Origin: Candidatus Limnocylindrales bacterium | GTDB lineage: Bacteria; Chloroflexota; Limnocylindria; Limnocylindrales; CSP1-4 | DNA length: 64,000 nucleotides | Direction of reading: 5' to 3' | NCBI GenBank assembly: GCA_038245845.1 | Contig: JBBRRZ010000004.1 | Coordinates: 39,142-103,141, forward strand | Shown: positions 1 to 64,000 of the stretch, one piece after another | Numbering within the stretch: the first letter of the stretch is position 1 | How the letters are laid out: every line of letters starts with the position of its first letter | Position numbers and translations under genes: made by a program | Notes under the pieces: generated by a model | Databases searched by the model: none | Told to the model about the DNA's origin: nothing | What the model saw: only the letters and a program-made list of their open reading frames with translations

Positions 1-1213
1 GGAGATGGCCCGCTTCATCAAGCCGATCCTCGGGATCGTGCCCCCGGACCCCACGGACAACGACCCGCGGCCGCTGATGCCGCTCGCGGGCCTCGCCCGC
101 CGGTTCCAGCAGCTTCCCGAGCGCCAGCAGGCGGTGTTCGTCCAGCTGATGACGATGTCGGCGGCGGACTTCCTCGACCAATGGTTCGAGACGATCCCGC
201 TCAAGGCAACGATGTCCGCGTCCGGGATCATCGGCACCTACCAGGGCATCCGCAGCCCGGGGACGGCGTACGTCCTGCTCCACCACTACATGGGCGAGAT
301 CGACGGTGCGTTCCGCGCGTGGGGCATCCCGAAGGGCGGCACGGGCGGCGTGTCGTACTCGATCGCGCGCGCCGCGCAGGCACTCGGCGCCGAGATCCGG
401 ACCGAGGCGCCGGTGGCCCGGATCGTCGTCAAGGGCGGTAGGGCGTCCGGCGTCGTCCTCGAGAACGGGGAGGAGATCGAGGCGACGCACGTGCTCTCGT
501 CCGCGGACGCGAAGGTGACCTTCCTCGACCTCCTGGAGCCCGGCTCCCTCGACGCCGAGTTCGAGCAGGAGGTCCGCCGCTTCAAGTTCCGCGGCAGCTC
601 GGGCAAGGTCAACCTCGCGGTTGACCGGCTGCCGGACTTCACCTGCCTGCCGGGTGTGGGCGAGCACCTCCGGGGCGCGATCTCCTTCTCCCCGACGATG
701 GTCGAGATGGAGCAGGCGTACGACGAGGCGAAGTACGGCCACTGGAGCTCGCGGCCCTACATGGACATGATCATCCCGACCCTGGTCGACCCCCAGATGG
801 CGCCCCCAGGCAAGCACGTGATCTCGTGCTTCGTCCAGTACGCGCCGTACAAGCTGGCGCCAGGGCTTGGCACCTGGGACGACAACCGTGAGGCGTTCGG
901 GGACGCGGTCATCGACCGGATCGCGGAGTTCGCGCCGAACATCAGGGACATCATCATCGGCCGCCAGGTGCTCACGCCACTCGACATCGAGCGGACGATG
1001 GGCCTCACCGAGGGCAACATCTTCCAGGGTGAGCTCAGCCTCGAGCAGCTGTTCTTCAACCGCCCGGTCCCGGGCTACGCGAGGTTCAGGACGCCCGTCG
1101 CGAACCTGTGGCTGTCGGGCTCGTCCACCCACCCGGGTGGCGGCCTCATGGGTGCCAACGGGCGGCTCGCGGCGCTCGAGGTCCTCAAGTCCGTCGGGCG
1201 GAAGGTGGCCTGA
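1..1213 (+). CDS. Phytoene desaturase/PYROXD2-like FAD-dependent oxidoreductase (5'-truncated by window edge)
   Basis: AWGIPKGGTGGVS, DPQMAPPGKHVISCFVQY, LTEGNIFQGEL and C-terminal LSGSSTHPGGGLMGANG motifs; N-terminal GxGxxG lies upstream of the window. Confidence 0.85.
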   Translation, partial: EMARFIKPILGIVPPDPTDNDPRPLMPLAGLARRFQQLPERQQAVFVQLMTMSAADFLDQWFETIPLKATMSASGIIGTYQGIRSPGTAYVLLHHYMGEIDGAFRAWGIPKGGTGGVSYSIARAAQALGAEIRTEAPVARIVVKGGRASGVVLENGEEIEATHVLSSADAKVTFLDLLEPGSLDAEFEQEVRRFKFRGSSGKVNLAVDRLPDFTCLPGVGEHLRGAISFSPTMVEMEQAYDEAKYGHWSSRPYMDMIIPTLVDPQMAPPGKHVISCFVQYAPYKLAPGLGTWDDNREAFGDAVIDRIAEFAPNIRDIIIGRQVLTPLDIERTMGLTEGNIFQGELSLEQLFFNRPVPGYARFRTPVANLWLSGSSTHPGGGLMGANGRLAALEVLKSVGRKVA

Positions 1214-1215
1214 CG

Positions 1216-2826
1216 ATGACGACGATGAACACCTACGACGCGATCGTCATCGGTGCCGGTCACAACGGCCTGACGGCTGCCGCGTACATGGCCCGCGCGG
1301 GCCTGCGGATCCTCGTGCTCGAGGCGCGTGACCGCGTCGGCGGTGCGACCGTGACCGAGGAGCTGGCGCCGGGCGTCCGCGTCCCGTCGCTCGCGCATAC
1401 GGTCGGCCGGCTGCGGCCGTCCATCGCCCGGGAGCTGGAGCTCGCCCGGCACGGCCTCTCGCTCGTCGCCCCGGAGGTGCGTGTCTTCGCGCCCCAGGAG
1501 GACGGCCGCGCGGTGACGATGTGGAGGGACCTCGGCCGGACCGTGGACGCGTTGCGCGCCTGGTCGGACGACGACGCCACCTCGTACGTGGAGTTCGACC
1601 GGAGCGTCCGGACGCTGTCGCGGTTCCTCGCGGACCTCGGCGACGAGGCGCCGCCCGAGATCAAGGCGCCGGGCTTCGGGGACGCCCTGCTGGGGCTCCG
1701 GCTCGGGCGGGCGTTCCGCGGCCTGGGCAAGCTCGACGGGCGGACCATCCTGCGGGTCCTCGCGATGGCCGCCGCGGACTACGTCGCCGAGTCGTTCACG
1801 ACAGAGGCGATCCGCGGGACCCTCGCCTGGCGCGGCGTCCGCTATACCGCGATGGGTCCGTGGTCCGCGGGCACGACCCAGGTGCTGCTGTCCGATTCCG
1901 CGGGCAACGACGGCGGGGCTGCGGGTGAGACAGTGTTCGCGAAGGGCGGTCCCTCCGCGCTGGCCGATGCGCTCGCCGCCTCGGCGCTCGCCGCAGGCGC
2001 CGAGATCCGGACCGGCGCCCGGGTCGCGCACGTGTCCACCGTTGACGGGGCCGTGACCGGCGTCGTCCTCCAGTCGGGGGAGGAGATCACGTCCACCCGG
2101 GTGGTCTCGGGGCTCGATCCGAAGCAGCTGCTCACGACGCTCGTCGATCCGGTGACCGTGGGGCCGTCGATGCGCTGGCGCGCCGGGAACATCCGGACGC
2201 ACGGCTCCGTGGCGAAGATCAACCTCGTCCTCGACGGGTTGCCCGACTTCCCGTCGGCGGGCGGCGACCCGCGCGTCCTCCGTGGCCGGATCCAGGTCAA
2301 CACGACGTCCATCGACGCCATGGAGCACGCGTTCGACGCATCGAAGTACGGGCGCATCTCGGACGCACCGGTCCTCGAGGTGACGATCCCGTCGCTCGTG
2401 GACCCGTCGCTCGTCGCCGGGGCACCCGAGGGCACCCAGGTCGTGAGCGTGCTCATGCAGTGGATGCCGAAGGCGCCGGCAGACGGCGATTGGGCGTCGC
2501 AGCGGGACGCGATCGGCGACCTGGCCGTGCGGACGCTGGAGACGGTCGCGCCCGGGCTGGGCTCGCGGGTCACGGCGAGACAGGTGCTGACGCCGGCTGA
2601 TCTCGAGTCCGAGTACGGCCTCACCGGCGGCCATCCGCTCCACGCCGAGCCCGGCCTCGACTCATTCTTCCTGTGGCGGCCGCTCCTCGGCTGGGCGCGC
2701 TACCGGATGCCCGTCGCCGGGCTGTACCTCGCAGGCTCCGGCGCGCACCCGGGCGGCGGCGTCACGGGCGCACCGGGGCGCAACGCGGCCGCCGAGGTGA
2801 TCGCGGACCGGCGCAAGCGCCGCTAG
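1216..2826 (+). CDS. Phytoene desaturase/PYROXD2-like FAD-dependent oxidoreductase, paralogue of upstream gene
   Basis: YDAIVIGAGHNGL dinucleotide-binding motif, LEARDRVGG, C-terminal LAGSGAHPGGGVTGAPG; ATG 2 nt after upstream stop. Confidence 0.85.
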   Translation: MTTMNTYDAIVIGAGHNGLTAAAYMARAGLRILVLEARDRVGGATVTEELAPGVRVPSLAHTVGRLRPSIARELELARHGLSLVAPEVRVFAPQEDGRAVTMWRDLGRTVDALRAWSDDDATSYVEFDRSVRTLSRFLADLGDEAPPEIKAPGFGDALLGLRLGRAFRGLGKLDGRTILRVLAMAAADYVAESFTTEAIRGTLAWRGVRYTAMGPWSAGTTQVLLSDSAGNDGGAAGETVFAKGGPSALADALAASALAAGAEIRTGARVAHVSTVDGAVTGVVLQSGEEITSTRVVSGLDPKQLLTTLVDPVTVGPSMRWRAGNIRTHGSVAKINLVLDGLPDFPSAGGDPRVLRGRIQVNTTSIDAMEHAFDASKYGRISDAPVLEVTIPSLVDPSLVAGAPEGTQVVSVLMQWMPKAPADGDWASQRDAIGDLAVRTLETVAPGLGSRVTARQVLTPADLESEYGLTGGHPLHAEPGLDSFFLWRPLLGWARYRMPVAGLYLAGSGAHPGGGVTGAPGRNAAAEVIADRRKRR

Positions 2827-2875
2827 TTCGGGTCTCTCGCACGGGCGCCCTCCGGGAGGCCGCCGGCCGCGTGCG

Positions 2876-3412
2876 TCAGCCCTTCGGACCGCCGCCGAGC
2901 AGGTCGCCGATATCGCCGATGCCACCCGTGGCCGGGGTCGTGCCGCCCTGGCCGCCGCCCTGGCCGCCGCCCATCCCGCCGAGGCCGCCCATCAGCCCGC
3001 CGAGGATCGAGCCGATGTCGATGCCGCCGGAGGCGCCGCCGGCCGGGACCTTCCCGTTGGGCGTCAGCGCGTTGATGATCATCGGCAGGAAGGACGCGAG
3101 CATCGGGAGGAGCGCCTCGATCGAGAGCCCCGTCTGGCCCGACAGCTGCTGGACGGTGTCCGGCCCGAGCGCCTGGCCCAGCTGGTGGGGATCGACGGGC
3201 TGGTTCGGCCCGGTCCCGACCCACGAATCGACGGTCTCGCCCAGGCCCGCGTTGCGCAGCTGGCCGATCAGGCCCTCGAGCCCGCCCTCGCCACCCATGA
3301 GCCCGCCGAGCGCGCCCGCGAGGTCGCCCGTGCCGCCGGCGGCCGTACCGCTGCCGCTCGCCGTCGTGCCGCCACCGCCGAGCGAGCCGAGCAGCTTGCC
3401 GAGGTCGTCCAT
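2876..3412 (-). CDS. YidB/DUF937-like protein, Gly-rich
   Basis: GGLEGLIGQLRNAGLGETVDSWVGTGPNQPV...LTPNGKVP signature; AAGGAG RBS before ATG at 3412. Confidence 0.85.
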   Translation of the reverse strand: MDDLGKLLGSLGGGGTTASGSGTAAGGTGDLAGALGGLMGGEGGLEGLIGQLRNAGLGETVDSWVGTGPNQPVDPHQLGQALGPDTVQQLSGQTGLSIEALLPMLASFLPMIINALTPNGKVPAGGASGGIDIGSILGGLMGGLGGMGGGQGGGQGGTTPATGGIGDIGDLLGGGPKG

Positions 3413-3694
3413 GGGGAGCTCCTTCGATGCGCCGCCACGCCGTGCGGTCTCGGCCCATCTTCGCCGATCACGCCTCTGTGCGGGCACGCGTGTGGCGCCA
3501 CAGTCCGTGAATTCGGCATTCCGCCCCCGTCCGTGCAGGAATTGCGGACTGGCACGCCACGAAGGCAGCACACCGGCGCGAAACGACGAAGTCGCGGACT
3601 CAGGGTCCACGGGAACGGCTCGCCAGGGGCCGAAGTGTCGATGTGGTGGACTGAGAGTCAACACGCCCCGATGGGCATCGACGCCCGCCCGGGC

Positions 3695-4765
3695 TCAGCG
3701 ACGCTCGATCGTCGTCTCTTCCGCGATTCGCGCCTGCTCGATCCCCGGCGCCGACGGGGGAACGTCCGCGTCCAGCGCCGCCTCGACAGATGGCGCATCC
3801 AGGGACCAGTCCCACTCCTGGAGCTGGCGCATCAGGCGTCGCCCGGTCAGGTCCAGGTGGATCGGCGTCACCGAGATCCGGCGGTTGACGACCGCGTTGA
3901 AGTCCGTCCCCGGGATGCTGATCCCCGACGGCGGCGGCCCGCCGATCCAGTAGTAGGGAATGCCCCGCGGGTCCACCCGCGCGATCAGCTCGTCCTGGTA
4001 GATCCGGCGGCCGACGCGCGTGAGCTCGATGCCCTCGCACTGTTCGATCGGTACGCCCGGCACGTTGACCGAGATCAGCTCGCCGCGCTTGAGCCCGTGC
4101 TCCAGGATGTTGCGGGCGACGATCGCCGAGGCCACTGCGGCAAGCGCGAAGTCCACCTCCTCGACGTACTCCTGCGAGACCGCGAACGCGGGGCAGTTGT
4201 TGATCACCGCCTCCATCGCCGCCGAGACGGTTCCCGAGTACGTGATGTCGTCGCCCAGGTTCGCCCCGTAGTTGATCCCGGACGCGACGAGGTCGAAGCG
4301 TTCCTCGAAGAAGCCGAGGAACGCGAGGCTCACGCAATCGGTGGGGGAGCCGTCGATCGAATAGCCCATCGATCCATCGGCCAGCGTCCGCTCCCGGACC
4401 CGCAACGGGCGCATCAGCGTCTTCTGGTGCCCCACCGCAGACTGGTTCGTGTCCGGCGCGACCACCGTCACCTCGCCGATCGGTTCGAGCGCCCGCTTGA
4501 GCGCGAGGAGGCCGCGCGACTCGATGCCGTCATCGTTGGTGACGAGGATCCGGGGCCGGGACGTCCAGTCGCCCAGCGGCCGCCCGATCCGCTTGAGGGC
4601 CCGCCGCGCACCCCGCGGGCCGGCAACCGGCTCGCCACGCTCCTTGTCCAGGTCGCGCCGCTCGGTCCGGGCGCGCTCGCGGGTCATCTCGGGTTGCTGG
4701 GCGTTCGCCTGGTGCGGGCCCGGCGCTTCGGGATGGTTGCCGGGAGCCTCGGGGTCGTGGTTCAT
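3695..4765 (-). CDS. surE: 5'/3'-nucleotidase SurE with N- and C-terminal extensions (start uncertain, alternative 4687)
   Basis: RILVTNDDGI, VVAPDTNQSAVG, GSPTDCV, SGINYGANLG, YSGTVSAAME, ISVTPIHLDLT. Confidence 0.93.
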   Translation of the reverse strand: MNHDPEAPGNHPEAPGPHQANAQQPEMTRERARTERRDLDKERGEPVAGPRGARRALKRIGRPLGDWTSRPRILVTNDDGIESRGLLALKRALEPIGEVTVVAPDTNQSAVGHQKTLMRPLRVRERTLADGSMGYSIDGSPTDCVSLAFLGFFEERFDLVASGINYGANLGDDITYSGTVSAAMEAVINNCPAFAVSQEYVEEVDFALAAVASAIVARNILEHGLKRGELISVNVPGVPIEQCEGIELTRVGRRIYQDELIARVDPRGIPYYWIGGPPPSGISIPGTDFNAVVNRRISVTPIHLDLTGRRLMRQLQEWDWSLDAPSVEAALDADVPPSAPGIEQARIAEETTIERR

Positions 4766-4778
4766 CCGACGCGTGCGC

Positions 4779-6101
4779 TCATCGCTCGCCCTCGCCACCG
4801 AGCGCGGCTGGCGGCGCGGCGGGCGGTGCGGCGGGACGCTCGATCGCCTCGGGCTGGTCGGTCGCACCCGCGGTCGCCGCTCCCTCGATCGCGGCGGCGA
4901 TCGGCGTGCCCCTCGGCAGGGCGACGCCGTCGACATCGGCGTCCACGCCCGGCACCGGTTCACGTGGCCGACGCACGCTCCGCCCCTCGCGGGCCGACAG
5001 CCGCTGCGCCGCCCGGTCAGCGACGGTCCCGTTCTCGCGTGAGCGACCGAACCAGTGGAAGAAGAACGCCGACAGGACCGCGGCGATCGGGATCCCGAAG
5101 ATGGCCCCGGCGACGCCGGCGATCTTGGAGCCGATGACGACCGATGCGAGGACGACGATCGGGTGGATCCCCACCGCGCCCGACATGAGCCGCGGCTGGA
5201 GCACGTTCATCGTCACGAACCAGCCGATGCCCATGATGATCAGCACCGGGATGATCGCGGCCGGCTGGAACAGGAGCGCGACCGCGACGGGCGGCGCCCA
5301 CGAGATGAACGGGCCGAAGAACGGGATCGCGTGGAGCAGGCCTGCTGCGACCGTCGTCACCGCCGCGTACTCCAGGCCGAACACGATGTTCACCGCGGCG
5401 GTGATCAGGCCCATCGTCAGGCCCATGATCGCCTGGCCGCGGATGAAGCCGCCGAACGAGCGCGAGACGCTCGTCTGCAGGAGACGCGCCTCGGTCACGA
5501 ACCCCGGCGGCACCAGCCGGTACAGGAACGCGACGATGGCCTCGCGGTCCACCGCGATGTAGATCGAGAGGATGACCAGGATCAGGATGTTGCCGAAGAC
5601 GCCGACGCTCGCCACCGCCAGCGACTGGAGCGGCCCCACGAGCTCCAGCGCCCAGGTCTGGAGGTTCGCCACGATGACCGGCGCCTGCCCCACGAGGTCC
5701 ACCGCGAACCCGAGGCCAGCCAGCCGGACCTGGATCTCGGACAGGAGGTTGCGCAGGTTGTCCTCGAACCGCGGCGCATCCTGGATGAACTGCCCGATCG
5801 AGCTCGCGAGGCTCGCGGATGCCTGGATGAGCACCGCGAGGAGCACGAACACGATGGCGAAGTACACGATGATCACGGCCCCCGCCTGCGGGAGCCGCGG
5901 CAGCAGCCGCGAGACGAGGTTGATCAGCGGCAGCAGCGCGAACGACAGCAGCCACGACAGGAAGAACAGCAGCAGGATGTCGCCAAACGCGTAGAACACG
6001 TTGGCGAGGTCGGCGATGACGATGAACGCCAGCGCGACGACCGCGAGGATGAGGACGGTGTCGAGGAGTCGACGCTGTCGGTCAGTCAGCTCGATGGGCA
6101 T
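4779..6101 (-). CDS. AI-2E family (PerM-like) transporter
   Basis: Multiple TM segments; GFIRGQ, IPFFGPFI, LQPRLMSGAVGIHP, GAIFGIPIAA. Confidence 0.88.
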   Translation of the reverse strand: MPIELTDRQRRLLDTVLILAVVALAFIVIADLANVFYAFGDILLLFFLSWLLSFALLPLINLVSRLLPRLPQAGAVIIVYFAIVFVLLAVLIQASASLASSIGQFIQDAPRFEDNLRNLLSEIQVRLAGLGFAVDLVGQAPVIVANLQTWALELVGPLQSLAVASVGVFGNILILVILSIYIAVDREAIVAFLYRLVPPGFVTEARLLQTSVSRSFGGFIRGQAIMGLTMGLITAAVNIVFGLEYAAVTTVAAGLLHAIPFFGPFISWAPPVAVALLFQPAAIIPVLIIMGIGWFVTMNVLQPRLMSGAVGIHPIVVLASVVIGSKIAGVAGAIFGIPIAAVLSAFFFHWFGRSRENGTVADRAAQRLSAREGRSVRRPREPVPGVDADVDGVALPRGTPIAAAIEGAATAGATDQPEAIERPAAPPAAPPAALGGEGER

Positions 6102-6115
6102 GACGGAAGCCTACG

Positions 6116-7135
6116 TCAGCGGAGGCCCATCTTCTCGCGGACTTCGGCCATCGTTGTCGTCGCCTTTTCCCGGAGGCGGTCCGCGCCGGCCTCGAGGATC
6201 CCGTCCACCTCGGCCGGGTTCGCCATGAGCTCCGCGTAGCGTTCGCGGGCGCCGGCATAGTGGGCCGTGATCCGCGCCGCGAGGAGCTTCTTCGTGTCGA
6301 CGCAGCCGGTGCGCGCCGTGCGCTCGCCGTCCTGAATCTCCTCCCAGTCCTCGCCGAAGAAGCGGTGGAGCTGGCAGACGTTGCAGACCTCGGGCCGACC
6401 GGGGTCCGTGCGCAGGATCCGCTTCGTGTCGGTCACCATCGACATCACCTGTCGCCGGACCACCTCTGGCTCGGCGAGGACCTCGATCGTGTTGCCCAAG
6501 GACTTCGACATCTTCTTCACGCCGTCCGTGCCCAGGACAACCGGGGCCTCGGTGTACACCGCCGCGGGCTCCGGGAAGGTCTCGCCGTAGCGGTGGTTGA
6601 AGGCGCGCACGATCTCGCGCGACAGCTCCAGGTGGGCCGCCTGGTCCTTGCCCACGGGGACGAGGCTCGCCTTGTAGATGACGATGTCGGCCGCCTGGAG
6701 GACGGGGTAGGTCAGCAGCCCGTGGTTGATGTCATCGGGCTGGTTCTGCTTCTTCTCCTTGTACGTCGGCGTCCGCTCCAGCCAGCTCACCGGCGTGACC
6801 GTCGCCAGGAGCCACATCAGCTCCGTGTGCTCGGGCCGGTGGCTCTGGACGAACAGCGTGCAACGGTCCGGGTCCAGCCCGAGCGCGAGCAGGCTGGCGG
6901 CCATCTCGCGGGTCCGCTGGCGCATCGCGACCGGGTCATGGGTGCTGGTCAGCGCGTGGTAGTCGACGATGCAGTAGATCGCCTCGTACTCGTACTGGAG
7001 CATCACGTAGTTGCGGATCGCGCCCAGGTCGTTGCCCAGGTGGACGATGCCCGACGGCTGGATCCCGGAGAAGATCCGGGGGCGCTGCACGGGCGCGGCC
7101 AGCGGGGCGGGCAGGGGGGCGATCTCGACGCTCAT
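6116..7135 (-). CDS. trpS: Tryptophanyl-tRNA synthetase
   Basis: IFSGIQPSGIVHLGN (HIGH), YPVLQAADI, VPVGKDQ, KMSKS. Confidence 0.97.
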   Translation of the reverse strand: MSVEIAPLPAPLAAPVQRPRIFSGIQPSGIVHLGNDLGAIRNYVMLQYEYEAIYCIVDYHALTSTHDPVAMRQRTREMAASLLALGLDPDRCTLFVQSHRPEHTELMWLLATVTPVSWLERTPTYKEKKQNQPDDINHGLLTYPVLQAADIVIYKASLVPVGKDQAAHLELSREIVRAFNHRYGETFPEPAAVYTEAPVVLGTDGVKKMSKSLGNTIEVLAEPEVVRRQVMSMVTDTKRILRTDPGRPEVCNVCQLHRFFGEDWEEIQDGERTARTGCVDTKKLLAARITAHYAGARERYAELMANPAEVDGILEAGADRLREKATTTMAEVREKMGLR

Positions 7136-7374
7136 TGGCGGCGAGTGTAGCGGAGCGCGTCGGGGCTCCGAGCGGCGCAGCGTGGCGTCGGTCTGTCGAC
7201 TGCGTACTACCTCGTGGTCGAACGCACGACTTCGCGGGGCACATGGGCCACATGCAATAGACCGGCCGGGCCATACGCACTGGGACTCGCGACCAGCGAT
7301 CTGCGAAGATCCGCGAGCGACGGGCCGGCGCTCCGAGGGGACGTCTCCGCCACGGAGCTCTTTGGAGCGCCCAG

Positions 7375-10300
7375 ATGGCAGCCCGTGCCGTGCATCGCGT
7401 CCGGTTCCTGTCGCTCTGCGCGATCGCGGTGCTGTGCATTCAAGCCACCTACGTCGCGCCTGTTGCCGCGGCTTCGCCGTTCGTCACCAACCAGAGCACG
7501 GCCATTGGAACTGGGAGGAGAGCGGACGGCGGCGCCGTCAAGGTCACGCCAGCGCCGATTCGCATGGAGCCGACAGCGGTGGCCGGCGAGTCCGACGAGC
7601 CGCTTGTGACCCAGAGTTCTCCGAGCGTCGCCCGTCCGCCCAAGGCCCGGACTGAGCTCCAGTCCAAGCGCACGGAGAAGTCTCTGACCTACGCCAATCC
7701 GGATGGGTCCTACACGCTCGTCGTGAGTACCGGCCGGCTGAACTTCAAGGACGCGTCCGGCACGTGGCAGCCGATCAACCTGGCACTGGTCGACGACGCC
7801 GTCGGGGCATTCAGCTTGCGCGGCTCGGCAAACGATGTGACGACTCGCTTCGGGACAGTGAACGCGGAGGCTGGCCTGGCCCAGATTGCCGTTGGCGCCG
7901 ACGTCCTCACAATTCGCGCGATCGGGTATGGCCAGGGGAGCGCGATCCCAGCGGGGCAGTCGGTGCTCGGGTCCTCCCCGACCGACATCGCGCCCGACGT
8001 GGCCACGCCGGCCCCGTCGGCGAGCCCGGATACGGGCACGGCGCAAGGCACCATCGCTGCCACGCCAAGCCCTGCCCCATCCCCCGAGGCAACGGCCGCT
8101 GCATCCCCATCGCTCCCGAGCCTTGAGCCTGCCCCCACGCCGAAGGACACGCCATCAGCGGTCGTCACGCCCAGCCCAACCTCGTCGCCACTCCCCGTGC
8201 CAGCAAATACCCCTTTGCCGTCGCCGGCGCTGGCGCCAGGTTCCAAGGTTGCGGCACCCGGCCAAGGCCACAACGCCACCGTGTGGGCGCAGCCCCTGGA
8301 TTCCGGGCTCGAGTTCGGGGCGACATTCCCCGATTCGAAGTCCGCGACCGCGATCGATTTTGCCCTTGATGTCCCTCCGGGCGACGTGGCGCGTTTGGAC
8401 GGATCCGCCGTGGTCGTCGAGCAGTACACGCTCGATGGATCGGGCTCGCCGACGGTTGTGTTTGTGGGCCGCGTATCGACACCGGTGCTGTACGAGGGCG
8501 GCGGGGTCGACGGGGCCGTGCCGATCGTGGATCGCACCGTCACCAGCCTGACCGATCAGGGCAACGGGAAGTACGTCATTCGCTACGAACTCGACGCCGA
8601 CTGGTTCCACGACCCTGAACGCGTCTTCCCGATCGTGCTCGATCCGACGATTTGCCTGCGGGCAGGTGGCGGTACAGGTTGCACCACCGGCGACACGCAC
8701 TACGCCAACACGTACATCGGTCAGGGACAGCCGACGACCTACCCGACCACGCCGTCCACGCTTCGTGCAGGGCTCGACGCGATCGGATCCCCTGACGCCG
8801 CATGGGGCACGCTGCGCTCGCTCGTCTCCTTCGATCTCAAGGACTTCGTGAACCTCACCGACGCGCAGCAGGTCAGTGCGGCCACGTTGACGCTTCGCGA
8901 GGACAACAATCGGCACGGTACGACCAACGCCGGCGTTTACGCCTACCTGCTCTCGAAGGGATTTACCAACACCACGACCTGGAACGACATCAATGCCAAG
9001 ACCGTTGCGGGATATGGGGGCGTCAAGGTCAATGCGTGTGCCGCCACCACGACGGATTGTGACCTCGCGATTGATGTCACCGACATCCTGGCCGCCAACC
9101 TGTCGAAGAACCCTGCCTCCTGGAAGGGCGGCTGGGGCTTCATGATCCAGGCATACAGCGAGTCGACGTGGGATGAGATCGACTTCTACACTGGCCAGGA
9201 CGCGACCGTTTCGAATCGCCCTCGACTGTCGATTACGTATGTGACGCCCGCCGTCGCGCTCGACTTCGATTCGTCACTCGGGCCGACGTACAGCCCCTCG
9301 ACGATGGCGCCATCCGTGCCCACCGTGCTCCCGATCGTTGTCTCGAACAAGGCCGCGACGACGATCGACAAGTGCACAAGCACAAGCGATCTGGACTGCT
9401 ATCAGCTCGGGTATCGATGGTTCAACGGCAAAGGCCGCCTGGTCTCGAGCACCTCCTTTGGCGCGATGAACCTCATCGCCGACATCGCCGCCGGAGCCAT
9501 AACTCCGACACCGCTCGCACTTGCCATTACGCCCCCCGCGTCGATCGGGCAGTACACGCTCCGGCTCGACCTCGTGCATCGGATCGGGGGCTCCGCAGGG
9601 ACGCTGGTGTGGGCGTCCGACTTTGCTGACCCCTCCAAGTACTACGCGCGGAACAAGAAGGTCCTCGCGTCGGACGGGACGCGGTGGACGGGCATCAGCC
9701 TCATCGAGCGCGACGAGTTCACCATCACAGTCGGCTCCGGCGACATTGCTGCCGATCCGCACAGCGCCGCAGGCATGAGCATCGATCTCGCGACCCGCAA
9801 CCTCGCCTACACCGCGTCCACGGGTCTCGGATTCGGCGATCTCGTCCCGATCGGTCTCGACTATGCCTACAGCAGCGCTGACGCCACCAACTGCACGGGC
9901 TATCTGGGGATCCTTGGCGCGTGCGGATGGTCAACCTCCTGGGATGAACGGGTCACCGGGGGGCCAAACCAAACGGGCTACGACTACATCTACCAGACCA
10001 CGGCGGGGGCACGGTATGTCGCCGACACCGACGCCGACGGCCAGCTCGTGTCAGGGGCGCCCGTCCTCCTCGAGCGGCCACGCGTGACGATCGCCGACGA
10101 GACAAAGCCGGCGGGCAGCGGGATCACGCAGATCGACCCAACAAGTCCGTTCGAGGCGTTCTCGGGTTCGCTGATCAGCCGGGCACCGTCGAATGCAAGC
10201 ACGGGACTGGGCGCACCGAGTACGACCAGCCCCGTTGGCCTGAACACGTATTCGCAGGTGCGGTTCGCGATGCGGACGGACTCGGCAACGAGCACCGGGC

Positions 10301-13300
10301 TATGCATCAAGATTCACAACGTCAGCGATGCCTCGCTCGCCGACCCGCGATTCACCGACAGCTGGTTCTGCTACACCGCGGGATCGCCGTGGAATCCCGG
10401 CTCGTTCGAGAACATCGACCTCGGCGGCAGCATCGTTGGCGCATGGACGTTCTATAGCCGGAACCTGTGGAACGACGTTCGCAACAACGGCACGTTCGGC
10501 GGCCCCCTCGACGAGTATCAGGTGATCGCCATGCAGATTCAGAGTGCTGGGGCGGTATCTGGCTCAACCTACATCGACGCACTGCGGCTCGAGCCCGTTG
10601 ATTCCTCGATCGTCTATTGGAATGGGACCACGATCAACAAGAGTCCGACGACCCTATGGACAGCGGGCGGCGGGCTCACAGCCGAGTCCGATGACGCGCC
10701 CTACACCGGCGAGAAGAGCCTCAAGGTCACCGCGGCATCGTATGGTTCCTCGCCACTGTGCAATACCACTGGGAGCGCCTGCTGGGGGACGTCCGCGGGA
10801 GGCCTGTGGTCGTATGCCTTCAGCTCATGGTCCTGGAAGAAGGTCGGCGGCCAGCTGGCGGCCATCACGATGTGGTTCAACGACGAGACGGCCGGCGTGA
10901 CCGGTGGTGCGATCACCTACTACGCAGGACCCGTTGCACCGGCCGGGGTACCCGTCTGCCCCGGGACCTCGACCCCCTGCGTGGTGCAGGTCAGCCCGAC
11001 GGTTCCGACCACGTGGACCAAGGTCACTCGCAATATCCTCGAGGACGCGCGGCAGATCCTTGGCATGTACACCGACGCGCCCAGCGAGACGCGGGCGGCG
11101 GGTCCCAACGACGTCCGCCTCGTGGGATACCGGATCACCGGAGGCGATGGCAATTTCCTACTCCTCGGGGGCTTCCGCTTCGGTGGGCTGCCCGACGTGG
11201 CACGACAGACGCGCACGGGGACGGCTGACGAGTACGCCCAGCCGGATGTCGCAGGGGAGGCGGTCCAGACATATGACTTCCGCGCGACGTACGCCGACGG
11301 GACTGTCCACTACTTCAACGATGCCGGCCTGCTCGCACGCATCGTTGATCTCGACGGGAACACGCTTTCGGTCGATTGGACGATCGACCCGACCAAGAGC
11401 GGTCAGGCGGCATACACCCTCGACCGGATCCGTGCGGCATCCGATGGGCTGAGCCTCTCCACGGGCACCGCCAACCGAGAGTTGGTGATGGCCAAGAGCG
11501 TTGCGGGTGGCGCGACCGTCTACCGCTTCGACGAGAACCTCGGTTCGACGACCTCGGACGCGTCGGGGCGAGCCGCGACCTTCAGAGTGTCGACGACGAC
11601 GTCGGATCTCGTCTCGGTCGCGCCCGCTCGGCTTACCGACCAGACCTGCACCGCGGCGCCAAGCGGCTGCTTCAGCTACATATATGACGCAGCGTCTCCA
11701 GCCCATCGGCTTGTTGAAGTCCGCGACCCGCGGTACGACCCAGGTGCAACCCCGGCTGTGCTGTACGCAACGGGGATCACCTGGGCGCAGCTCGCCGGCG
11801 ATTCGGTCGTGCGCCCGACGCAGATCACGGACAAGGCTGCGGGCAATGCCGTCCTGCTCAATGTGGTCGCCTGGGATCACAACCAGGACGGTTCGCCGCT
11901 CTACCGGCGGCCGCTCTATCAGGATGCGACGGCCATGGCAGCGGGCAATGTCGCGATCCATGAGGAACTGTCACCCGACGGCGCCGTCCGCGCGACCTAC
12001 GCGCCGCAGGCGTGCTCTGGCACCTGTTCGACGCTCACGGCCCCCGGGGGCCTCACGTCTGACGCCGCCCATCCCGACCAGGGCCTCGATCACCTTCGGG
12101 TGTCCGCCGTGGAATTCGACGGCATCGCGCACGTCAGCAAGACCACCACCTATCGGTGCAACCAGGCCCCCGCCGCAGGGTCGGGGTGCACAGGAGCAGC
12201 GGACCTGCTGTCCGTGACCCGCCAGGGTTCCAACGCGGGCGCGACGGTCGACAGCGTCGCGAACCCTCTCGCGGGCGGCGGGCCTGCCTGGACGCAGACC
12301 GCCGACCAGTACTTCGCGAGCATGCGCGATTCTGGCGGCACGAATCCTGACCTGTACCGCACCGAGATGACGTACGACGGGTATGGGGAGCCGATCGAGA
12401 CTCGTACCCTCGCCACGAATCAGGGCGCGAACAGTGGCGTCGCAGCGGTGTCAGGGGCAACGGCGCCCATGGCGCTCTATTCGCTGAACGGCAATCCGAA
12501 CGACGCGGTCGGCGGTGTCACGGGCTCACCGTCCGGGATCACGTATGCCGCGGGAGCGCTCCGGTTCAGCGCTGACCAGGCCGCCGTCTTCAATGGCTCG
12601 GCCACGTTGACCGCGGCGATTCCATCCCAGACGGCTGGCTACGGCCTCGAGGCCTGGGTCAAGGTGACGGCGGCCGGGGTGACCGGCAAAGGCATCCTTG
12701 GCCGCTTTCTCTCGAATTCCGGCGCCATGGTCCTCATCGACTCCAACGGCTACTTCGCACTCGCCCACAACGCGGCCCGCGTCGTGACAGCGGTGAAGCC
12801 CGAGCCCAATCGCTGGTATTACGTGGCTGCCACCTGGGATGGGGCCACCGGCAAGGTGTACGTCGACGGCCGGCTCGCCGCGTCTGGCGCGGTAACGGGC
12901 GCCACGGGTACCGGTGGCGCCACCTTCGAGTTCGGCGCGTATGGCAACGCCGCGACCGGAACGAAGCTGTCGGGCTCCATCGATGAGGCGGCGATCTACA
13001 GCTCTGCGCCAACCGCCTCGGATATCCGGAACCGGTTCAATGCGGCTCGAGCCGTCGCGGAGATCGCGACGAGGACGGCGATCGACCGTGCCGGCCATCG
13101 CGTCGGTAGCATCGATTCCTCCCTCGTGAACGGTGACTTTGAGGGTGGGCTCACCGGCTGGAAGGCCGCAACGGGAAGCCCGTCGGTGTACGCGGCAGCG
13201 TCGTCGAGCGATGCCAACGTTCACGTCGAGAGCGGCGCACCGGCGCCGTCCTGGGTCTCGATCGCCCTGCCGACTGGCGCGGCGATTCGCCAGGATGCCC

Positions 13301-16300
13301 AGCTCGTCCCCGGCCAGACGGTCCGGTTCCAGGCGTGGCACAAGTCGGCGGGCAGCGCGAGCTGGACCGTGTCCTGGTTCAACGGGACCACGTGGTCTTC
13401 GACCTGGAACGGCACGTCGGTGACCGGGACGTCCACTGCGGCGGGCTGGACCGGCGAAGCCTGGGACCTGACGCTGCCCATGCGGTCCGATGGCCGGATC
13501 CGCATCGACCTCGCCGGAGCCGGCGCAGGGACGACCTATGTCGATGACGTCGTGCTCGTCACGGCATGGGCGCGAACCGGGTACAACCAGCTTGGCCTCG
13601 CGACGACCAGCGCAACGCTGCCAATTGGATCTATCGGCGGGGTGGGGTCGCTTCCGGTTGTCACGACCTCGACGGCGTACACCCCATCGTCGGTCGCGCC
13701 CGCAATCTATCCGACCACGGTCATCGCCAACGATGTCGCGACGCCGGGTGGGGATCCGGCCAACGATGCCACGACGTCCATGACGTATGACGCGTGGGGC
13801 CGACGGCTGGTCACCATCGACCCGGATGGCATCGTCTCCGCCACGCCCACGTACGGCGCCAACCAGACCGACGTGACGAGCGTCACTGATGCCCTCAATC
13901 ACACGACGTCGTACACGTACGACCTGGCTGGCCGCGTCCTGACCGAGTCGACTCCGCTCGGCCTCGTGACCCGGAGCACGTACGACCAGGCGGGTCGACG
14001 GGTGATGCTGGCGGCGCCCGACGGCACAAAGTCGGCAACCATCTTCAATGCCTACGGCGAGCAGACCGCGGTCATAGCGAACAACGGGGACGGAACCGGT
14101 TCAGGCGCGTCCGGCGTGGACGACGTGGCGAGCCGGTTTGCCTACGACGCGATGGGCCGCCAGACGAAGATCGAACTCGATTGCGGCGATGTGGCAGGCA
14201 GCTGCACCGCGAACGGGGGCATCGACGCCACGACCTCGACGGCACTGGACCTCACTGGGGCAGCGGTCGCGACGACGACCTACCCGGGGTCCGGTGGCAC
14301 GGGAACCCCACGTTCCACCACCGAGTACTTCGAGACCTTCACCTACACGCCCAGCGGGTCGCCGGCAACGACCCTCACGCGCCTCACTCCGAGCGGCGTC
14401 AGGAATGCGATTGCGCCCGCGGCGAGCCCCGCGCCCCAATGCCCCGGTACCGGCAGCACCTTCTGTTCGAGTGCCAGCCTCACCAAGGCGCTCAACGGGA
14501 TCTCGGTCCCGGGGATCGACTTCAATGGCCAGACGCTGGTCACGGTCGATGCCTATGGGAACATCTCGCGGACGTGGCACGACGTGCAGGGCCGGACGGT
14601 CCGCACGATCGCAACCTACGACGACGGCGACCCCGCCACTGGTGCAGCCGATCGCGACCTCGTGAGCGACACCCAATACTCCCTGGCAGGGCTCGTGGTC
14701 CAGGCGACCGATGCGTCGAACCGATCCCTCGTGTCGAGCTACGACGCGCTCGGGCGCGTCACGAAGGTGACGCGTGTGGATCGCGCGGGTGTTGACACCC
14801 TCGCGAGTCGGACCATCTACACGTCGGCTGGCCGGGTTGATCGCGAATCCGGCGATGACGCGCCGACCAAGCTTGACGGTGCGCGGACCTGGTCAAAGTC
14901 GGTCTATGACGCCCTCGGCCGCCTCGCGTACACGTTGCTCCACTATGACGCGACGGGCAGTCCCGGCTATGCAATCGATCCATTCGAGGACGGGGACACC
15001 GTCGGCTGGGCGCCCGCGGGGACGGGCGCGAGTGTCGCATCCGATGCCACCGTCGCCAGATCCGGCACCCGAGCGCTCAAGGTGACGCCGGGCAGTTCGG
15101 GGACCGGCACGACTTGGACGTTGTCGGGGACCTTCCTTGCCGGCACGTCGTACTCCGCGTCGGCACAGGTCTTCGTACCGTCCGGCTCCACGATCACGGG
15201 CACGTTCGGCGGCGGCACGCCGGTCACGGTGGCCGCCGCCGGATGGCAGCCGCTCGTGGCGACCCTCGTCGTGGGGGGCACCAACGTGACGAATCCCGTG
15301 TTCACCATCACGTCCAGTCTGGCCTCCACGCCGTTCTGGGTGGATGACGCGCAGGCGTGGATGACAGCTGACCCAACCGTGAACCTGCCGACCGGGCTCG
15401 TCGCCCGAGACGCCGACGGCCGGGTGACGGCATCGATCATGGTCCCGGGCGTTCCCGGCGATCCTGCGATGGTCACTACGACCGGCTACAACGCCGTCGG
15501 GCAGCCGGTCATCGTCTCGGTGAACAGTGCACATCTCTATGGCGGCACAATCCTCGCTGAGTCGAGCCTCACCCACTACTGGCCGCTTGACGAGGCATCG
15601 GGCTCGGTGCTCGACGCCAAGGGCACGTTGCCTCTGGCCTCCGTGTCAGCGGCCGTCCGTGGTCGAGCCGGGCTGGTCGATGAGGGCCGGACGGCCACCG
15701 GTTTCGCCGGGTCTGCGTCCTACGTGCTCAACGACACCGCCGCTGCGTCAACCGCGACCGACAACTTCAGCCTCGAGGCGTGGATCCAGGCCGACGCGCT
15801 GCCGGCGGCCGGGCAGCTGGCGATCGCTGCCTACAACGGCAATGATCTGGGCGGATGGGGCATCGGCATCGACGCCACGGGCGCCATCGTCGCGCTCTAC
15901 GGCGGGCGCGCCACCCTCGCGACCACCGCGGTGATCACCACGGGCACTCTGCATCACCTCGTCCTCGTCCGATCGGGTGGCGTGGCGAAGATCTATGTGG
16001 ACGGCACGGCGTACACGCCATCCAACTCGACGACCGCACCGATCGCTCCGACCGCGCATGTCACGATCGGCGGGGAGATCGCGGACACTCGGGACTTCGC
16101 GGGAACCGTCGACGAGGTCGCGGTCTACAGCGCTGCACTCAGCGCCACCCAGGTGAGCAGCCACTTCGCGATCGGTCACCGGACGGATGCCAGCTCGAAC
16201 CTGACCTCCCGGACGAGCTACGATCCACTCGGACGCGCAACCGACGCATCGGACGCACGGACGATCCGCACCCATGCGGTCTTCGACCGCCTTGGCCGGC

Positions 16301-18978
16301 AGATCGACACCTACGCAAACTACCGCTCGGGAACGCCGATTGACGGGACGAGCGATGACAGCGACGTGCGCAGTCGCTATGCCTATGACGCGCTCGGAGA
16401 GCTCGTTGCCTATTGCCCGGCCAGGGCCGTGGCCAGCGCTGATGCCTGCGACCCGACGAGCACCAACACCACTAGCAATCAGTACAAGAGCGCGTGGCAC
16501 TACGGCTTCGACGCGATGGGCCGGCCGACCACCACTGTCCCCCCGGTCCCGGCGGGGTCTGCGACCCCACTCGCCACATCGGAAACCGTCTACGAGGCTG
16601 GCGGTCGCGTCGCCAAGACCTGCGCCTACCCCGCGGCGTTGTCATGCGCGGGCACGACGGCGACCCGAACCCAGACACCGACATACGACGCGCTCGGCCG
16701 CGTGCTCACCATGACGACGACCGACAACGGCACGACGGTGCCCGCACTGACCAGGACCTCGACCTACAACACCGACGGATCCCCAGCGTCGCTGAGTCGG
16801 GGTGGCGACACCGTCACCTTTGGCTACGACGACGCGGGTCGTCAGGTCTCGACGTCTCGGGGCGGCAATGTGCTGACCGGGGTCGAGTACGACGTTGATG
16901 GCACGATCCTGCGGAGGGTCGACCACTACCTCGACGGCGCCACGACGGCCACGACGGGTTTTACCTACGACTGGGCGCGTCGCGAGATCACGGCGTCAAA
17001 CAGTGCCTTCGCGAGCAATGCGGCAACCGCAGCGTATCGACTTGACGGCCTGCTCGCGGCCCGAACGTACCCGACGAGCCCGACCGAGGCGCTTTCGCTC
17101 GCGTACGACGCGGCAAAGCGGCCGCTGACGATCACCCGCGCCAACGGCGACACGATCACCCGGACCTATGACCGGGCGGGCAACACCGCCTCCGAAGCCC
17201 GCGTCCTGGCGGGGATCTCCGGCAATGCGGGCAGCGGGACGCAGACCTTCACCTACGACTCGCTCAACCGGCTCACCGGCTCCAGCGGCCTCTCTACCAG
17301 CAAGTCGTACCAATACGACCTCGATGGCAATCGGACGGTCAAGGTCGAGGGTGCCACGACGACGAGCTACACGTACGACCGCACCGATCAACTGCTGGGC
17401 CAGAGCACCGGCAGCCTGTCCTTTGTCTACGACGCATTCGGCAACATGACCTCGAAGGCCGAGACGCTGCTGACCGTCACCAGCTTCGCCTATGACGCGG
17501 CCAACCGGCTGACGACGATCACGCCCGCCGCAGGCGCCGGCACGACGGCCACGTTCACCTTCGACGCCCTCGACCGGATCCGCACTCGAACATTGGGCAC
17601 GGGCCCGGCCGAGAGCTACGGCTACCTGGGCGCGACGGACACCGCGATCGAGGTCTCGAGCGTCACCGGTGGCGTGACCACTGCGACCCGCAGCCTGCTC
17701 GATCTCGATGGCTCACGGCTGGCGCTCAAGACCGGCAGCACGGTGTCGTGGACGCTGTTCGACGAGCTGGGCTCGCTCATCGGCCTCGAGAGCGCCTCGC
17801 GAGCCGTGACCGATGCCCGCCGCTATGACTGCTACGGCGAGACGATCGCCTCGGTGGCGCCGACGACCGACCCGTGGCGCTTCCGGGGCAGCCTCGACGT
17901 CAGCCCGACCACGGATCCCCTGTATGCGATGGGCGCGCGCCTCTATGCCCCCTCGGTGGGCACCTTCACCCAGCTCGACACGTTCGCAGGCTCGGCACAG
18001 CACCCGGCCTCGATGAACCGCTTCCTGTACGCCGAAGGCAACCCCGCCACGTTCATCGACCCCACCGGGCACATGGTCTCGCAGAACCAGCTCTGTGGCC
18101 GGTACGCGGACTTCTGCGGCGACAACAGCACCCCGGCGACCAGGCAGCACCCGGACACGAGCAAGCCTGCCAACGGCGGTGGCTGCGGGACGAGCTGCGG
18201 GGGGAGCACGTCCGGGGGCAGTGTCGATCCGTCGTGGACGAGCGCCAAGCCTAAGGGCGCGGGGGCTCCCGCCTACATCGATCCGGATGTCTTTGCATCG
18301 AGCATGGAGTGGAACCAACTTCTCGATCAGACATCCTATCGGTGCTCTGCCGGCGCCATGCCCGATGAGTCGGCATGTGACCTGCTGGACGCACTTCACG
18401 ACTTCCAACATGACCAGGAGACGGCGTTCTGCGCGACACACAACGAGCTGTGTCGCGCCCGACGCGACGAGACCGTGTTGCTTGCCGCCGGCGGCGTCGA
18501 GGCAATCGGCACGGTGATCGCATTCGTAGATCTCGTCCCAGGTGATGAGGTCGCGATGCTCACGGCCGATGGCGCCACGGCCAGTCGACTCGGTGAGGTG
18601 CAAGCAGAGATCGCGGCTGCTTCGAGTACGATGACGAGGTCCTCTGCCATTCAGTCAGACCTCGCTATCGCGGAGTCGCACCTATTGAACGAAACCGACG
18701 ACGGGCTGATCTATGGTCCCAATGCTGCTATGCTTTCCTCGATCCGAACGGCAATTCAGGATGGGCGTCCTCTAAGTCAATTTGAACGAACCTTCCTCGA
18801 CCACGAGCTGCTAGAGTCTTCATTGATGTCGGAGAGCGGCATGACACTGGAAGACGCACACCGCCTCGTCCTGCAGGTATATAAGCCGGGAACGAACTAC
18901 TCCCCGACGATCATGGAGGCATTCCCTGACCATTTCAACAACTTGGAGAGGGCAAATGTCAACCTCCCAACCCGATAG
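7375..18978 (+). CDS. Giant secreted Rhs/YD-repeat polymorphic toxin (3867 aa): signal peptide, WapA-like N-terminus, DNRLRE-like, Ig-like, LamG x2, carbohydrate-binding-like domains, Rhs core, C-terminal toxin
   Basis: Signal peptide ending VAAA; RTEKSLTYANPDGSY; many YDxxGR repeats; core LYAMGARLYAPSVGTFTQLD...NRFLYAEGNPATFIDPTGH (PxxxxDPxG at 18043-18069); about 300-aa C-terminal extension. Confidence 0.93.
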   Translation: MAARAVHRVRFLSLCAIAVLCIQATYVAPVAAASPFVTNQSTAIGTGRRADGGAVKVTPAPIRMEPTAVAGESDEPLVTQSSPSVARPPKARTELQSKRTEKSLTYANPDGSYTLVVSTGRLNFKDASGTWQPINLALVDDAVGAFSLRGSANDVTTRFGTVNAEAGLAQIAVGADVLTIRAIGYGQGSAIPAGQSVLGSSPTDIAPDVATPAPSASPDTGTAQGTIAATPSPAPSPEATAAASPSLPSLEPAPTPKDTPSAVVTPSPTSSPLPVPANTPLPSPALAPGSKVAAPGQGHNATVWAQPLDSGLEFGATFPDSKSATAIDFALDVPPGDVARLDGSAVVVEQYTLDGSGSPTVVFVGRVSTPVLYEGGGVDGAVPIVDRTVTSLTDQGNGKYVIRYELDADWFHDPERVFPIVLDPTICLRAGGGTGCTTGDTHYANTYIGQGQPTTYPTTPSTLRAGLDAIGSPDAAWGTLRSLVSFDLKDFVNLTDAQQVSAATLTLREDNNRHGTTNAGVYAYLLSKGFTNTTTWNDINAKTVAGYGGVKVNACAATTTDCDLAIDVTDILAANLSKNPASWKGGWGFMIQAYSESTWDEIDFYTGQDATVSNRPRLSITYVTPAVALDFDSSLGPTYSPSTMAPSVPTVLPIVVSNKAATTIDKCTSTSDLDCYQLGYRWFNGKGRLVSSTSFGAMNLIADIAAGAITPTPLALAITPPASIGQYTLRLDLVHRIGGSAGTLVWASDFADPSKYYARNKKVLASDGTRWTGISLIERDEFTITVGSGDIAADPHSAAGMSIDLATRNLAYTASTGLGFGDLVPIGLDYAYSSADATNCTGYLGILGACGWSTSWDERVTGGPNQTGYDYIYQTTAGARYVADTDADGQLVSGAPVLLERPRVTIADETKPAGSGITQIDPTSPFEAFSGSLISRAPSNASTGLGAPSTTSPVGLNTYSQVRFAMRTDSATSTGLCIKIHNVSDASLADPRFTDSWFCYTAGSPWNPGSFENIDLGGSIVGAWTFYSRNLWNDVRNNGTFGGPLDEYQVIAMQIQSAGAVSGSTYIDALRLEPVDSSIVYWNGTTINKSPTTLWTAGGGLTAESDDAPYTGEKSLKVTAASYGSSPLCNTTGSACWGTSAGGLWSYAFSSWSWKKVGGQLAAITMWFNDETAGVTGGAITYYAGPVAPAGVPVCPGTSTPCVVQVSPTVPTTWTKVTRNILEDARQILGMYTDAPSETRAAGPNDVRLVGYRITGGDGNFLLLGGFRFGGLPDVARQTRTGTADEYAQPDVAGEAVQTYDFRATYADGTVHYFNDAGLLARIVDLDGNTLSVDWTIDPTKSGQAAYTLDRIRAASDGLSLSTGTANRELVMAKSVAGGATVYRFDENLGSTTSDASGRAATFRVSTTTSDLVSVAPARLTDQTCTAAPSGCFSYIYDAASPAHRLVEVRDPRYDPGATPAVLYATGITWAQLAGDSVVRPTQITDKAAGNAVLLNVVAWDHNQDGSPLYRRPLYQDATAMAAGNVAIHEELSPDGAVRATYAPQACSGTCSTLTAPGGLTSDAAHPDQGLDHLRVSAVEFDGIAHVSKTTTYRCNQAPAAGSGCTGAADLLSVTRQGSNAGATVDSVANPLAGGGPAWTQTADQYFASMRDSGGTNPDLYRTEMTYDGYGEPIETRTLATNQGANSGVAAVSGATAPMALYSLNGNPNDAVGGVTGSPSGITYAAGALRFSADQAAVFNGSATLTAAIPSQTAGYGLEAWVKVTAAGVTGKGILGRFLSNSGAMVLIDSNGYFALAHNAARVVTAVKPEPNRWYYVAATWDGATGKVYVDGRLAASGAVTGATGTGGATFEFGAYGNAATGTKLSGSIDEAAIYSSAPTASDIRNRFNAARAVAEIATRTAIDRAGHRVGSIDSSLVNGDFEGGLTGWKAATGSPSVYAAASSSDANVHVESGAPAPSWVSIALPTGAAIRQDAQLVPGQTVRFQAWHKSAGSASWTVSWFNGTTWSSTWNGTSVTGTSTAAGWTGEAWDLTLPMRSDGRIRIDLAGAGAGTTYVDDVVLVTAWARTGYNQLGLATTSATLPIGSIGGVGSLPVVTTSTAYTPSSVAPAIYPTTVIANDVATPGGDPANDATTSMTYDAWGRRLVTIDPDGIVSATPTYGANQTDVTSVTDALNHTTSYTYDLAGRVLTESTPLGLVTRSTYDQAGRRVMLAAPDGTKSATIFNAYGEQTAVIANNGDGTGSGASGVDDVASRFAYDAMGRQTKIELDCGDVAGSCTANGGIDATTSTALDLTGAAVATTTYPGSGGTGTPRSTTEYFETFTYTPSGSPATTLTRLTPSGVRNAIAPAASPAPQCPGTGSTFCSSASLTKALNGISVPGIDFNGQTLVTVDAYGNISRTWHDVQGRTVRTIATYDDGDPATGAADRDLVSDTQYSLAGLVVQATDASNRSLVSSYDALGRVTKVTRVDRAGVDTLASRTIYTSAGRVDRESGDDAPTKLDGARTWSKSVYDALGRLAYTLLHYDATGSPGYAIDPFEDGDTVGWAPAGTGASVASDATVARSGTRALKVTPGSSGTGTTWTLSGTFLAGTSYSASAQVFVPSGSTITGTFGGGTPVTVAAAGWQPLVATLVVGGTNVTNPVFTITSSLASTPFWVDDAQAWMTADPTVNLPTGLVARDADGRVTASIMVPGVPGDPAMVTTTGYNAVGQPVIVSVNSAHLYGGTILAESSLTHYWPLDEASGSVLDAKGTLPLASVSAAVRGRAGLVDEGRTATGFAGSASYVLNDTAAASTATDNFSLEAWIQADALPAAGQLAIAAYNGNDLGGWGIGIDATGAIVALYGGRATLATTAVITTGTLHHLVLVRSGGVAKIYVDGTAYTPSNSTTAPIAPTAHVTIGGEIADTRDFAGTVDEVAVYSAALSATQVSSHFAIGHRTDASSNLTSRTSYDPLGRATDASDARTIRTHAVFDRLGRQIDTYANYRSGTPIDGTSDDSDVRSRYAYDALGELVAYCPARAVASADACDPTSTNTTSNQYKSAWHYGFDAMGRPTTTVPPVPAGSATPLATSETVYEAGGRVAKTCAYPAALSCAGTTATRTQTPTYDALGRVLTMTTTDNGTTVPALTRTSTYNTDGSPASLSRGGDTVTFGYDDAGRQVSTSRGGNVLTGVEYDVDGTILRRVDHYLDGATTATTGFTYDWARREITASNSAFASNAATAAYRLDGLLAARTYPTSPTEALSLAYDAAKRPLTITRANGDTITRTYDRAGNTASEARVLAGISGNAGSGTQTFTYDSLNRLTGSSGLSTSKSYQYDLDGNRTVKVEGATTTSYTYDRTDQLLGQSTGSLSFVYDAFGNMTSKAETLLTVTSFAYDAANRLTTITPAAGAGTTATFTFDALDRIRTRTLGTGPAESYGYLGATDTAIEVSSVTGGVTTATRSLLDLDGSRLALKTGSTVSWTLFDELGSLIGLESASRAVTDARRYDCYGETIASVAPTTDPWRFRGSLDVSPTTDPLYAMGARLYAPSVGTFTQLDTFAGSAQHPASMNRFLYAEGNPATFIDPTGHMVSQNQLCGRYADFCGDNSTPATRQHPDTSKPANGGGCGTSCGGSTSGGSVDPSWTSAKPKGAGAPAYIDPDVFASSMEWNQLLDQTSYRCSAGAMPDESACDLLDALHDFQHDQETAFCATHNELCRARRDETVLLAAGGVEAIGTVIAFVDLVPGDEVAMLTADGATASRLGEVQAEIAAASSTMTRSSAIQSDLAIAESHLLNETDDGLIYGPNAAMLSSIRTAIQDGRPLSQFERTFLDHELLESSLMSESGMTLEDAHRLVLQVYKPGTNYSPTIMEAFPDHFNNLERANVNLPTR

Positions 18979-19555
18979 AGTCACGCAACTGCTAGTCAAC
19001 GGGTGGCGAGTTGGCATCGGCCGCGACGATGGTGGGTTCATCCTGGAGGCGTCGTCGCGCGACCGGAGCGTCCACGCGGCAAATCCCGTGCTCGAAGCTA
19101 TTGGCGCGGCTGGCTTTGAGGTAGAAGTCCTGCATCTCATGTCGGGACGGCAGGCGCACGCATTGGTGGCGATCGAATATGAGCCGGCAGCAGATGCGGA
19201 ACTGAAGATCGATCTTCCATTGGACATGGTGCACCCTCCGGGCGGGCCGGTTACGTTGGACGGTCTCCGTCATCGTGGGCCGCTCAATCGACCTTTGCTT
19301 CCGTTGCTACCATCTTCAATGGCCGATGCTTTTGTTGCCGCCGTGGCCGATCAGCGGCGCCGCATGCCTCCGGCAGGTGTCTTGGTGCTGGCTGGAGCTG
19401 GAATAGACGAGGGCTCCTCAGCGTGGGCGTTCAAGGCAGTGGGCCAAGTCGTCCGTGTTGTTGTGGACTGCATCGCCTCCATGGCAGACGATGGCGCCCG
19501 AGACGCCGCAGTGCGCGACCTAGTGAATCAGTGGCCAACAACACTCTCCGGTTGA
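18956..19555 (+). CDS. Putative cognate immunity protein of the Rhs toxin
   Basis: Overlaps toxin 3' end, GGAG upstream of ATG, reduced GC like the toxin tip; no family recognised. Confidence 0.6.
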   Translation: MSTSQPDRVTQLLVNGWRVGIGRDDGGFILEASSRDRSVHAANPVLEAIGAAGFEVEVLHLMSGRQAHALVAIEYEPAADAELKIDLPLDMVHPPGGPVTLDGLRHRGPLNRPLLPLLPSSMADAFVAAVADQRRRMPPAGVLVLAGAGIDEGSSAWAFKAVGQVVRVVVDCIASMADDGARDAAVRDLVNQWPTTLSG

Positions 19556-19595
19556 CGCACGTAAGCTCCATAGGGGCGGTACCGGAGCTTCGCGT

Positions 19596-19895
19596 ATGAG
19601 GCCGCCGACCGTCTCTGACTCCGTTCGTACGCAATCGCACAGGTCCTCTTGTCGCGGATGTCCTGGTGCATCGCGAGCTACAACGAGGCGAGGCGAGGCG
19701 CGCGTAGCTTCGGCGCGCGTAGCTTCGGCGCGCGTAGCTTCGGCGAGCGCAATCTTCGTCGTTCTGGGACTGTTCGGTGTGGGTCGTGCGGACAAGCCCG
19801 TTTCACTGTTCACGCCGACCATGCACAACAACACGAGAACCGTCGCCGATGGTTGGATCCACGTCGGAACTTACACGGTGCCGCGATGGGACTGA
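19596..19895 (+). pseudogene. Possible orphan toxin C-terminal remnant
   Basis: Tail NTRTVADGWIHVGTYTVPRWD ends overlapping the next ATG by 10 nt; 5' part is low-complexity repeat. Confidence 0.3.
19700..19744. repeat. 15-bp tandem repeat GCGCGTAGCTTCGGC x3, preceded by (CGAGG)x3
   Basis: Exact copies at 19700, 19715 and 19730. Confidence 0.95.
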
Positions 19896-20242
19896 TCGAT
19901 GAACTTCGGAGCATGACCCCAGCCGAAATGGCATTGCTTGAGAAGTTGCTGAGTGTCGACTTTCCTGGGCGGGACGAACTGCACGCTCAGATCCAGTCGG
20001 CCGTCGTGTCGAAGATCGATGAGGACGGGAGCCTCGCGATTGCCGTCTCGCCGGACATTGCTGCTCCGGTAGACAGGCGTATTCCCGTGGAAGGTGAGGT
20101 TGAGGACGTCGATGGAGTCATGATTCACGTTCTGCTGCACGTCCTCGATGGTCGCGCGACGGAATTGGAGATCTTTCGCGAAGATCCGAAGCGCGTGATC
20201 ATGCCCATCGACGCTGACATTCTTCGCGTCGTGCTCTTCTAG
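19886..20242 (+). CDS. DUF6984-like small protein, probable orphan immunity protein
   Basis: RSMTPAEMALLEKLL...DGSL...VEGEVEDVDGVMIHVLLHVLDGRATELEIFRED pattern recalled for DUF6984; located in toxin locus. Confidence 0.65.
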   Translation: MGLIDELRSMTPAEMALLEKLLSVDFPGRDELHAQIQSAVVSKIDEDGSLAIAVSPDIAAPVDRRIPVEGEVEDVDGVMIHVLLHVLDGRATELEIFREDPKRVIMPIDADILRVVLF

Positions 20243-20474
20243 GCTCGGGATAGCGCAACCTCATGCTATGAAGTGGGCTGTGCTGGGTTTGATGGAGGCT
20301 CCAGGCTGCCCCCAGTTCCGGGGGGTCGAGTACTTGGAGATCAGGCCACCGACTGGGCTGATGTCGCGTCTGAACTCGATGGGGCTACGCCTGCAAAGCG
20401 CGGAGTGGTGACGTTCATTGCGGACGCATCGTGTTCGGTAGAGGACGTGTTCGGGCAATGGCTAGGAAGCTGAC

Positions 20475-21002
20475 ATGCTCTGGCTGAGCGCTTTGGTTGC
20501 CTTTGCATTGCTCGTGCTTGCCTACGTCCCATATGCCCGAGCCATGCGGCGTTACCTGCGGGCGACGGCGGAGGCCGGAGACCCTCGCGCCGAGGATCAG
20601 CGAATCGCGCCATCGTTTGGGCTTGGCTCTGAAGTCGGCCTCCTCCGAGTGCTCCGTGCCCGGACCTCGCTGACATGGACGTACAGCGACGATGCCAATC
20701 TTGAATCGCTGCGTCGGTCGGTCGTTCGACGGCAATTGCTGTTCTACGCCTCGTTCCCAGTTTGCATGGTTCTCGGCACTGTGATCGCGCTCCTCATCGG
20801 CGCTCTCGTGAAGCGCCTTCCGTCCAACGCAATTCCGACCGTCGATGTCGGGACGGTCTGGGGGGTTGCATTCGTCGCACTCATGATCCTGGCCTGCGTC
20901 AGAGAATTCGCCCGCCGCGCCCTCATAAGAGGCGCCATGTTTCTCGCCGCCGCAGTCATTGGGGTGGCAGCGCTCCTCATCCTGGTTTCCAACGCAGGCT
21001 AG
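20475..21002 (+). CDS. Hypothetical membrane protein (about 4 TM), possible orphan immunity protein
   Basis: Four hydrophobic segments; AGGAAG upstream; starts 1 nt after stop of a 66-aa ORF (20273-20473). Confidence 0.55.
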   Translation: MLWLSALVAFALLVLAYVPYARAMRRYLRATAEAGDPRAEDQRIAPSFGLGSEVGLLRVLRARTSLTWTYSDDANLESLRRSVVRRQLLFYASFPVCMVLGTVIALLIGALVKRLPSNAIPTVDVGTVWGVAFVALMILACVREFARRALIRGAMFLAAAVIGVAALLILVSNAG

Positions 21003-21102
21003 TTCGCCAAAATGAGACGCGATTGCCTGCCGCCTCGTGGAGTCATGAGGCATGCTCCCGTGTTGACAAGCGAGCCTCCAGGTGACGTGAGGATCTGACG
21101 GG

Positions 21103-22392
21103 CTATCGAGCTTCGATTGAGCGCAGGAACGCGTCGGCCTCTGCAACGGCAGCCTGCTGCAGTGTCCCGGCCACACCCAGCTCGATCGACGAACTGGCGA
21201 AAACGTAGATCCGGATCCGGAACACGTTCGAGGCTGTGGCGAGCACGGCTTCGATGCCCGGGGCAGGGCCGTCCTTCAGGATCCGCTGGCCGAGCACCGT
21301 CGCCCCGAGGTTCTTCGCCTCACCCGCGACGCCAGCTGCAGCGAGCTTCAACGCGCCCTGTTGCTGCACGTAGCCCGCCGGAAGGGCGAGGTCGACAACC
21401 GTGTAGGCAGCCCCCGACGGACCGGTTGCCCGCACGACCGTCTGATCCAGGTCGCCGAGGCCAGTGGTCTTGACCGTCCCGCTGGTGACGGTTGGCGCAC
21501 CGGGGATCCTCAGTCGGAAGGGGACAGAGACGAGAGTGACGTCGTGCAGATCGGGCGCCTCGGACGGTGCGTCGGTGCCGTCTGCCGGCGGTGGCATGGT
21601 CGAGCCCGGGACAAGCTCGAAGTCCGGCAATGGCCGACCGGCGCCGGTGTCCGAGAACGTGTATGTCGCGCTGCCTTCGGCGGCCGGCGGATCGGAAGGC
21701 GTCGCGCCCGAGATGGTCAGCGAGTACACGGCGGAGGTCGGAATGCCCGTGTCCGAGACGACGACCTCGACGCGGTCCGTCCCGGTCTGGGTCTTCTGGG
21801 CAACCTCGGGCGGATACAGGCTCAGCCCAGCGGCTACCCGGAGCCGGTGGCCGCCGGCAGCATCACGACCCAGGTCCTCGATGACGAGTGCGTGGCTGAA
21901 CGAGAACATCCCGTCGCCAAACAGGCGGGCCATCTCGTCGGTGGCATCACCGATGCTCCATCCCTTCGCGTCGAGGCTGAAGAGGTGGCCACCAACCACG
22001 CCCGTGCCGAACGGGGTGACCGATCCGTCGAACGTTTCCGTTCCCGCCTGGAGCACATCCGACCCGAGTCGCGCGGCGTCGAAGTCATAGCGGATCACGT
22101 GCGCATCGACGTGATACTCGGCGCTGATCGTCGCCCGCATCGATGGTTTGGGCGTTCTCGCGAACGTCAGGAACGCGTTGATGACGGCCTCGGGCGTCGC
22201 GTCGGCGGGCAGCATCGGCGAGGCCGACTCGGCGGGAGCAGGCGTGGGGGCAGCCGCCGTGCCGAGCGTTGGGGATGGGGTGGCCGCAGGCGTGGTCGCC
22301 GTTGGTGCTGCTGGTGACGGCCCCGTCGTACCGCACGCGGCCACGAGCAGGGCCGCAAGGAGTGTCGCCGCGATCCGGAGTTGCACGTCCAT
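21103..22392 (-). CDS. Putative lipoprotein with Pro/Ala/Thr linker and two globular domains
   Basis: MDVQLRIAATLLAALLVAA-C lipobox; AGGGG upstream; C-terminal part has a PsbP/DcrB-like pattern (weak). Confidence 0.75.
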   Translation of the reverse strand: MDVQLRIAATLLAALLVAACGTTGPSPAAPTATTPAATPSPTLGTAAAPTPAPAESASPMLPADATPEAVINAFLTFARTPKPSMRATISAEYHVDAHVIRYDFDAARLGSDVLQAGTETFDGSVTPFGTGVVGGHLFSLDAKGWSIGDATDEMARLFGDGMFSFSHALVIEDLGRDAAGGHRLRVAAGLSLYPPEVAQKTQTGTDRVEVVVSDTGIPTSAVYSLTISGATPSDPPAAEGSATYTFSDTGAGRPLPDFELVPGSTMPPPADGTDAPSEAPDLHDVTLVSVPFRLRIPGAPTVTSGTVKTTGLGDLDQTVVRATGPSGAAYTVVDLALPAGYVQQQGALKLAAAGVAGEAKNLGATVLGQRILKDGPAPGIEAVLATASNVFRIRIYVFASSSIELGVAGTLQQAAVAEADAFLRSIEAR

Positions 22393-22565
22393 CACCCCTT
22401 GGCGCGCGGCTCTCGAATGCCGACGGATCCTGCCCGCGCGTCCTCCTCGACAGTATCGCGCGACCGGGACCAAGTGGCGGCGACCGTTAGCGCAGGAGCG
22501 CGCGAGCCCGACCCGGCAGCCGATACGGGAGATCTGACGGATGCTCGGAGGAAAGTACGGGTTCG

Positions 22566-23207
22566 ATGTCAACGACTGAACCTCTTGCGGTCGAGACGCT
22601 GAGGATCCTCCGGCTCCGCAGCGAGTCGGGCCTGCGGGTTCAGCTCGCCATCCCGCCGCGGGTCACTCCACGTCAGGTCCTCAGCGGATCGGTCTCCCCG
22701 CCGCTCAAGGGAACGGTCCTTGAATCCGGAGGGCACGGCGATCTCGTCGGGACCTACTGGGGAACGTTGTACCTGGTATCCGAGCGCTTCGTCGCCGCGC
22801 TCGAAGGCAACCACATCACCGGCTGGCGTGTGGCTCCCGTCGTCATTGATGGGAGGCCGCCCGCGGCAGCGCTGTCGCTGCTCGTCATCACCGGCACAAG
22901 TGGCCCGATCCTCCGACCGGCCGCCGCACGGGCGCCTGACCACTCACGATTCGGCTTCTACCTGGACGGAGGCACGTGGGATGGGAGCGATCTCTTCCTG
23001 CCTCAGCACTCACGGGGGATTCACATCACGGCATCGGCTGCCAACCGGCTTGGGCAGATGCGCCTTCGGAACGTGGAGATCGTCCCGGCGGGGCTGCCCG
23101 ACACCGTTCGGCCATGGGTCGGAAGCGAGCCGATCGCCGCGATCGTGGTCGCGGTCGGGTTCGTTGGCCGTGGACCGACACGCTTCCACGACTCCGAAGA
23201 GGGCTGA
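22566..23207 (+). CDS. Imm11/DUF1629-like orphan immunity protein
   Basis: GDLVG...LVSERFVAALE...TGW...PV...LLVITG...WDGSDLFLP...ITAS...LRNVEI matches recalled Imm11-type pattern. Confidence 0.65.
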   Translation: MSTTEPLAVETLRILRLRSESGLRVQLAIPPRVTPRQVLSGSVSPPLKGTVLESGGHGDLVGTYWGTLYLVSERFVAALEGNHITGWRVAPVVIDGRPPAAALSLLVITGTSGPILRPAAARAPDHSRFGFYLDGGTWDGSDLFLPQHSRGIHITASAANRLGQMRLRNVEIVPAGLPDTVRPWVGSEPIAAIVVAVGFVGRGPTRFHDSEEG

Positions 23208-23219
23208 CGCGAGTTCGAC

Positions 23220-23861
23220 CTAGCGGACCACGCTGATCCCGGCTGCGTTCGCGGCTTGTTCGACGAGGTCCAGCCCGGGCGGTGAGCCCAGGGCGATCGG
23301 GCCCGAGATTGCCAGCAGATCCGTTTCGGGCACCCGATCTCCGAACAGCACGAGCGCCTGAGCCGTGTCGTCCTGTCGACTCGTCCACAGGAGGCCGCCA
23401 GGCTGCGCCGGACAGTCGTGCAGGGCGGCGGCCCATCGAACAGTCGAGGTGTACGTGAGGGGTCCACCGTCGATCAGATCCCGGCGACGGACGCCGACCC
23501 GCCGGAGCCCTGCGCCCGCAAGCTGTGCCACGTGGATCTCGCGCTGAGCGACGAGCGCCGAGAGCACGTACTCGGCCAACCGCGAGATGAGGATCCGCTT
23601 GGCGATACCGCGGTACGGGACGTCGTGGAAGATGGACTCGGAGAACGCCCCCGCAATCGACGATGACGCGTACAGCGTCGGCACGACGACGGGCGGGGCT
23701 CCGGCGAGGAGCGGGGCGAACCGACTCTGACCGCCCAGGCCCGGATTGAACTCGCTGGATCCGCGGCGCGCCGCATGGACCCGGAACAGGACCGTCCCCG
23801 CCGGGACGCTGGTCATCAGCGGATCAAGGTCCTCTGGCGCCGGCGGCAACCCAAGGACCAT
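23220..23861 (-). CDS. RES-domain toxin (NAD+ phosphorylase/ART-like)
   Basis: LFRVH (R), SRFAP, TLYASSSIAGAFSESIFHD (E), GLLWTSRQ (S), LVLFGDR. Confidence 0.9.
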   Translation of the reverse strand: MVLGLPPAPEDLDPLMTSVPAGTVLFRVHAARRGSSEFNPGLGGQSRFAPLLAGAPPVVVPTLYASSSIAGAFSESIFHDVPYRGIAKRILISRLAEYVLSALVAQREIHVAQLAGAGLRRVGVRRRDLIDGGPLTYTSTVRWAAALHDCPAQPGGLLWTSRQDDTAQALVLFGDRVPETDLLAISGPIALGSPPGLDLVEQAANAAGISVVR

Positions 23862-23865
23862 TCGA

Positions 23866-24501
23866 TCAGAACTCGGGCGCGCTCAGCTCGGCCCGTGCGG
23901 CGGCCACGAGGGCATCGGGATCGCTGTCAAGCAGCTCCAGTGGACGCCTGGAGCCCGGCAGGAATGCCGACGGCGTGGCGAACCACAGGGCGATCTCCCA
24001 ACCCGACGGGCGATCCCCGAAGGCCTCGAGGATCCGGGCGACGGCAGGACGGGGCGCTCCGTCGGCAAACTGGAAGGCCGGGTACAGGAGTTCGCCACTC
24101 CACGGGACGGCGAAGATCCGGCGCTCCGACCGCCACCGGCTTGCGAGCGCCGAGCTGTTCTTCGCCCTGGAGCCGGCGACCTGTGCCACCTCTGCGCCGG
24201 TCAGCGCCCCGACCTCGGCGAGGAATGCCGTCCGGAGGTCTGCATTCCGGAGCGCCTGGGCGACCGATGCCGGGCGGGGCAGGTCAAGGCGGCCACGAAG
24301 CGACTCGACAAGTCGCTCGAATGCGCCAGGGTCGCCGGCTCCGGCAGGAGGACGGGCCCTGGGCCCCGCGTCGGCTCCAACGGTGCCGTCCGTTGCCTCC
24401 CGCAGTGGGTCTGATTCCCGCTCCAGGCGCTCCACGACGGCAAGGAAGCCGTCGCCCTGCCCGCCCGAAGTGAGATGCATGACAGGACGCAGATCACTCA
24501 T
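23866..24501 (-). CDS. Antitoxin of RES toxin (HTH plus MbcA/ParS/Xre-like C-terminus)
   Basis: LTGAEVAQVAG...ASRWRSERRIFAV...LYPAFQF...GWEIALWFATP...RPLELL; directly upstream of the RES gene. Confidence 0.82.
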   Translation of the reverse strand: MSDLRPVMHLTSGGQGDGFLAVVERLERESDPLREATDGTVGADAGPRARPPAGAGDPGAFERLVESLRGRLDLPRPASVAQALRNADLRTAFLAEVGALTGAEVAQVAGSRAKNSSALASRWRSERRIFAVPWSGELLYPAFQFADGAPRPAVARILEAFGDRPSGWEIALWFATPSAFLPGSRRPLELLDSDPDALVAAARAELSAPEF

Positions 24502-24510
24502 GATGCTCAC

Positions 24511-24539
24511 ATCCTGCCACCGCAGCAGCCTGGAGTCAA
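24511..24539 (-). promoter_or_regulatory. Sigma70-type promoter of RES toxin-antitoxin operon
   Basis: TTGACT-17 nt-CAGGAT with TG extension on minus strand, 9 nt before ATG 24501. Confidence 0.55.
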
Positions 24540-24638
24540 CGGCTCGTCGTGCGCCCGCCTGCTGACGACGCGCATTGTCGACAACGGCTCGATACCATCG
24601 GCGGGCACAGCCGCACCCCCATCGGAGCCCGTCCACCC

Positions 24639-25760
24639 ATGAGCATCCAGCCCCTGCGCGTCGGCGTGATCGGCGCCGGCACCGTCGGCCGCGAGGTCGT
24701 CCGCGCGTTCCTCGAGCGGTCGTCGCGTCTCGTGCCGTCGGATGGGGCACCGCTCGTGCTCGTCGCGGTCGCGGAGAAGTTCACCGAGCGAGCGATCGCG
24801 AACGGGATTCCCGAGGCGCTGCTGACCGATGCGCCGGCGCACCTCGTGGTGAGCGGCGACGTGGACATCGTGGTGGAGACGATGGGCGGCGCGGAGCCTG
24901 CGCACACGCTCGTCGCAGCGGCGCTCCAGGCGGGCAAGAGCGTGGTGACGGCGAACAAGCACATCGTCGCCCACTACGGACCGGAGCTCGAGCGGCTGGC
25001 CCGCGAGGCCGGCGCCCCGTTCCGCTTCGAGGCGGCGGTGGGCGGCGGGATCCCGCTCCTGGGGCCGATCGCGCAGGACCTGGCGGCCAACCGGATCACC
25101 CGCGTGCGCGGGATCGTCAACGGCACGACGAACTACATGCTGACCGCGATGACGCGCGAGGGCCGCGCCTATGCCGAGGTGCTGGCCGAGGCCCAGGCGA
25201 AGGGCTACGCCGAAGCCGATCCGACGGCGGACGTCGAGGGGCTCGATGCGCTCAACAAGCTGGTGATCCTCGCCCGGCTGGCGTTCGGGGCGTGGATCGA
25301 CCCATCCGCGGTGTCCAACCGGCCGGGCACGACGACGGGTGCCCCGGGCCTGCCCGGGATCACCGGCGTGACCGCCGAGGACGTGGCCGCGCTCGCCGCC
25401 GAGGGTCGCGTGCTCCGGCTCATCGCCACCACCCGGCTCGCGGAGGATGGGGCGATCGAGGCGTCCGTGGTGCCGACGGCCGTCCCCGCAGACTCGCCGT
25501 TCGGACGCTGCGACGGGGTGCTCAACCGGGTCGAGGTCGACGGGCTGCCCGTGGGTCGGGTCGCCTTCGAGGGGCCCGGGGCCGGCGGTCCGGCCGCCGC
25601 GGCCGCGGTCCTCTCCGACCTCGTGTCGATCGCGCGCGGCCTGGGCTCCACGTGGGCGGGCTCGCCCGCCGCGACCGAGCGCTCGTCGATCGCCGTCCGG
25701 CCCGTGTCCGGCGAGTGCGTGGCCGCCCCGTCCGGCGCGTGCTACCCGGTTGGGGACTGA
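24639..25760 (+). CDS. hom: Homoserine dehydrogenase (no ACT domain evident)
   Basis: IGAGTVG, VVTANK, FEAAVGGGIP, GIVNGTTNY, GYAEADPTADVEGLDA, GPGAG. Confidence 0.95.
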   Translation: MSIQPLRVGVIGAGTVGREVVRAFLERSSRLVPSDGAPLVLVAVAEKFTERAIANGIPEALLTDAPAHLVVSGDVDIVVETMGGAEPAHTLVAAALQAGKSVVTANKHIVAHYGPELERLAREAGAPFRFEAAVGGGIPLLGPIAQDLAANRITRVRGIVNGTTNYMLTAMTREGRAYAEVLAEAQAKGYAEADPTADVEGLDALNKLVILARLAFGAWIDPSAVSNRPGTTTGAPGLPGITGVTAEDVAALAAEGRVLRLIATTRLAEDGAIEASVVPTAVPADSPFGRCDGVLNRVEVDGLPVGRVAFEGPGAGGPAAAAAVLSDLVSIARGLGSTWAGSPAATERSSIAVRPVSGECVAAPSGACYPVGD

Positions 25761-25766
25761 CCGCCG

Positions 25767-26848
<1,082 letters not shown>

Positions 26849-26852
<4 letters not shown>

Positions 26853-27835
26853 CGGCGCAGCGGTCCGGTCACGACGAGCGGTATGCGGCCCTCGTCGGGC
26901 GGCGGCTGACGGTCGTCGTCCCGGCGTCGTCGGCGAACCTCGGTGCCGGGTATGACTGCCTGGGCCTCGCGCTCGACCTCGTGAACCGGGTCACCGTCGA
27001 GGCGGTGGACGGGGACGGGGCGATCGAGCTCGTCGTGCGTGGCGAGGGGGCGGGCGACCTCGTGCCGTCGCGCTCGAACCGGTTCGTGGCGGGCCTCGAG
27101 GCGGCGCTCGCCGTGGAGCTGGGGCCCGTGCCCGCGTCGCTCGGCTGGCGGATCGAGATGGACAACGGGATCCCGCTCTCGCGCGGCCTCGGGTCGTCCG
27201 CGGCGGCGACGGTCGGGGGCGTGGTGCTGGGCGACGCGCTGGCGTGCGCCGTGGGTGCCGCACCCGTGAGCGATGCGCAGCTGCTCCAGATCGCGACGAC
27301 GATCGAGTCCCACCCGGACAACGCGGCGGCCGTGCTGCTGGGCGGGTTCGTCGTGTCGGCCCACCTCGCGGACCGGGTGGAGGCGATCCGGTTCGACGCC
27401 CCCGCGGGGCTCCAGTGCGTGCTGTTCATCCCGGACCGCCGGCTCGCGACCGAGGACATGCGCCGCGTCCTGCCGGCCGAGGTGCCGCTGCGCCACGCGG
27501 TCGAGAACCTGGGGCGGGTGGCGATCGGTGTCGCCGGTATCGCGGCCGGCCGGTTCGAGCTGCTCGCGGACCTCACGATCGACCGGCTCCACGAGCCGTA
27601 TCGGAGCGTGCCCTACCCGGAGCTGCCACGACTGACGATGGCGGCGCGCGAGGCGGGGGCGCTGGGCGCGTGCCTGTCGGGCGCGGGGTCCACGGTGCTC
27701 GCGTTCGTGGCCCCGGGCGCGGACCCGGCTCCGATCGAGGCGGCGCTGGCCGCGGAGGCGGCGGCGTGCGGATTCGACGGGCGGGTGCACGTGGTGGCGC
27801 CGCGGAACCACGGGCCGGAGATCGTCCGGGACTGA
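26849..27835 (+). CDS. thrB: Homoserine kinase
   Basis: [51 protein letters not shown]; ATGA overlap with thrC. Confidence 0.95.
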
Positions 27836-27875
27836 GGTTGGCTATCGTCCGTCGGCGTGCGGGCTCGGTGGACGT

Positions 27876-28577
27876 TTACTCGCCAGGGACTCGGACCCTC
27901 GGCGGCACGAGGCCCGGGGCGACGAACGGGTCGGGCTCCGGCTCGCCGGCAACCACGCGCAGCGGGATCACGCCGGCCCACGTCGGCCAGGTCTCGTCGC
28001 CGGGATCGTCGTGGTTCTCCTCGGCGCGGACCTTCGCGGATGCCTCGGTGAGGTCCATCCACAGGAGGGTCGTCGCCTTGCGCTCCTTCGGCGTCATCGG
28101 CCGCAGCCCGGCCCAGCGACCGGGGTACAGGCCCTCGATGAACGCCTCCAGCGTCGCGTCCACCTCATCTGCGTCCGACACGAGGTTCGCCGTCCCGAGC
28201 ACCATCGCCGAGCGGAAGTTCACCGAATGGTTGAACCCCGAGCGCGCCAGGACGTACCCGTCGAGCAGCGTCACGGTGACGCACACCGGCCGCCGGACGG
28301 TCGCCCGGAGCATTCGGCTCGCGCTGGACCCGTGCCAGTAGAGGCGGTCGCCCACGCGCCAGGCGATCGTCGGCGTCGCGTATGGCTGCCCGTCGTCGCC
28401 CGTCCAGCCGACGTGGGCGATCACGCCGGCGTCGAGGACCGCGTCCAACGACGCGCGGTCGTACCGGCCCCGCTTCGGCAGGCGCCGGACGCGGGTCCGA
28501 TCGCTCGGTGGCCGGGCGGCGGCGGTGTCGTCCGCGGTCGTCGCCTCGTCCGCGTATTCGACCTCGTCCCCGCTCAC
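27876..28577 (-). CDS. Pyridoxamine 5'-phosphate oxidase/NimA-family flavin-binding protein
   Basis: RLPKRGRYDR, LYWHGSSASRML, LLDGYVLARSGFNHSVNFRSAM, WAGVIPL. Confidence 0.9.
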   Translation of the reverse strand: MSGDEVEYADEATTADDTAAARPPSDRTRVRRLPKRGRYDRASLDAVLDAGVIAHVGWTGDDGQPYATPTIAWRVGDRLYWHGSSASRMLRATVRRPVCVTVTLLDGYVLARSGFNHSVNFRSAMVLGTANLVSDADEVDATLEAFIEGLYPGRWAGLRPMTPKERKATTLLWMDLTEASAKVRAEENHDDPGDETWPTWAGVIPLRVVAGEPEPDPFVAPGLVPPRVRVPGE

Positions 28578-28804
28578 CGGCGGTAGACGACCCAGAACAC
28601 GACGCCTGCGGCCGGGGGCGCATACCCGTAGCCGGGCGCGACCGGGGCGGGCATCGAGGTCGGCACGGCGCCGATGGTGCCGATCCGCCAGCCGTCGGGT
28701 GCGCGTCGGGCGGCGTCCGCGGCGACCCAGTCCCAGAGCGCGTCGCCCATCGTGGTGTCGGCCGTGACCAGCAGCTGGTCGTCGCCGATCAGTCGTTCCT
28801 TCAT
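28574..28804 (-). CDS. Small hypothetical protein (76 aa)
   Basis: AAGGAGGGG RBS; stop overlaps start of next gene (GTGA). Confidence 0.7.
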   Translation of the reverse strand: MKERLIGDDQLLVTADTTMGDALWDWVAADAARRAPDGWRIGTIGAVPTSMPAPVAPGYGYAPPAAGVVFWVVYRR

Positions 28805-28928
28805 GACCCCTCCTTGGGTGGGATTGCTGCGGCCAGCGTACGCGCCGCGGGGCGGGGGCGGGTCCCGGAATCGAACCGCGCCGACGGATGGGCGCCGGCG
28901 CGGAGGAGCGTGGTGGGCGGGGCAGGCG

Positions 28929-29390
28929 TCAGCTGCAGCCGCCGCTCCAGTGGTCGACGACGGTCTCGAAGTCGGACTGGCGCCAGACGACCTGGATCGA
29001 GCATCGCTCGTCGCCGGCTCTCGTCTTCGTGTGGGACACCTGCTGGACCGTGTAGCTGCCGTCGGCACCCATGCTGAACTTGTCCAGCGACACGACGACG
29101 CTCTCGCCGACCTGGACGCCGTCCTGGTACGCGACCGTGCGGAAGCGCTCGGTGACGACGACCGAGCTCCGGCCGGCGTTGTCCACGTACCGGGCCTTGC
29201 CCGAGATGTCGAAGCAGTACTGGATCACGACGTCATCGAAACACCACGACGCGGCGAGGTCCTGGGTCGACGCGGCGCCGTTCGAGGACGCGGCGCCGTC
29301 CGGGGACGCGGCGAGGGCCGACGAGGCGCCGGCGAGGGTGATCGCGGCGATGGCGAAGATGGGCGTGAGGATCCGGGCGATGTGGCGCAT
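28929..29390 (-). CDS. Small secreted beta-rich hypothetical protein with 4 Cys
   Basis: Signal peptide MRHIARILTPIFAIAAITLAGASSALA; high-GC codon bias. Confidence 0.7.
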   Translation of the reverse strand: MRHIARILTPIFAIAAITLAGASSALAASPDGAASSNGAASTQDLAASWCFDDVVIQYCFDISGKARYVDNAGRSSVVVTERFRTVAYQDGVQVGESVVVSLDKFSMGADGSYTVQQVSHTKTRAGDERCSIQVVWRQSDFETVVDHWSGGCS

Positions 29391-29419
29391 TCGGCGGTGC
29401 ACCAGCGATGCGGTAGCGG

Positions 29420-30163
29420 TCAGCGACGGCGGGCGACGAAGATGAGCTCGGGGCTGCCGGGGGACGCCGGGCTCCGATCCCAGTCTCCATGGACCGTCTG
29501 GACCGTGAAGCCGGCCCGGTCGAGTGTCGACTCGACCTCGTCCCGCTCGCGGAAGCGCAGGGTGCTCCGTGACACCAGCTCGCTGCCGTCCGTGGCGAAC
29601 ACGCTGTGCGCGTCGAACGTGACTCGCTCGTGCGTGGCGTCGACGAGCTGCACCCACGAGTCGAAGCTCGAGCCGTCCTGCAGGCGGAACGTGCCGAAGC
29701 TGGCCTCCCTCGTCCAGCCGCGCCACGTTTCGGCCGCCGGGTTTCGCGTCTCGAAGGCGAGGTGGTCTCCCCGCCGCACGACTCGGCTGACCTGGGCCAG
29801 CAGGCCGTCCCAATTGGCCTCCTCGACGAAGACCTGCGCGACATGCCCCGTCATGACAACCAGGTCTGCCGAGGCTGGGGACAGGGCCGAGGCCTCGCCG
29901 TGAACCCACGCCACCGTCTCGCTGCCTGGCCGGCTCTGGGCGATCGACAGCATGGCCGCGGCTGGGTCGACGCCGGTCACCGTGCACCCGGCGGCGGCGA
30001 GGTCGCAGGCGAGCACTCCCGTGCCGCACCCGACGTCGCTGACACGGCGCGCGCCGAGCTCGTGTGCCAGCGCAACGTAGAAGTCGACGTCGTCTCGACC
30101 CGAGTTCTCCGCATCGTAGGTCGCGGCCAGCCGGGGGTCGGCGTAGCCAAGGTCGGGAGTCAC
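29420..30163 (-). CDS. Class I SAM-dependent methyltransferase
   Basis: VSDVGCGTG, VTGVDPAAAML, ADLVVMTGHVAQVF, LAFETRNP. Confidence 0.9.
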   Translation of the reverse strand: MTPDLGYADPRLAATYDAENSGRDDVDFYVALAHELGARRVSDVGCGTGVLACDLAAAGCTVTGVDPAAAMLSIAQSRPGSETVAWVHGEASALSPASADLVVMTGHVAQVFVEEANWDGLLAQVSRVVRRGDHLAFETRNPAAETWRGWTREASFGTFRLQDGSSFDSWVQLVDATHERVTFDAHSVFATDGSELVSRSTLRFRERDEVESTLDRAGFTVQTVHGDWDRSPASPGSPELIFVARRR

Positions 30164-30285
30164 AGGGGCTTCATCACCCCAGGATTGTCGTCGATCATCC
30201 ACCGTGGCGGGCTCCAGCGGCAGGTTCGTTCGCCGTGGCCAGTCCGCGGTTGTCCGGGTTGACGCGCGCCCCCACACTGCTCGCG

Positions 30286-30471
30286 ATGGATGGTCTTGGG
30301 CGGTCGGTCGGTGACGGGATCACGGGGCTCGTGGGCGGTGCGCTGGCCGGGATCGGCGCGGCGCTGTCCGGGATCGTCGACTCGCTGGGTCGGGCGCTGC
30401 CGCAGGGCGCGCTGCCGGTGATCGGGGCGGCGTTCGTGATCCTGGTGGTGATCGCGCTGCTTCGGCGGTAG
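30286..30471 (+). CDS. Small membrane protein (61 aa)
   Basis: Gly-rich amphipathic segment plus C-terminal TM ending RR; preceded by TTGTCC-17-CACACT 7 nt before ATG. Confidence 0.65.
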   Translation: MDGLGRSVGDGITGLVGGALAGIGAALSGIVDSLGRALPQGALPVIGAAFVILVVIALLRR

Positions 30472-30484
30472 CCCTGGTTCCGGG

Positions 30485-30739
30485 TCAGCGCTCGGCGGCT
30501 TCGGCCTCGGTGTCGTCCGAGCGGCGGGTCCCGCCCTGCGCGGTCGGCGTCCACGAGCGGTCGGCGTAGCGGAGCTGGCGCTGGATGAGGTCGTCGGAGA
30601 GGCGCTCCGCGTCGGCTCGAATGAGCTCGCGCTCGCGTGCCTCCTCGTCGAGCGGGCTATCGTCGGCCGCCGCATCGGCGGGGATCTCCGCGGCCGCGTC
30701 GGGCGGCGGCCCACCGAGGAGCCGGCGCAGGAAGCCCAC
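30485..30739 (-). CDS. Small acidic hypothetical protein
   Basis: MGFLRRLLGG amphipathic N-terminus; follows hydrolase gene by 3 nt. Confidence 0.65.
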   Translation of the reverse strand: MGFLRRLLGGPPPDAAAEIPADAAADDSPLDEEARERELIRADAERLSDDLIQRQLRYADRSWTPTAQGGTRRSDDTEAEAAER

Positions 30740-30742
30740 CCG

Positions 30743-31510
30743 TCAGCCGCCCGTCGTGTGGTCGCGGATGAAGTCGAGCGTCCGGGCCCACGCCTGGGCG
30801 GACTGGTCAGCGAACTCGTCGGCCTTGCGATCGAAGAACGAGTGGGGCGCGCCCTCGTACACGACGATCTCGTCGTCGCGTCCGGCCGACCGAAGCGCCG
30901 CGGCCCAGGCCTCGCGAACCTCGGCGGTGATGCCCTGGTCCGCGCCGCCGACGATCGACAGCAGGGGAGCATCGAGTGTGTCCACGACATCGGCGGGCGC
31001 CGGGGTGTCGTTGCGCGCGGGCCCGGTGGGCCAGCCGTAGAAGGCGACGACGCCCGCGAGGTCGAGGCCGAAGCCTGCGCTGAGCAAGGCCAGTCGGCCG
31101 CCCATGCAGAACCCGGTCGTGAACAGGCTCGTCGAGGGTGTCGTGGCGCGCAGATGGGTCGCGGCGGCAGCCGTGTCCGCCCGAAGGGTGGCGAAGGTGG
31201 TCCGGGCGACGTGGGGGCCGAATTCGAAGCCCTCGCCGCGGTCGCCGATGCCGGCGGTTCGGGCGAAGTAGTCGATGGCGATGGCGTCCACGCCGTGCTC
31301 CGCGAAGCGCAGCGCGAGCTCCCGGTAGTAGCCGTGGAGGCCGCGGACGTCGGGAAGGATGACGATCCCGGCACCCGTTGGCTCGGCCGCGTGCGCCTCA
31401 TAGGCGGCAAACCGGGTGCCATCGGCGGCGACGAGGACGAGCTCCTGCGCGTCGAGCGCACCACCGGTGATCTCCGGGATGGGCGGGTGCGAGTCATGGT
31501 CGAAGCACAT
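30743..31510 (-). CDS. Dienelactone hydrolase family protein
   Basis: LPDVRGL, GFCMGG nucleophile, GGADQGI, YEGAPHSFFD. Confidence 0.92.
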   Translation of the reverse strand: MCFDHDSHPPIPEITGGALDAQELVLVAADGTRFAAYEAHAAEPTGAGIVILPDVRGLHGYYRELALRFAEHGVDAIAIDYFARTAGIGDRGEGFEFGPHVARTTFATLRADTAAAATHLRATTPSTSLFTTGFCMGGRLALLSAGFGLDLAGVVAFYGWPTGPARNDTPAPADVVDTLDAPLLSIVGGADQGITAEVREAWAAALRSAGRDDEIVVYEGAPHSFFDRKADEFADQSAQAWARTLDFIRDHTTGG

Positions 31511-31589
31511 GCAGCGGTCTCCTGGGACGCGGGCGCGGTCGTCGTTCCGGGACAAGTGTGCGTGAAGTGGCGCGCTTCATGCTGGGGTC

Positions 31590-32408
31590 ATGGACTTCGG
31601 GCGGGCGGGACGAGCGGTTCGGGCGCTGCGAGTCCGCCGTGGCTGGCGCCAGGCGGATGTCGCGGAGCGGGCGGAGATCGGCCGTTCGGTCGTCGGGCGG
31701 ATCGAGCGCGGCGAGGTGGCGGGTCTTTCGCTGGACGACCTGGCGTCGGTCGCCCTCGCGCTGGGCGCCACCATTGACCTCCAGGTCCGATGGCAGGGCG
31801 AGGCGCTGGACCGGTTGCTCGACGAAGGGCATGCGCGGCTGGTCGAGGCTGTGGTGCGGGAGCTGGCGGCGCTCGGCTGGGACGTGGCGGTGGAGGTGTC
31901 GTTTGCCGGCGGCGGCGAACGGGGATCGATCGACGTGCTGGCGTTCCACCCCGCGGAGCGCGCGCTGGTCGTGATCGAGGTCAAGTCCGTCACGCCGGAC
32001 ATGCAGTCGATGCTCATGGGGCTGGACCGAAAGGGCCGGATCGGGGCGACCCTTGCCCGCGACCGTGGCTGGGACGCACGCGTCGTGGCGCGGGTGCTGG
32101 TGCTGTGGGACACGCGAACGAATCGACGGCGGCTGGAGCGGGTCGCGTCGACGATCGCGGTTGCCCTGCCGGGCGGCACGCGCGAGGTCCGGCGATGGCT
32201 CGCGGATCCGGCAGGGGCGTCGGTCTCCGGCGTGTGGTTCGTGCCCCATGTCCAGGGGCTGGACGGGACGGGGATCCGCCGACGGCGTGTGCGGGTCCCC
32301 GAGGGCGCCGACGGGACGTCCGGTCCGGCGCCTGCGAGTGCGGCGCTTGCCCCGGCTGGTTCGCCCGGACCGCCCGCTCGCCGTCCGGATCCCCCACGCG
32401 GAGGGTAG
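31590..32408 (+). CDS. XRE-family HTH fused to PD-(D/E)XK nuclease-like domain
   Basis: LRVRRGWRQADVAERAEIGRSVVGRIERG (HTH); H..LVE, VEVSF, GSIDVLAF...LVVIEVKS (D...ExK). Confidence 0.82.
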   Translation: MDFGRAGRAVRALRVRRGWRQADVAERAEIGRSVVGRIERGEVAGLSLDDLASVALALGATIDLQVRWQGEALDRLLDEGHARLVEAVVRELAALGWDVAVEVSFAGGGERGSIDVLAFHPAERALVVIEVKSVTPDMQSMLMGLDRKGRIGATLARDRGWDARVVARVLVLWDTRTNRRRLERVASTIAVALPGGTREVRRWLADPAGASVSGVWFVPHVQGLDGTGIRRRRVRVPEGADGTSGPAPASAALAPAGSPGPPARRPDPPRGG

Positions 32409-32718
32409 TCGGGCGCTCATCGGCCGTGCCTTCGCGTCAGATGTCCAAGGGGTGGCCCGTATCTGGCGTTCCGTCACGCTCGTTGCGGCCCGACGCGGTG
32501 GCCCACGCACGAAGCCGACGTCCGCGACCCGAGATCGCCCAGTCGAATCCGGCGCAAGTGCACCCCATGGACGCTAGTCAAGACCTGTTCGCCTACGGGC
32601 CACCAGGTGGACCGCTGTCAGGTCCGCGGGCACCGATGGCGGGTTACGGTCCACCAGCTGGACCGTTGCCGGTTGCAGCCCAGGTTGGCGCCGATACGGT
32701 CCAAGGGTTGGACATCTG
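32250..32718. repeat. Array of six GTCCA-N5-TGGAC-type palindromes; outer intergenic copies form an imperfect inverted repeat
   Basis: Copies at 32250, 32443, 32558, 32598, 32649 and 32699 (0-1 mismatch); 32438-32468 and 32689-32718 are reverse complements at 25 of 31 positions. Confidence 0.8.
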
Positions 32719-32725
32719 CCGGAAG

Positions 32726-33012
32726 CCGGGCGAGGGCGGGGTCCCGGCCGAGGGCGGGGTCCCGGGCAAGGGCGAGCACCCGGGCAAGGGCGACAAGCGA
32801 GCACGCGGGCGAGGGCGAGGACCCGGCCGAGGGCGGGTCCCGGGCAAGGGCGAGCACCCGGGCAAGGGCGACAAGCGAGGACCCGGCCGAGGGCGGGGTC
32901 CCGGGCGAGGGCGAGGACCTGGCCGAGGGCGGGGTCCCGGGCAAGGGCGAGCACCCGGGCAAGGGCGGGCGAGGCCCCGGCCGAGGGCGAGGCCCCGGGC
33001 GAGGGCGAGGAC
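32726..33012. repeat. Degenerate G-rich 18-bp tandem repeat (CCGGGCGAGGGCGAGGAC-like), 15 units
   Basis: Parsed by eye, with a higher-order block of three units recurring. Confidence 0.92.
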
Positions 33013-33087
33013 CCGGGAGCCGGGCGGGAGGCCGGCGAGGCGGCGAACTCGAGGCCGAGGGCGGCCGGCCGCCCGAGCCTGCTCCGC

Positions 33088-33093
33088 TAGAAT
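33088..33093 (+). promoter_or_regulatory. -10 element TAGAAT of probably leaderless lysC transcript
   Basis: TAGAAT 7 nt before ATG 33101; no Shine-Dalgarno. Confidence 0.6.
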
Positions 33094-33100
33094 GCCGCCC

Positions 33101-34405
33101 ATGCCCAACCCGCTCGTCGTGATGAAGTTCGGCGGTTCGTCGGTGGCGGGCGCGGAGCGCATCAAGCGGGTCGCGCGCCGCATCGCCCGCGAGCGCACGC
33201 GGGGGAGCGACCTCGTCGTCGTCGTGTCCGCGATGGGCGACACCACCGACGAGCTCCTCTCGCTCGCCGCCGCCATCACCGACGACCCCGATCCCCGTGA
33301 GCTCGACGTCCTTCTCGCCACCGGCGAGCACCAGAGCGCGACGCTGGTGTCGATGGCCCTCCAGGCGATGGGCGTCGCCGCGATCAGCCTCACCGGCCCC
33401 CAGGCCGGCATCACCACCGATGGGCGCTACGGCAAGGCGCGAATTGCGGGCATCGATCCGCGCCGTGTCCGCCGCGAGATCGCCGCGGGCAAGGTCGTCA
33501 TCGTCGCGGGCTTCCAGGGGATGAGCGTCACGCCGCTCGACGCGATGGACAACTCGCCCACGGCGAGCGACGTCCACGGCGCGGAGATCACGACGCTCGG
33601 GCGTGGCGGTTCCGACACGACCGCCGTCGCACTCGCCGCCCAGCTCATGGCGGACCGCTGCCAGATCTTCACCGACGTGAAGGGCATCTACACCGCCGAC
33701 CCCCGCATCGCGACCGACGCCCGCCAGCTGTCCGTCATCGGCTACGAGGAGATGATGGAGCTCGCAAACCAGGGCGCCCAGGTGATGCAGGTCCGGGCCG
33801 TGGAGCTCGGCTGGGTCAACGACGTCGTCATCGAGGTCCTCAGCTCGTTCGAGGACGCCCCCGGCACGCAGATCAGGGAGGACCCGCTCGTGGAGCAGCG
33901 GAACAAGGTCCGGGGCCTCGCCCATGACCGCAACGTCGCCAAGATCACGCTCGTCGGCGTCCCGGACCAGCCAGGTCTTGCGCGCAGCGTCTTCGGACCG
34001 CTGGCGGACGCCGGCATCAACGTCGACATGATCGTCCAGAACGTGGGCCACGGCGGCTCCACGGACCTGTCGTTCACGATCCCGCGCGTCGAGCTCGCGA
34101 AGGCGAAGCGCATGCTCGAGCCGATGATCCGAGACCTCGGCTTCCGGGACCTCACGACCGACTCGAGCGTCGCGAAGATCTCGATCGTCGGGGCGGGTAT
34201 CCAGAACGCCCCGGGCTACGCCGCCAGGATGTTCGGGACGCTGGCGGACGCCGGCATCAACATCGAGATGATCTCCACGTCCGAGATCCGGATCACCACG
34301 ATCATCGCCGAGGACCGCGTGGAGGAGGCCGTCCGTGCACTCCATGCAACCTTCGAGCTCGAGCAGCCCGAGAGCATCGAGGCCGCCGGCGCGACGGCTG
34401 GCTGA
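33101..34405 (+). CDS. lysC: Aspartate kinase with two ACT domains
   Basis: VMKFGGSSV, VVSAMGDTTD, TTLGRGGSDTTA, TDVKGIYTADP, MISTSEI. Confidence 0.96.
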   Translation: MPNPLVVMKFGGSSVAGAERIKRVARRIARERTRGSDLVVVVSAMGDTTDELLSLAAAITDDPDPRELDVLLATGEHQSATLVSMALQAMGVAAISLTGPQAGITTDGRYGKARIAGIDPRRVRREIAAGKVVIVAGFQGMSVTPLDAMDNSPTASDVHGAEITTLGRGGSDTTAVALAAQLMADRCQIFTDVKGIYTADPRIATDARQLSVIGYEEMMELANQGAQVMQVRAVELGWVNDVVIEVLSSFEDAPGTQIREDPLVEQRNKVRGLAHDRNVAKITLVGVPDQPGLARSVFGPLADAGINVDMIVQNVGHGGSTDLSFTIPRVELAKAKRMLEPMIRDLGFRDLTTDSSVAKISIVGAGIQNAPGYAARMFGTLADAGINIEMISTSEIRITTIIAEDRVEEAVRALHATFELEQPESIEAAGATAG

Positions 34406-34409
34406 GCGC

Positions 34410-35294
34410 GTGGCGGAGGCACCGGCTACGACCACGTTCGGGCGCGTCGAACGGTTCGCGAGCATCGGCTCGACGAACGACGTCGTCCGCGGCTGGCTCG
34501 CGAGTGGCGAGCCCGAGATCTGCCTGGCCGTGGCCGGTGAGCAGACGGCGGGCCGCGGCCGGCACGGTCGTACATGGACGGCACCGCCCGGGGCGGCACT
34601 CCTCAGCTCGCTCGGCTTCCGGCCGACGTGGCTCACCGCCGACCGCGCGTGGCGGCTTCCCGCGACCGTCGCGCTGGCGATGTGCGACGCGGCCGAGGAC
34701 GTGGCGGGGCTCCCGGTCGGCGCGGTGCGTCTCAAGTGGCCAAACGATCTCGTGATCGAGACGGGCGGTCCGCGGGCGCTCCTCGTCGGTGAGCTCTCGG
34801 CCGAGGGTGCGGCGGCGCGGCTGGCGGGTCCGCTCGGGCTGCGCAAGCTCGCCGGCGTCCTGGGCGAGACCGAGGGCCTCGGGACCGATGATCCGCGAGT
34901 TGTCGTGGGAATCGGGATCAACGCCGGCTGGCCGGTGGCCGAGTTTCCGCCTGAGCTTGCGGACACGATGACCAGCCTCCACCACGCGTCCGCAGGCCGC
35001 CCGATCGACCTCGAAACCCTGCTTGCCGCGTTCATGGCGGGTGTCGAGGCACGGGTCGCGGCGCTCCGCACGGGGTACTTCGACCTGGGCGGCTGGGCCG
35101 AGCGCCAGGCGACGACCGGTCGACGCATCACCCTCGACGGGGATGGTGGGGCGGCGGCCGAGCCCGTGACTGCACTCGGGGTCGATGCCGCGACCGGCGC
35201 GCTCGTGATCGAGGACTCCGCCACGCTCTCGGGTGAGCGGCTCGTGCACGCGGGCGAGGTCGCCCGCGTGCGGCTCGCCCCGGAGCGGGTGTAA
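34410..35294 (+). CDS. birA: Biotin-[acetyl-CoA carboxylase] ligase, no N-terminal HTH
   Basis: STND, EQTAGRGRHGRTW, LKWPNDL, RKLAGVL, VVGIGIN. Confidence 0.92.
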   Translation: MAEAPATTTFGRVERFASIGSTNDVVRGWLASGEPEICLAVAGEQTAGRGRHGRTWTAPPGAALLSSLGFRPTWLTADRAWRLPATVALAMCDAAEDVAGLPVGAVRLKWPNDLVIETGGPRALLVGELSAEGAAARLAGPLGLRKLAGVLGETEGLGTDDPRVVVGIGINAGWPVAEFPPELADTMTSLHHASAGRPIDLETLLAAFMAGVEARVAALRTGYFDLGGWAERQATTGRRITLDGDGGAAAEPVTALGVDAATGALVIEDSATLSGERLVHAGEVARVRLAPERV

Positions 35295-35298
35295 CACC

Positions 35299-35952
35299 AT
35301 GGCCGGGCCGGTGTTTGGTAGACGAGCGCGACCGGAGGAGGCGTCGGTCGTCGTGCTCGATCGCGACCGCGCCAGCGTGGAGGCGGCCCGCCGCGACCCG
35401 TCCCGGTTCGACGCCCTGTATCGGAAGTACCTCGCCCAGGTGTACGCGTTCGCGCTCTACGAGCTCGGTGACCACCACGCCGCGGAAGACGCGACGGAAA
35501 AGGTGTTCCTGCGCGCGCTTGCCGCCCTGCCCCGCTTCCGCGATCTCGCCCGCCCGCAGGACGGCCCCGAGGCGTCCACGTTCCGCGTGTGGCTGTTCCG
35601 GATCGCCCGCAACGTCGTCGCGAACGAGCGTCGCGCCAATCGTCGCCGGCCCACGGCCTCGCTCGATGTCGTGCTCGGCGCCGGCCTCGCGATCCCGGAC
35701 ACGACCGATGTCGAGGCCGAGGCTGTCACCCGCGACGAGGCGACCGCGGCCCTCCGCGCGCTGCGGGCACTCCCCGATGACCGGCGTCGCGCGCTCGTGC
35801 TGCGCTTCGTCGACGAGATGAGCACCGCCGAGATCGCCGCCATCCTCGACCGCTCAGAGGGCGCCGTGCGTGTCCTCATCCACCGCGCGCTGGGCAGCGT
35901 CGCGAAGGAGCTGGGCCGGGACCGGGGCGACTCGACGGACCGCACGAGTTGA
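35299..35952 (+). CDS. ECF-type sigma-70 factor
   Basis: Region 2 AEDATEKVFLRA...WLFRIARN; region 4 LPDDRRRALVLRFVDEMSTAEIAAIL...AVRVLIHRA. Confidence 0.92.
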   Translation: MAGPVFGRRARPEEASVVVLDRDRASVEAARRDPSRFDALYRKYLAQVYAFALYELGDHHAAEDATEKVFLRALAALPRFRDLARPQDGPEASTFRVWLFRIARNVVANERRANRRRPTASLDVVLGAGLAIPDTTDVEAEAVTRDEATAALRALRALPDDRRRALVLRFVDEMSTAEIAAILDRSEGAVRVLIHRALGSVAKELGRDRGDSTDRTS

Positions 35953-36467
35953 TGCTCGAGCACGAGGTCGAGGCGCTCGTCGCGGATCGGTACCTCGATG
36001 CGCTGCTGGCCGCCGTCGAGCGTCATGCGCTCGATGCCCCAGCCGACGTCGGCCTGGACCCTCACCTCCGCGAGGCGGCTCGGGCCCTCCGGCGGTCGCT
36101 TGTCCGCGTCCACCCCTCGTTCCGGTTCGAGGAACGGCTCGCCGGCCGCCTCGCCGGGCTCGCCGCGGCCCAGTCCACGCCCGCGCTCGCCTCGGCAAGT
36201 CGCGGCAGGCTCATCGAGTTCCCGGCCGCGCCCGCAAGCCTCGACGCCGACCCGCTCCTCGGCGCGATCCTCCGGGGCGACCTCGACCCCACCGACGCGG
36301 ACGCAATCGAGCGCGCCGCCCGAGCGCCGGGTGCCCGCCGTCCGCTCATCGTGGGCGGCGCGATCACGTCCGCGGCTCTCTCCATCGTCGGCGTGGCGTA
36401 CGTCGCCTGGCGCGCCTCCCGACCCGCCGCGTCCGCCGCGATCGGCATCCCCGGAGGGCTCGCCTGA
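35952..36467 (+). CDS. Putative membrane-anchored anti-sigma factor
   Basis: Coupled to sigma stop (TGATG); helical N-terminus with PSFRFEERL; one C-terminal TM. Confidence 0.6.
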   Translation: MLEHEVEALVADRYLDALLAAVERHALDAPADVGLDPHLREAARALRRSLVRVHPSFRFEERLAGRLAGLAAAQSTPALASASRGRLIEFPAAPASLDADPLLGAILRGDLDPTDADAIERAARAPGARRPLIVGGAITSAALSIVGVAYVAWRASRPAASAAIGIPGGLA

Positions 36468-37318
36468 TGCCGATGAAGTTCCCCACCTTCCGGTCCCGTC
36501 GCGAGGGCCCCACGGCCGAGCAGATGTGGACTCGCTGCCCGTCCTGCCAGGAGCAGCTGTTCAACAAGCAGCTCGAGAAGGCCATGCAGGTCTGCCCCAC
36601 CTGCGGCCACCACTTTCGGCTCCCGGCGGCCGTCCGCCTGGCACAGCTGCTCGACGAGGGCACCTTCGAGGAACGTGATCCCGGGCTCGTGTCGGTGGAT
36701 CCCCTGGGCTTCGTCGACCAGAAGGCGTACCCGGACCGGATCGCGGCCGCGCAGCTGGCGACCGGGCTCCGCGACGCGGCCATCTGGGGCGTCGGGAAGA
36801 TCGAGGGCCAGCGGATCGCGATCCTCGTGATGGACTTCGGGTTCATGGGCGGCTCGATGGGCGCCGTCGTGGGCGAGAAGGTCGCGCGAGCCGCGGAGGG
36901 CGCTCTCGCGGAGCGCATCCCGCTGGTGATCGTGTCCGCGTCCGGCGGGGCCCGGATGCAGGAGGGCACGTTCGCGCTCATGCAGCTCGCGAAGACCATG
37001 GGCGCCGTGGAGCGGCTGCGGGCCGCCGGCGTCCCGTACCTGTCCGTGATGACCGACCCCACGACCGGTGGGACGTTCGCAAGCTATGCCGCGATGGGCG
37101 ACGTCAACTTCGCCGAGCCAAACGCGCTGATCGGGTTTGCCGGTGCACGGGTCGGCGCGGGCACGATCGGCCAGGAGCTGCCGCCGGGCTTCCAGCGCGC
37201 CGAGTTCCTGTTCCGCCACGGCTTCGTCGATCGTGTCGTCCAGCGCGCCGACCTGCGCCGGGAGATCGCGCACATCCTCCGCTTCCTCGCTCCGAGCCGG
37301 GAGGCCGTCCGTGGTTGA
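36467..37318 (+). CDS. accD: Acetyl-CoA carboxylase carboxyltransferase beta subunit
   Basis: WTRCPSC...CPTCGHH Zn ribbon, FMGGSMG, SGGARMQEG, PTTGG, IGFAG. Confidence 0.96.
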   Translation: MPMKFPTFRSRREGPTAEQMWTRCPSCQEQLFNKQLEKAMQVCPTCGHHFRLPAAVRLAQLLDEGTFEERDPGLVSVDPLGFVDQKAYPDRIAAAQLATGLRDAAIWGVGKIEGQRIAILVMDFGFMGGSMGAVVGEKVARAAEGALAERIPLVIVSASGGARMQEGTFALMQLAKTMGAVERLRAAGVPYLSVMTDPTTGGTFASYAAMGDVNFAEPNALIGFAGARVGAGTIGQELPPGFQRAEFLFRHGFVDRVVQRADLRREIAHILRFLAPSREAVRG

Positions 37319-38345
37319 CCGCATCCGCAACCGCAATCGCGAGGCCCGCGACGGCGACGCCGCCACGGACGAGGCGGCCACGCCGCCGCCCGCCGACGCG
37401 AAAGCGGCGAACTGGGCACGCGTCCAGCTGGCTCGCAATCTCCGGCGGCCCCGGATCCTCGAGTTCCTCGCGGTCATGGCCGACGAGTTCATCGAGCTCC
37501 ACGGCGACCGCGTCTTCGGCGATGACGAGGCGGTCGTGGCGGGCTTTGCGCGGATCGGCGACTATCGGGTCGCCGTCGTCGGCCAGCAGAAGGGCGCGGA
37601 CACCGAGGAGAACGTCCGCCGCAGCTTCGGGATGCCCCACCCCGAGGGCTATCGCAAGGCGATGCGGATCATGGAGCTTGCCGAGCGCTCCGGCCTGCCG
37701 ATCGTGACCTTCGTGGACGTCCCGGGCGCCCACCCGGGCCCCGAGTCGGAGGAGCGCGGGATCGCCGAGGCCATCGCCCGCTCCGTGGGCCTCATGACCC
37801 GTTTGCGCACGCCGATCGTCACGGTGATCACGGGCGAGGGCGGCTCCGGCGGCGCCCTGGCGATCGCCGTCGGGGATGTCATCCTCGCGCTGGAGAACGC
37901 GGTTTACTCGGTCATCTCCCCGGAGGGTTGTGCAAGCATCCTGTGGCGCACGACCGACGAGGCGGCCACGGCCGCCCTCGCGATGAAGATGAGCGCCGGG
38001 GACCAGCACGCGCTGGGGATCATCGACGAGGTCATCCCCGAACCCGGCGAGGGAGCCCACGCCGATCCGGCGGAGACCGGCCGGCGCCTGAAGATCGCGA
38101 TCGTGCGTGAGCTGGACCGGCTGACGGCCATCCCGCTCGATTCGCTGGTCGAGCAGCGCTATCGCCGGTACCGTTCGCTCGGCGCGTACTCCGAGCTCGC
38201 CGGCCCGGCGCCCGCGCCCCCCATCCCGCCCCGTCCGGGCCTTGCGGACCGCCTGCGCGGGCTGCTCGAAGCCGGACAGCGGGCGATCCCCGCGCCGCTC
38301 CCGGTGGGGCGCCGCGATGAGCCACCCGCGCGCGAGGACGTCTAG
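37311..38345 (+). CDS. accA: Acetyl-CoA carboxylase carboxyltransferase alpha subunit
   Basis: FIELHGDR, FGMPHPEGYRKA, GEGGSGGALA, YSVISPEGCASILW. Confidence 0.96.
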   Translation: MVDRIRNRNREARDGDAATDEAATPPPADAKAANWARVQLARNLRRPRILEFLAVMADEFIELHGDRVFGDDEAVVAGFARIGDYRVAVVGQQKGADTEENVRRSFGMPHPEGYRKAMRIMELAERSGLPIVTFVDVPGAHPGPESEERGIAEAIARSVGLMTRLRTPIVTVITGEGGSGGALAIAVGDVILALENAVYSVISPEGCASILWRTTDEAATAALAMKMSAGDQHALGIIDEVIPEPGEGAHADPAETGRRLKIAIVRELDRLTAIPLDSLVEQRYRRYRSLGAYSELAGPAPAPPIPPRPGLADRLRGLLEAGQRAIPAPLPVGRRDEPPAREDV

Positions 38346-38348
38346 CCA

Positions 38349-38948
38349 ATGCCCGACCAGCACCAGCCCGGCGAACGCACGACCGCCCAGCGGCGGGCGG
38401 ATCACGCCGGCCTCGCACGCCTGTCCGACACGCTGGTCCCCGCGCTCGTCGCGAAGCTGACGGGGAGTGGGCTCGGCGAGCTCGAGGTCCGGGAGGGCGA
38501 CTGGAAGATCCGTGTCCGCCGCCCGCTCGGGAGCGGGTCGTCGGCCGCGGCCGGTGCCACGCGGCGCAGCGAGCGCCCGCGGATGGGCAGCCACGCGTAC
38601 GCCGAGGGCCGCGCGACCTCCGCGGGGTCGCGCGCGCAGCCCGGCGTGCCCGAGGGCCCCGCCGACAACCGTCGCGCGGTCGCCACATCGCCCGCGGTCG
38701 GCGTCTTCCGGCCCGGCCTCGCGATCGGCGCCAGCGTCCACGCAGGCGACCGGATCGCGATCGTGGACCTCCTGGGCATCCCCCAGGACGTCAGCGCGCC
38801 GATCGACGGGACGCTGGTGGAGATCTTCGTCCAGGCGGGCGAGGCCGTGGAATACGGTGAGGAGATCGGTGCGATCGAGGCGCCCGCCGCGGCCGCGACC
38901 GCCAGCGGCGACGACGTGGCCGGCGCGACCGCCGTCGGGGAGGCCTGA
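38349..38948 (+). CDS. BCCP-like protein lacking the biotinylated lysine (BADC-like)
   Basis: BCCP N-terminal motif LGELEVREGDWKIRVRR; biotinyl fold SPAVGVFR...VHAGDRIAIVDLLG...VSAPIDGTLVEIFVQAGEAVEYGE with DLLG replacing EAMK. Confidence 0.85.
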   Translation: MPDQHQPGERTTAQRRADHAGLARLSDTLVPALVAKLTGSGLGELEVREGDWKIRVRRPLGSGSSAAAGATRRSERPRMGSHAYAEGRATSAGSRAQPGVPEGPADNRRAVATSPAVGVFRPGLAIGASVHAGDRIAIVDLLGIPQDVSAPIDGTLVEIFVQAGEAVEYGEEIGAIEAPAAAATASGDDVAGATAVGEA

Positions 38949-38950
38949 GC

Positions 38951-40318
38951 TTGGTCGGCCGCGTCCTCATCGCCAACCGCGGCGAGATCGCCCTGCGCGT
39001 CCTCCGTGCATGCCGGACGCTGGGCATCGAGGCCGTCGTCGCGTACAGCGAGGCCGACCGCGAATCGCTCGCGCCGATGCTCGCCGACGAGGCGATCTGC
39101 ATCGGCCCCGCGGACGCGCGACGCTCGTACCTCTCGGCGCCCGCGCTCATCTCGGCCGCCATCGTGACCGGCTGCGACTCGATCCACCCGGGCTACGGCT
39201 TCCTGTCCGAGGACGACGCGTTCGCCGACGCCGTCCGCGCCCACGACCTGACGTTCATCGGCCCGCCCGCGAACGTCCTCGAGCGGTTCGCGTCCAAGGA
39301 GGAGACCCGCCGGCTGCTCGCCGCCCACGGCCTGCCGACGATCCCCGGATCGGGGCTTCTCCTGGACGAGGCGCAGGCCCTCGAGGAGGCGGCGCGTGTC
39401 GGCTACCCGGTGCTCGTCAAGCCCTCCGCCGGTGGCGGCGGCAAGGGCATGCGCATGGTCCGTTCCGCACGCGAGCTGGCGGCCATCCTCCCGATCTGCC
39501 GCTCCGAGGCGCGCGCAGCGTTCGGCGACGACAGCCTGTACCTCGAGCGCTGGCTCCAGGACAACCGCCACGTCGAGGTGCAGGTCGCGGTGGACCGCTT
39601 CGGTCATGGCGTGCACATGTGGGAGCGCGACTGCTCCGTCCAGCGGCGGCACCAGAAGATCCTCGAGGAGTCGCCGTCCCCGGCGATGACCGCCGCGGGC
39701 CGCCGCGAGCTGGCCGAGCGTGCCATCAAGGCCGTCGTCGCGGCGGGCTACGAGAACGTCGGCACGCTGGAGTTCCTCGTCGACGGCGAGGGCAACGCCT
39801 ACTTCATCGAGATCAACTGCCGGATCCAGGTTGAGCACCCGGTGACCGAGATGCTGACCGGGATCGACCTCGTGGCAACCCAGATCCGGATCGCATCCGG
39901 CGAACCGCTCGGCTTCACCCAGGCGGATATCGCCCAGCGCGGCCACGCGATCGAGTTCCGCATCAACGCGGAGGACCCTGAGCACGACTTCCGGCCCGGC
40001 ACGGGCACGATCGAGCGGTTCAACGCGCCGGGTGGGCCGGGTGTCCGGTTCGACTCGCACGCGTACGCCGGCTACGAGGTGCCACCGTTCTACGACTCGC
40101 TGCTCGGCAAGCTCGTCGTGTGGGCCCCCACCCGCGAGGCGGCAATCGCCCGAGGCCGCGCGGCCCTCAACGAGATGGTGATCGAGGGCGTCGTCACGAA
40201 CGTCCAGATCCACCGTGCGCTCCTGACCTCGGAGCCATTCCTCGAAGGCAAGTTCACGACCAACCTCCTGGACCGCATCGGCAGCGCCGCGTTCCTCGCC
40301 GGCGCCGAACGGGCATGA
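38951..40318 (+). CDS. accC: Biotin carboxylase
   Basis: VLIANRGEIA, IHPGYGFLSE, GGGGKGM, RDCSVQRRHQK, RIQVEHPVTE, YDSLLGK; TTG start. Confidence 0.96.
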   Translation: MVGRVLIANRGEIALRVLRACRTLGIEAVVAYSEADRESLAPMLADEAICIGPADARRSYLSAPALISAAIVTGCDSIHPGYGFLSEDDAFADAVRAHDLTFIGPPANVLERFASKEETRRLLAAHGLPTIPGSGLLLDEAQALEEAARVGYPVLVKPSAGGGGKGMRMVRSARELAAILPICRSEARAAFGDDSLYLERWLQDNRHVEVQVAVDRFGHGVHMWERDCSVQRRHQKILEESPSPAMTAAGRRELAERAIKAVVAAGYENVGTLEFLVDGEGNAYFIEINCRIQVEHPVTEMLTGIDLVATQIRIASGEPLGFTQADIAQRGHAIEFRINAEDPEHDFRPGTGTIERFNAPGGPGVRFDSHAYAGYEVPPFYDSLLGKLVVWAPTREAAIARGRAALNEMVIEGVVTNVQIHRALLTSEPFLEGKFTTNLLDRIGSAAFLAGAERA

Positions 40319-40451
40319 CGCGCGTCGTCCCGCCGCCTCGCGGGCTCGCGTACCCGATCGCGCGGGCCACGCCGTGCACCCCTGCACACACCGCCACACC
40401 GCGCGCCAGCGCCGTGCGGCACACTCCCCTCGACCCCGCCTGGAGCCGCCC

Positions 40452-40964
40452 ATGACCGACACCATCACCGACGCCGATCCGATGACCGCTGCCGCGGACG
40501 CCGTCCCGTCCCTCGCGGCGCCGTTCTCCGTGTCGGACATCGAGCGCCTGATCCCGCACCGCTGGCCGTTCCTCCTCGTCGACCGGATCGTGGAGTACGA
40601 GCCGGCCGAAAAGCGGATCGTGGGCATCAAGGCCGTCACCGCGACCGAGTGGTTCTTCCAGGGCCACTTCCCGGGCCTGCCGGTCATGCCGGGCGTCATC
40701 CAGATCGAGGCGCTCGCCCAGACGATGGCCTGCTACGTGGCGACGCAGCCGGGCTTCGGGGACCGGATCGGGCTGTTCGCGGGCATCGACGAGGTGCGCT
40801 TCAAGCGCGTCGTCGTGCCGGGCGACACCCTCCGCCTCGAGATCACGATGGAGAAGCTAGGCTCCCGCTTCGGCAAGGGCCGGGGGGTGGCCAGCGTCAA
40901 CGGCGAGATCGCGTGCGAGGGCCTGCTGTCGTTCGTCATCCCGCCCGCCGGGATGCTCAAGTGA
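40452..40964 (+). CDS. fabZ: 3-hydroxyacyl-ACP dehydratase
   Basis: IPHRWPFLLVDRI, FFQGHFPGLPVMPGVIQIEALAQ. Confidence 0.95.
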   Translation: MTDTITDADPMTAAADAVPSLAAPFSVSDIERLIPHRWPFLLVDRIVEYEPAEKRIVGIKAVTATEWFFQGHFPGLPVMPGVIQIEALAQTMACYVATQPGFGDRIGLFAGIDEVRFKRVVVPGDTLRLEITMEKLGSRFGKGRGVASVNGEIACEGLLSFVIPPAGMLK

Positions 40965-41707
40965 CGCGGATCGCCGTCCTCTCGGACATCCACGGCAACC
41001 TCCTCGCGCTCCAGGCCGTCGCGGCCGAGATCCGGCGCGCGAAGCCGGACGCCGTGCTCGTCGCAGGTGACCTCGTGATGAACGGGCCGGACCCGAACGG
41101 CACCGTCGACGCGCTCCGTGTCCTCGAGGGCGAAGGTGCGCTGATCGTGTCGGGCAACACCGACATCGCGGTCGGCGACTTCGACTACGGGTCTGCGTTC
41201 CCGCACTACCAGGACGGGATCCCGGAGACCATCACGGAGGCGGCCGAGTGGGCGCACGACGAGCTGGGCGACGACCAGCTCGAATGGCTGCGCCGCCTGC
41301 CCGCGGAGCGCCGGATCCGGACGGCCGATGACACGCTGGTCCTCGTCGTCCATGGCTCGCCCGGGTCCCAGACCCGCGGCTTCGACCAGGCCCTCGACGC
41401 GAACATCATCTTCGAGCGGGCCGCCGCGACCGACGCCCGGGTCATCTGCGTCGGCCACACGCACCTGCCCGAGGTGCGGGACCTGGGCTTCAAGATCATC
41501 GTCAACGGCGGCTCGGCGGGCTACGTGTTCGACGGCGACCCGACCGCGTCGTGGGCGATGATCGATGTCCACGAGGGCATCGTCACGGCCGAGATCCGGC
41601 GGACGGAGTACGACGTCCTCGCCGTCGCAAACGCGATCTCCGCGCGCGGCCTGCCGGGTGACGTCTATCGCGCCGCCACCGTGCGGACGGGGAAGCTGGT
41701 CAGATGA
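40961..41707 (+). CDS. Calcineurin-like metallophosphoesterase
   Basis: SDIHGN, AGDLV, GNTD, HGSPGS, GHTH, NGGSAG. Confidence 0.92.
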   Translation: MTRIAVLSDIHGNLLALQAVAAEIRRAKPDAVLVAGDLVMNGPDPNGTVDALRVLEGEGALIVSGNTDIAVGDFDYGSAFPHYQDGIPETITEAAEWAHDELGDDQLEWLRRLPAERRIRTADDTLVLVVHGSPGSQTRGFDQALDANIIFERAAATDARVICVGHTHLPEVRDLGFKIIVNGGSAGYVFDGDPTASWAMIDVHEGIVTAEIRRTEYDVLAVANAISARGLPGDVYRAATVRTGKLVR

Positions 41708-42975
41708 CCTGGAGCTGGCCGGAGCGGCCGCGGCGCGTCGTGGTGACCGGGATGGGCACCGTGAACGCGCTCGGCCAGGACGTGGCATCCACGTGGGACG
41801 GCCTCGTCTCCGGGCGCTCCGGCATCGCGACGATCACGCTCTTCGACCCGTCCCGCGTATCGACCAAGATGGCCGCCGAGGTCAAGTCCTTCGACCCGTC
41901 GCACGTCCTTGACCGCAAGGAGATCCGCCGGACCGACCGCTACATCCAGTTCGCGCTCGTGTGCACGCGCCAGGCGCTCACGCAGGCTGGCCTCCCCGGG
42001 CGGCTGGAGGATGACCTCGCCTCGCGGACCGGCGTCATCGTTGGTTCGGGGCTGGGCGGCGTGTCCACGCTGTTCGACAACGTGCTCCTCATGGGCGAGC
42101 GGGGCCCCGACCGCATCTCCCCGTTCTTCGTGCCGATGGGCATCGCGAACGTGGGCGCGGGGCAGGTCGCGATCGCGACCGGGGCGATCGGGCCGAACTT
42201 CGCGACGGTGTCCGCCTGCGCGACCGGCGGCCATGCGCTGGGCGAGGCCTGGGAGACGATCCGCCGTGGCGATGCCGACATGATGATCGCAGGCGGCGTG
42301 GAGGCGGGCATCCACGAGGCGACGATCGGGGGCTTCGCGTCGATGAAGGCCCTCTCGACGCGGAACGACGACCCGGAGGGCGCGTCGCGCCCATTCGATG
42401 CCAACCGCGACGGCTTCGTCGTGGGCGAGGGCGGCGCAATCCTGATCCTCGAGGCGCTCGACGTCGCCGAGGCGCGCGGCGCGACGCCGCTCGCCGAGCT
42501 CGTGGGCTACGGCGCCACGGCCGACGCCTCGCACATCACCCTGCCGGCCCCGGGCGGGATCGGCGCGGTCCGCGCGGCGCGCCGCGCGCTCGAGAAGGCC
42601 GGGCTCCGGCCCGAGGACGTGGACCACGTCAACGCCCACGCGACGTCCACGGCCGAGGGCGACAAGGCGGAGCTCATGGCGATCCGGACGATCTTCGGTG
42701 ACCATGCCCCGAAGGTGTCCGTGACCGCGAACAAGTCGATGATCGGCCACACCCTGGGCGCAGCCGGGGCGATCGAGGCGATCGCCTCGATCCTGGCGAT
42801 CCGCGAGGGCTGCGTCCCGCCCACGATCAACCTGCACACCCCCGATCCGCTGGGCGCCGGCCTGGACCTGACGCCGAACACGGCCACCCGTCGACCCGTC
42901 CGCGTCGCCATCTCGAACTCCTTCGGGTTCGGCGGCCAGAACACGGCGCTCGCATTCCAGCGGTGGGACGGATGA
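41704..42975 (+). CDS. fabF: Beta-ketoacyl-ACP synthase II
   Basis: RRVVVTGMG, SACATG, RDGFVVGEG, NAHATST, KSMIGHTLGAAG, SNSFGFGG. Confidence 0.96.
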   Translation: MTWSWPERPRRVVVTGMGTVNALGQDVASTWDGLVSGRSGIATITLFDPSRVSTKMAAEVKSFDPSHVLDRKEIRRTDRYIQFALVCTRQALTQAGLPGRLEDDLASRTGVIVGSGLGGVSTLFDNVLLMGERGPDRISPFFVPMGIANVGAGQVAIATGAIGPNFATVSACATGGHALGEAWETIRRGDADMMIAGGVEAGIHEATIGGFASMKALSTRNDDPEGASRPFDANRDGFVVGEGGAILILEALDVAEARGATPLAELVGYGATADASHITLPAPGGIGAVRAARRALEKAGLRPEDVDHVNAHATSTAEGDKAELMAIRTIFGDHAPKVSVTANKSMIGHTLGAAGAIEAIASILAIREGCVPPTINLHTPDPLGAGLDLTPNTATRRPVRVAISNSFGFGGQNTALAFQRWDG

Positions 42976-43676
42976 CGGAGCACGACACGCCCCGGGAGGA
43001 GGAACAGATGTCCGACACCGGCCTCGTGGAGGAGCGCAGGCTCGTGGAGCCCGTTGCGGTGGGCCCGGGCGATCCGGCGGTCAACGGTGCCGGGCGCCCG
43101 CACGACCAGGCGCAGGCGGACGCGGTGGCCGTGGACGGCGCCGCGGGCGCCGAGGGTGGTGGCGCGCTGCCTGCCCCGGTGATCAGCGGTCCGGACGCCT
43201 CGCTCCTCGCGCTCGTCGATCGCCTGACAGCGGTCCTGGACCGGGGTGACCTGGGCGAGCTCGAGGTAAGCTCCGGGGGCACGACGATCATCCTCCGGTC
43301 ACCGTCCGCGATCGAGCGGCCCGTGGTGATCGCCCCCGCGCCGATCGCGGAGGCGTCCGCCGTCGACGGTGCGCCCGCGCCCGGGCCTGCGCCCGCGGCC
43401 GGGGCCGCAGGGTCGGCGCCCGCGCCCGCCGCGAGCAGGCCCTCGGTCATGGCGCCGCTCACCGGGATCTACTACGGCGCGCCGTCCCCGGGCGCGACGC
43501 CCTACGTCGCCGTCGGCGATCACGTGTCGGTCGGCCAGATCATCGGCCTCATCGAGGCGATGAAGCTGTTCAACGAGATCAAGAGCGACCTCGCCGGTCG
43601 CGTCGTGCGCATCTGCCATGACAGCGGCGCACTGGTGAAGGCGAAGCAGCCGCTCATCGAGGTCGAGCCCGCATGA
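42972..43676 (+). CDS. accB: Biotin carboxyl carrier protein, canonical (alternative start 43008 with strong RBS)
   Basis: LGELEV N-terminal motif, Ala/Pro linker, thumb APSPGATPY, IEAMKLFNEI. Confidence 0.93.
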   Translation: MTEHDTPREEEQMSDTGLVEERRLVEPVAVGPGDPAVNGAGRPHDQAQADAVAVDGAAGAEGGGALPAPVISGPDASLLALVDRLTAVLDRGDLGELEVSSGGTTIILRSPSAIERPVVIAPAPIAEASAVDGAPAPGPAPAAGAAGSAPAPAASRPSVMAPLTGIYYGAPSPGATPYVAVGDHVSVGQIIGLIEAMKLFNEIKSDLAGRVVRICHDSGALVKAKQPLIEVEPA

Positions 43677-44869
43677 CCCTGCCCACGTTGCACTCCGTCC
43701 AGCTCACCGGTTGGGGCCGCTACGCCCCGGCACAGGTCCTGACCAACGCGGACCTCGAACGGATCGTCGACACCTCCGACGAGTGGATCGTGTCGCGGAC
43801 CGGGATCCGGGAGCGGCGCGTCGCGGCGGCCCACGAGACCACGGCATCGATGGGCGCCGTCGCGGCCCTGCGCGCCATCCACACTGCGGGCCTGGAGCCC
43901 GACGACATCGACATCATCATCCTCGCCACCCTGACGCCCGACTACTGGATGCCGTCCACGGCGGCGCTGGTCAAGGAGGCGATCGGCAACACGAAGGCCT
44001 TCGCGTTCGACGTGATGGCAGCCTGCTCGGGCTTCGTGTACGGCTATTCGACCGCGAGCGCGTACATCGCCGCTGGCCTCGCCAGGCACGTGCTCGTCAT
44101 TGGCGCGGAGCTCCTCACGCGCTTCCTCGACTACTCCGACCGGAGCACGTGCATCCTGTTCGGCGACGGAGCGGGCGCGGTGGTCCTGTCCGCGAGCGAC
44201 GAGCCCGGCCCGACCGTCGGTATCGAGCTCACGACCGAGCCCCAGGGCGCCTACATGATCTGGCTGCCCGCCGGCGGGTCCAAGAGCCCGCCCTCGCCCG
44301 CGACGATCGCACGCGGCGAGCACAAGATCCGGATGGAGGGCAAGGAGACCTACCGCTTCGCCACCCGGACCCTCGCCTCCACGGCGCTCGCCGCGGTCGC
44401 CAAGGCCGGCTGGACCCAGGACGAGGTGGACCTCATCGTCCCGCACCAGGCCAACATCCGGATCATCGAGGCCGTGGCCAAGGGCCTCAACCTCCCGATG
44501 GACCGGCTCTACGTGAACCTCGACCGGTACGGCAACACGTCGGCCGCGTCGGTGCCCATCGCGCTCGCGGAAGCGGTCAACGAGGGCCGGGTCGCGGTCG
44601 GGGACAAGATCGTGTTCGTCGCGTTCGGGGCGGGCTTCACGTCCGGCGCAGTGGCCATGGAGTGGACCGCGGACCCGGCCCGCGGCCGCTCGGCCGACGC
44701 CGCGGTCCGGGCCGAGGACGTCACGGTCCGTGCCCCGCTCGACTGGGATTCGGTGGACCCGATCCCGCCGGCACTGGCCGAGGTGCTCGCGCGCCCGCTG
44801 CCCGTGGAGCTCGACCTGTCCGATGTCGTGCCGGGCGAGCCCGGGCGCGTCCACCAGCCCGTCCGCTGA
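43673..44869 (+). CDS. fabH: Beta-ketoacyl-ACP synthase III with C-terminal extension
   Basis: DTSDEWIVSRTGIRERR, AACSGF, LFGDGAGA, PHQAN, YGNTSAAS. Confidence 0.96.
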   Translation: MTLPTLHSVQLTGWGRYAPAQVLTNADLERIVDTSDEWIVSRTGIRERRVAAAHETTASMGAVAALRAIHTAGLEPDDIDIIILATLTPDYWMPSTAALVKEAIGNTKAFAFDVMAACSGFVYGYSTASAYIAAGLARHVLVIGAELLTRFLDYSDRSTCILFGDGAGAVVLSASDEPGPTVGIELTTEPQGAYMIWLPAGGSKSPPSPATIARGEHKIRMEGKETYRFATRTLASTALAAVAKAGWTQDEVDLIVPHQANIRIIEAVAKGLNLPMDRLYVNLDRYGNTSAASVPIALAEAVNEGRVAVGDKIVFVAFGAGFTSGAVAMEWTADPARGRSADAAVRAEDVTVRAPLDWDSVDPIPPALAEVLARPLPVELDLSDVVPGEPGRVHQPVR

Positions 44870-44945
44870 GGGCGGCGACCGACCACCGGCGGGGCGCTAC
44901 CCCGTCACCCAGCCCGTGCCCCGGGCGCCAGGAGGGACGCAGCGC

Positions 44946-45695
44946 ATGATCGACCTGAGCGGCAAGACCGCGCTCGTGACCGGTGGTTCCCGCGGCATCG
45001 GCCGGGCCATCGTCCTGCGGCTCGCCCGCCAGGGTGCGGACGTCGCCTTCAGTTATCGCGGCAACCAGGGCGCGGCCGAGGCGACCGTCGCCGCGATCGA
45101 GGCACTCGGGCGACAGGCGCTGGCGATCCAGGCGGATGCCCGCAGCTTCGAGGCCGCGGACGCGCTCGTGAAGCAGGTGCTCGGGGCGTTCGGGAAGATC
45201 GACATCCTCGTGAACAACGCTGGCGTGACCCGTGACGACCTGATCATGCGCATGTCGCCCGAGATGTGGTCCGAGGTCATCGACACGAACCTGTCGGGAG
45301 CCTTCTATGCGCTCAAGGCCGTCACGCGCCCGATGCTCAAGGCGCGCCGCGGCCGGGTGATCAACATCACCAGCGTGTCCGGCCAGGCCGGCCAGATGGG
45401 CCAGGCGAACTACAGCTCAGCCAAGGCCGGCCTCATCGGGCTGACCAAGGCCGCAGCCCGGGAGCTTGCGTCGCGGGGCATCACGGTCAACGCCGTCGCC
45501 CCGGGCTTCGTCCTCACCGAGCTCACGCAGGACCTCCCCGAGGCGCTCCAGGCGCAGATCACGGAGCGCACGCCGCTCGGTCGGTTCGGAACCCCGGAGG
45601 AGATCGCGGACGCCGTCGCGTTCCTCGCCAGCGATGAGGCCGCGTACATCACGGGCCAGGTCCTGGCCGTGGACGGCGGCCTGGTGATGATGTAG
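44946..45695 (+). CDS. fabG: 3-oxoacyl-ACP reductase
   Basis: TGGSRGIG, NNAGVTRD, GQANYSSAK, VAPGF; AGGAGG RBS. Confidence 0.95.
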   Translation: MIDLSGKTALVTGGSRGIGRAIVLRLARQGADVAFSYRGNQGAAEATVAAIEALGRQALAIQADARSFEAADALVKQVLGAFGKIDILVNNAGVTRDDLIMRMSPEMWSEVIDTNLSGAFYALKAVTRPMLKARRGRVINITSVSGQAGQMGQANYSSAKAGLIGLTKAAARELASRGITVNAVAPGFVLTELTQDLPEALQAQITERTPLGRFGTPEEIADAVAFLASDEAAYITGQVLAVDGGLVMM

Positions 45696-45697
45696 CC

Positions 45698-46276
45698 GTG
45701 CCGTTCATCGTCGAGGCCACCGCCATCCCCGAGGTCCGCATCGTGCGGCCGCGCGTCTTCGCCGACGAGCGGGGCTGGTTCACCGAGCTGTTCCAGGCCG
45801 AGGCGTTCGCGGAGCTCGGGCTGCCGACCGCATTCGTGCAGGTCAACCAGTCGCGGTCGACGCGCGGCGTGGTTCGCGGCCTGCACTTCCAGTGGGACCC
45901 GCCGCAGGGCAAGCTCATGCGCGTGGTCCGCGGCCGGGCGTTCCTCGTCGCGGTCGACGTCCGGCCCGGGTCGCCCACGCTGGGCCGCTCGGTGACCGTG
46001 GAGGCGGACGCAGATGAGCCGCTCCTGCTCTGGGCGCCGGCGACGTTCGCCCGCGGGTTCGCTGCACTCTCGGACGTGGCTGACATCGAGTACTTCTGCA
46101 CCGCGGGATACAACCCCGCGAGCGAGTCCGGGATCCGGTTCGACGACCCGGACATCGGCATCAGCTGGCCGGTCGAGGACCCCCGCCTGTCCCCCAGGGA
46201 TGCGGCGGCAGACAGCCTCGCGGACTGGCTCAGCCGACCGGAATCGGCCGCCTTCCGGTACCGCGCGCCGGGCTGA
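45698..46276 (+). CDS. rfbC: dTDP-4-dehydrorhamnose 3,5-epimerase
   Basis: DERGWFTE, FVQVNQSRS, GVVRGLHFQ, QGKL, VDVRPGSPT, GIRFDDPDIGISWP. Confidence 0.9.
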   Translation: MPFIVEATAIPEVRIVRPRVFADERGWFTELFQAEAFAELGLPTAFVQVNQSRSTRGVVRGLHFQWDPPQGKLMRVVRGRAFLVAVDVRPGSPTLGRSVTVEADADEPLLLWAPATFARGFAALSDVADIEYFCTAGYNPASESGIRFDDPDIGISWPVEDPRLSPRDAAADSLADWLSRPESAAFRYRAPG

Positions 46277-46364
46277 CCTAAGGGGGTCCGGGCGTGCCCG
46301 GTACATTCGATTGGTGCCCGCCGACACCCGGTCGTGCCAGCATCCGCAGGTGCAGCCACTGACA

Positions 46365-48338
46365 ATGCAACTCGGCCGGACCCTACGGCGTGGCGGACCC
46401 GTCACCCAGGCGCGGCTGCACGCGATCGCGTTCCTTGGCGGCGTGCTCATCCTCCTCCTGGGCGTGGCCGGGTGGGCGTTCGCCGGCGGGCCGGCGTCCA
46501 TCGAGGACGTCGTCTTCGTCCTCGATCTCACGGTCGGTGGCACCCTCCTGTGCACGGGGTCACTTGTGGGACGAGCCCGGTCGTCCGAGGCCCGCCGCAA
46601 CGCGCAGCTCGAGGTCCTCCAGCACGCGGCCCGCCGGATGAGCACCAGCCTGACCAGCGAGGACGTCGGCCGGGCGGTGGTCGAGGAGACGCGCCGGGTC
46701 ATCGACTACCACAACGCCCGGGTCTACCTTCTCGAGCCGCCGGACGAGCTCGTACCGGTGGCCTTCGAGGGGCGCGTCGGGGCCTACGAGAAGGTCGACC
46801 TCGACATCCTGCGGACCCGCGTCGGCGAGGGGTTCACGGGCTGGGTTGCCAAGCATGGCCGCGCGATCCGCGTAGATAACGCCAACGGCGACCCACGGGG
46901 CATGACGATCCCGGGCACGGACGAGGTCGACGAGTCGATGCTCGTTGTCCCGATGCAGCACGACGACCGCCTGGTCGGCGTGATCACACTCTCGAAGCTG
47001 GGGCTCGACCAGTTCGACGACGACGACCTCCGCCTGTTCACGATCCTTGCCGACCAGGCCGCGACGGCCTTCTCCGGGGCGCACCACCTCGTCGAGGCGC
47101 GGCGCCTCGCCGCCGAGCTGCGTCAGCTCCTGGACATGAACAGCGCGCTTTCGAGGTCGCTCAACCCGGTCGAGGTCGCGAACCTCATGGCCGAGCACCT
47201 GGCCCGTGCCGTCGGCGCCGACCAGGCCCAGATCAGCGACTGGAACCGCGCCGAGGGGAGGCTCCGGACGCTGGGCTGCCATCCGCCCGAGCTGCGAGCG
47301 ACGGTCGACGACTTCTATCCGCTGCAGGGCTTCCCGGCCACCTGCCGCGTCCTCGAGGACGGGGTCATCGCCGTGATCGATGTCGCCGACCCGGACGCGG
47401 ACGCCGCCGAGGTGGAGCTGCTCGTCGCCGACGAGATGCAGGGGCTGGTGATGCTGCCGCTGATCGCGAAGGGCGAGGCCATCGGCCTCGTCGAGCTGCG
47501 CTCGCGCGTTCGACCGACGAGCGACGCCGGCCAGATCACGATCGCCCGCACGATGGCCCACGAGGGTGCGATGGCGCTCGAGAACGCGCGCATGTACGAG
47601 ACGGCGCGCAACCTGGCAGACCGCGACCCGCTCACCGGGTTCTTCAACCACCGGTACCTTCACGAGCGCCTGTCCGAAGAGGTGCTCCGTGCGGTCCGGA
47701 CACGACGCCCGCTGAGCGTCGTGATGCTGGACCTCGACGACTTCAAGGTCGTCAACGACACCTACGGCCACGTGTACGGCGACAAGGTCCTGGTCCACGT
47801 CGCGGGGCGCATCCGGGCGACCCTTCGCGCCTCGGATGTCGCAGCCCGATACGGCGGCGACGAGTTCGCGCTGATCCTGCCCGAGACGGGCCGCGAGGAC
47901 GCGGAGGCCGTCGCCGCGCGGATCCTCGCGGACTTCGAGGCGTCGCCGTTCTCTGCCGACGGCCGGCTGCCGTTCACCATCGGCGCCTCGATCGGCGTCG
48001 CGTCGCACCCCCGCGACGGGCGGTCCGCCACCGACCTCATCGCGGTCGCGGATGGCGGCCTGTACGCCGCGAAGGACGGTGGCGGCAACCGCGTCGCCGC
48101 CGCACACGCCGAGCCGAGGGACGTGAGCGGCGAGTGGCGGGGCTCGATCGGCGAACCGCTCGCCGCGCCCGCGGTGCCCGCACCCACGGCCGTGGGCGGC
48201 GGCACGCCGGCCACGCCATTCAACGCCGAAGGCTTGACCGACACCACCGGGGCAGGACGTCCGGTGGTCCGGCGGCGCGAGGCTCGTGAGCACGGCGTGT
48301 CGATCGTGGCCGCTCCGGTGCGGTCGGGAGAGGCCTGA
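46365..48338 (+). CDS. Membrane-anchored GAF-GAF-GGDEF diguanylate cyclase (start uncertain)
   Basis: Two TM, two GAF domains, DPLTG, DLDDFKVVND, RASD I-site, RYGGDEF. Confidence 0.92.
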   Translation: MQLGRTLRRGGPVTQARLHAIAFLGGVLILLLGVAGWAFAGGPASIEDVVFVLDLTVGGTLLCTGSLVGRARSSEARRNAQLEVLQHAARRMSTSLTSEDVGRAVVEETRRVIDYHNARVYLLEPPDELVPVAFEGRVGAYEKVDLDILRTRVGEGFTGWVAKHGRAIRVDNANGDPRGMTIPGTDEVDESMLVVPMQHDDRLVGVITLSKLGLDQFDDDDLRLFTILADQAATAFSGAHHLVEARRLAAELRQLLDMNSALSRSLNPVEVANLMAEHLARAVGADQAQISDWNRAEGRLRTLGCHPPELRATVDDFYPLQGFPATCRVLEDGVIAVIDVADPDADAAEVELLVADEMQGLVMLPLIAKGEAIGLVELRSRVRPTSDAGQITIARTMAHEGAMALENARMYETARNLADRDPLTGFFNHRYLHERLSEEVLRAVRTRRPLSVVMLDLDDFKVVNDTYGHVYGDKVLVHVAGRIRATLRASDVAARYGGDEFALILPETGREDAEAVAARILADFEASPFSADGRLPFTIGASIGVASHPRDGRSATDLIAVADGGLYAAKDGGGNRVAAAHAEPRDVSGEWRGSIGEPLAAPAVPAPTAVGGGTPATPFNAEGLTDTTGAGRPVVRRREAREHGVSIVAAPVRSGEA

Positions 48339-48442
48339 CCCCGTACGGAAGTACCAGGACCCTCGGCGCCATCCGTACGGGTCCCCGCCCTTGCCGGGGC
48401 GCCTGCGTGGTCCCATCCTTGCGTTCCAGGGTGAGGAACCGA

Positions 48443-49858
48443 GTGACGTCCATTGGCGACCTCCGGGAACGCATCGACGTGCGGGCCCTGACTCGAAGAC
48501 CCTTCGTCCTCCTGTTCGTGGCCCTCGGCTCGATCGAGCTGCTCCGCCTGGTATTCGATCCCCGACCGCTCGACGTGCTCGTCCTCCTGCTGGTCGCCCT
48601 CGTTGGAGTCGCGGCGATCCACGAACGCGAGGTCATCGTGGGTGCCGAGGGTTCCCGGCGGAGCGAGGCCGAGTCCTTCGCGCGCATCCTCCGCGGCCTC
48701 GCGCGCTCCGTCTCGCCGGACGCCATCGTCGATGCGATCGTCGAGGAGCTGGGAGTCGCGACCGGCGCCGACCATGTCGCCGTCGTCCGGCGCCGGCCCG
48801 AAGCCCGCTCGCTCGAGGCGCTGCTCTCCCCGACCCGGCCCGGCGCGCCCACGTCCCGCACGACCCTTCCCCTCGCCGAGCTGGACGATCCGGCCGAGGA
48901 CGAGGCAATGTCCACGCTGGCGATGTCGGCGGCCCGCGGCCGCCGCATGACCGCCATCCCGATCGAGCCCGATCCCGACGGCGACCCGCAGCTGGTGCCG
49001 CTGGGGATCGTCGCCGACCGGCTGGGCCGCGGGTCGTCCGCACGCGACGGGCTTGCCCTGGGCGCGACCGGCGGCGGCGCGACCGTCGCGACGATGCCGT
49101 CGCGTGTTCGCTCCCGTCACGCGACGCCCGCCCGCGACGGCGCGGAGCAGCGGATCGCCGACCGGATTGCCGATCGGCTGCGCGCGGCCTACGGGCTCTC
49201 GAACGTCGTCGCCGCCCCGCTCCGCGTGAACGGGCGCGTGGAGGGCGCGATCGTCCTGTCCCGGCGAACGCGGCTTCCGTGGCCCGGGGCCGCGCAGCGG
49301 ATCCTGGAGGCGGCGGCCGTGGAGGCGTCCGCGGCGCTCGCCCGGCTGTACTCGCTGCGCGATGCCGAGGCGCGAGCGACGACCGACGCGCTCACGGGAC
49401 TTCCGAATCGCCGCTACTTCGACGAGTACCTCGGGCTGCTGGCGAAGCGCCGCCGCGCCGAGGACCGGGTCGGCGCGCTGATGATCGACATCGACCGGTT
49501 CAAGAAGCTCAACGACACCTTCGGGCATGCGGTGGGCGACCACGTGCTGCGGGAGGTGGCCCAGGCCATCGCGGGGGCGGTCCGGGAGGACGACGTGCCG
49601 GCGCGCTTCGGGGGCGAGGAGTTCGCCGTCCTGCTCAAGAATCCGGGCCCTGAGATCGCGATCGAGGTGGGCGAGCGCGTCCGGCGTGCCGTCAACTCGC
49701 TTGACCTGCGCAAGCTGGGCGTGCCCGGGGTGTCGGTCTCCGTGGGCGTGTCCGTGGCGTCGTCACCCGACCAGCCGCTCGAGGACGTCATCGACGAGGC
49801 CGACAAGGCGCTCTACCGCGCGAAGCGAGGCGGCCGCGACCGGGTCGTCGCCGCGTAA
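48443..49858 (+). CDS. Membrane-anchored GAF-like GGEEF diguanylate cyclase (start uncertain)
   Basis: Two TM, DALTGLPNRR, DIDRFKKLND, REDD I-site, RFGGEEF. Confidence 0.92.
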   Translation: MTSIGDLRERIDVRALTRRPFVLLFVALGSIELLRLVFDPRPLDVLVLLLVALVGVAAIHEREVIVGAEGSRRSEAESFARILRGLARSVSPDAIVDAIVEELGVATGADHVAVVRRRPEARSLEALLSPTRPGAPTSRTTLPLAELDDPAEDEAMSTLAMSAARGRRMTAIPIEPDPDGDPQLVPLGIVADRLGRGSSARDGLALGATGGGATVATMPSRVRSRHATPARDGAEQRIADRIADRLRAAYGLSNVVAAPLRVNGRVEGAIVLSRRTRLPWPGAAQRILEAAAVEASAALARLYSLRDAEARATTDALTGLPNRRYFDEYLGLLAKRRRAEDRVGALMIDIDRFKKLNDTFGHAVGDHVLREVAQAIAGAVREDDVPARFGGEEFAVLLKNPGPEIAIEVGERVRRAVNSLDLRKLGVPGVSVSVGVSVASSPDQPLEDVIDEADKALYRAKRGGRDRVVAA

Positions 49859-49941
49859 GGCCGCCACCCGCGCCCGCGAGCGATCCGACGGCCGCGGCCG
49901 CCGGGAGGCCAGGGTTGCGACCCGCGCGCTACCCTCCGCCC

Positions 49942-51852
49942 ATGCCCACACCCGACGACCAGGTGGACCCGCCGTCCGCCGTTCCTCCCTTCGACGATGC
50001 GCCGCCGCGCGACGATGAGGAGTCCGAGGACGCCGGGCCGCCGCGCACGGTCACGAACGGGGACCTCGCCCGAATCTTCCACGAGATCGGCGACATCCTC
50101 GAGGTCAAGGGCGAGCTCGTGTTCAAGACCGTCGCCTACCACCGGGCCGCCGACGCGATCGCGCGCGCCGCGTTCGACGTCGCCGCAACGTATGCGGGGG
50201 GCGAGAAGCGCCCGATCCCGGGTGTCGGCGCGGCGATCGCGGACAAGATCACGGAGCTCGCGACCACGGGCCGGATGGCGTTCCATGACCGACTTCGAGC
50301 GGAGATCCCGGCAACGCTCGTGGACCTCCTGCAGATCCCCGGGGTCGGCCCGAAGACAGTCAGGGTCGTCTGGGAGAGCGCGGGGATCGCGGATCTCGAG
50401 GGGCTCCGCCAGGCGGCCGAGGAAGGTCGACTCCGCACGATCAAGGGCATCTCCGCCGGCACCGAGCAGCGGATCATCGAGGGCATCGCCCAGCTTGCGT
50501 CACGACCCCGGCGCCAGCTCATCCACCGTGCCCAGGCGCTGAGCGACGACCTTGTCGCGCAGCTTGCGCCGGCCCCCGGTGTGCGGCGCATCGTCCAGGC
50601 AGGCAGTCTCCGGCGCCGGCGCGAGACCGTCGGCGACCTCGACCTCCTCGTCGAGACCGACGCGCCCGACGCGGTGATCGCGCGGTTCACCGGTCTCGGT
50701 GCGGTCGAGAAGGTCCTCGGCGCGGGCCACGCGAAGGCAGCTGTCACGCTCCAGCGGGGCCCGCAGGTGGACCTGATGGTGATGCCCCCGGGCGAGGCAG
50801 GTACGTACCTCATCCACTTCACCGGCTCGGCCGACCACAACATCCGGCTGCGCGGCATCGCGCGCGATCGCGGCTGGAGCCTGAGCGAGAAGGGCTTCCT
50901 GCGCATTGATGCGGAGGGCCAGCCGCTGACGGGCGATGGTGCCGAGCTCCGCACGTTCGAGGACGAGGCCGGAGCCTACGGGTTCCTCGACCTCCCGTTC
51001 ATCGAGCCCGAGCTGCGCGAGGATCGCGGCGAGATCGAGGCCGCCCGCGAGGGCAGGCTCCCACGACTGATCACCCGGGCGGACCTCCGCGGCGACCTCC
51101 ACAGCCACAGCGACTGGAGCGACGGCGTCCACTCCATCGAGGCGATGGCCGACGCCGCCCGGAGCCTCGGCTACGCGTACCAGGTGCTCACGGACCACAG
51201 CCAGAGCCTGGGCATCGCCCACGGGCTCACCCCGGACCGCGTGGAGCAGGAGCGCGAGATCATCGCTGCGCTCAACGCCCGGTTCATGGCGCAAGAGGCC
51301 CGGGGCGAGCTGCCGGAGGGCGCCAACCCGGGTGGCTTCCGCTTCCTCCACGGCTGCGAGCTTGAGGTGCGGGCCGACGGGAACCTCGACTACGAGGACG
51401 ACCTCCTCGCCCGCTTCGACCTCGTCGTGGCATCCGTCCACGTCGCCCGTCGGCAGTCCCGGGCCGACCTCACCCGGCGGACCCTCAACGCCATTCACTC
51501 CCCGCACGTGGACGTCATCGCACACCCGTCGGGCCGCATGATCCAGGGCCGTGACGACCTCGACCTCGACTGGGACGCCGTGTTCGAGGCGGCCGCGGCC
51601 ACCGGTACCGCGCTCGAGATGAACGGCTCGCCGCATCGCCTGGACCTTTCGCCGGAGCGCGCGCGTCGCGCGGTCGAGGCCGGCTGCATCCTCTCGATCG
51701 ACTCCGACGCCCACCGGACCGAGGAGCTCCAGTACGTCCGCTGGGGCGTCGAGCAGGCCCGACGGGCGTGGGTCGAGGCGCGCGACGTCCTGAACACGCG
51801 CCCCACCGACGAGCTCCTCGCGTGGGTTGCCGCCAAGCCGTCGCGCGTGTAG
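49942..51852 (+). CDS. polX: DNA polymerase X with PHP domain
   Basis: HhH IPGVG, AGSLRR..ETVGDLD, FTGSADHN, PELRED, GDLHSHSDWSDG, TDHS, DSDAH. Confidence 0.95.
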   Translation: MPTPDDQVDPPSAVPPFDDAPPRDDEESEDAGPPRTVTNGDLARIFHEIGDILEVKGELVFKTVAYHRAADAIARAAFDVAATYAGGEKRPIPGVGAAIADKITELATTGRMAFHDRLRAEIPATLVDLLQIPGVGPKTVRVVWESAGIADLEGLRQAAEEGRLRTIKGISAGTEQRIIEGIAQLASRPRRQLIHRAQALSDDLVAQLAPAPGVRRIVQAGSLRRRRETVGDLDLLVETDAPDAVIARFTGLGAVEKVLGAGHAKAAVTLQRGPQVDLMVMPPGEAGTYLIHFTGSADHNIRLRGIARDRGWSLSEKGFLRIDAEGQPLTGDGAELRTFEDEAGAYGFLDLPFIEPELREDRGEIEAAREGRLPRLITRADLRGDLHSHSDWSDGVHSIEAMADAARSLGYAYQVLTDHSQSLGIAHGLTPDRVEQEREIIAALNARFMAQEARGELPEGANPGGFRFLHGCELEVRADGNLDYEDDLLARFDLVVASVHVARRQSRADLTRRTLNAIHSPHVDVIAHPSGRMIQGRDDLDLDWDAVFEAAAATGTALEMNGSPHRLDLSPERARRAVEAGCILSIDSDAHRTEELQYVRWGVEQARRAWVEARDVLNTRPTDELLAWVAAKPSRV

Positions 51853-51891
51853 ACCCGCACCGCGCCCGACCCGCGACGTACGATCCCCGTG

Positions 51892-52710
51892 ATGGCCGTC
51901 CGCACCGCCGCCCCCGTCCTTGCGCGCCGCGAGCTTGTCCTCGTCGCGTGCCTGCTCGTCGGGATGACGCGCCTCGTCGAGCGCCCCGATGCGTTCCTCA
52001 TCGCCGGGCTGCTACCCGTCGTCATGCTGCTCGCGGGCACCGGCGTCCTCGGGTCCGAGGAGGCCGGCCGTCCCTACGAGGCGCTACTCGTCCCGTCGGT
52101 GCTCACGGGCGGCGCTGCGGCCGCGATCCATCTCGTCCCGCCCGGCCTTGGCCTCGTGCCGGCGATGGTCGCGTTCGCGATCCTCCTCGACCGGATCCTC
52201 GTGCTCGAGATCCGCCTGATCGGCCAGCTGGCCGGCGTATCGGAGGCGGACCGGTCGCGGATCCTGCTCGCGGCGGTCGTGACCGCGTTCGTCGCGTTCA
52301 CGGGCATCGCGGCGCTCGTGCCCGGTGGCCTCGCGGAAACCGGTGGGACCGCGTCGGGCGGCACCCCGCTGAGCGGCGGCTGGCTCGTCGTGCTGGCGCT
52401 CGACGACGCGCTGATCGCCCTCCTCCTGGGCTACCGCGTCGCGGTCTTCCGGTATGGGACGGCGTCCGATGCGGCGCGGTCCGCGCTGACCTACGCGATC
52501 GTGGTCGCGGTGGCCGCGGGCGCCACCCGGGCGATGGACATCCCGCAGCTCGTCGGACCGGCGGTGCTGACCCTCGTCTTCTACCTCTGGGACGCACTGC
52601 ACGGGACGGCCCCCGCGCGACGGCGCGAGCCGCGCTTCCTGTGGGAGGCGGCCCTGCTCGCCATCCTCGGGGTCGTCGTGGTTGCCTGGAACCTCCAGCT
52701 CGCGGGCTGA
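51892..52710 (+). CDS. Multi-pass membrane hypothetical protein
   Basis: About 8-9 hydrophobic segments; TACGAT 7 nt upstream of ATG. Confidence 0.75.
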   Translation: MAVRTAAPVLARRELVLVACLLVGMTRLVERPDAFLIAGLLPVVMLLAGTGVLGSEEAGRPYEALLVPSVLTGGAAAAIHLVPPGLGLVPAMVAFAILLDRILVLEIRLIGQLAGVSEADRSRILLAAVVTAFVAFTGIAALVPGGLAETGGTASGGTPLSGGWLVVLALDDALIALLLGYRVAVFRYGTASDAARSALTYAIVVAVAAGATRAMDIPQLVGPAVLTLVFYLWDALHGTAPARRREPRFLWEAALLAILGVVVVAWNLQLAG

Positions 52711-52783
52711 TCCGGCCAGCCCCGGAGGTGAACGCGGGCCACCATCGAGGGGCCGCCGGGCGGGGCTGGCAACCCTGCCCCGT

Positions 52784-52812
52784 TTGACGATCCATCGGCC
52801 GAGTGCTACAAA
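52784..52812 (+). promoter_or_regulatory. Sigma70-type promoter upstream of TPR protein gene
   Basis: TTGACG-17 nt-TACAAA with TG extension. Confidence 0.55.
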
Positions 52813-52880
52813 ACGATGCCCCATAGGCCGCGGTCGCGCTTGCCTGCGCGCCGCCGAGCCTCCGAAAGGATGACCGCTCC

Positions 52881-53738
52881 GTGACCTTCCCCCAGATCGA
52901 CGCCGCCGCCCAGACACCCGCGGGCCAGACGCGCCTCAAGCGCCAGCTCGCCGAGCAGGCAGTCGCCCTCGCGACCGCCGCCAACTGGATCGACGCGGCC
53001 GAGACGAACCGGCGGCTCCTGGAGCTGGGCGCCGACTCGGAGTCCGAGAACCGCCTCGCGAAGGCACTCTGGGAGATGGGCGAGCTGGGCGCTGCCCGCG
53101 AGCACTACCAGAAGGCGCTTGCCCTCGACCCCACGAACCGAATCGCCGAGCGCAACATCGACCGGCTGAAGGTGCTGCTCGTCGAGGCGGGCGAGAAGAC
53201 CGTCGCGGCCAAGCCCGGCTCGAAGTCCCCGGTGAGCATCTTCGTCGAGGAGACCGGCAAGACGGGCTTCGCGCACCTCACGAACCTCGCTCGCCCCGCG
53301 GAGCTCGCCCAGGTCAACCCGGGCGACGCCGTGGAGCTGGTCCCGGAGGGCAACCGGCTCATCGCGAACAGCAACGGCCACCGGATCGGCATCGTCGAGC
53401 CGCGCGTCGCTGCCCGCCTGCTCAAGCTCATGGCCGACGGCAACAAGTACATCGCCGCCGTCACCTCGCTGGGTGACCGGGATGTCCGACTGATCATCCG
53501 CGAGGTCGTCCAGGACCCGCGCAACTACGGCAAGGTCTCGTTCCCGACCGCCGCCAAGTCCACAGACCTTCGGCCGTACACGAAGGGGACGCTCGTCCGG
53601 GAGGACGAGGAGCTCGAGGAGGATCTCGAGGACGACGTCGAGGACGAGGAGATCGAGAACCTCGACCGCGTCCTGCCCCCCGAGGAGACGACGGACGAGG
53701 CGTTCGTCGAGGAGAACGACGAGCTCGAGGACCAGTAA
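52881..53738 (+). CDS. TPR protein with HIRAN-like beta domain and acidic tail
   Basis: NRLAKALWEMGELGAAREHYQKALALDPTN (TPR); PGDAVEL...RIGIVEPRVAARLLKLMADGNKY; Asp/Glu-rich C-terminus. Confidence 0.8.
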   Translation: MTFPQIDAAAQTPAGQTRLKRQLAEQAVALATAANWIDAAETNRRLLELGADSESENRLAKALWEMGELGAAREHYQKALALDPTNRIAERNIDRLKVLLVEAGEKTVAAKPGSKSPVSIFVEETGKTGFAHLTNLARPAELAQVNPGDAVELVPEGNRLIANSNGHRIGIVEPRVAARLLKLMADGNKYIAAVTSLGDRDVRLIIREVVQDPRNYGKVSFPTAAKSTDLRPYTKGTLVREDEELEEDLEDDVEDEEIENLDRVLPPEETTDEAFVEENDELEDQ

Positions 53739-53830
53739 CCCCATCGCGCGGCTGCCTGCTGGTCGCGCACACGGGCAGATCCGCGCCCGGCGACCCTGAC
53801 CGCGAGCCGCGTCTGCGACAATCCGCCGAT

Positions 53831-56527
53831 ATGGCGGGCCGTGCGCTCCTCCTCCGAGCCGAACCCGGGTTCAGCCTCCCGGCGTTCGAGCGATTCGCGC
53901 CGCCACCGCCACCGGCCCTCGTCGCCGCGCGGCTGGAGGCGTCGTCGCTGCCGGGCGAGATCGTCCTTGACCTCTTCGGCCGTGGCGGCTGGGTCGCGCG
54001 CGCGGCCATCGACGCCCAGCGCAAGGGCGTCAGCCTCGAGTCCACGCCCCTCGACCGACTGCTCGCGGAGATCGTGCTGCGCCCGCCGGACCTGCGCCAT
54101 CTCGACGCCGCCGTCCAGGCCCTGGCCGCGTCGGCGCGTCGCGAATCGAGCCTCAAGACGTCCATCACCGACCGCTTCGCCAGCCGCTGCGCCACCTGCG
54201 ACCGGCCGGTGATCCTCGACGAGGTGACCTGGTCCGCCGAGCCGCATGACGAGCCTGGATCGGCCGCCGGCCCGCGACCTACCCGCAAGCACTACCGGTG
54301 CGCGGTCTGCCGCGATCAGCTCGGCGGCGGCGAGCAGCGCCAGGCGCCGCTCGACCCGTCCGACGTGGCGCGCGCGCTCGACCCAGAGGGCTCCGAGGTC
54401 CGGGTCCACCTCCTCGACCGCTTCCCGACGCTCGATGGTGGCGAGGACCTGGCGCTGGAGCTCCTCGACCTGCACACCCCGCGCCAGCTGTCCGCGCTGG
54501 CGGCGATCCTCGAACGGGTCGAGGGCGACCTGCGCGCCGCCCCGATCGAGGCCGCGCTGCGCCTTGCCCTCCTGCACGCGCTCGCCCCGGCGAGCCGCCT
54601 CGCGACCTCGCCCGGACGTCTCGCGCCGCTCAGGATCGCCGCGGGACACGTGAAGGTCCCGGGTGGGGCGAGCTGGCGTGAGCGAAACCCATGGCTCGCG
54701 TTCGAGGACGGCGTGCGCCTCGTCCGCGGGTTTGTGCAGCGGCTCGAGAGCGGCGCGTGGGGGCCCGTCCCTGCCCGTCTCGGGGAGGACCTTCGCAGCC
54801 TGGTCGAGGGGTCCGCGACCGCGGTCCTCAAGCAGGGGACGCCGGCAGCGATCGGCGCGCTCGAGATCGAGGGGCAGTACCTCGAACGCTCGGGGATGCG
54901 CCCGAGGATTCGTCTCGTCCTCGGCATGCCGCCGCTCCGCCCGGTCGCCGAGCGGCTGTCGTGGGCGTACCACGGGACGGCCTGGGTCCTCGGTCGGGAC
55001 GCCGCCTCGACGCTCCCCCTGGAGCCGCTGTTCGGGCCGACCTTCCGGCCCTCGTGGGGCTGGCAGGCCACGGCAATCACGCGCAGCCTGCGGAGCGTGG
55101 AGCCCGCGCTCGCGAGAGATGCGCGGGTCGTGTTCATGCTCGAAGGCGACGGCCCGGAGAGCCTCGTCGCGACGGTCCTCGGCGGGGTGACTGCGGGGTA
55201 TCGCCTCGCCGGGGCGCGCCTGCCCGAGGCCGGGCGTGACACGGGCGGCGTCGTGGAGCTCGTTCCCCCTGGGTCTGGCGCGGTGCCGGGCGGACCGCGG
55301 ACTCGTGCGAACGTCGCGCTCACGCCGGTCCCGGGTGGCGCCGGGGACCCCGACCTCGCGCCAGCCGGGCGCCTGTTCGCCCCGCCCGAGCGGATCGTGA
55401 ACGCCCCGTTCTCCGCGGTCGACGCCGCGCGCGCGGTCGTCGACGCCGCCGCGGACGTCCTCAAGCTGCGCGGTGAGCCCGTGAGCTTCCAGGGGCTGCT
55501 CGGCGAGATCCTCGTGGGCCTCGACCGGGCAGGACACCTCCGCCGGCTCGTGCGACCGCCGGCTGCGCCGGATACAGGGCCCGAGGGGTCGGCCGCCGCG
55601 CCCCAGCGTCAGGCCGCCTCGGCGTCCCCGCCCGTCCCGCCCGCTGACCATGTCGACCGGCTGCTCACGTTGATCGCGGATGCGCTCGCCGGCGCCGACG
55701 GCCGTCGCCTGGCGAAGGTCGGCGACGACCGCTGGTGGCTGGGCGACCGGGCCGACCGGGATGCCGCCGCCGTGCCGCTGGCGGATCGCGTGGAGTGGGC
55801 CGTCTACAGCCTGCTCTCGACGGCCGGCCCGCTGTCCGAGGCGCAGTTCATGGAACGGATCGCGGGCCTGTTCACGGGTCCGGATCTCCCGGACGAGGCG
55901 CTCGTCCGTGCCTGCCTCGACAGCTACCGGAGCATCTCCAGCACGCCTGACCGGCTCGTCACGACGGACGACCTGGTCCGTCGCAGCCAGGAGCACGGGG
56001 ACCTCATCGCGCGGCTCGTGGCCCTCGGCCATCGCCTCGGGTTCTCGTGCTGGATCGGCGCCCGCCAGCAGCCCCGGCGGATGGACGGGGTGCCCCTGGC
56101 GGAGCTGCTCGACGACCGCGAGCTCGCCGGCCCGCCGTACCTCGGCCGGATCCGCGCGGAGGACCTCGAGGAGGTCGACGTCATCTGGTACGTCCGCGGG
56201 CGGGCCGCATTCCTGTGGGAGATCGAGTGGACGGCGATGCTCGGCGAGACCGTGCTCCGGCGCCACGCGCGGATCCCGGTGGACGACCGGCTCGTGCGGT
56301 TCCTCGTCGTGCTCCCGGAGCGGGCCGAGCTCGTGCGCCACAAGCTCGAGCGCTCGCCGCTCCTGCGCGCCGAGGTGGAGCAGGGGAGCTGGCACATCCT
56401 CAAGGCCAACCACCTCCGCGACTGGGCGGCGCGCGACGCGGTGGAGCTGGCGGACATGGAGGCGCTCCTGGGGCTCGACCCGGCCGTCGAGCGGACGGGC
56501 GACCAGCTGTCGCTGTTCACCGGCTGA
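53831..56527 (+). CDS. 898-aa DNA methyltransferase-like/Zn-ribbon/PD-(D/E)XK-like fusion with degenerate MTase motifs
   Basis: PGEIVLDLFGRGG (degenerate motif I), CATC...CAVC, LVLGMPPL (degenerate DPPY), C-terminal VDVIW...FLWEIEWT. Confidence 0.7.
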   Translation: MAGRALLLRAEPGFSLPAFERFAPPPPPALVAARLEASSLPGEIVLDLFGRGGWVARAAIDAQRKGVSLESTPLDRLLAEIVLRPPDLRHLDAAVQALAASARRESSLKTSITDRFASRCATCDRPVILDEVTWSAEPHDEPGSAAGPRPTRKHYRCAVCRDQLGGGEQRQAPLDPSDVARALDPEGSEVRVHLLDRFPTLDGGEDLALELLDLHTPRQLSALAAILERVEGDLRAAPIEAALRLALLHALAPASRLATSPGRLAPLRIAAGHVKVPGGASWRERNPWLAFEDGVRLVRGFVQRLESGAWGPVPARLGEDLRSLVEGSATAVLKQGTPAAIGALEIEGQYLERSGMRPRIRLVLGMPPLRPVAERLSWAYHGTAWVLGRDAASTLPLEPLFGPTFRPSWGWQATAITRSLRSVEPALARDARVVFMLEGDGPESLVATVLGGVTAGYRLAGARLPEAGRDTGGVVELVPPGSGAVPGGPRTRANVALTPVPGGAGDPDLAPAGRLFAPPERIVNAPFSAVDAARAVVDAAADVLKLRGEPVSFQGLLGEILVGLDRAGHLRRLVRPPAAPDTGPEGSAAAPQRQAASASPPVPPADHVDRLLTLIADALAGADGRRLAKVGDDRWWLGDRADRDAAAVPLADRVEWAVYSLLSTAGPLSEAQFMERIAGLFTGPDLPDEALVRACLDSYRSISSTPDRLVTTDDLVRRSQEHGDLIARLVALGHRLGFSCWIGARQQPRRMDGVPLAELLDDRELAGPPYLGRIRAEDLEEVDVIWYVRGRAAFLWEIEWTAMLGETVLRRHARIPVDDRLVRFLVVLPERAELVRHKLERSPLLRAEVEQGSWHILKANHLRDWAARDAVELADMEALLGLDPAVERTGDQLSLFTG

Positions 56528-56533
56528 GCCATC

Positions 56534-56563
56534 CGCCGTCCGGCGCCGTCCGGCGCCGTCCGG
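56534..56563. repeat. 10-bp tandem repeat CGCCGTCCGG x3
   Basis: Exact copies just after stop at 56527. Confidence 0.9.
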
Positions 56564-56685
56564 CGGCAACGTGCCCTGAGCGCCCGCCCGTCGCGATACC
56601 CTGTTGGGGAGTCCTCCGCCATCCGAGTGCACCTGGGAGCGCCGGTGAGCGGCCAACCTGCTGCCCGTACCGGGGGTGTCAACGC

Positions 56686-58371
56686 GTGACCGACTCCAGC
56701 CGCCAGTCCACGCCCATCGACCGCATCGCCGACGCGTTCTGGGACGAGACTCTCCGCCAGTCGCCGACGAGCGCGACGGCCTACGGCGACCACCGCTACG
56801 ACGACCGGCTGGAGGACCCGACGGCGGTGGGTCGAGCGGAGGTCCGTGATGCGGCGGAGCGCGCGTGGGCCGACGCCCGGGCGATCCCCGAGGACGGCCT
56901 CGCGACCGAGGATTGGATCACCCGCGACATCCTGCGCGTGATCGCCGAGCTCGCGGTGGAGGCCGACGACCTCACGGTCCACGAGATCCGCGCCGTCGAT
57001 CAGATCAACGGCCCCCAGACCCTGCTCCAGCAGCTCACCGTCTTCCAGCGGGCAGACACGCCGGAGCGGCTCGAGGCGTGGCTCACGCGGCTGCGCGCGT
57101 ACGGCCCGTACATGGACGCCAATATCGAGATCCTCCACGAGGGGCGTGCGTCTGGCCGGACGGCGGCACGGATCGTGGCCGAGCGGACCATCGACCAGCT
57201 CAAGCGGCTGCTCTCGACGCCGGCCGGGGAGGCCGCAATCACGACGATGTCCGAGGTCGCGTCCGACGCGGACCGGGAGGCTGTGCGAGCGGTCGTCGAG
57301 GAGGTCGTCAACCCCGCAAACCGCCGCTACCTCGAGGCCGTCGGCGGAGAGTACCTCGCGGCGACCCGCGAGCAGCCGGGCCTCGTGTCGGCGCCCGGCG
57401 GGGAGGCGCTGTACCGGTACTTCATCCGGCGCTGGACGACGCTGGACCTCGAGCCGGTCGACGTCCACCAGGTGGGCATGGACGAGCTGGCAGCGATCGA
57501 CGAGGAGCGGCGCGCGCTTGCCGGTGCCCACGGCTTCGGCGACGACGTCGACGGCTACCGGCGCGCCTCGGGCGCGGATCCGGTCAACCAGGCCGCAACG
57601 AATGAGGCGCTCGTCGCGCGGGCGAACGAGGACATCGTGCGGGCTGCTGCGGCTGCACCGAGGATGTTCGGGCGGCTCCCGCGGAGCGGCTGCGAGGTGC
57701 GCCCGGTCGAGCCGTACAAGGAGATGGATGCGCCGTTCGCGTACTACTACCCGCCGGCCCCGGACGGCTCGCGAGGCGGCATCTACTACGTCAACACGTA
57801 CGACCTGCCCAGCCGCACGTTCTCCAAGCTGGCCTCGACGACCTACCACGAGGCGATCCCGGGCCACCACTTCCAGCTCGCCCTCGAGACCGAGCACCCA
57901 AGCCTCAACGTGTTCCGCAGGCTCGGAGCGCGGATGATCGGCGGGGCATACATCGAAGGCTGGGGCCTGTATGCGGAGCGGCTGGCAGACGAGCTCGGCC
58001 TGTACCGCAACGACGACGAGCGGCTCGGGATGCTCGACGCCCAGGCATGGCGCGCGTCGCGGCTGATCGTTGATTCCGGGATGCACGGGCTGGGCTGGTC
58101 GCGCCAGCAGTCCATCGACTGGCTGCTCCGGACCGGTCTGTCCGACACCGATGCGGTCATCGAGACGGATCGCTACATCAACTGGCCGGGCCAGGCGCTC
58201 TCGTACATGACCGGGATGCGCGAGATCCGCCGGCTGCGCGCCGAGCTCCAGGCTCGCGACGGCTCCCGCTTCGACCTCAGGTCGTTCCACGACGAGCTCA
58301 TCGGCCACGGCTCGCTGCCGCTTGTGACGCTCGCCGACCAGCTGCCCGGCTGGGTGCGCCCGAGCGCCTGA
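56686..58371 (+). CDS. DUF885 family metallopeptidase-like protein
   Basis: AYYYPP, HEAIPGHHFQ, YIEGWGLYAE, RLIVDSGMH, PGQALSY; no signal peptide. Confidence 0.92.
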   Translation: MTDSSRQSTPIDRIADAFWDETLRQSPTSATAYGDHRYDDRLEDPTAVGRAEVRDAAERAWADARAIPEDGLATEDWITRDILRVIAELAVEADDLTVHEIRAVDQINGPQTLLQQLTVFQRADTPERLEAWLTRLRAYGPYMDANIEILHEGRASGRTAARIVAERTIDQLKRLLSTPAGEAAITTMSEVASDADREAVRAVVEEVVNPANRRYLEAVGGEYLAATREQPGLVSAPGGEALYRYFIRRWTTLDLEPVDVHQVGMDELAAIDEERRALAGAHGFGDDVDGYRRASGADPVNQAATNEALVARANEDIVRAAAAAPRMFGRLPRSGCEVRPVEPYKEMDAPFAYYYPPAPDGSRGGIYYVNTYDLPSRTFSKLASTTYHEAIPGHHFQLALETEHPSLNVFRRLGARMIGGAYIEGWGLYAERLADELGLYRNDDERLGMLDAQAWRASRLIVDSGMHGLGWSRQQSIDWLLRTGLSDTDAVIETDRYINWPGQALSYMTGMREIRRLRAELQARDGSRFDLRSFHDELIGHGSLPLVTLADQLPGWVRPSA

Positions 58372-58414
58372 CCGACGTCGCCGTCGAGCGACCCCAGCCG
58401 CGTCCTGCTCGGCC

Positions 58415-59809
58415 CTAGCTGTCGAACCCGATGCCGAGGACGTCCATCGCGCGCAGGAACAGGCCGCGGCGGCCCTCGTTCGCGTCGGCGGCGATCACGG
58501 CGCGGCGCATCACCTCGACGGCGGGCGTCCGGATGGGCTCGGTCGGGATGGGGAACGGCAGTGAGCGCACGAAGCGGAGGTCCAGGAGCGGCGAATCCGG
58601 CCGCAGGACCTGGTCGCGCAGGATCCCTGCCGCCCAGCGCGTCGCCCCGACGCCGAGGCCCGTGTACCCGAGTGCGTAGTGCACCCGGCCGCCAAGCGTC
58701 TCGCCGAAGGTCACGCTGAAGCGAGTCGAGGTGTCGATCGCCCCGCCCCAGCGATGCGTGAACCCGATCCCGTCGAGCTGGGGAAACGTGTCGCCGAAGT
58801 GGCGCTCGAGCGTGTCGAAGGTCGCCGGCCGTGTGTCGTACGCGGGTCGCACGGCGTTGCCCGGGTGGTAGATCGCGTCGTAGCCGCCCCACAGGATCCG
58901 GTCATCGGCGGACCGACGGAAGTAGTGGAACTGGTTGCCCGCGTCGGACATGCCCTCCCGGCCGCGCCAGCCGATCGCGTCGCGCTGCGCCTCGGTGAGC
59001 GGCTCGGTCATGAGGACGTAGTCATAGACCGGAACGAAGGTCGTGGCCAGCCGCCGCAGCCAGGCGCTGTACGCGGACGTGCCCATGAGCACATGGTCGG
59101 CCGCCACGACCCCGCCGCCCGCGATCTGGACGTCGACGCCACCCGCCCGCCTGCGCAGGCGCTCGACCCGGCTGCCCTCGGCGATCCGCGCACCACGCCG
59201 CTCGGCCGCGGCGGCCAGGCCCCACGCCAGCTTCGCCGGGTTGAGCATCACGCAGCGCTCCGGGCCCGCGCGGACCGCCGCCAGCCAGCGCGCCGAGTGA
59301 ACCTCGTCCCGGATCGCCTGTCGGTCGAGGAAGTCGAGCTCGATGCCGTGGCTGCCGCCGAGCTCCACGTACTCGCGCAACCCGTCGACCTGCCACGGCT
59401 CGGTCGCCACGTCGAGCGTCCCCGTCTCCTCGAGCTCGGCGTCGATGCCCTCCGCGCGGACGAAGGCCACGAGCTCCCGCAGGTTGCGCTGCCCCTCGGC
59501 CTCGAGCACCTCGATCTCGTCGGGAAAGTGGAGCAGGCCGTTGTGCAGCCCATGGGTCAGCGACGCGGCGCAGAACCCGCCGTTCCGACCGCTGGCGCCG
59601 TGGCCCACCCGCTCCGCCTCGACGACGACGACCCGCAGCGCCGGATCCGTCTCGAGCAGCGAGATCGCCGTCCACAGGCCGGTGAACCCGCCACCGATGA
59701 CGGCGACATCGGCCTCGACCCGGCCTCGGACAGGCACACGGACCGGACCCGGGTCGCCGCTCGAGACCCAGAACGATCCGCCGGCCGGGAGCGCTGTCGG
59801 TGTAACCAT
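58415..59809 (-). CDS. FAD-dependent oxidoreductase, PuuB/DadA (amine oxidase-like) family
   Basis: VIGGGFTGLW, GASGRNGG, TEPL, YFRRSADDRILWGG, WGGAID, GYTGLGV. Confidence 0.88.
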   Translation of the reverse strand: MVTPTALPAGGSFWVSSGDPGPVRVPVRGRVEADVAVIGGGFTGLWTAISLLETDPALRVVVVEAERVGHGASGRNGGFCAASLTHGLHNGLLHFPDEIEVLEAEGQRNLRELVAFVRAEGIDAELEETGTLDVATEPWQVDGLREYVELGGSHGIELDFLDRQAIRDEVHSARWLAAVRAGPERCVMLNPAKLAWGLAAAAERRGARIAEGSRVERLRRRAGGVDVQIAGGGVVAADHVLMGTSAYSAWLRRLATTFVPVYDYVLMTEPLTEAQRDAIGWRGREGMSDAGNQFHYFRRSADDRILWGGYDAIYHPGNAVRPAYDTRPATFDTLERHFGDTFPQLDGIGFTHRWGGAIDTSTRFSVTFGETLGGRVHYALGYTGLGVGATRWAAGILRDQVLRPDSPLLDLRFVRSLPFPIPTEPIRTPAVEVMRRAVIAADANEGRRGLFLRAMDVLGIGFDS

Positions 59810-59855
59810 CAGGTCGCCAATGTACGCGGATCTGCCACGCAGTGGCGAGTCCGAC

Positions 59856-59957
59856 TGCGTGATTCGCACAACGGGTCGCGCTTGATGACGATATTCGTGT
59901 TGACGCGTCCGGAGGCCATATGGCACGATCGGACGAAACTGTTGCATAGCCCGCAAC
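59856..59957. promoter_or_regulatory. Divergent promoter region with TTGACG-18-CACGAT and two TGC-N7-GCA dyads
   Basis: -35 at 59900-59905, -10 at 59924-59929; dyads TGCGTGATTCGCA (59856-59868) and GTTGCATAGCCCGCAAC (59941-59957). Confidence 0.5.
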
Positions 59958-60060
59958 GCTCGTCCCGGAATACGGGTCACGTCGCGTGCGCCCCCGCCGC
60001 CGCCCGCAGCCGGTCGACGCCGCCCCGCCCGGGGCAGGGGGTCACAAGCCCGGAGGCACC

Positions 60061-61434
60061 ATGACCGCCGAACCCGCCTCACGCCCCACCACCTCACTCT
60101 CGCGCGTGCAGCAGCTCGCGATGTACCGGCGTGCGCTCAAGACGCTGCCGGGTGGCACGGATTCGAACTTCCGCGCCTGGGGCGAGGACACGGTGTACGT
60201 GGACCGGGGCAAGGGTGGCCGGGTCTGGGACCTTGACGGCAACGAGTACATCGACCTGCGCATGGGCTACGGGCCCGTGATCCTGGGCCACGGGGACGAC
60301 CGCGTCGACGACTACGTGAACGAGCGGATGCGCCGGGGCGTCAGCTTCTCGCTCACGAGCGAGGACGAGGTTGTGGCGATGGAGCTCGTCAAAGAGCTCA
60401 ACCCCTGGGTCACGAAGGCGCGGATGACCGTCTCGGGCACCGAGGCGACGATGCACGCGATGCGCATCGCCCGTGCCTACACGGGCCGCGACAAGATCGT
60501 GAAGTTCGAGGGCCAGTACCACGGCGTCCACGACTACGCGTTGATCAGCGTCGCGCCCGACAACATGGCCGACCTCGGTGACGAGGACAACCCCGTCGGG
60601 CTGGCCTGGGGCCGCGGAATCCCGAGCGACGTCGCCAAGACGATCGTGCCCGCGCGCTACAACAACATCGGCGCCCTCCGCCGCCTGTTCGAGCGCCAGG
60701 GAAACGAGATCGCGGCGATCATCGTGGAGCCCGTGCTCGGCAACGCCCAGGGGATCCTCCCCAAGCCCGGCTTCCACCAGGCGATGCGCGCCCTCACCGA
60801 GGAGTTCGGGATCCTGCTGATCTTCGATGAGGTCAAGACGGGATTCCGGTTCGCGAAGGGTGGGGCCGCGGAGTTCTTCGGGATCACCCCGGACCTCGCG
60901 ACGTACGCCAAGGCGATGGGCAACGGCTACCCGGCTGCGGCCTTCGGTGGACGCGAGGACGTCATGTCCGTCCTGCCCGACAAGGTCAGCCACGGAGGCA
61001 CCTACGCCGGCAACCGGGTCGCGGCCGCCGCCGCCGTGAAGACCCTCCAGATCATCCGCGACACGGACGCGCTGGCGACCATCCACGCCACGGGCGAGAC
61101 GGTCCAGACCGGCATCCGCCAGCTGCTCGATGCGAAGGGTCTCGCCTACCACATCACCGGCCATCCCTCGATGTTCGGCGTGATGTTCACGGACGTCGTG
61201 GCCAGCGAGTACCGGGACTGGGCGAACACCGACCACCAGCTGTACGACGCCATCGCGATCGGCATGCACGCCCGCGGCGCCATGCCGGAGCCCGACTCCC
61301 GCGAGCCGTGGTTCATCTGCGAGGCGCACGCCGAGGGCGACATCGTGGACCGGGTCCTGACGATCTTCGGCGACTCGCTCGACGCGGCACTCGAGGCGCG
61401 CGCCCGTGGCGAGATCGGTCCGGCAGCCCACTGA
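60061..61434 (+). CDS. Class III PLP aminotransferase, glutamate-1-semialdehyde aminomutase-like
   Basis: WDLDGNEYID, SGTEATM, KFEGQYHG, LIFDEVKTGFR, YAKAMGNG; GGAGG RBS. Confidence 0.88.
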   Translation: MTAEPASRPTTSLSRVQQLAMYRRALKTLPGGTDSNFRAWGEDTVYVDRGKGGRVWDLDGNEYIDLRMGYGPVILGHGDDRVDDYVNERMRRGVSFSLTSEDEVVAMELVKELNPWVTKARMTVSGTEATMHAMRIARAYTGRDKIVKFEGQYHGVHDYALISVAPDNMADLGDEDNPVGLAWGRGIPSDVAKTIVPARYNNIGALRRLFERQGNEIAAIIVEPVLGNAQGILPKPGFHQAMRALTEEFGILLIFDEVKTGFRFAKGGAAEFFGITPDLATYAKAMGNGYPAAAFGGREDVMSVLPDKVSHGGTYAGNRVAAAAAVKTLQIIRDTDALATIHATGETVQTGIRQLLDAKGLAYHITGHPSMFGVMFTDVVASEYRDWANTDHQLYDAIAIGMHARGAMPEPDSREPWFICEAHAEGDIVDRVLTIFGDSLDAALEARARGEIGPAAH

Positions 61435-61453
61435 CGCGCGCGGAGACGAACCG

Positions 61454-62224
61454 ATGACGCTCGACGGGAATGCCGTCCGGTCCGTCGATCGGGCGGCGGC
61501 CCTGTTGCTGGCCCTCGGGGAGAGCCACGGCGAGGCCGGCGTGACCGAGCTCGCACGGCGGCTCGGCCTGCACAAGTCCACCGCGTCCCGCCTGCTCGCG
61601 ACGCTCGAGAAGCGGGGCCTTGTGGAGCAGGACGAGGAGAGCGGCAAGTACCGCCTCGGCCTCGTCGTGATCCGCCTGGCCAACCGCGCGGAGCGCACGC
61701 TGGACCTGCGCTCGATCGCGATGCCGGAGCTCGAGCGCCTCGCGCGGGCGACGCATGAGACCACCGGCCTCGGCGTGCTGGACGGGGACCAGCTGCTCAC
61801 GGTCGCCCAGGCCGACGGGCCGAACCTCGTCGCGATGGGGGACTGGTCCGGCCGCTTCGTGCCGCTGCATTCGGTGGCCGGGGGCAAGGTCCTGCTGGCC
61901 TCGCTCCCGGAGCGGGAGATCCTGCGCCTCGTCCGGCGCGGTCTGGACCGGTTCACGGAGCGGTCGATCACCACGCTCGAGCCGCTGCTCGAGGAGCTCG
62001 CCCGGGTCCGCCGGCGCAAGTACGCGACGGCGTTCGGCGAGTACGACGCCGGTCTCAACGCGATCGCGGCGCCGGTCCACGACGCGCGTGGCCAGGTGAT
62101 CGCCGCGGTGGACGTGTGGGGTCCGGCGTTCCGGGTCACGCCGCGCCGGATCCCGGAGCTCGCGCAGCAGGTCCAGGAGGCCGCGGGCGCGATCTCGGTC
62201 CGGCTCGGGGGCACGCCCGCCTGA
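61454..62224 (+). CDS. IclR-family transcriptional regulator
   Basis: SVDRAAALL, GVTELARRLGLHKSTASRLL, PLHSVAGGKVLLA, IAAPV. Confidence 0.94.
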   Translation: MTLDGNAVRSVDRAAALLLALGESHGEAGVTELARRLGLHKSTASRLLATLEKRGLVEQDEESGKYRLGLVVIRLANRAERTLDLRSIAMPELERLARATHETTGLGVLDGDQLLTVAQADGPNLVAMGDWSGRFVPLHSVAGGKVLLASLPEREILRLVRRGLDRFTERSITTLEPLLEELARVRRRKYATAFGEYDAGLNAIAAPVHDARGQVIAAVDVWGPAFRVTPRRIPELAQQVQEAAGAISVRLGGTPA

Positions 62225-62246
62225 GCTCGCACGCCCGCCTGAGCTC
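62211..62246. repeat. 18-bp tandem duplication GCACGCCCGCCTGAGCTC spanning the IclR stop codon, plus a partial third copy
   Basis: Exact copies at 62211 and 62229. Confidence 0.88.
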
Positions 62247-62305
62247 GCACGCGCGCCTCGACTGCGCTCACCCGCCCCGTGCGTCATCTCGACTAGGCTG
62301 AGGAC

Positions 62306-63253
62306 ATGACCATTCCGGCCGGCGTCGAGGCGCGTCTCCTCGCCCTGCTCCAGGACTCCGTCCTGCCGATCCTCCTGATCATTGTCATCGCGGCGCTTGT
62401 CCTCCGGCTCGCCAGCGTCTCCGTGCGCAGCGTTGTCAAGGCGCTCCTGGACCGCGAGACGACCGAGGGCACGGCCCAGGAGCTGTCCGCGGTCGAGGTC
62501 CGGAAGCGCATGGACACGCTGGAGCAGCTCGGGACCAACGTGATCCGCGTGTTCGTCACGCTGATCGCCCTGGTCATGATCCTGGGCGAGCTGAACCTCG
62601 ACATCGGGCCGGCGGTCGCGGGCCTCGGGGTCGTCGGCATCGCGGTGGGCTTCGGCACCCAGAGCATCGTCCGGGACTACTTCACGGGCGCCTTGATCCT
62701 CATCGAGAACCAGTTCAGCAAGGGCGACGTCGTCTCGATCGCCGGTGTCTCCGGCACGGTGGAGGACTTCAGCCTCCGGCGCACGACCCTGCGCGACCTC
62801 GACGGCGTCGTCCATACGGTGCCCAACGGCGAGATCAAGGTGGCCTCGAACCGGACGCGCGTCTGGGCGCGCATCAACCAGGACGTCACGGTGGCCTACG
62901 GGACCGACATCGAGAAGGCGACGCGCGTGGTGGACGATGTCGGCACCGCGATGGCCGCCGACCCGGAATGGCGCCGCCGCGTGCTCGAGCCGCCGCACGT
63001 GGAGCGGATCGAGGCACTTGCAGAGTACGGGATCACGCTCAAGGTCCTGGGCCGCGTCCGGGCGACCGAGCAGTGGGCCGCGGGCGGCGAGCTGCGCAAG
63101 CGGCTCCTCGCCGCGTTCGCCACCTACGGCATCGAGATCCCGCGGCCCCAGCGGGTCGTGCTGGCCCGTGACCCGGGGATCGACCCGTTCGCCGGTGATG
63201 GCGACACACCCGCGGGCCCCACGCAGGACGACCTCTCCGCCGGGGTCGACTGA
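62306..63253 (+). CDS. Small-conductance mechanosensitive channel family protein
   Basis: GVVGIAVGFGTQSIVRD, ENQFSKGDVV, GTVEDFSLRRT, VPNGEI, GIEIPRPQR. Confidence 0.93.
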   Translation: MTIPAGVEARLLALLQDSVLPILLIIVIAALVLRLASVSVRSVVKALLDRETTEGTAQELSAVEVRKRMDTLEQLGTNVIRVFVTLIALVMILGELNLDIGPAVAGLGVVGIAVGFGTQSIVRDYFTGALILIENQFSKGDVVSIAGVSGTVEDFSLRRTTLRDLDGVVHTVPNGEIKVASNRTRVWARINQDVTVAYGTDIEKATRVVDDVGTAMAADPEWRRRVLEPPHVERIEALAEYGITLKVLGRVRATEQWAAGGELRKRLLAAFATYGIEIPRPQRVVLARDPGIDPFAGDGDTPAGPTQDDLSAGVD

Positions 63254-63373
63254 GCGCGCCCGAGACCGGACAACAGCGGACTGTCGGCTCGGCGCACCCG
63301 GACCAATCGCCGTGGAGCGCCGGGCGTGCCCGCGTATCATGGGCCGACCCAGGGAGTTTGTTCGGAGGGACCC

Positions 63374-64000
63374 GTGAGCGAGCCCCAGGCCCACGCCGGG
63401 CCGGAGATCGAGAACCTCTTCGCCGAGACGCGGACCTTCCCGCCGGACCCGGCCTTTGTCGCCCAGGCGAACGCCACGGTCGCCCTGTACGACGAGGCAA
63501 ACGCGGACTACGTCGGGTTCTGGGCCAGGCAGGCCCGCGAGCGCGTCTCCTGGTTCACGCCGTTCGAGCACACCCTCGAGTGGAACCTCCCGGACGCGAA
63601 GTGGTTCACCGGCGGGGAGCTCAACGTCGCCTACAACTGCGTCGACCGCCACGTCGAGCGCGGGCTGGGTGACAAGGTCGCCTACCACTGGATCGGCGAG
63701 CCCGGGGACACCCGCACGCTCACGTTCGCGGACCTCATGCGCGAGAGCTCGAAGGCGGCCAACGCGCTCCTCGAGCTGGGGGTTCGCAAGGGTGACCGGG
63801 TCGCGATCTACATGCCGATGATCCCCGAGCTGCCGATCGCGATGCTCGCCTGCGCCCGCATCGGCGCGCCGCACACGGTCGTCTTCGGCGGGTTCTCCGC
63901 GGAGGCGCTGTCGGGGCGCATCAATGACTGCGGTGCCAAGGTGCTGATCACCGCGGATGGTGGCTGGCGGCGGGGCAAGAAGGTCGGCCTCAAGCACCAC
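63374..64000 (+). CDS. acs: Acetyl-CoA synthetase (3'-truncated; absent from the ORF track because no stop is in the window)
   Basis: Translated by hand from GTG 63374 after GGAGG: [61 protein letters not shown]. Confidence 0.93.

Follow-up and report, generated by a model that had tools for sequence, protein, structure and literature searches.

Gene organization and N-terminal region

The window, by which we mean the whole 64,000-nucleotide stretch of Candidatus Limnocylindrales DNA analysed here, carries one intact open reading frame at 7375..18978 on the + strand, which is predicted to encode an Rhs/YD polymorphic toxin of 3867 amino acids. The translation contains 0 internal stops, and a GGAG sequence is found 11 nt 5' of the ATG. 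A preliminary description had the gene running from 7375 to 18072. The start is retained, but at 18072 it is the Rhs core that reaches its last codon; the reading frame is 906 nt longer, and the earlier end left out a C-terminal region of 301 amino acids. Collinear homologues are 3559-4058 amino acids in length, and the family is rare and almost confined to Chloroflexota MAGs. The upstream genes (a TrpS-type synthetase, an AI-2E transporter and SurE) had no match in the fetched loci.

Residues 1-33 (7375..7473, +) read as a signal-peptide-like N-terminus, in which R4, R8 and R10 precede a hydrophobic stretch at residues 11-30 (Kyte-Doolittle maximum 2.2) and the sequence VAA/AS. Next come two conserved blocks, residues 90-200 and 300-440 (7642..8694, +, including the linker), which are separated by a Pro/Ser/Thr-rich linker at residues 196-292, represented in just 5 of the 14 family members that were aligned. 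Neither block was matched in Pfam or NCBIfam scans, and HMMs built from them also recognise Rhs proteins outside the family; the architecture strings among 106 such non-family proteins included bYK (9), abYK (6), aYK (2), and abYLYK, abKYK and abdYK (1 each). A DNRLRE domain (residues ~445-621; 8707..9237, +) matches the NCBIfam model NF033679 over residues 469-621 with 48.1 bits, the cut-off being 34; Pfam names the equivalent region of the relative P0011 CBM96 (PF24517). It is followed by a block at residues 626-760 (9250..9654, +) whose mean pairwise identity within the family is 47%, and by a DUF6531-like "entry" segment at residues 802-874 (9778..9996, +), for which PF20148 gave 16.8 bits and so stayed under its cut-off (24.1).

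Two related domains of ~180 amino acids, residues 915-1095 and 1096-1275 (10117..11199, +), align over 139 columns with an hhalign probability of 94.8% (E 5.5e-8), and each possesses one copy of the motif W....RN[LI]..D, at residues 1024 and 1214. Compared with the modules CBM1, CBM2 and LamG1 described below, the pair showed no kinship in hhalign (probabilities of 0.1-8.5%). An Atlas feature search returned leads of 0.91-0.94 between the pair and CBM-type and galactose-binding-like families, which we regard as leads only.

Most of what had been described for this part of the protein stands. A signal-peptide-like sequence is recognisable in the residues listed above, the Pro/Ser/Thr insert placed at 7960-8250 is present, the DNRLRE-like segment at 8700-9240 exceeds its cut-off, and the relatedness of the two domains at 10140-11190 is supported by hhalign and the common motif. 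The segment at 9300-9620 is conserved as a block, but its Ig-like label found no match in Pfam, NCBIfam or PDB-sequence searches and, like the WapA-like label given to the N-terminus, stays putative. The Rhs-entry-like segment at 9780-9950 has the weak, sub-cut-off DUF6531 match.

Lectin-type modules and their insertion sites

Four jelly-roll modules of lectin type are located in the YD-repeat region, at two regions of the spiral. LamG1 (residues 1694-1893; 12454..13053, +) lies between two consecutive YD repeats and contains a Pfam Laminin_G_3 domain at residues 1743-1884 (75.3 bits, cut-off 27.6). In the AlphaFold2 model that covers it (model A, below), VIA superposes it on domain 4 of AbnA (5ho2/5hon; Z 22.4-22.9, rmsd 2.0-2.4, 185 residues, 25% identity), a domain that has been solved with arabino-oligosaccharide. 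A single YD hairpin, residues 1894-1910 (13054..13104, +), folded in model A into strands E622-631 and E637-643 and bearing the family consensus TxYDxxGHP, separates LamG1 from CBM1 (residues 1911-2066; 13105..13572, +), a module of the CBM_4_9 type. CBM1 alone scored 20.6 bits in Pfam, below the cut-off of 25.9, and the whole protein 37.1 bits; its model resembles CBM16 (2zew; Z 16.4, rmsd 2.4, 137 residues), as well as CBM61, CBM4-2 and a porphyran-binding CBM, the VIA matches to CBM16, CBM61 and CBM4 spanning Z 14-16.4.

The second pair occurs in the opposite order. CBM2 (residues 2531-2670; 14965..15384, +), with YD repeats on both sides, matches CBM_4_9 at 28.4 bits and aligns with CBM1 at an hhalign probability of 82.5% (E 1e-5). 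Two YD hairpins, residues 2671-2734 (15385..15576, +), which form strands E306-347 in the second model (model B) and have the family consensus NIPTETAYDADGRV...TAYDxxGR, lead to LamG2 (residues 2735-2936; 15577..16182, +), again between two consecutive YD repeats. LamG2 scored 86.6 bits against Laminin_G_3 (cut-off 27.6), and in model B superposes on AbnA 5ho2 (Z 22.8, rmsd 2.3, 191 residues). By profile and fold the LamG modules belong with the Laminin_G_3 / concanavalin A-like lectin domains, and the CBMs with CBM_4_9-type modules, ligand binding by the latter being putative; a lectin-like fold alone does not demonstrate sugar binding. All four modules had been proposed beforehand, the LamG domains at 12470-13050 and 15570-16180 and the CBMs at 13120-13570 and 14970-15365, and the assignments hold, for CBM1 by virtue of its model.

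Among 62 family-like proteins, 33 have complete architectures. Both CBMs are present in 33/33, with both LamG modules in 11, the first only in 10, the second only in 6 and neither in 6. LamG1 is missing from P0004, P0005, P0039, P0040 and P0045, and in the alignment of the last four two canonical YDxxG repeats abut where it would be; the same is seen at the LamG2 position in P0005, P0021, P0025 and P0045. Comparison of insertion positions in homologues, as had been suggested, therefore showed that relatives devoid of a LamG join the flanking repeats directly. These alignments support the view that each of the four modules is a genuine insertion separating neighbouring YD repeats, in keeping with the original reading of lectin domains interleaved through the YD region. 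The CBM pair is constant in the family and the LamG pair represents optional cassettes.

Mean identity among family members is 31-37% for the modules and 39-42% for the scaffold, indicating that the modules diverge faster. P0001 and P0002, for instance, are 30% identical in CBM2 and LamG2 and 60% in the adjacent shell. In a quick tree most LamG modules group with others from their own site (label changes numbering 5 and 4, versus 17.8 and 16.8 when shuffled), and four site-2 rows are nested, at 99% support, inside a clade from site 1. Exchange of LamG cassettes is thereby hinted at, though not firmly, and truncated proteins may have been assigned to the wrong site.

The YD shell

RHS repeats were recognised by PF05593 (83 bits, 7 stretches) and TIGR01643 (60.2 bits); PF25023 (TEN_YD-shell) was in the precomputed annotation list and absent from our own Pfam scan. 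The matches define two canonical shell segments, A (residues 2067-2530; 13573..14964, +) and B (residues 2937-3483; 16183..17823, +), which align with each other at an hhalign probability of 98.8%. Upstream of LamG1, residues 1295-1692 (11257..12450, +) appear from model A to constitute a divergent N-terminal shell turn, the last repeat of which is canonical YD.

Of the 3867 residues, AlphaFold2 models A (1198 residues) and B (1200 residues, 2370-3569) were built from shallow alignments of 29 and 32 rows, both models lying C-terminal to residue 1272. Model B (pLDDT 84.9, pTM 0.81) superposes in one rigid fit on the Rhs protein of S. bongori (8qjb_A; Z 34.8, rmsd 2.7 Å, 697 residues), with model positions 10..1183 aligned to 644..1415 of that chain. 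It also superposes on 8qja_C (684 residues) and on TcdB2-TccC3 (6h6g; 718 residues, Z 31.5), Rhs shells in general giving Z 30-35. Since only 616 residues of model B follow LamG2, the 697-residue fit has to include strands that precede the inserts. The model thus supports a shell that continues across the second insertion site.

At the first insertion site the case is indirect. Residues 1295-1692 fold as beta-hairpins in model A (pLDDT 80.0, pTM 0.82), where the pLDDT of this block is mostly 70-90. Foldseek placed Rhs shells at the top for this model (E 6e-22), with TM-scores to the shells of just 0.13-0.22, and in neither of the VIA runs was an Rhs shell found among the best 50 rows, which were lectin-domain matches throughout (Z at least 13.0 and at least 18.6). 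The sequence of residues 1295-1692 is YD-like at its two ends only, and its similarity to the canonical shell parts fell short of significance in hhalign (E 0.004-0.03). When this block and residues 1894-2490 were submitted as two chains, the predicted interface scored 0.82, against 0.00 for the best of 3 controls; this mark is reached by 116/157 solved complexes and 2/215 mismatched pairs, which are rough counts with a custom alignment in use. The contacts agreed between runs at 90% or more, the pLDDT of the partner was at least 77, and contacts recurred every 20-30 residues on both chains, residues 1672-1685 touching residues 1894-1909. Because Rhs shell structures have been solved, likeness to them may account for this result. 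The YD-like strands originally placed at 11190-12470 are thus hairpins in the model and YD-like in sequence only at their ends, and the continuous spiral proposed across the insertions is borne out by the rigid fit at site 2 and indirectly, by pTM and the two-chain prediction, at site 1.

As seen in sequence or in the models, one chain builds a YD beta-spiral of ~1570 shell residues, comprising residues 1295-1692, 1894-1910, 2067-2530, 2671-2734 and 2937-3566. With its RHS/YD repeats, its core containing the aspartates and DPxG, and the cocoon fold of its model, the protein belongs with the Rhs/YD toxins.

Rhs core, C-terminal region and downstream gene

The Rhs-associated core occupies residues 3484-3566 (17824..18072, +) and ends in IDPTGH. 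TIGR03696 matched it with 53.2 bits (cut-off 32.5), confirming the core noted earlier, and D3535, D3562, P3563, G3565 and H3566 are invariant in 14/14 aligned members. The core aspartates of Tc and Rhs proteins are catalytic.

The remainder of the protein, residues 3567-3867 (18073..18975, +), consists of a Gly/Ser/Cys-rich linker and a presumed toxin. This region is not conserved, with 19% mean identity among family members; the C-termini of relatives include an HNH domain in P0005 and a weak Tox-REase-7 match in P0029. Pfam and NCBIfam scans reaching to E 1 left it unmatched, as did PADLOC; there was no homologue among 5492 candidate proteins of 435-2000 amino acids, and a PDB sequence search gave a single chance-level row (E 0.31). 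A colicin-, pyocin- or MafB-type identity, for which the Atlas feature search gave leads below 0.9 only, was not accepted.

Overlapping the end of the toxin gene by 23 nt is an open reading frame of 199 amino acids (18956..19555, +), which by position and overlap is the candidate immunity gene. It matched no family in profile scans including NCBIfam and PADLOC, and tblastn found no counterpart in 78 loci beyond that of the window itself. Six downstream open reading frames and the C-terminal region, searched by tblastn against 79 loci, recovered their own copy and two weak rows: the C-terminal region against locus L008 (31% over 84 amino acids) and orf213 against locus L007.

Export and delivery

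No matches to WXG100 (PF06013), PAAR (PF05488), VgrG (TIGR03361) or Hcp (PF05638) were found in the genome of origin, which is 87% complete. Within that coverage the protein lacks both the PAAR/VgrG/Hcp partner or N-terminal PAAR that characterises T6SS-delivered Rhs effectors and the WXG100 partner of T7SS-type Rhs toxins. The earlier suggestion of a Sec-exported toxin without PAAR, VgrG or WXG partner fits the signal-peptide-like N-terminus and this genome-wide negative. In Pfam and NCBIfam scans of the protein there were no wall anchors of the SLH or LPXTG families, and in Pfam scans no propeller family, NHL and TTR being likewise absent.

Proposed function

We consider it probable that this gene specifies a Sec-exported polymorphic toxin of the Rhs/YD class, independent of any specialised secretion system, in which four lectin modules placed between YD repeats would lie on the outside and bind glycans. 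In this scheme the N-terminus would direct Sec export. Scores, residue ranges and contact lists suggest that the chain would close into one cocoon and that LamG1, CBM1, CBM2 and LamG2 would sit outside it, where they, together with the DNRLRE domain and the duplicated pair, may bind envelope or matrix glycans and hold the particle on the target cell. The core would cleave after DPxGH, the C-terminal toxin would be encapsulated until delivery, and the overlapping 199-amino-acid reading frame would provide immunity. Perhaps the cocoon itself is the targeting device, a self-contained particle independent of secretion systems, with four lectin modules (up to seven putative sugar-binding ones with those of the N-terminus) on the hairpin loops of a Tc-sized, single-chain shell. 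These would recognise envelope glycans of a competitor multivalently, and the particle would be retargeted as LamG modules are gained, lost or swapped at two fixed YD-YD junctions; this stronger version is tentative, and we hold it somewhat more likely to be wrong than right. Were it true, the family would be an Rhs counterpart of the lectin spokes of umbrella toxins, and among bacteria it would stand as a prototype for what SGS1 shows, "receptor domains on the shell".

The same modules could instead hold the loaded cocoon on the wall, sheath or matrix polysaccharide of the producer, resulting in contact-dependent inhibition with no target recognition. A 400-kDa protein that is secreted by way of a signal peptide, and in which no wall anchor can be recognised, needs holding near the cell, and the CBM pair is as invariable in complete architectures as a housekeeping anchor would be. 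Such self-tethering is unlikely in our view, since the LamG modules are optional and the modules outpace the scaffold in divergence, which fits a changing target better than the cell's own wall.

It is also conceivable that the LamG and CBM folds serve in protein docking, oligomerisation or as a buttress for the long shell. After AbnA domain 4, the nearest folds are the lectin-like N-terminal halves of the clostridial neurotoxin binding domains and NTNH (Z ~19-20), which largely make protein contacts; the LamG domains of pappalysin and pentraxin match by sequence profile, and residues 1976-1979 and 2038-2040 of CBM1 touch the shell turn in the two-chain model. The closest matches by sequence and fold are nevertheless carbohydrate-binding, namely the 25% identical AbnA domain 4, CBM16, CBM61, CBM4-2 and the porphyran-binding CBM, and we judge a role unrelated to sugars improbable.

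Finally, the YD blocks might be separate, like beads on a string, with a canonical cocoon formed by the last ~1100 non-insert residues (from residue ~2067) and LamG1 and CBM1 as N-terminal accessories. Residue 10 of model B (residue 2379 of the protein) corresponds to residue 644 of the S. bongori core, whose entry title gives residues 360-1420, and in this register a standard shell would begin near residue 2095, directly after CBM1; residues 1295-1692, moreover, are not detectably YD by profile, and model A retrieved no shell in its best 50 rows. We regard this arrangement as very improbable, given that canonical YD repeats adjoin LamG1 and CBM1 on both sides, that a pTM of 0.82 over 1198 residues speaks against floppy beads, that the interface between residues 1295-1692 and 1894-2490 is extensive and periodic (0.82 versus 0.00), and that TcdB2-TccC3 aligns from its residue 1136, leaving room for a longer, Tc-sized shell.

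If the glycan-binding reading is correct, it bears on how Rhs and teneurin-like toxins without T6SS, T7SS or TcA find and enter their targets, which is an open question. The discussion of the 2026 paper on teneurin-like proteins (TLPs) likewise describes the delivery and release of such toxins as unexplained (PMC13018210). The present family puts candidate receptor-binding modules straight on the shell, and its natural variants, with or without each LamG on a conserved scaffold, offer a ready-made test of whether lectins set target range; glycan-guided targeting by the modules is what we infer. The YD-YD junction tolerates insertions of 140-200 residues, a property of use where Rhs cocoons are to be turned into carriers. 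The importance of these points is tempered by the fact that the SGS1 principle is published, that actinomycete genomes commonly encode a simpler form, and that the functions given here are predicted.

Comparison with known systems

The T6SS Rhs effectors (RhsA 7q97, RhsP 8h8a, Tse5 8cp6 and S. bongori 8qjb) share the shell fold and core (Z 30-35; sequence matches E 1e-13 to 4e-32). They differ in having shells of ~1000 residues with no inserts in the aligned stretch, and in being delivered by PAAR/VgrG. The Tc cocoon TcB-TcC (TcdB2-TccC3, PDB 4o9x, 6h6g) combines a long Rhs shell, a foreign inserted domain, which is the TcB beta-propeller, and a core that acts as an aspartyl autoprotease. In contrast to the present protein it is composed of two chains, its propeller insert docks on TcA, and TcA is needed for delivery. 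The SGS1 paper mentions the TcB propeller as a receptor domain for TcA (PMC9935623).

Bacterial TLPs are YD-shell toxins that depend on Sec and for which no delivery machine is known (PMC13018210). Model B superposes on TLP 9ifo_A (Z 30.0, 409 residues). N-terminal to the shell, TLPs carry a superfold of TTR, FN-plug and NHL and a TIP domain, none of which was detected in the 3867-residue protein, and the words "lectin" and "carbohydrate" have 0 occurrences in the text of the TLP paper (PMC13018210). The umbrella toxin particles of Streptomyces are reported to be polymorphic toxins that soil bacteria secrete and that owe their specificity to diversified lectins which bind cell-surface glycopolymers (PMC11062931, PMC13274773, bioRxiv 10.1101/2025.04.24.650519). 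The likeness is functional only, and we claim no homology; those particles are assembled from several proteins, their lectins are subunits of their own, and an Rhs shell is absent.

Rhs proteins of Streptosporangiaceae and their relatives contain a Laminin_G_3 domain after DUF6531 and the first YD repeats, followed by the RHS array and core, an order taken from P0009 and P0011. In P0009 (Streptosporangium violaceochromogenes), which NCBI names "LamG-like jellyroll fold domain-containing protein", DUF6531 is at 236-307, YD at ~341-420, LamG at 496-654 and RHS from ~823. Among the matches listed, 112/119 other clusters, from cultured Streptosporangiaceae and relatives, covered 100% of the LamG query region. 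These are polymorphic toxins too, with HINT, GH-E or Endonuclease_NS_2 C-termini, but they are ~2400-2700 amino acids long, and they have a single LamG close to where the shell begins at its N-terminal side and neither a CBM_4_9 pair nor a second site. Our literature search found no paper on them, nor any on bacterial Rhs shells into which LamG or CBM domains are inserted.

The nearest precedent is the mosquito saliva protein SGS1, solved by cryo-EM in 2023, in which a CBM and a lectin domain are inserted in the Rhs/YD shell (PMC9935623). Model B superposes on SGS1 (8fjp_A) with Z 33.5 and rmsd 5.0 over 494 residues. SGS1, too, is a very large Rhs/YD cocoon made by one chain and equipped with an Rhs core, and the order at site 2 here, a CBM, a short stretch of shell and a lectin-type domain, is like its own. 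SGS1 differs in being a eukaryotic gene of presumed bacterial origin with two beta-propellers, a wedge domain, one lectin insertion region and a buried-helix cargo. The present protein is bacterial, has no detected propeller, and carries two lectin pairs at two regions, optional LamG modules and a polymorphic C-terminus. The preliminary description noted that accessory domains of Rhs proteins usually sit N-terminal to the barrel; as a premise of novelty this is weakened, given that SGS1 is solved and that many annotated Rhs proteins of Streptosporangiaceae have a LamG following their first YD repeats, so that the architecture is in part already common. The design has precedents and is a notable variant of the published SGS1 principle, not a new kind; it shows that an SGS1-type design exists in free-living bacteria.

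Gene and domain organization

The giant Rhs toxin gene is a single uninterrupted ORF of 3867 amino acids (window 7375..18978, + strand) whose ATG is preceded by GGAG, 11 nt upstream. The preliminary description had correctly recognized one Rhs gene but ended it at 18072, precisely where the Rhs core stops; 301 further residues belong to the gene. The signal peptide proposed there is putative, the N-terminal sequence having a Sec-type shape with three Arg, a hydrophobic stretch (aa 11–30) and VAA/AS.

The whole protein and 25 overlapping 300-aa segments were scanned for domains, and the domain coordinates proposed earlier proved right to within a few codons throughout. From the N-terminus, the protein contains a DNRLRE domain (NF033679, aa 469–621; 48.1 bits, cut-off 34), a DUF6531 match below its cut-off (aa 802–874; 16.8 against 24.1 bits), Laminin_G_3 (LamG1, aa 1743–1884; 75.3 bits), CBM_4_9 (CBM1, aa 1916–1995; 20.6 bits alone, below 25.9, and 37.1 in the whole protein), RHS repeats (aa 2100–2470), a second CBM_4_9 (CBM2, aa 2537–2610; 28.4 bits), a second Laminin_G_3 (LamG2, aa 2782–2928; 86.6 bits), RHS repeats (aa 3000–3390) and the Rhs core (TIGR03696, aa 3484–3566; 53.2 bits, cut-off 32.5). 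Residues 1–440, 626–800, 875–1740 and 3567–3867 gave no family match in either type of scan, and the Ig-like and WapA-like labels given earlier are tentative. Within aa 915–1275 lie two domains, described earlier as related, which are indeed mutually similar (hhalign probability 94.8%, E 5.5e-8) and share the motif W....RN[LI]..D, at aa 1024 and 1214. An Atlas feature search gave this pair leads of 0.91–0.94 to CBM-type families, to be read as leads only.

Lectin modules within the YD array

The sequence provides the clearest evidence that the lectin modules lie inside the YD array. In homologues P0005, P0039, P0040 and P0045, which have no LamG1, '...LYRTxYxYDxxGR...PxxN' joins 'TxYDxEGHPTQVxD' directly as two consecutive YD repeats, and in the alignment the approximately 200 residues of LamG1 occupy exactly that YD–YD turn. 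P0004 also has no LamG1, though its alignment there is not clean. Likewise, 'TAYDxxGRxxAVSVN' joins 'NLTTxxxYDALGR' directly in the LamG2-less P0005, P0021, P0025 and P0045, and LamG2 fills this turn in the present protein. One YD hairpin separates LamG1 from CBM1, and another YD-type repeat follows CBM1; CBM2 is flanked by 'SVYDALGR...HYDATG' on one side and 'NLPTGLVARDADGRV' on the other. Since YD repeats border each of LamG1, CBM1, CBM2 and LamG2, these are four separate insertions. The interleaving of lectin-like domains through the YD region, as originally described, is thus upheld by the repeats bounding all four modules and by the direct joining of repeats in LamG-less homologues.

HMMs derived from the family alignment were applied to 168 proteins; 62 were family-like, 33 of these running in full from the first turn of the shell through to the core. 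Both CBMs were present in all 33, while both LamG modules occurred in 11, LamG1 only in 10, LamG2 only in six and neither in six. Some relatives carry further inserts in the C-terminal half of the shell, namely fn3 and RGI_lyase-type beta domains (P0004 aa 3318–3393, P0005 aa 2738–2908), none of which is found in the present protein. The alignment places large insertions in relatives at aa 3303–3366 of the query.

Predicted continuity of the shell across the insertions

The preliminary description asked whether the YD spiral continues across the insertions. For the CBM2/LamG2 region, the predicted structure of aa 2370–3569 (model B; 32-row alignment, pLDDT 84.9, pTM 0.81) agrees with such continuity. 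VIA-align fitted it as one rigid body to solved Rhs shells, each fit beginning before the inserts and finishing after them: 8qjb_A (Z 34.8, rmsd 2.7 Å, 697 residues aligned, model 10..1183 on chain 644..1415), 8qja_C (Z 34.6, 2.7 Å, 684 residues, model 9..1185 on chain 327..1076) and TcdB2-TccC3 (6h6g; Z 31.5, 3.0 Å, 718 residues, model 14..1183 on chain 1136..2152). Because only 616 residues of model B follow LamG2, strands upstream of CBM2, the inter-module hairpins or both must contribute to the alignment. Where our protein has approximately 400 inserted residues, the reference chains run on unbroken.

For the LamG1/CBM1 region, the model of aa 1273–2470 (model A; 29-row alignment, pLDDT 80.0, pTM 0.82) gave Rhs shells as its best Foldseek rows (E 6e-22), but with TM of only 0.13–0.22. 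Neither VIA list for this model contained a shell superposition, both being full of LamG/CBM matches, and a profile search detected no significant YD likeness in aa 1295–1692. As an independent check, aa 1295–1692 and aa 1894–2490 were folded as two chains alongside three controls. The pair scored 0.82, against 0.00 for the best control; 116 of 157 solved complexes attained this score, as did two of 215 mismatched pairs, counts which are only rough since our own alignment was used. The runs agreed in at least 90% of contacts, with partner pLDDT of at least 77. Contacts repeat every 20–30 residues on both chains, as expected of adjacent spiral turns, and aa 1672–1685 contact aa 1894–1909, the two repeats that flank LamG1. 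This result may reflect likeness to Rhs shells that have already been solved. From these models, the spiral is probably continuous across the first region as well.

As modelled, the shell comprises aa 1295–1692, 1894–1910, 2067–2530, 2671–2734 and 2937–3566, in total about 1570 residues, and is longer than T6SS Rhs shells, which have roughly 1000.

Identity and divergence of the modules

The best fold match of the modelled LamG1 and LamG2 is the arabinan-binding domain 4 of AbnA (Z 22.4–22.9, rmsd 2.0–2.5, 185–191 residues, 20–25% identity), followed by lectin-like domains of sialidases, pentraxins and the binding regions of clostridial neurotoxins. The CBM1 model matches CBM16, a porphyran-binding CBM, CBM61 and CBM4-2 (Z 13.9–16.4). 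Mean pairwise identity is 31–37% for the modules, 39–42% for the scaffold and 56% for the Rhs core, the modules diverging somewhat faster than the scaffold. Between the proteins P0001 and P0002, CBM2 and LamG2 are 30% identical and the adjacent shell 60%. In a quick tree, 58 LamG modules fell largely into groups by site; four site-2 modules (CBM2/LamG2 region) lay inside a site-1 (LamG1/CBM1 region) clade.

Distribution and genome setting

A word-indexed search yielded four long collinear relatives (P0002–P0005; 33–52% identity). In an exhaustive search, aa 1273–2470 matched 15705 proteins at E ≤0.001, mostly via YD repeats, and 254 below E 1e-30; among the matches listed, 20 of 150 align with all 1198 query residues as a single stretch. 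Scanning one genome per species revealed 14 loci with more than 3000 query residues matched (32–56% identity), 13 with Chloroflexota-type titles (Chloroflexia, Ca. Limnocylindrales, Anaerolineaceae, Chloroflexi) and one from an 'Alphaproteobacteria' MAG. The family-specific part (aa 915–1690) is present in four of 400 other genomes of the phylum, three of 23 in the same family and none of three in the same genus. The gene is accessory, rare and patchily distributed, and its carriers are uncultured bacteria. Apart from the otherwise Chloroflexota-labelled records, a full-length member (CAVUGF010000010.1) lies in the MAG labelled Alphaproteobacteria and a partial one (JAJZQV010000096.1) in a MAG labelled Actinomycetes; transfer or mis-binning could account for these labels.

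The source assembly (3.44 Mb, 80 contigs, 87% complete) contains one copy of the family-specific gene, and searches of it for WXG100, PAAR, Hcp and VgrG gave no match. Two more Rhs cores occur there, one in a 1148-aa open frame (L002, G000:C2:199649-202885) and another, truncated where contig C21 begins, in a 282-aa open frame (L003, G000:C21:1-1681); the family-specific part is absent from both.

Toxin end and downstream genes

D3535, D3562 and DPxGH are invariant in all 14 family members examined. Conservation is lacking in the last 301 residues (19% mean identity), and relatives end in HNH or a weak Tox-REase-7 match, a pattern as in polymorphic toxins. For aa 3567–3867, family scans and feature, homologue, PDB-sequence and PADLOC searches detected no relative and no family. 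On position, a 199-aa ORF overlapping the toxin gene end by 23 nt is a candidate immunity gene.

The GC content, approximately 0.72 in the window, drops to 0.62–0.64 across 18–22 kb, immediately downstream of the Rhs core, and other immunity or orphan cassettes may lie there. This low-GC stretch includes a 197-aa ORF with DUF6984 (PF22480, 37.9 bits; 19649-20242, +). Farther on, a 294-aa ORF (23866-24750, −) that matched no family is followed immediately by the gene of a RES-domain protein (PF08808, 54.9 bits; 23220-23861, −); the two probably form a RES toxin–antitoxin pair. In a 1086-aa frame (24575-27835, +), GHMP-kinase domains are confined to the final ~240 residues; the long frame is probably a high-GC artefact, the real gene being much shorter.

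Comparison with known systems

The observation of an Rhs protein with lectin modules is confirmed; as for its interpretation, the structural half is supported by the sequence and the models, and sugar-guided targeting is a putative function. In the accessible literature, no paper was found on such modules in bacterial Rhs proteins. A lectin-type domain in a YD array is not new in principle, because the mosquito salivary protein SGS1 (PMC9935623, PDB 8fjp) and actinomycete LamG-Rhs proteins have such an insertion. The SGS1 paper also describes bacterial homologues of SGS as being, for the most part, much shorter. The actinomycete P0009 (Streptosporangium violaceochromogenes) has, in order, DUF6531, about four canonical YD repeats, Laminin_G_3 and an RHS array; among the clusters listed for its LamG region, 112 of 119 others cover all of the region, and most come from named Streptosporangium, Nonomuraea and related genera. 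Particular to the present protein are two insertion regions far inside the shell that hold four modules between them, together with optional LamG cassettes at fixed YD–YD junctions, a Tc-sized single chain and a Chloroflexota setting.

Follow-up and report, generated by a model that had tools for sequence, protein, structure and literature searches.

A predicted HTH–PD-(D/E)XK nuclease gene linked to a multicopy cassette of palindromic boxes in Limnocylindria

Partnerships between repeats and an enzyme are known mainly from REP and REPIN elements and tyrosine transposases. BIMEs, the clusters of alternating REPs in Escherichia coli, are composite intergenic palindromic arrays with units in both orientations and conserved inter-unit motifs; the cassette described here can be likened to them but is laid out as five boxes in a fixed arrangement and is linked to a gene. 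In REPIN-RAYT systems (Bertels and Rainey 2011, PMC3116915), short extragenic palindromic units form inverted doublets with a short spacer, a fixed chromosomal cognate gene lies beside the repeats, copies are dispersed between genes, and each genome and its gene have their own repeat variants, all of which has its counterpart here. The REPIN-RAYT enzyme, however, is a Y1 (HUH, IS200-like) transposase, whereas the protein encoded here combines an XRE-type HTH with a PD-(D/E)XK fold, and the doublets, in tens to hundreds of copies, contrast with a five-box cassette of fixed length in six copies. Unlike those of REPIN-RAYT systems, the repeats here lie solely on the 3′ side of the gene and overlap its coding end, and the gene family is represented by multiple paralogs per genome, each with its own repeats. 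A further contrast is that no mobility intermediate of the cassette was seen in the contigs.

XRE repressors (HipB, HigA, and the C proteins that control restriction-modification systems, e.g., C.Esp1396I on its 35-bp operator, PDB entry 3clc) share the HTH fold (Z, 9 to 11.6) and likewise have dyad-symmetric targets with a variable central spacer and with several sites side by side. However, those are promoter sites, whereas the sites considered here lie inside and downstream of the gene, the protein carries in addition a nuclease-fold domain whose catalytic motif is intact, and, unlike repressor operators, the entire multisite block is duplicated around the genome. For the C-terminal domain, the best structural matches are XisH, NucS/EndoMS, and AF1548-type domains; unlike the present protein, XisH has no HTH fusion, and NucS differs in its N-terminal domain and recognizes mismatches rather than sequence boxes. 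A full-text literature search found no published description of a pairing between such an HTH-nuclease and repeats.

The gene is located in a 64-kb stretch (the window) of a contig from a “Candidatus Limnocylindrales” bacterium (Table 1). Its product consists of an HTH domain (approximately residues 3 to 63), a nuclease-fold domain (approximately residues 79 to 219), and a disordered tail (residues 226 to 272) that contains a conserved R-x-R-V-R motif. The N-terminal domain is of the Cro/C1 type, matching the Pfam families HTH_3 (E value, 3e-9) and HTH_31 (1e-8) beyond their cutoffs, and its closest structural matches are HipB, HigA/HigA2, and C.AhdI (Z, 10 to 11.6). The AF2 model has a mean pLDDT of 82; residues 79 to 219 form an alpha/beta domain mostly above 90, and the tail past the GVWF sequence is predicted to be disordered, with values below 50 for residues 226 to 259. 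Structural matches of the nuclease domain include XisH (2inb; Z of 10.2 over 111 residues), NucS (2vld; 9.3), EndoMS (5gke; 9.2), the AF1548-type structure 1y88 (9.2), and Can2 (8.9); both XisH structures, 2okf and 2inb, are titled in the PDB as the fdxN element excision controlling factor. The top Foldseek match, SduA of the Shedu system (8ps5, DUF4263), has an E value of 6e-5 but a TM score of just 0.21, and no Shedu model is found among the ten PADLOC and seven Pfam matches of the protein at E values of up to 1. Residues D115, E130, and K132, which constitute the D..ExK motif, are invariant in all 35 homologs, in agreement with the preliminary description, in which this motif was regarded as intact. 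On the strength of the structural model and these residues, the C-terminal part can confidently be assigned to the PD-(D/E)XK fold. In searches of Pfam, NCBIfam, PADLOC, and PDB sequences, the HTH domain alone is named, and the nuclease domain is not assigned to any Pfam, NCBIfam, or PADLOC family at E values of up to 1; the weak library matches are YhcG_C (E value, 0.3), Upx (0.097), and PDC-S02 (0.008 to 0.035). The protein atlas matches are just “hypothetical protein” clusters from Chloroflexota. Scans of positions 31400 to 33200 for sigma-70 promoters and intrinsic terminators returned no matches.

Table 1. Features of the HTH-nuclease locus (positions in the 64-kb window)
Feature	Position	Strand	Basis
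XRE-HTH/PD-(D/E)XK-fold protein gene, 272 aa	31590..32408	+	ORF, Pfam, AF2 model, fold matches
Box 0, reversed, exact dyad GTCCAGGGGCTGGAC at 32250-32264, inside the ORF just past the GVWF codons	32243..32272	-	Exact dyad; orthologs boxed at equal position; family-wide inverted-repeat test
Box 1, reversed, left cassette end	32435..32463	-	nhmmer E value, 0.0013; inverted-repeat pair I1; six-cassette alignment
Box 2, reversed, degenerate (GTGCA-N5-TGGAC; GCTAG replaces CGTAG)	32550..32577	-	Aligns with box 2 of five other cassettes
Box 3, forward	32592..32621	+	nhmmer E value, 1.4e-4; cassette alignments
Box 4, forward, near-perfect 8+8 palindrome ACGGTCCA-N5-TGGACCGT	32643..32672	+	nhmmer E value, 3.1e-5; exact dyad
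Box 5, forward, right cassette end	32692..32723	+	nhmmer E value, 1.6e-4; exact dyad; orthologous loci share the flank
GC-rich tandem repeat, ~15 copies with a period of 18, higher-order period 78	32726..33017		TRF

The array of boxes begins within the 3′ end of the gene and extends for ∼480 bp downstream; neither the window nor locus L001 has a box 5′ of the start codon, and all boxes lie at or past the 3′ end. The six dyads of the form GTCCA-N5-TGGAC listed in the preliminary description are all present and are backed by other copies and other genomes, although only three of them (at 32250, 32649, and 32699) are exact. The remaining three deviate from the pattern (32443, GTCCA-N5-TGGCC; 32558, GTGCA-N5-TGGAC; 32598, GGCCA-N5-TGGAC). 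The three exact dyads compare with 0.07 expected in the 64-kb window, and none of 100 shuffled sequences contained three or more. As had been pointed out, the last three copies share TACGGKCCA-N5-TGGAC with start-to-start spacings of 51 and 50 bp and the copy at 32443 is inverted, but the arms of the inverted repeat that it forms with the copy at 32699 (pair I1; 32435 to 32463 and 32693 to 32721) measure 29 nt rather than 31 bp; they are 79% complementary and 229 nt apart. The left and right ends have in common a perfect 11-bp core, CAGATGTCCAA. The box consensus, gaTACGGKCCR-N5-YGGACmkyTGyCGG, is an asymmetric dyad, and the GGACATCTGCCGG flank of box 5 is conserved genus-wide. Boxes 2 and 3 can be regarded as an inverted doublet, since only a short spacer (∼12 to 17 nt, depending on how the box ends are defined) divides these opposed boxes; box 2 itself was missed by nhmmer at E values of up to 10. 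Box 0 is a diverged copy in the source genome, and the L074 ortholog has a strong in-gene box at the same position (nhmmer E value, 5e-4). This box overlaps the codons for a partly conserved D-x-R-G-x-D sequence, so its conservation may be due in part to selection on the protein.

At the orthologous loci of related genomes, the gene order dlh, xre, ask is found in 7 of 11 cases, and 2 further loci are interrupted by contig ends. Reversed and forward boxes from the gene 3′ end onward are present in all nine orthologous loci examined, and the gene-adjacent array is kept throughout the genus, including genomes in which dispersed copies are scarce or missing. In two genomes (G006 and G012), dlh is followed directly by ask, and the spacer of ∼130 to 150 bp contains neither the gene nor boxes nor a tandem repeat. 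The gene and its array are thus linked, being present together and absent together at the dlh-ask site. The nuclease-plus-repeat module proposed in the preliminary description holds up in the orthologs, in the paralogs (see below), and in this joint presence and absence, and it is broader than first claimed: homologs do carry flanking boxes, and the gene-less sites carry no array. The tandem repeat is placed between the cassette and the promoter of the aspartate kinase gene ask. Run X1, which resembles the source, covers the locus. Orthologous loci have tandem repeats of different sequence, and a contig that is ∼89% identical to this region (run X3) omits positions 32540 to 32683 and 32722 to 33073 and has different letters in between. 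The array and the tandem repeat therefore vary between strains, a comparison that is uninformative with respect to mobility. Being hypervariable, the tandem repeat is part of the locus but probably lies outside its functional core; given that the source genome contains 729 tandem-repeat loci, its presence beside the cassette may be incidental.

Boxes 1 to 5 make up a 289-bp cassette (32435 to 32723) in which two reversed boxes are followed by three forward ones. In the 3.44-Mb source genome, the extended pattern TACGGKCCRNNNNNYGGAC has 22 matches, compared to none for the reversed control, so the motif is nonrandom. There are six cassettes, the one at the gene and five intergenic ones, of 289, 278, 274, 229, 276, and 278 bp, with ∼27 boxes in total (assembly completeness, 87%); neither this recurrence nor the tandem repeat had been noticed in the preliminary description. 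All units detected by nhmmer at E values below 0.1, except for one singleton, fall within these cassettes, which are located between called ORFs. The box order is identical in all six, and the doublet of boxes 2 and 3 with its short spacer is kept in each of them. Mean pairwise identity is 67% in the box columns versus 43% in the spacer columns; boxes and total cassette length are conserved, and the spacers are randomized. With so few copies and such fully diverged spacers, any spread of the cassette must have been either old or rare. Genes adjacent to the cassettes code for an aspartate kinase, a MetE-like protein, a ProV-like ABC ATPase, a PLP decarboxylase, a luciferase-like monooxygenase (with GNAT), and an HTH protein. 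A common regulon was considered for them and rejected, as these neighbors point to no single pathway. None of the 11 proteins encoded next to the cassettes of the source genome is found at the cassette loci of 12 relatives, and the five dispersed cassettes adjoin none of the HTH-nuclease paralogs. The spacer between the MerR and ProV genes is ∼530 bp long with the cassette in the source genome and ∼80 to 120 bp long without it in G002, G022, and G051, which suggests that the cassette was gained at this site. The spacer next to the PLP decarboxylase gene contains one box-like unit in G002, and in four other relatives it has different neighbors and no boxes; this comparison speaks neither for nor against old orthologous copies of the cassette.

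Relatives of the source genome (G000) carry their own box variants. The pattern built from the boxes of G055 has nine matches in that genome, of which four come, by construction, from its own xre-ask locus and five are at three other loci (control, 0), and it has 0 to 2 matches in each of four other genomes. The G000-type pattern, in turn, has no matches in G052, G055, G014, or G003 and one in G044. The gene-adjacent variants thus appear, from the G055-type boxes, to match the dispersed copies within the same genome. The G052-type pattern (3 matches versus 2 in the control) gives no dispersal beyond the control, and the G044-type pattern is unspecific (6 matches versus 4), with two of its matches located 50 bp apart on another contig. 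G000-type boxes are present at 10 of the 19 loci in which ask lies downstream, and all 9 readable recognition helices of this group are of the SR[STA]x[V]GR type; the other 9 loci have no G000-type box, and altered helices together with their own box variants were seen in all 6 that were examined. The motif and the HTH recognition helix, whose covariation the preliminary description had proposed to test, change together across the loci whose helices were read, a qualitative correlation that is confounded by relatedness.

The HTH-nuclease family has up to 12 matches per genome. Several of the paralogs are located at contig ends. Paralogs with 44 to 54% identity have different inverted repeats, which occupy an equal position with respect to the gene. 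An 8-mer repeated at least five times is found within the first 500 bp downstream of 5 of the 10 paralogs in the source genome and upstream of none of them, and the genome-wide rate of such repeats is 1.4% of 13,649 windows. The GTGGAC and TGTCCACA boxes that follow two of the paralogs resemble DnaA boxes; a replication origin was nevertheless rejected, as dnaA is found on contig C15 with a box cluster of its own. In 71 loci from other genomes (L129, which contains Ns, was excluded), the 75 nt past the GVWF codons were compared with the sequence 95 to 545 nt downstream, using four within-gene windows as controls. An inverted partner with at least 15 of 18 matches was detected in 30 loci, versus 11, 0, 1, and 4 loci for the controls; at a threshold of at least 16 of 18, there were 9 loci and none in any of the controls. 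The arm sequences differ between subfamilies. A cruder count of recurrent exact dyads in 71 loci gave a weak signal (7 loci downstream versus 3 upstream, with a mean skewed by L129).

On balance, the boxes are probably docking sites of the HTH-nuclease, in a partnership of the REP/RAYT kind that is built on a different enzyme class. Two options that the preliminary description had listed separately, operator sites for the HTH and a selfish REP/RAYT-like element, would then merge, with the boxes being putative cognate binding sites that have also been copied to intergenic places. We infer that the HTH-nuclease binds the boxes, that its nuclease domain is active, and that the protein drives the spread of the cassette. 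Each box, apart from its conserved outer flank, would consist of two half-sites to which an HTH dimer binds, and a multidimer complex would assemble on the phased array. The nuclease domain would then nick or cut within or beside the boxes, and repair of these breaks could copy cassettes to new sites, homogenize the boxes, and drive local tandem duplications. A bolder version, which we put forward only tentatively, is that the HTH-PD-(D/E)XK proteins of Limnocylindria are sequence-guided nucleases of a new class, which generate, preserve, and propagate multibox cassettes of their own by break-induced copying. The symbiosis between gene and repeat known from REPIN-RAYT systems would then have been invented a second time with an independent mechanism, and many paralogous pairs would coevolve within a genome.

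The most serious competing explanation, albeit an unlikely one, is that the gene product is a conventional transcription factor of the XRE family that controls a small regulon. The boxes would then be its operators, the nuclease fold would have no role other than oligomerization or sensing, and the cassettes would control the genes beside them without being mobile. Its HTH domain is indeed closest to those of HipB, HigA, and the C-protein repressors, which have dyad operators and, in some cases, multisite arrays, and the conservation of boxes and spacing amid drifting spacers is what would be seen for binding sites under selection. The lack of stem covariation (see below) also fits this explanation. 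Moreover, five of the six cassettes in the source genome precede a gene start by 60 to 370 bp, and their forward boxes face that gene. However, the HTH-nuclease gene has no box in its own promoter region, its array being downstream of the gene, and the arrays of paralogs and the dispersed cassettes of relatives are also found between convergent gene ends. The promoter-like TAGAAT sequence of ask is intact in the genomes that lack the array, the cassette sites differ between species, and the catalytic D..ExK residues are invariant. Finally, a single five-box layout and a single length at six sites speak for copying over an independent origin of each site.

It is considerably less probable that the cassette is an element of the MITE or REP type that is moved by an unrelated transposase and has only an incidental link to the gene, such as an insertion preference near the gene 3′ end. 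The inverted cassette ends (TCCGGCA..GGTCC and GGAC..TGCCGGA), the intergenic sites that differ between species, and the apparent gain between the MerR and ProV genes would all fit such an element, but no target-site duplication is visible at any of the six cassettes and there are no near-identical copies; with a spacer identity of 43%, the cassettes lack the similarity along their whole length that a MITE would have. A Y1/RAYT transposase (PF01797) was found in none of six genomes of the genus, in a search whose control matched 6 of 14 reference genomes. Nor would an incidental link account for a gene-adjacent copy that is present genus-wide even where dispersed copies are few or missing, for the different inverted repeats that the paralogs carry at an equal position, or for the joint absence of gene and array.

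Site-specific inversion has a similarly slim chance. Here, the inverted boxes would be recombination sites, and the segment from the in-gene box to a forward box would flip, switching the C-terminal tail or a nearby promoter. Family-wide inverted repeats do flank the stop codon and the segment that encodes the tail, the 11-bp core is perfect at both cassette ends, and the nuclease fold is closest to that of XisH, the fdxN element excision controlling factor. In simulated flips, however, the new tails end within a few to ∼45 residues past the junction and do not contain the conserved R-x-R-V-R motif, which makes a shufflon improbable; the arms are merely 79% complementary, and the neighboring ORFs include no recombinase gene. 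No strand-switch joint was seen in the contigs that cover the region, but contigs are ill suited to revealing inversion.

The third option of the preliminary description, a structured RNA encoded by the array, is hardly credible. Such an RNA would belong to the 3′ UTR or would guide or scaffold the nuclease, in the manner of RNA-guided transposon nucleases. Although the array overlaps the gene 3′ end and offers many short hairpin-capable dyads and long-range complementarity between reversed and forward boxes, it has no Rfam match at E values of up to 1, its fold is as stable as that of shuffled sequences (z = −0.25, with 43 of 100 shuffles at least as stable), the R/Y closing position of 22 units (7 A-T, 4 G-C, 5 G.T, and 6 A.C) varies independently on the two sides, G is opposite A in the stem of 7 of these 22 units, it is the stem sequence that is conserved with variable loops, and the protein, whose HTH is of a DNA-binding type, does not have any known RNA-guided architecture.

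A search with just the nuclease domain gives 889 relatives at E values of up to 1e-10 (counted as representatives of 50%-identity clusters); the best 150 of these are mostly ∼200 to 300 aa long, and in many of them the domain starts near residue 75. The 80 family loci retrieved from genomes bear Chloroflexota-type titles of metagenome-assembled genomes, with few other labels. Together, these numbers indicate a large unannotated family in a major lineage of soil and freshwater bacteria. The arrays and the adjoining tandem repeats break short-read assemblies and may serve as strain markers. If the proposed partnership between an HTH-guided PD-(D/E)XK protein and its boxes is true, associations of repeats with enzymes would have arisen more than once, and the recognition helix, which determines the specificity, and the box arms, which constitute the DNA target, could be read side by side across many paralogs.

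The window belongs to contig C4 in an assembly of 3.44 Mb (71% G+C, 80 contigs; genome G000, other G numbers denoting genomes of relatives). The gene under study, located between those for dienelactone hydrolase (dlh) and aspartate kinase (ask), encodes an XRE-HTH/PD-(D/E)XK-fold protein, here HTH-nuclease, whose close homologues are named in NCBI as "Candidatus Limnocylindrales" or Chloroflexota. Its N-terminal Cro/C1-type HTH is the only part named by sequence libraries (Pfam HTH_3, E 3e-9). The AlphaFold model (input, 35 homologues; mean pLDDT 82) consists of a helical HTH (residues 3 to 57), a weak linker, a confident alpha/beta domain (residues 79 to 219), and a disordered tail. Structure matches of the C-terminal domain are PD-(D/E)XK proteins: XisH (2inb; Z 10.2 over 111 residues), NucS (2vld; Z 9.3), AF1548 (1y88; Z 9.2), EndoMS (5gke; Z 9.2), Can2 (8bao; Z 8.9), and, as the first Foldseek row, SduA (8ps5; E 6e-5). 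Residues E102, D115, E130, and K132 do not vary across the 35 sequences, and R-x-R-V-R, a near-invariant motif in a tail that is otherwise disordered and variable, lies past the in-gene repeat unit and may provide an additional DNA-contacting arm. With the nuclease domain as the sole query, 889 representatives were retrieved at E<=1e-10; the best 150 of them are mostly ~200 to 300 aa long, and in many the domain starts near residue 75.

All six dyads (boxes) of the GTCCA-N5-TGGAC type listed in the preliminary description are found in the window. Three are exact, versus 0.07 expected and with no shuffle out of 100 containing three, and each of the others deviates by one base in a single arm. 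One box directly follows the GVWF codons within the gene; the other five form the cassette. As had been described, the last three share TACGGKCCA-N5-TGGAC at start-to-start distances of 51 and 50 bp. The weak copy at 32558 proves to be box 2 of the cassette in degenerate form. The copy at 32443 is indeed inverted, but the arms of the inverted repeat, reported as 31 bp, are 29 nt long and 79% complementary. The extended pattern TACGGKCCRNNNNNYGGAC has 22 matches in the G000 genome and none for the reversed control.

Coordinates of the gene, the boxes, and related sites (window positions unless a contig is named)
Feature	Location	Remark
HTH-nuclease ORF	31590-32408 (+)	272 residues
Exact dyads	32250, 32649, 32699	
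R-x-R-V-R motif	32280-32300	residues 231-235
Five-box cassette	32435-32723	289 bp
Inverted-repeat arms	32435-32463 / 32693-32721	
18-bp tandem repeat	32726-33017	
TAGAAT upstream of ask	33088-33103	
Cassette sites in G000	C4; C3 (two); C16; C18; C25	C4, home locus; C3 pair flanks a GNAT gene
Two C3 cassettes with the GNAT gene they flank	C3:177829-179215	
Palindrome ATACAACCATACGGTTGTAT	C3:177775-177795	20 bp
GTGAGTCA-type box clusters	C6:128797-129092; C24:46-166; C19:26-186	
DnaA-box-like cluster in G000	C7:110850-111000	also downstream of loci L029 (G055) and L036 (G015)
dnaA	C15:56394-56876	with separate box cluster
Palindromic locus L017	G005:C7:7200-10900	

A whole-genome scan detects clusters of the motif at six places in G000, and the six regions (289, 278, 274, 229, 276, and 278 bp) are alignable over their full length. 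Each contains a reversed box 1, ~75 to 100 bp of unrelated sequence, a reversed box 2, a short spacer conserved between cassettes, a forward box 3, and forward boxes 4 and 5, ~50 bp apart. Mean pairwise identity is 67% in the box columns, with the variable 5-nt centres counted in, and 43% in the spacer columns. The box consensus is asymmetric (gaTACGGKCCR-N5-YGGAC, then c-g-n-T-G-n-C), and a profile search of G000 revealed no copies beyond the six cassettes except one singleton. The GNAT acetyltransferase gene enclosed by the C3 pair has a seemingly cassette-like layout, with a diverging HTH_28-type regulator on one side of the pair and a luciferase-like monooxygenase on the other; the regulator gene's start codon is directly preceded by the separate palindrome ATACAACCATACGGTTGTAT, probably the regulator's own operator.

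Comparison of loci indicates that the gene and the array belong together. The order dlh, HTH-nuclease, ask is found in 7 of 11 relatives' loci, the remaining four being cut at contig ends (two) or representing other loci (two). In each of the nine syntenic loci, a reversed box directly past the GVWF codons precedes a doublet of one reversed and one forward box; next come one or two forward boxes that end in GGACATCTGGCGG, with GC-rich tandem repeats of genome-specific sequence 3' of them. In G012 and in the single-contig G006, which has no family member at E<=1e-10, the two housekeeping genes adjoin across a spacer of ~130 to 150 bp that lacks the gene, boxes, and tandem repeat. Among 71 family loci from other genomes, the 75 nt past the GVWF codons were compared with inverted partners 95 to 545 nt downstream (mostly 130 to 260 nt): partners with at least 15 of 18 matches occur in 30 loci, versus 11, 0, 1, and 4 for four in-gene control windows, and those with at least 16 of 18 in 9 loci, versus 0 in all four. 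The arm sequence varies by subfamily; at the paralogue locus L030, a reversed unit in the gene precedes three forward copies, the sequence being quite different. Within 500 bp of G000 paralogues, highly repeated 8-mers are found downstream of 5 of 10 and upstream of none (1.4% of windows genome-wide). Boxes of the GTGAGTCA type (80 matches genome-wide) cluster at just three places in G000, two directly downstream of related paralogues and the third at a contig end.

Several other features adjoin these genes. The GC-rich 18-bp tandem repeat (~15 copies, 78-bp higher-order period) fills the gap between the cassette and ask; orthologous loci have tandem repeats of unrelated sequence at this position, and a ~89% identical contig from another run is without the stretch. 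G000 is unusually repeat-rich for its genome size, with 729 merged tandem repeat loci in 3.44 Mb (TRF, score >= 50; periods mostly 10 to 29 bp). A TAGAAT is located 7 nt upstream of the ask ATG, inside a CTCCGCTAGAATGC motif; every orthologous locus read, whether or not it has the HTH-nuclease gene, retains the TAGAAT and its spacing, suggesting that ask is transcribed without a leader. Downstream of one paralogue subfamily lie conserved, clustered motifs resembling DnaA boxes (GTGGAC(A/G)A, e.g., TGTGGACAA) and then a relatively AT-rich stretch; dnaA is located elsewhere, and this cluster may represent a split origin or a second region of DnaA boxes. At L017, a near-perfect palindrome of several hundred bases 3' of the paralogue includes a partial inverted second gene copy; it reflects either a genuine duplication in inverted orientation or a fold-back in the assembly.

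The boxes differ between genomes together with the protein. The G000-type pattern has 22 matches in G000, 9 in G005, 6 in G017, and none in G052, G055, G014, and G003. In G055 (a single contig), the orthologue is flanked by boxes with different arms, and the pattern derived from its four home boxes has 5 further matches at three other G055 loci (control, 0) and 0 to 2 matches in four other genomes. The G044-derived pattern is not specific (6 matches versus 4 for the control, two of the matches being spaced by 50 bp on another contig), and the G052-derived one shows no excess over control in G052. Among 19 retrieved loci with a downstream aspartate kinase, 10 have G000-type boxes (nhmmer E<=1), and their nine readable recognition helices are similar; the other nine have no such box, and the six that were read combine altered helices with their own box arms, such as SRSVVWRVERGR with GCGCAC..GTGTGC in two genomes. 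The outer CATCTG(G/C)CGG flank is constant in all these loci. The co-variation of motif and recognition helix for which a check had been proposed is seen among these loci, as a qualitative trend uncorrected for kinship.

Cassettes in G005, G017, G013, and G002 are intergenic, with the same reversed-then-forward order, and a search with 11 proteins encoded beside G000 cassettes gave 0 orthologue matches at 12 relatives' cassette loci. The MerR-ProV spacer is ~530 bp long with a cassette in G000 versus ~80 to 120 bp in G002, G022, and G051, its promoter-proximal 35 bp being conserved in all four; the cassette was either gained in the G000 lineage or lost from the other three. The chief rival explanation is that the protein acts as a conventional regulator of a small regulon. 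HTH-nuclease resembles multi-operator repressors (HipB, C proteins) in its HTH and differs in that the boxes lie outside the promoter; the position of some relatives' cassettes between convergent genes argues against a purely promoter-linked role.

The boxes are likely to be a DNA site rather than an RNA stem. At the stem-closing position (R +8, Y +14), the 22 listed units comprise 7 A-T, 4 G-C, 5 G.T, and 6 A.C combinations, which fits independence of the two stem sides; seven units have G opposite A within the stem, and a conserved stem with a free loop is opposite to what RNAs usually show. Folding of a 496-nt stretch gives no gain over shuffles (z = -0.25), and an Rfam search of the array yielded no match at E<=1.

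The HTH-nuclease module has its logic in common with REPIN-RAYT systems (PMC3116915) and falls outside them by the defining enzyme and copy number; Y1/RAYT transposases were not found in six genomes searched. XisH and NucS are nearest in nuclease fold, with no sequence-level membership, and full-text literature searches returned no description of such a pairing of HTH-nuclease and repeats.

No target-site duplication is seen at the six cassettes, and two of the forward boxes on C3 are tandem copies of 50 bp with identical sequence, so local duplication also enlarges arrays. Binding, cleavage, and copying by HTH-nuclease are inferred in the favoured reading. Its dimers would dock at the boxes, the fixed five-box layout serving as a platform for a multi-dimer complex, and would nick or cut there, as suggested by the invariant catalytic motif; break repair would then copy cassettes. 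Such repair would account for copying without target duplication, for the agreement of dispersed boxes with those at the home locus inside one genome, for the tandem 50-bp duplications, and possibly for the neighbouring unstable tandem repeats. The home copy would be the gene-adjacent array; cassettes dispersed elsewhere would be copies recognised in trans by HTH-nuclease.
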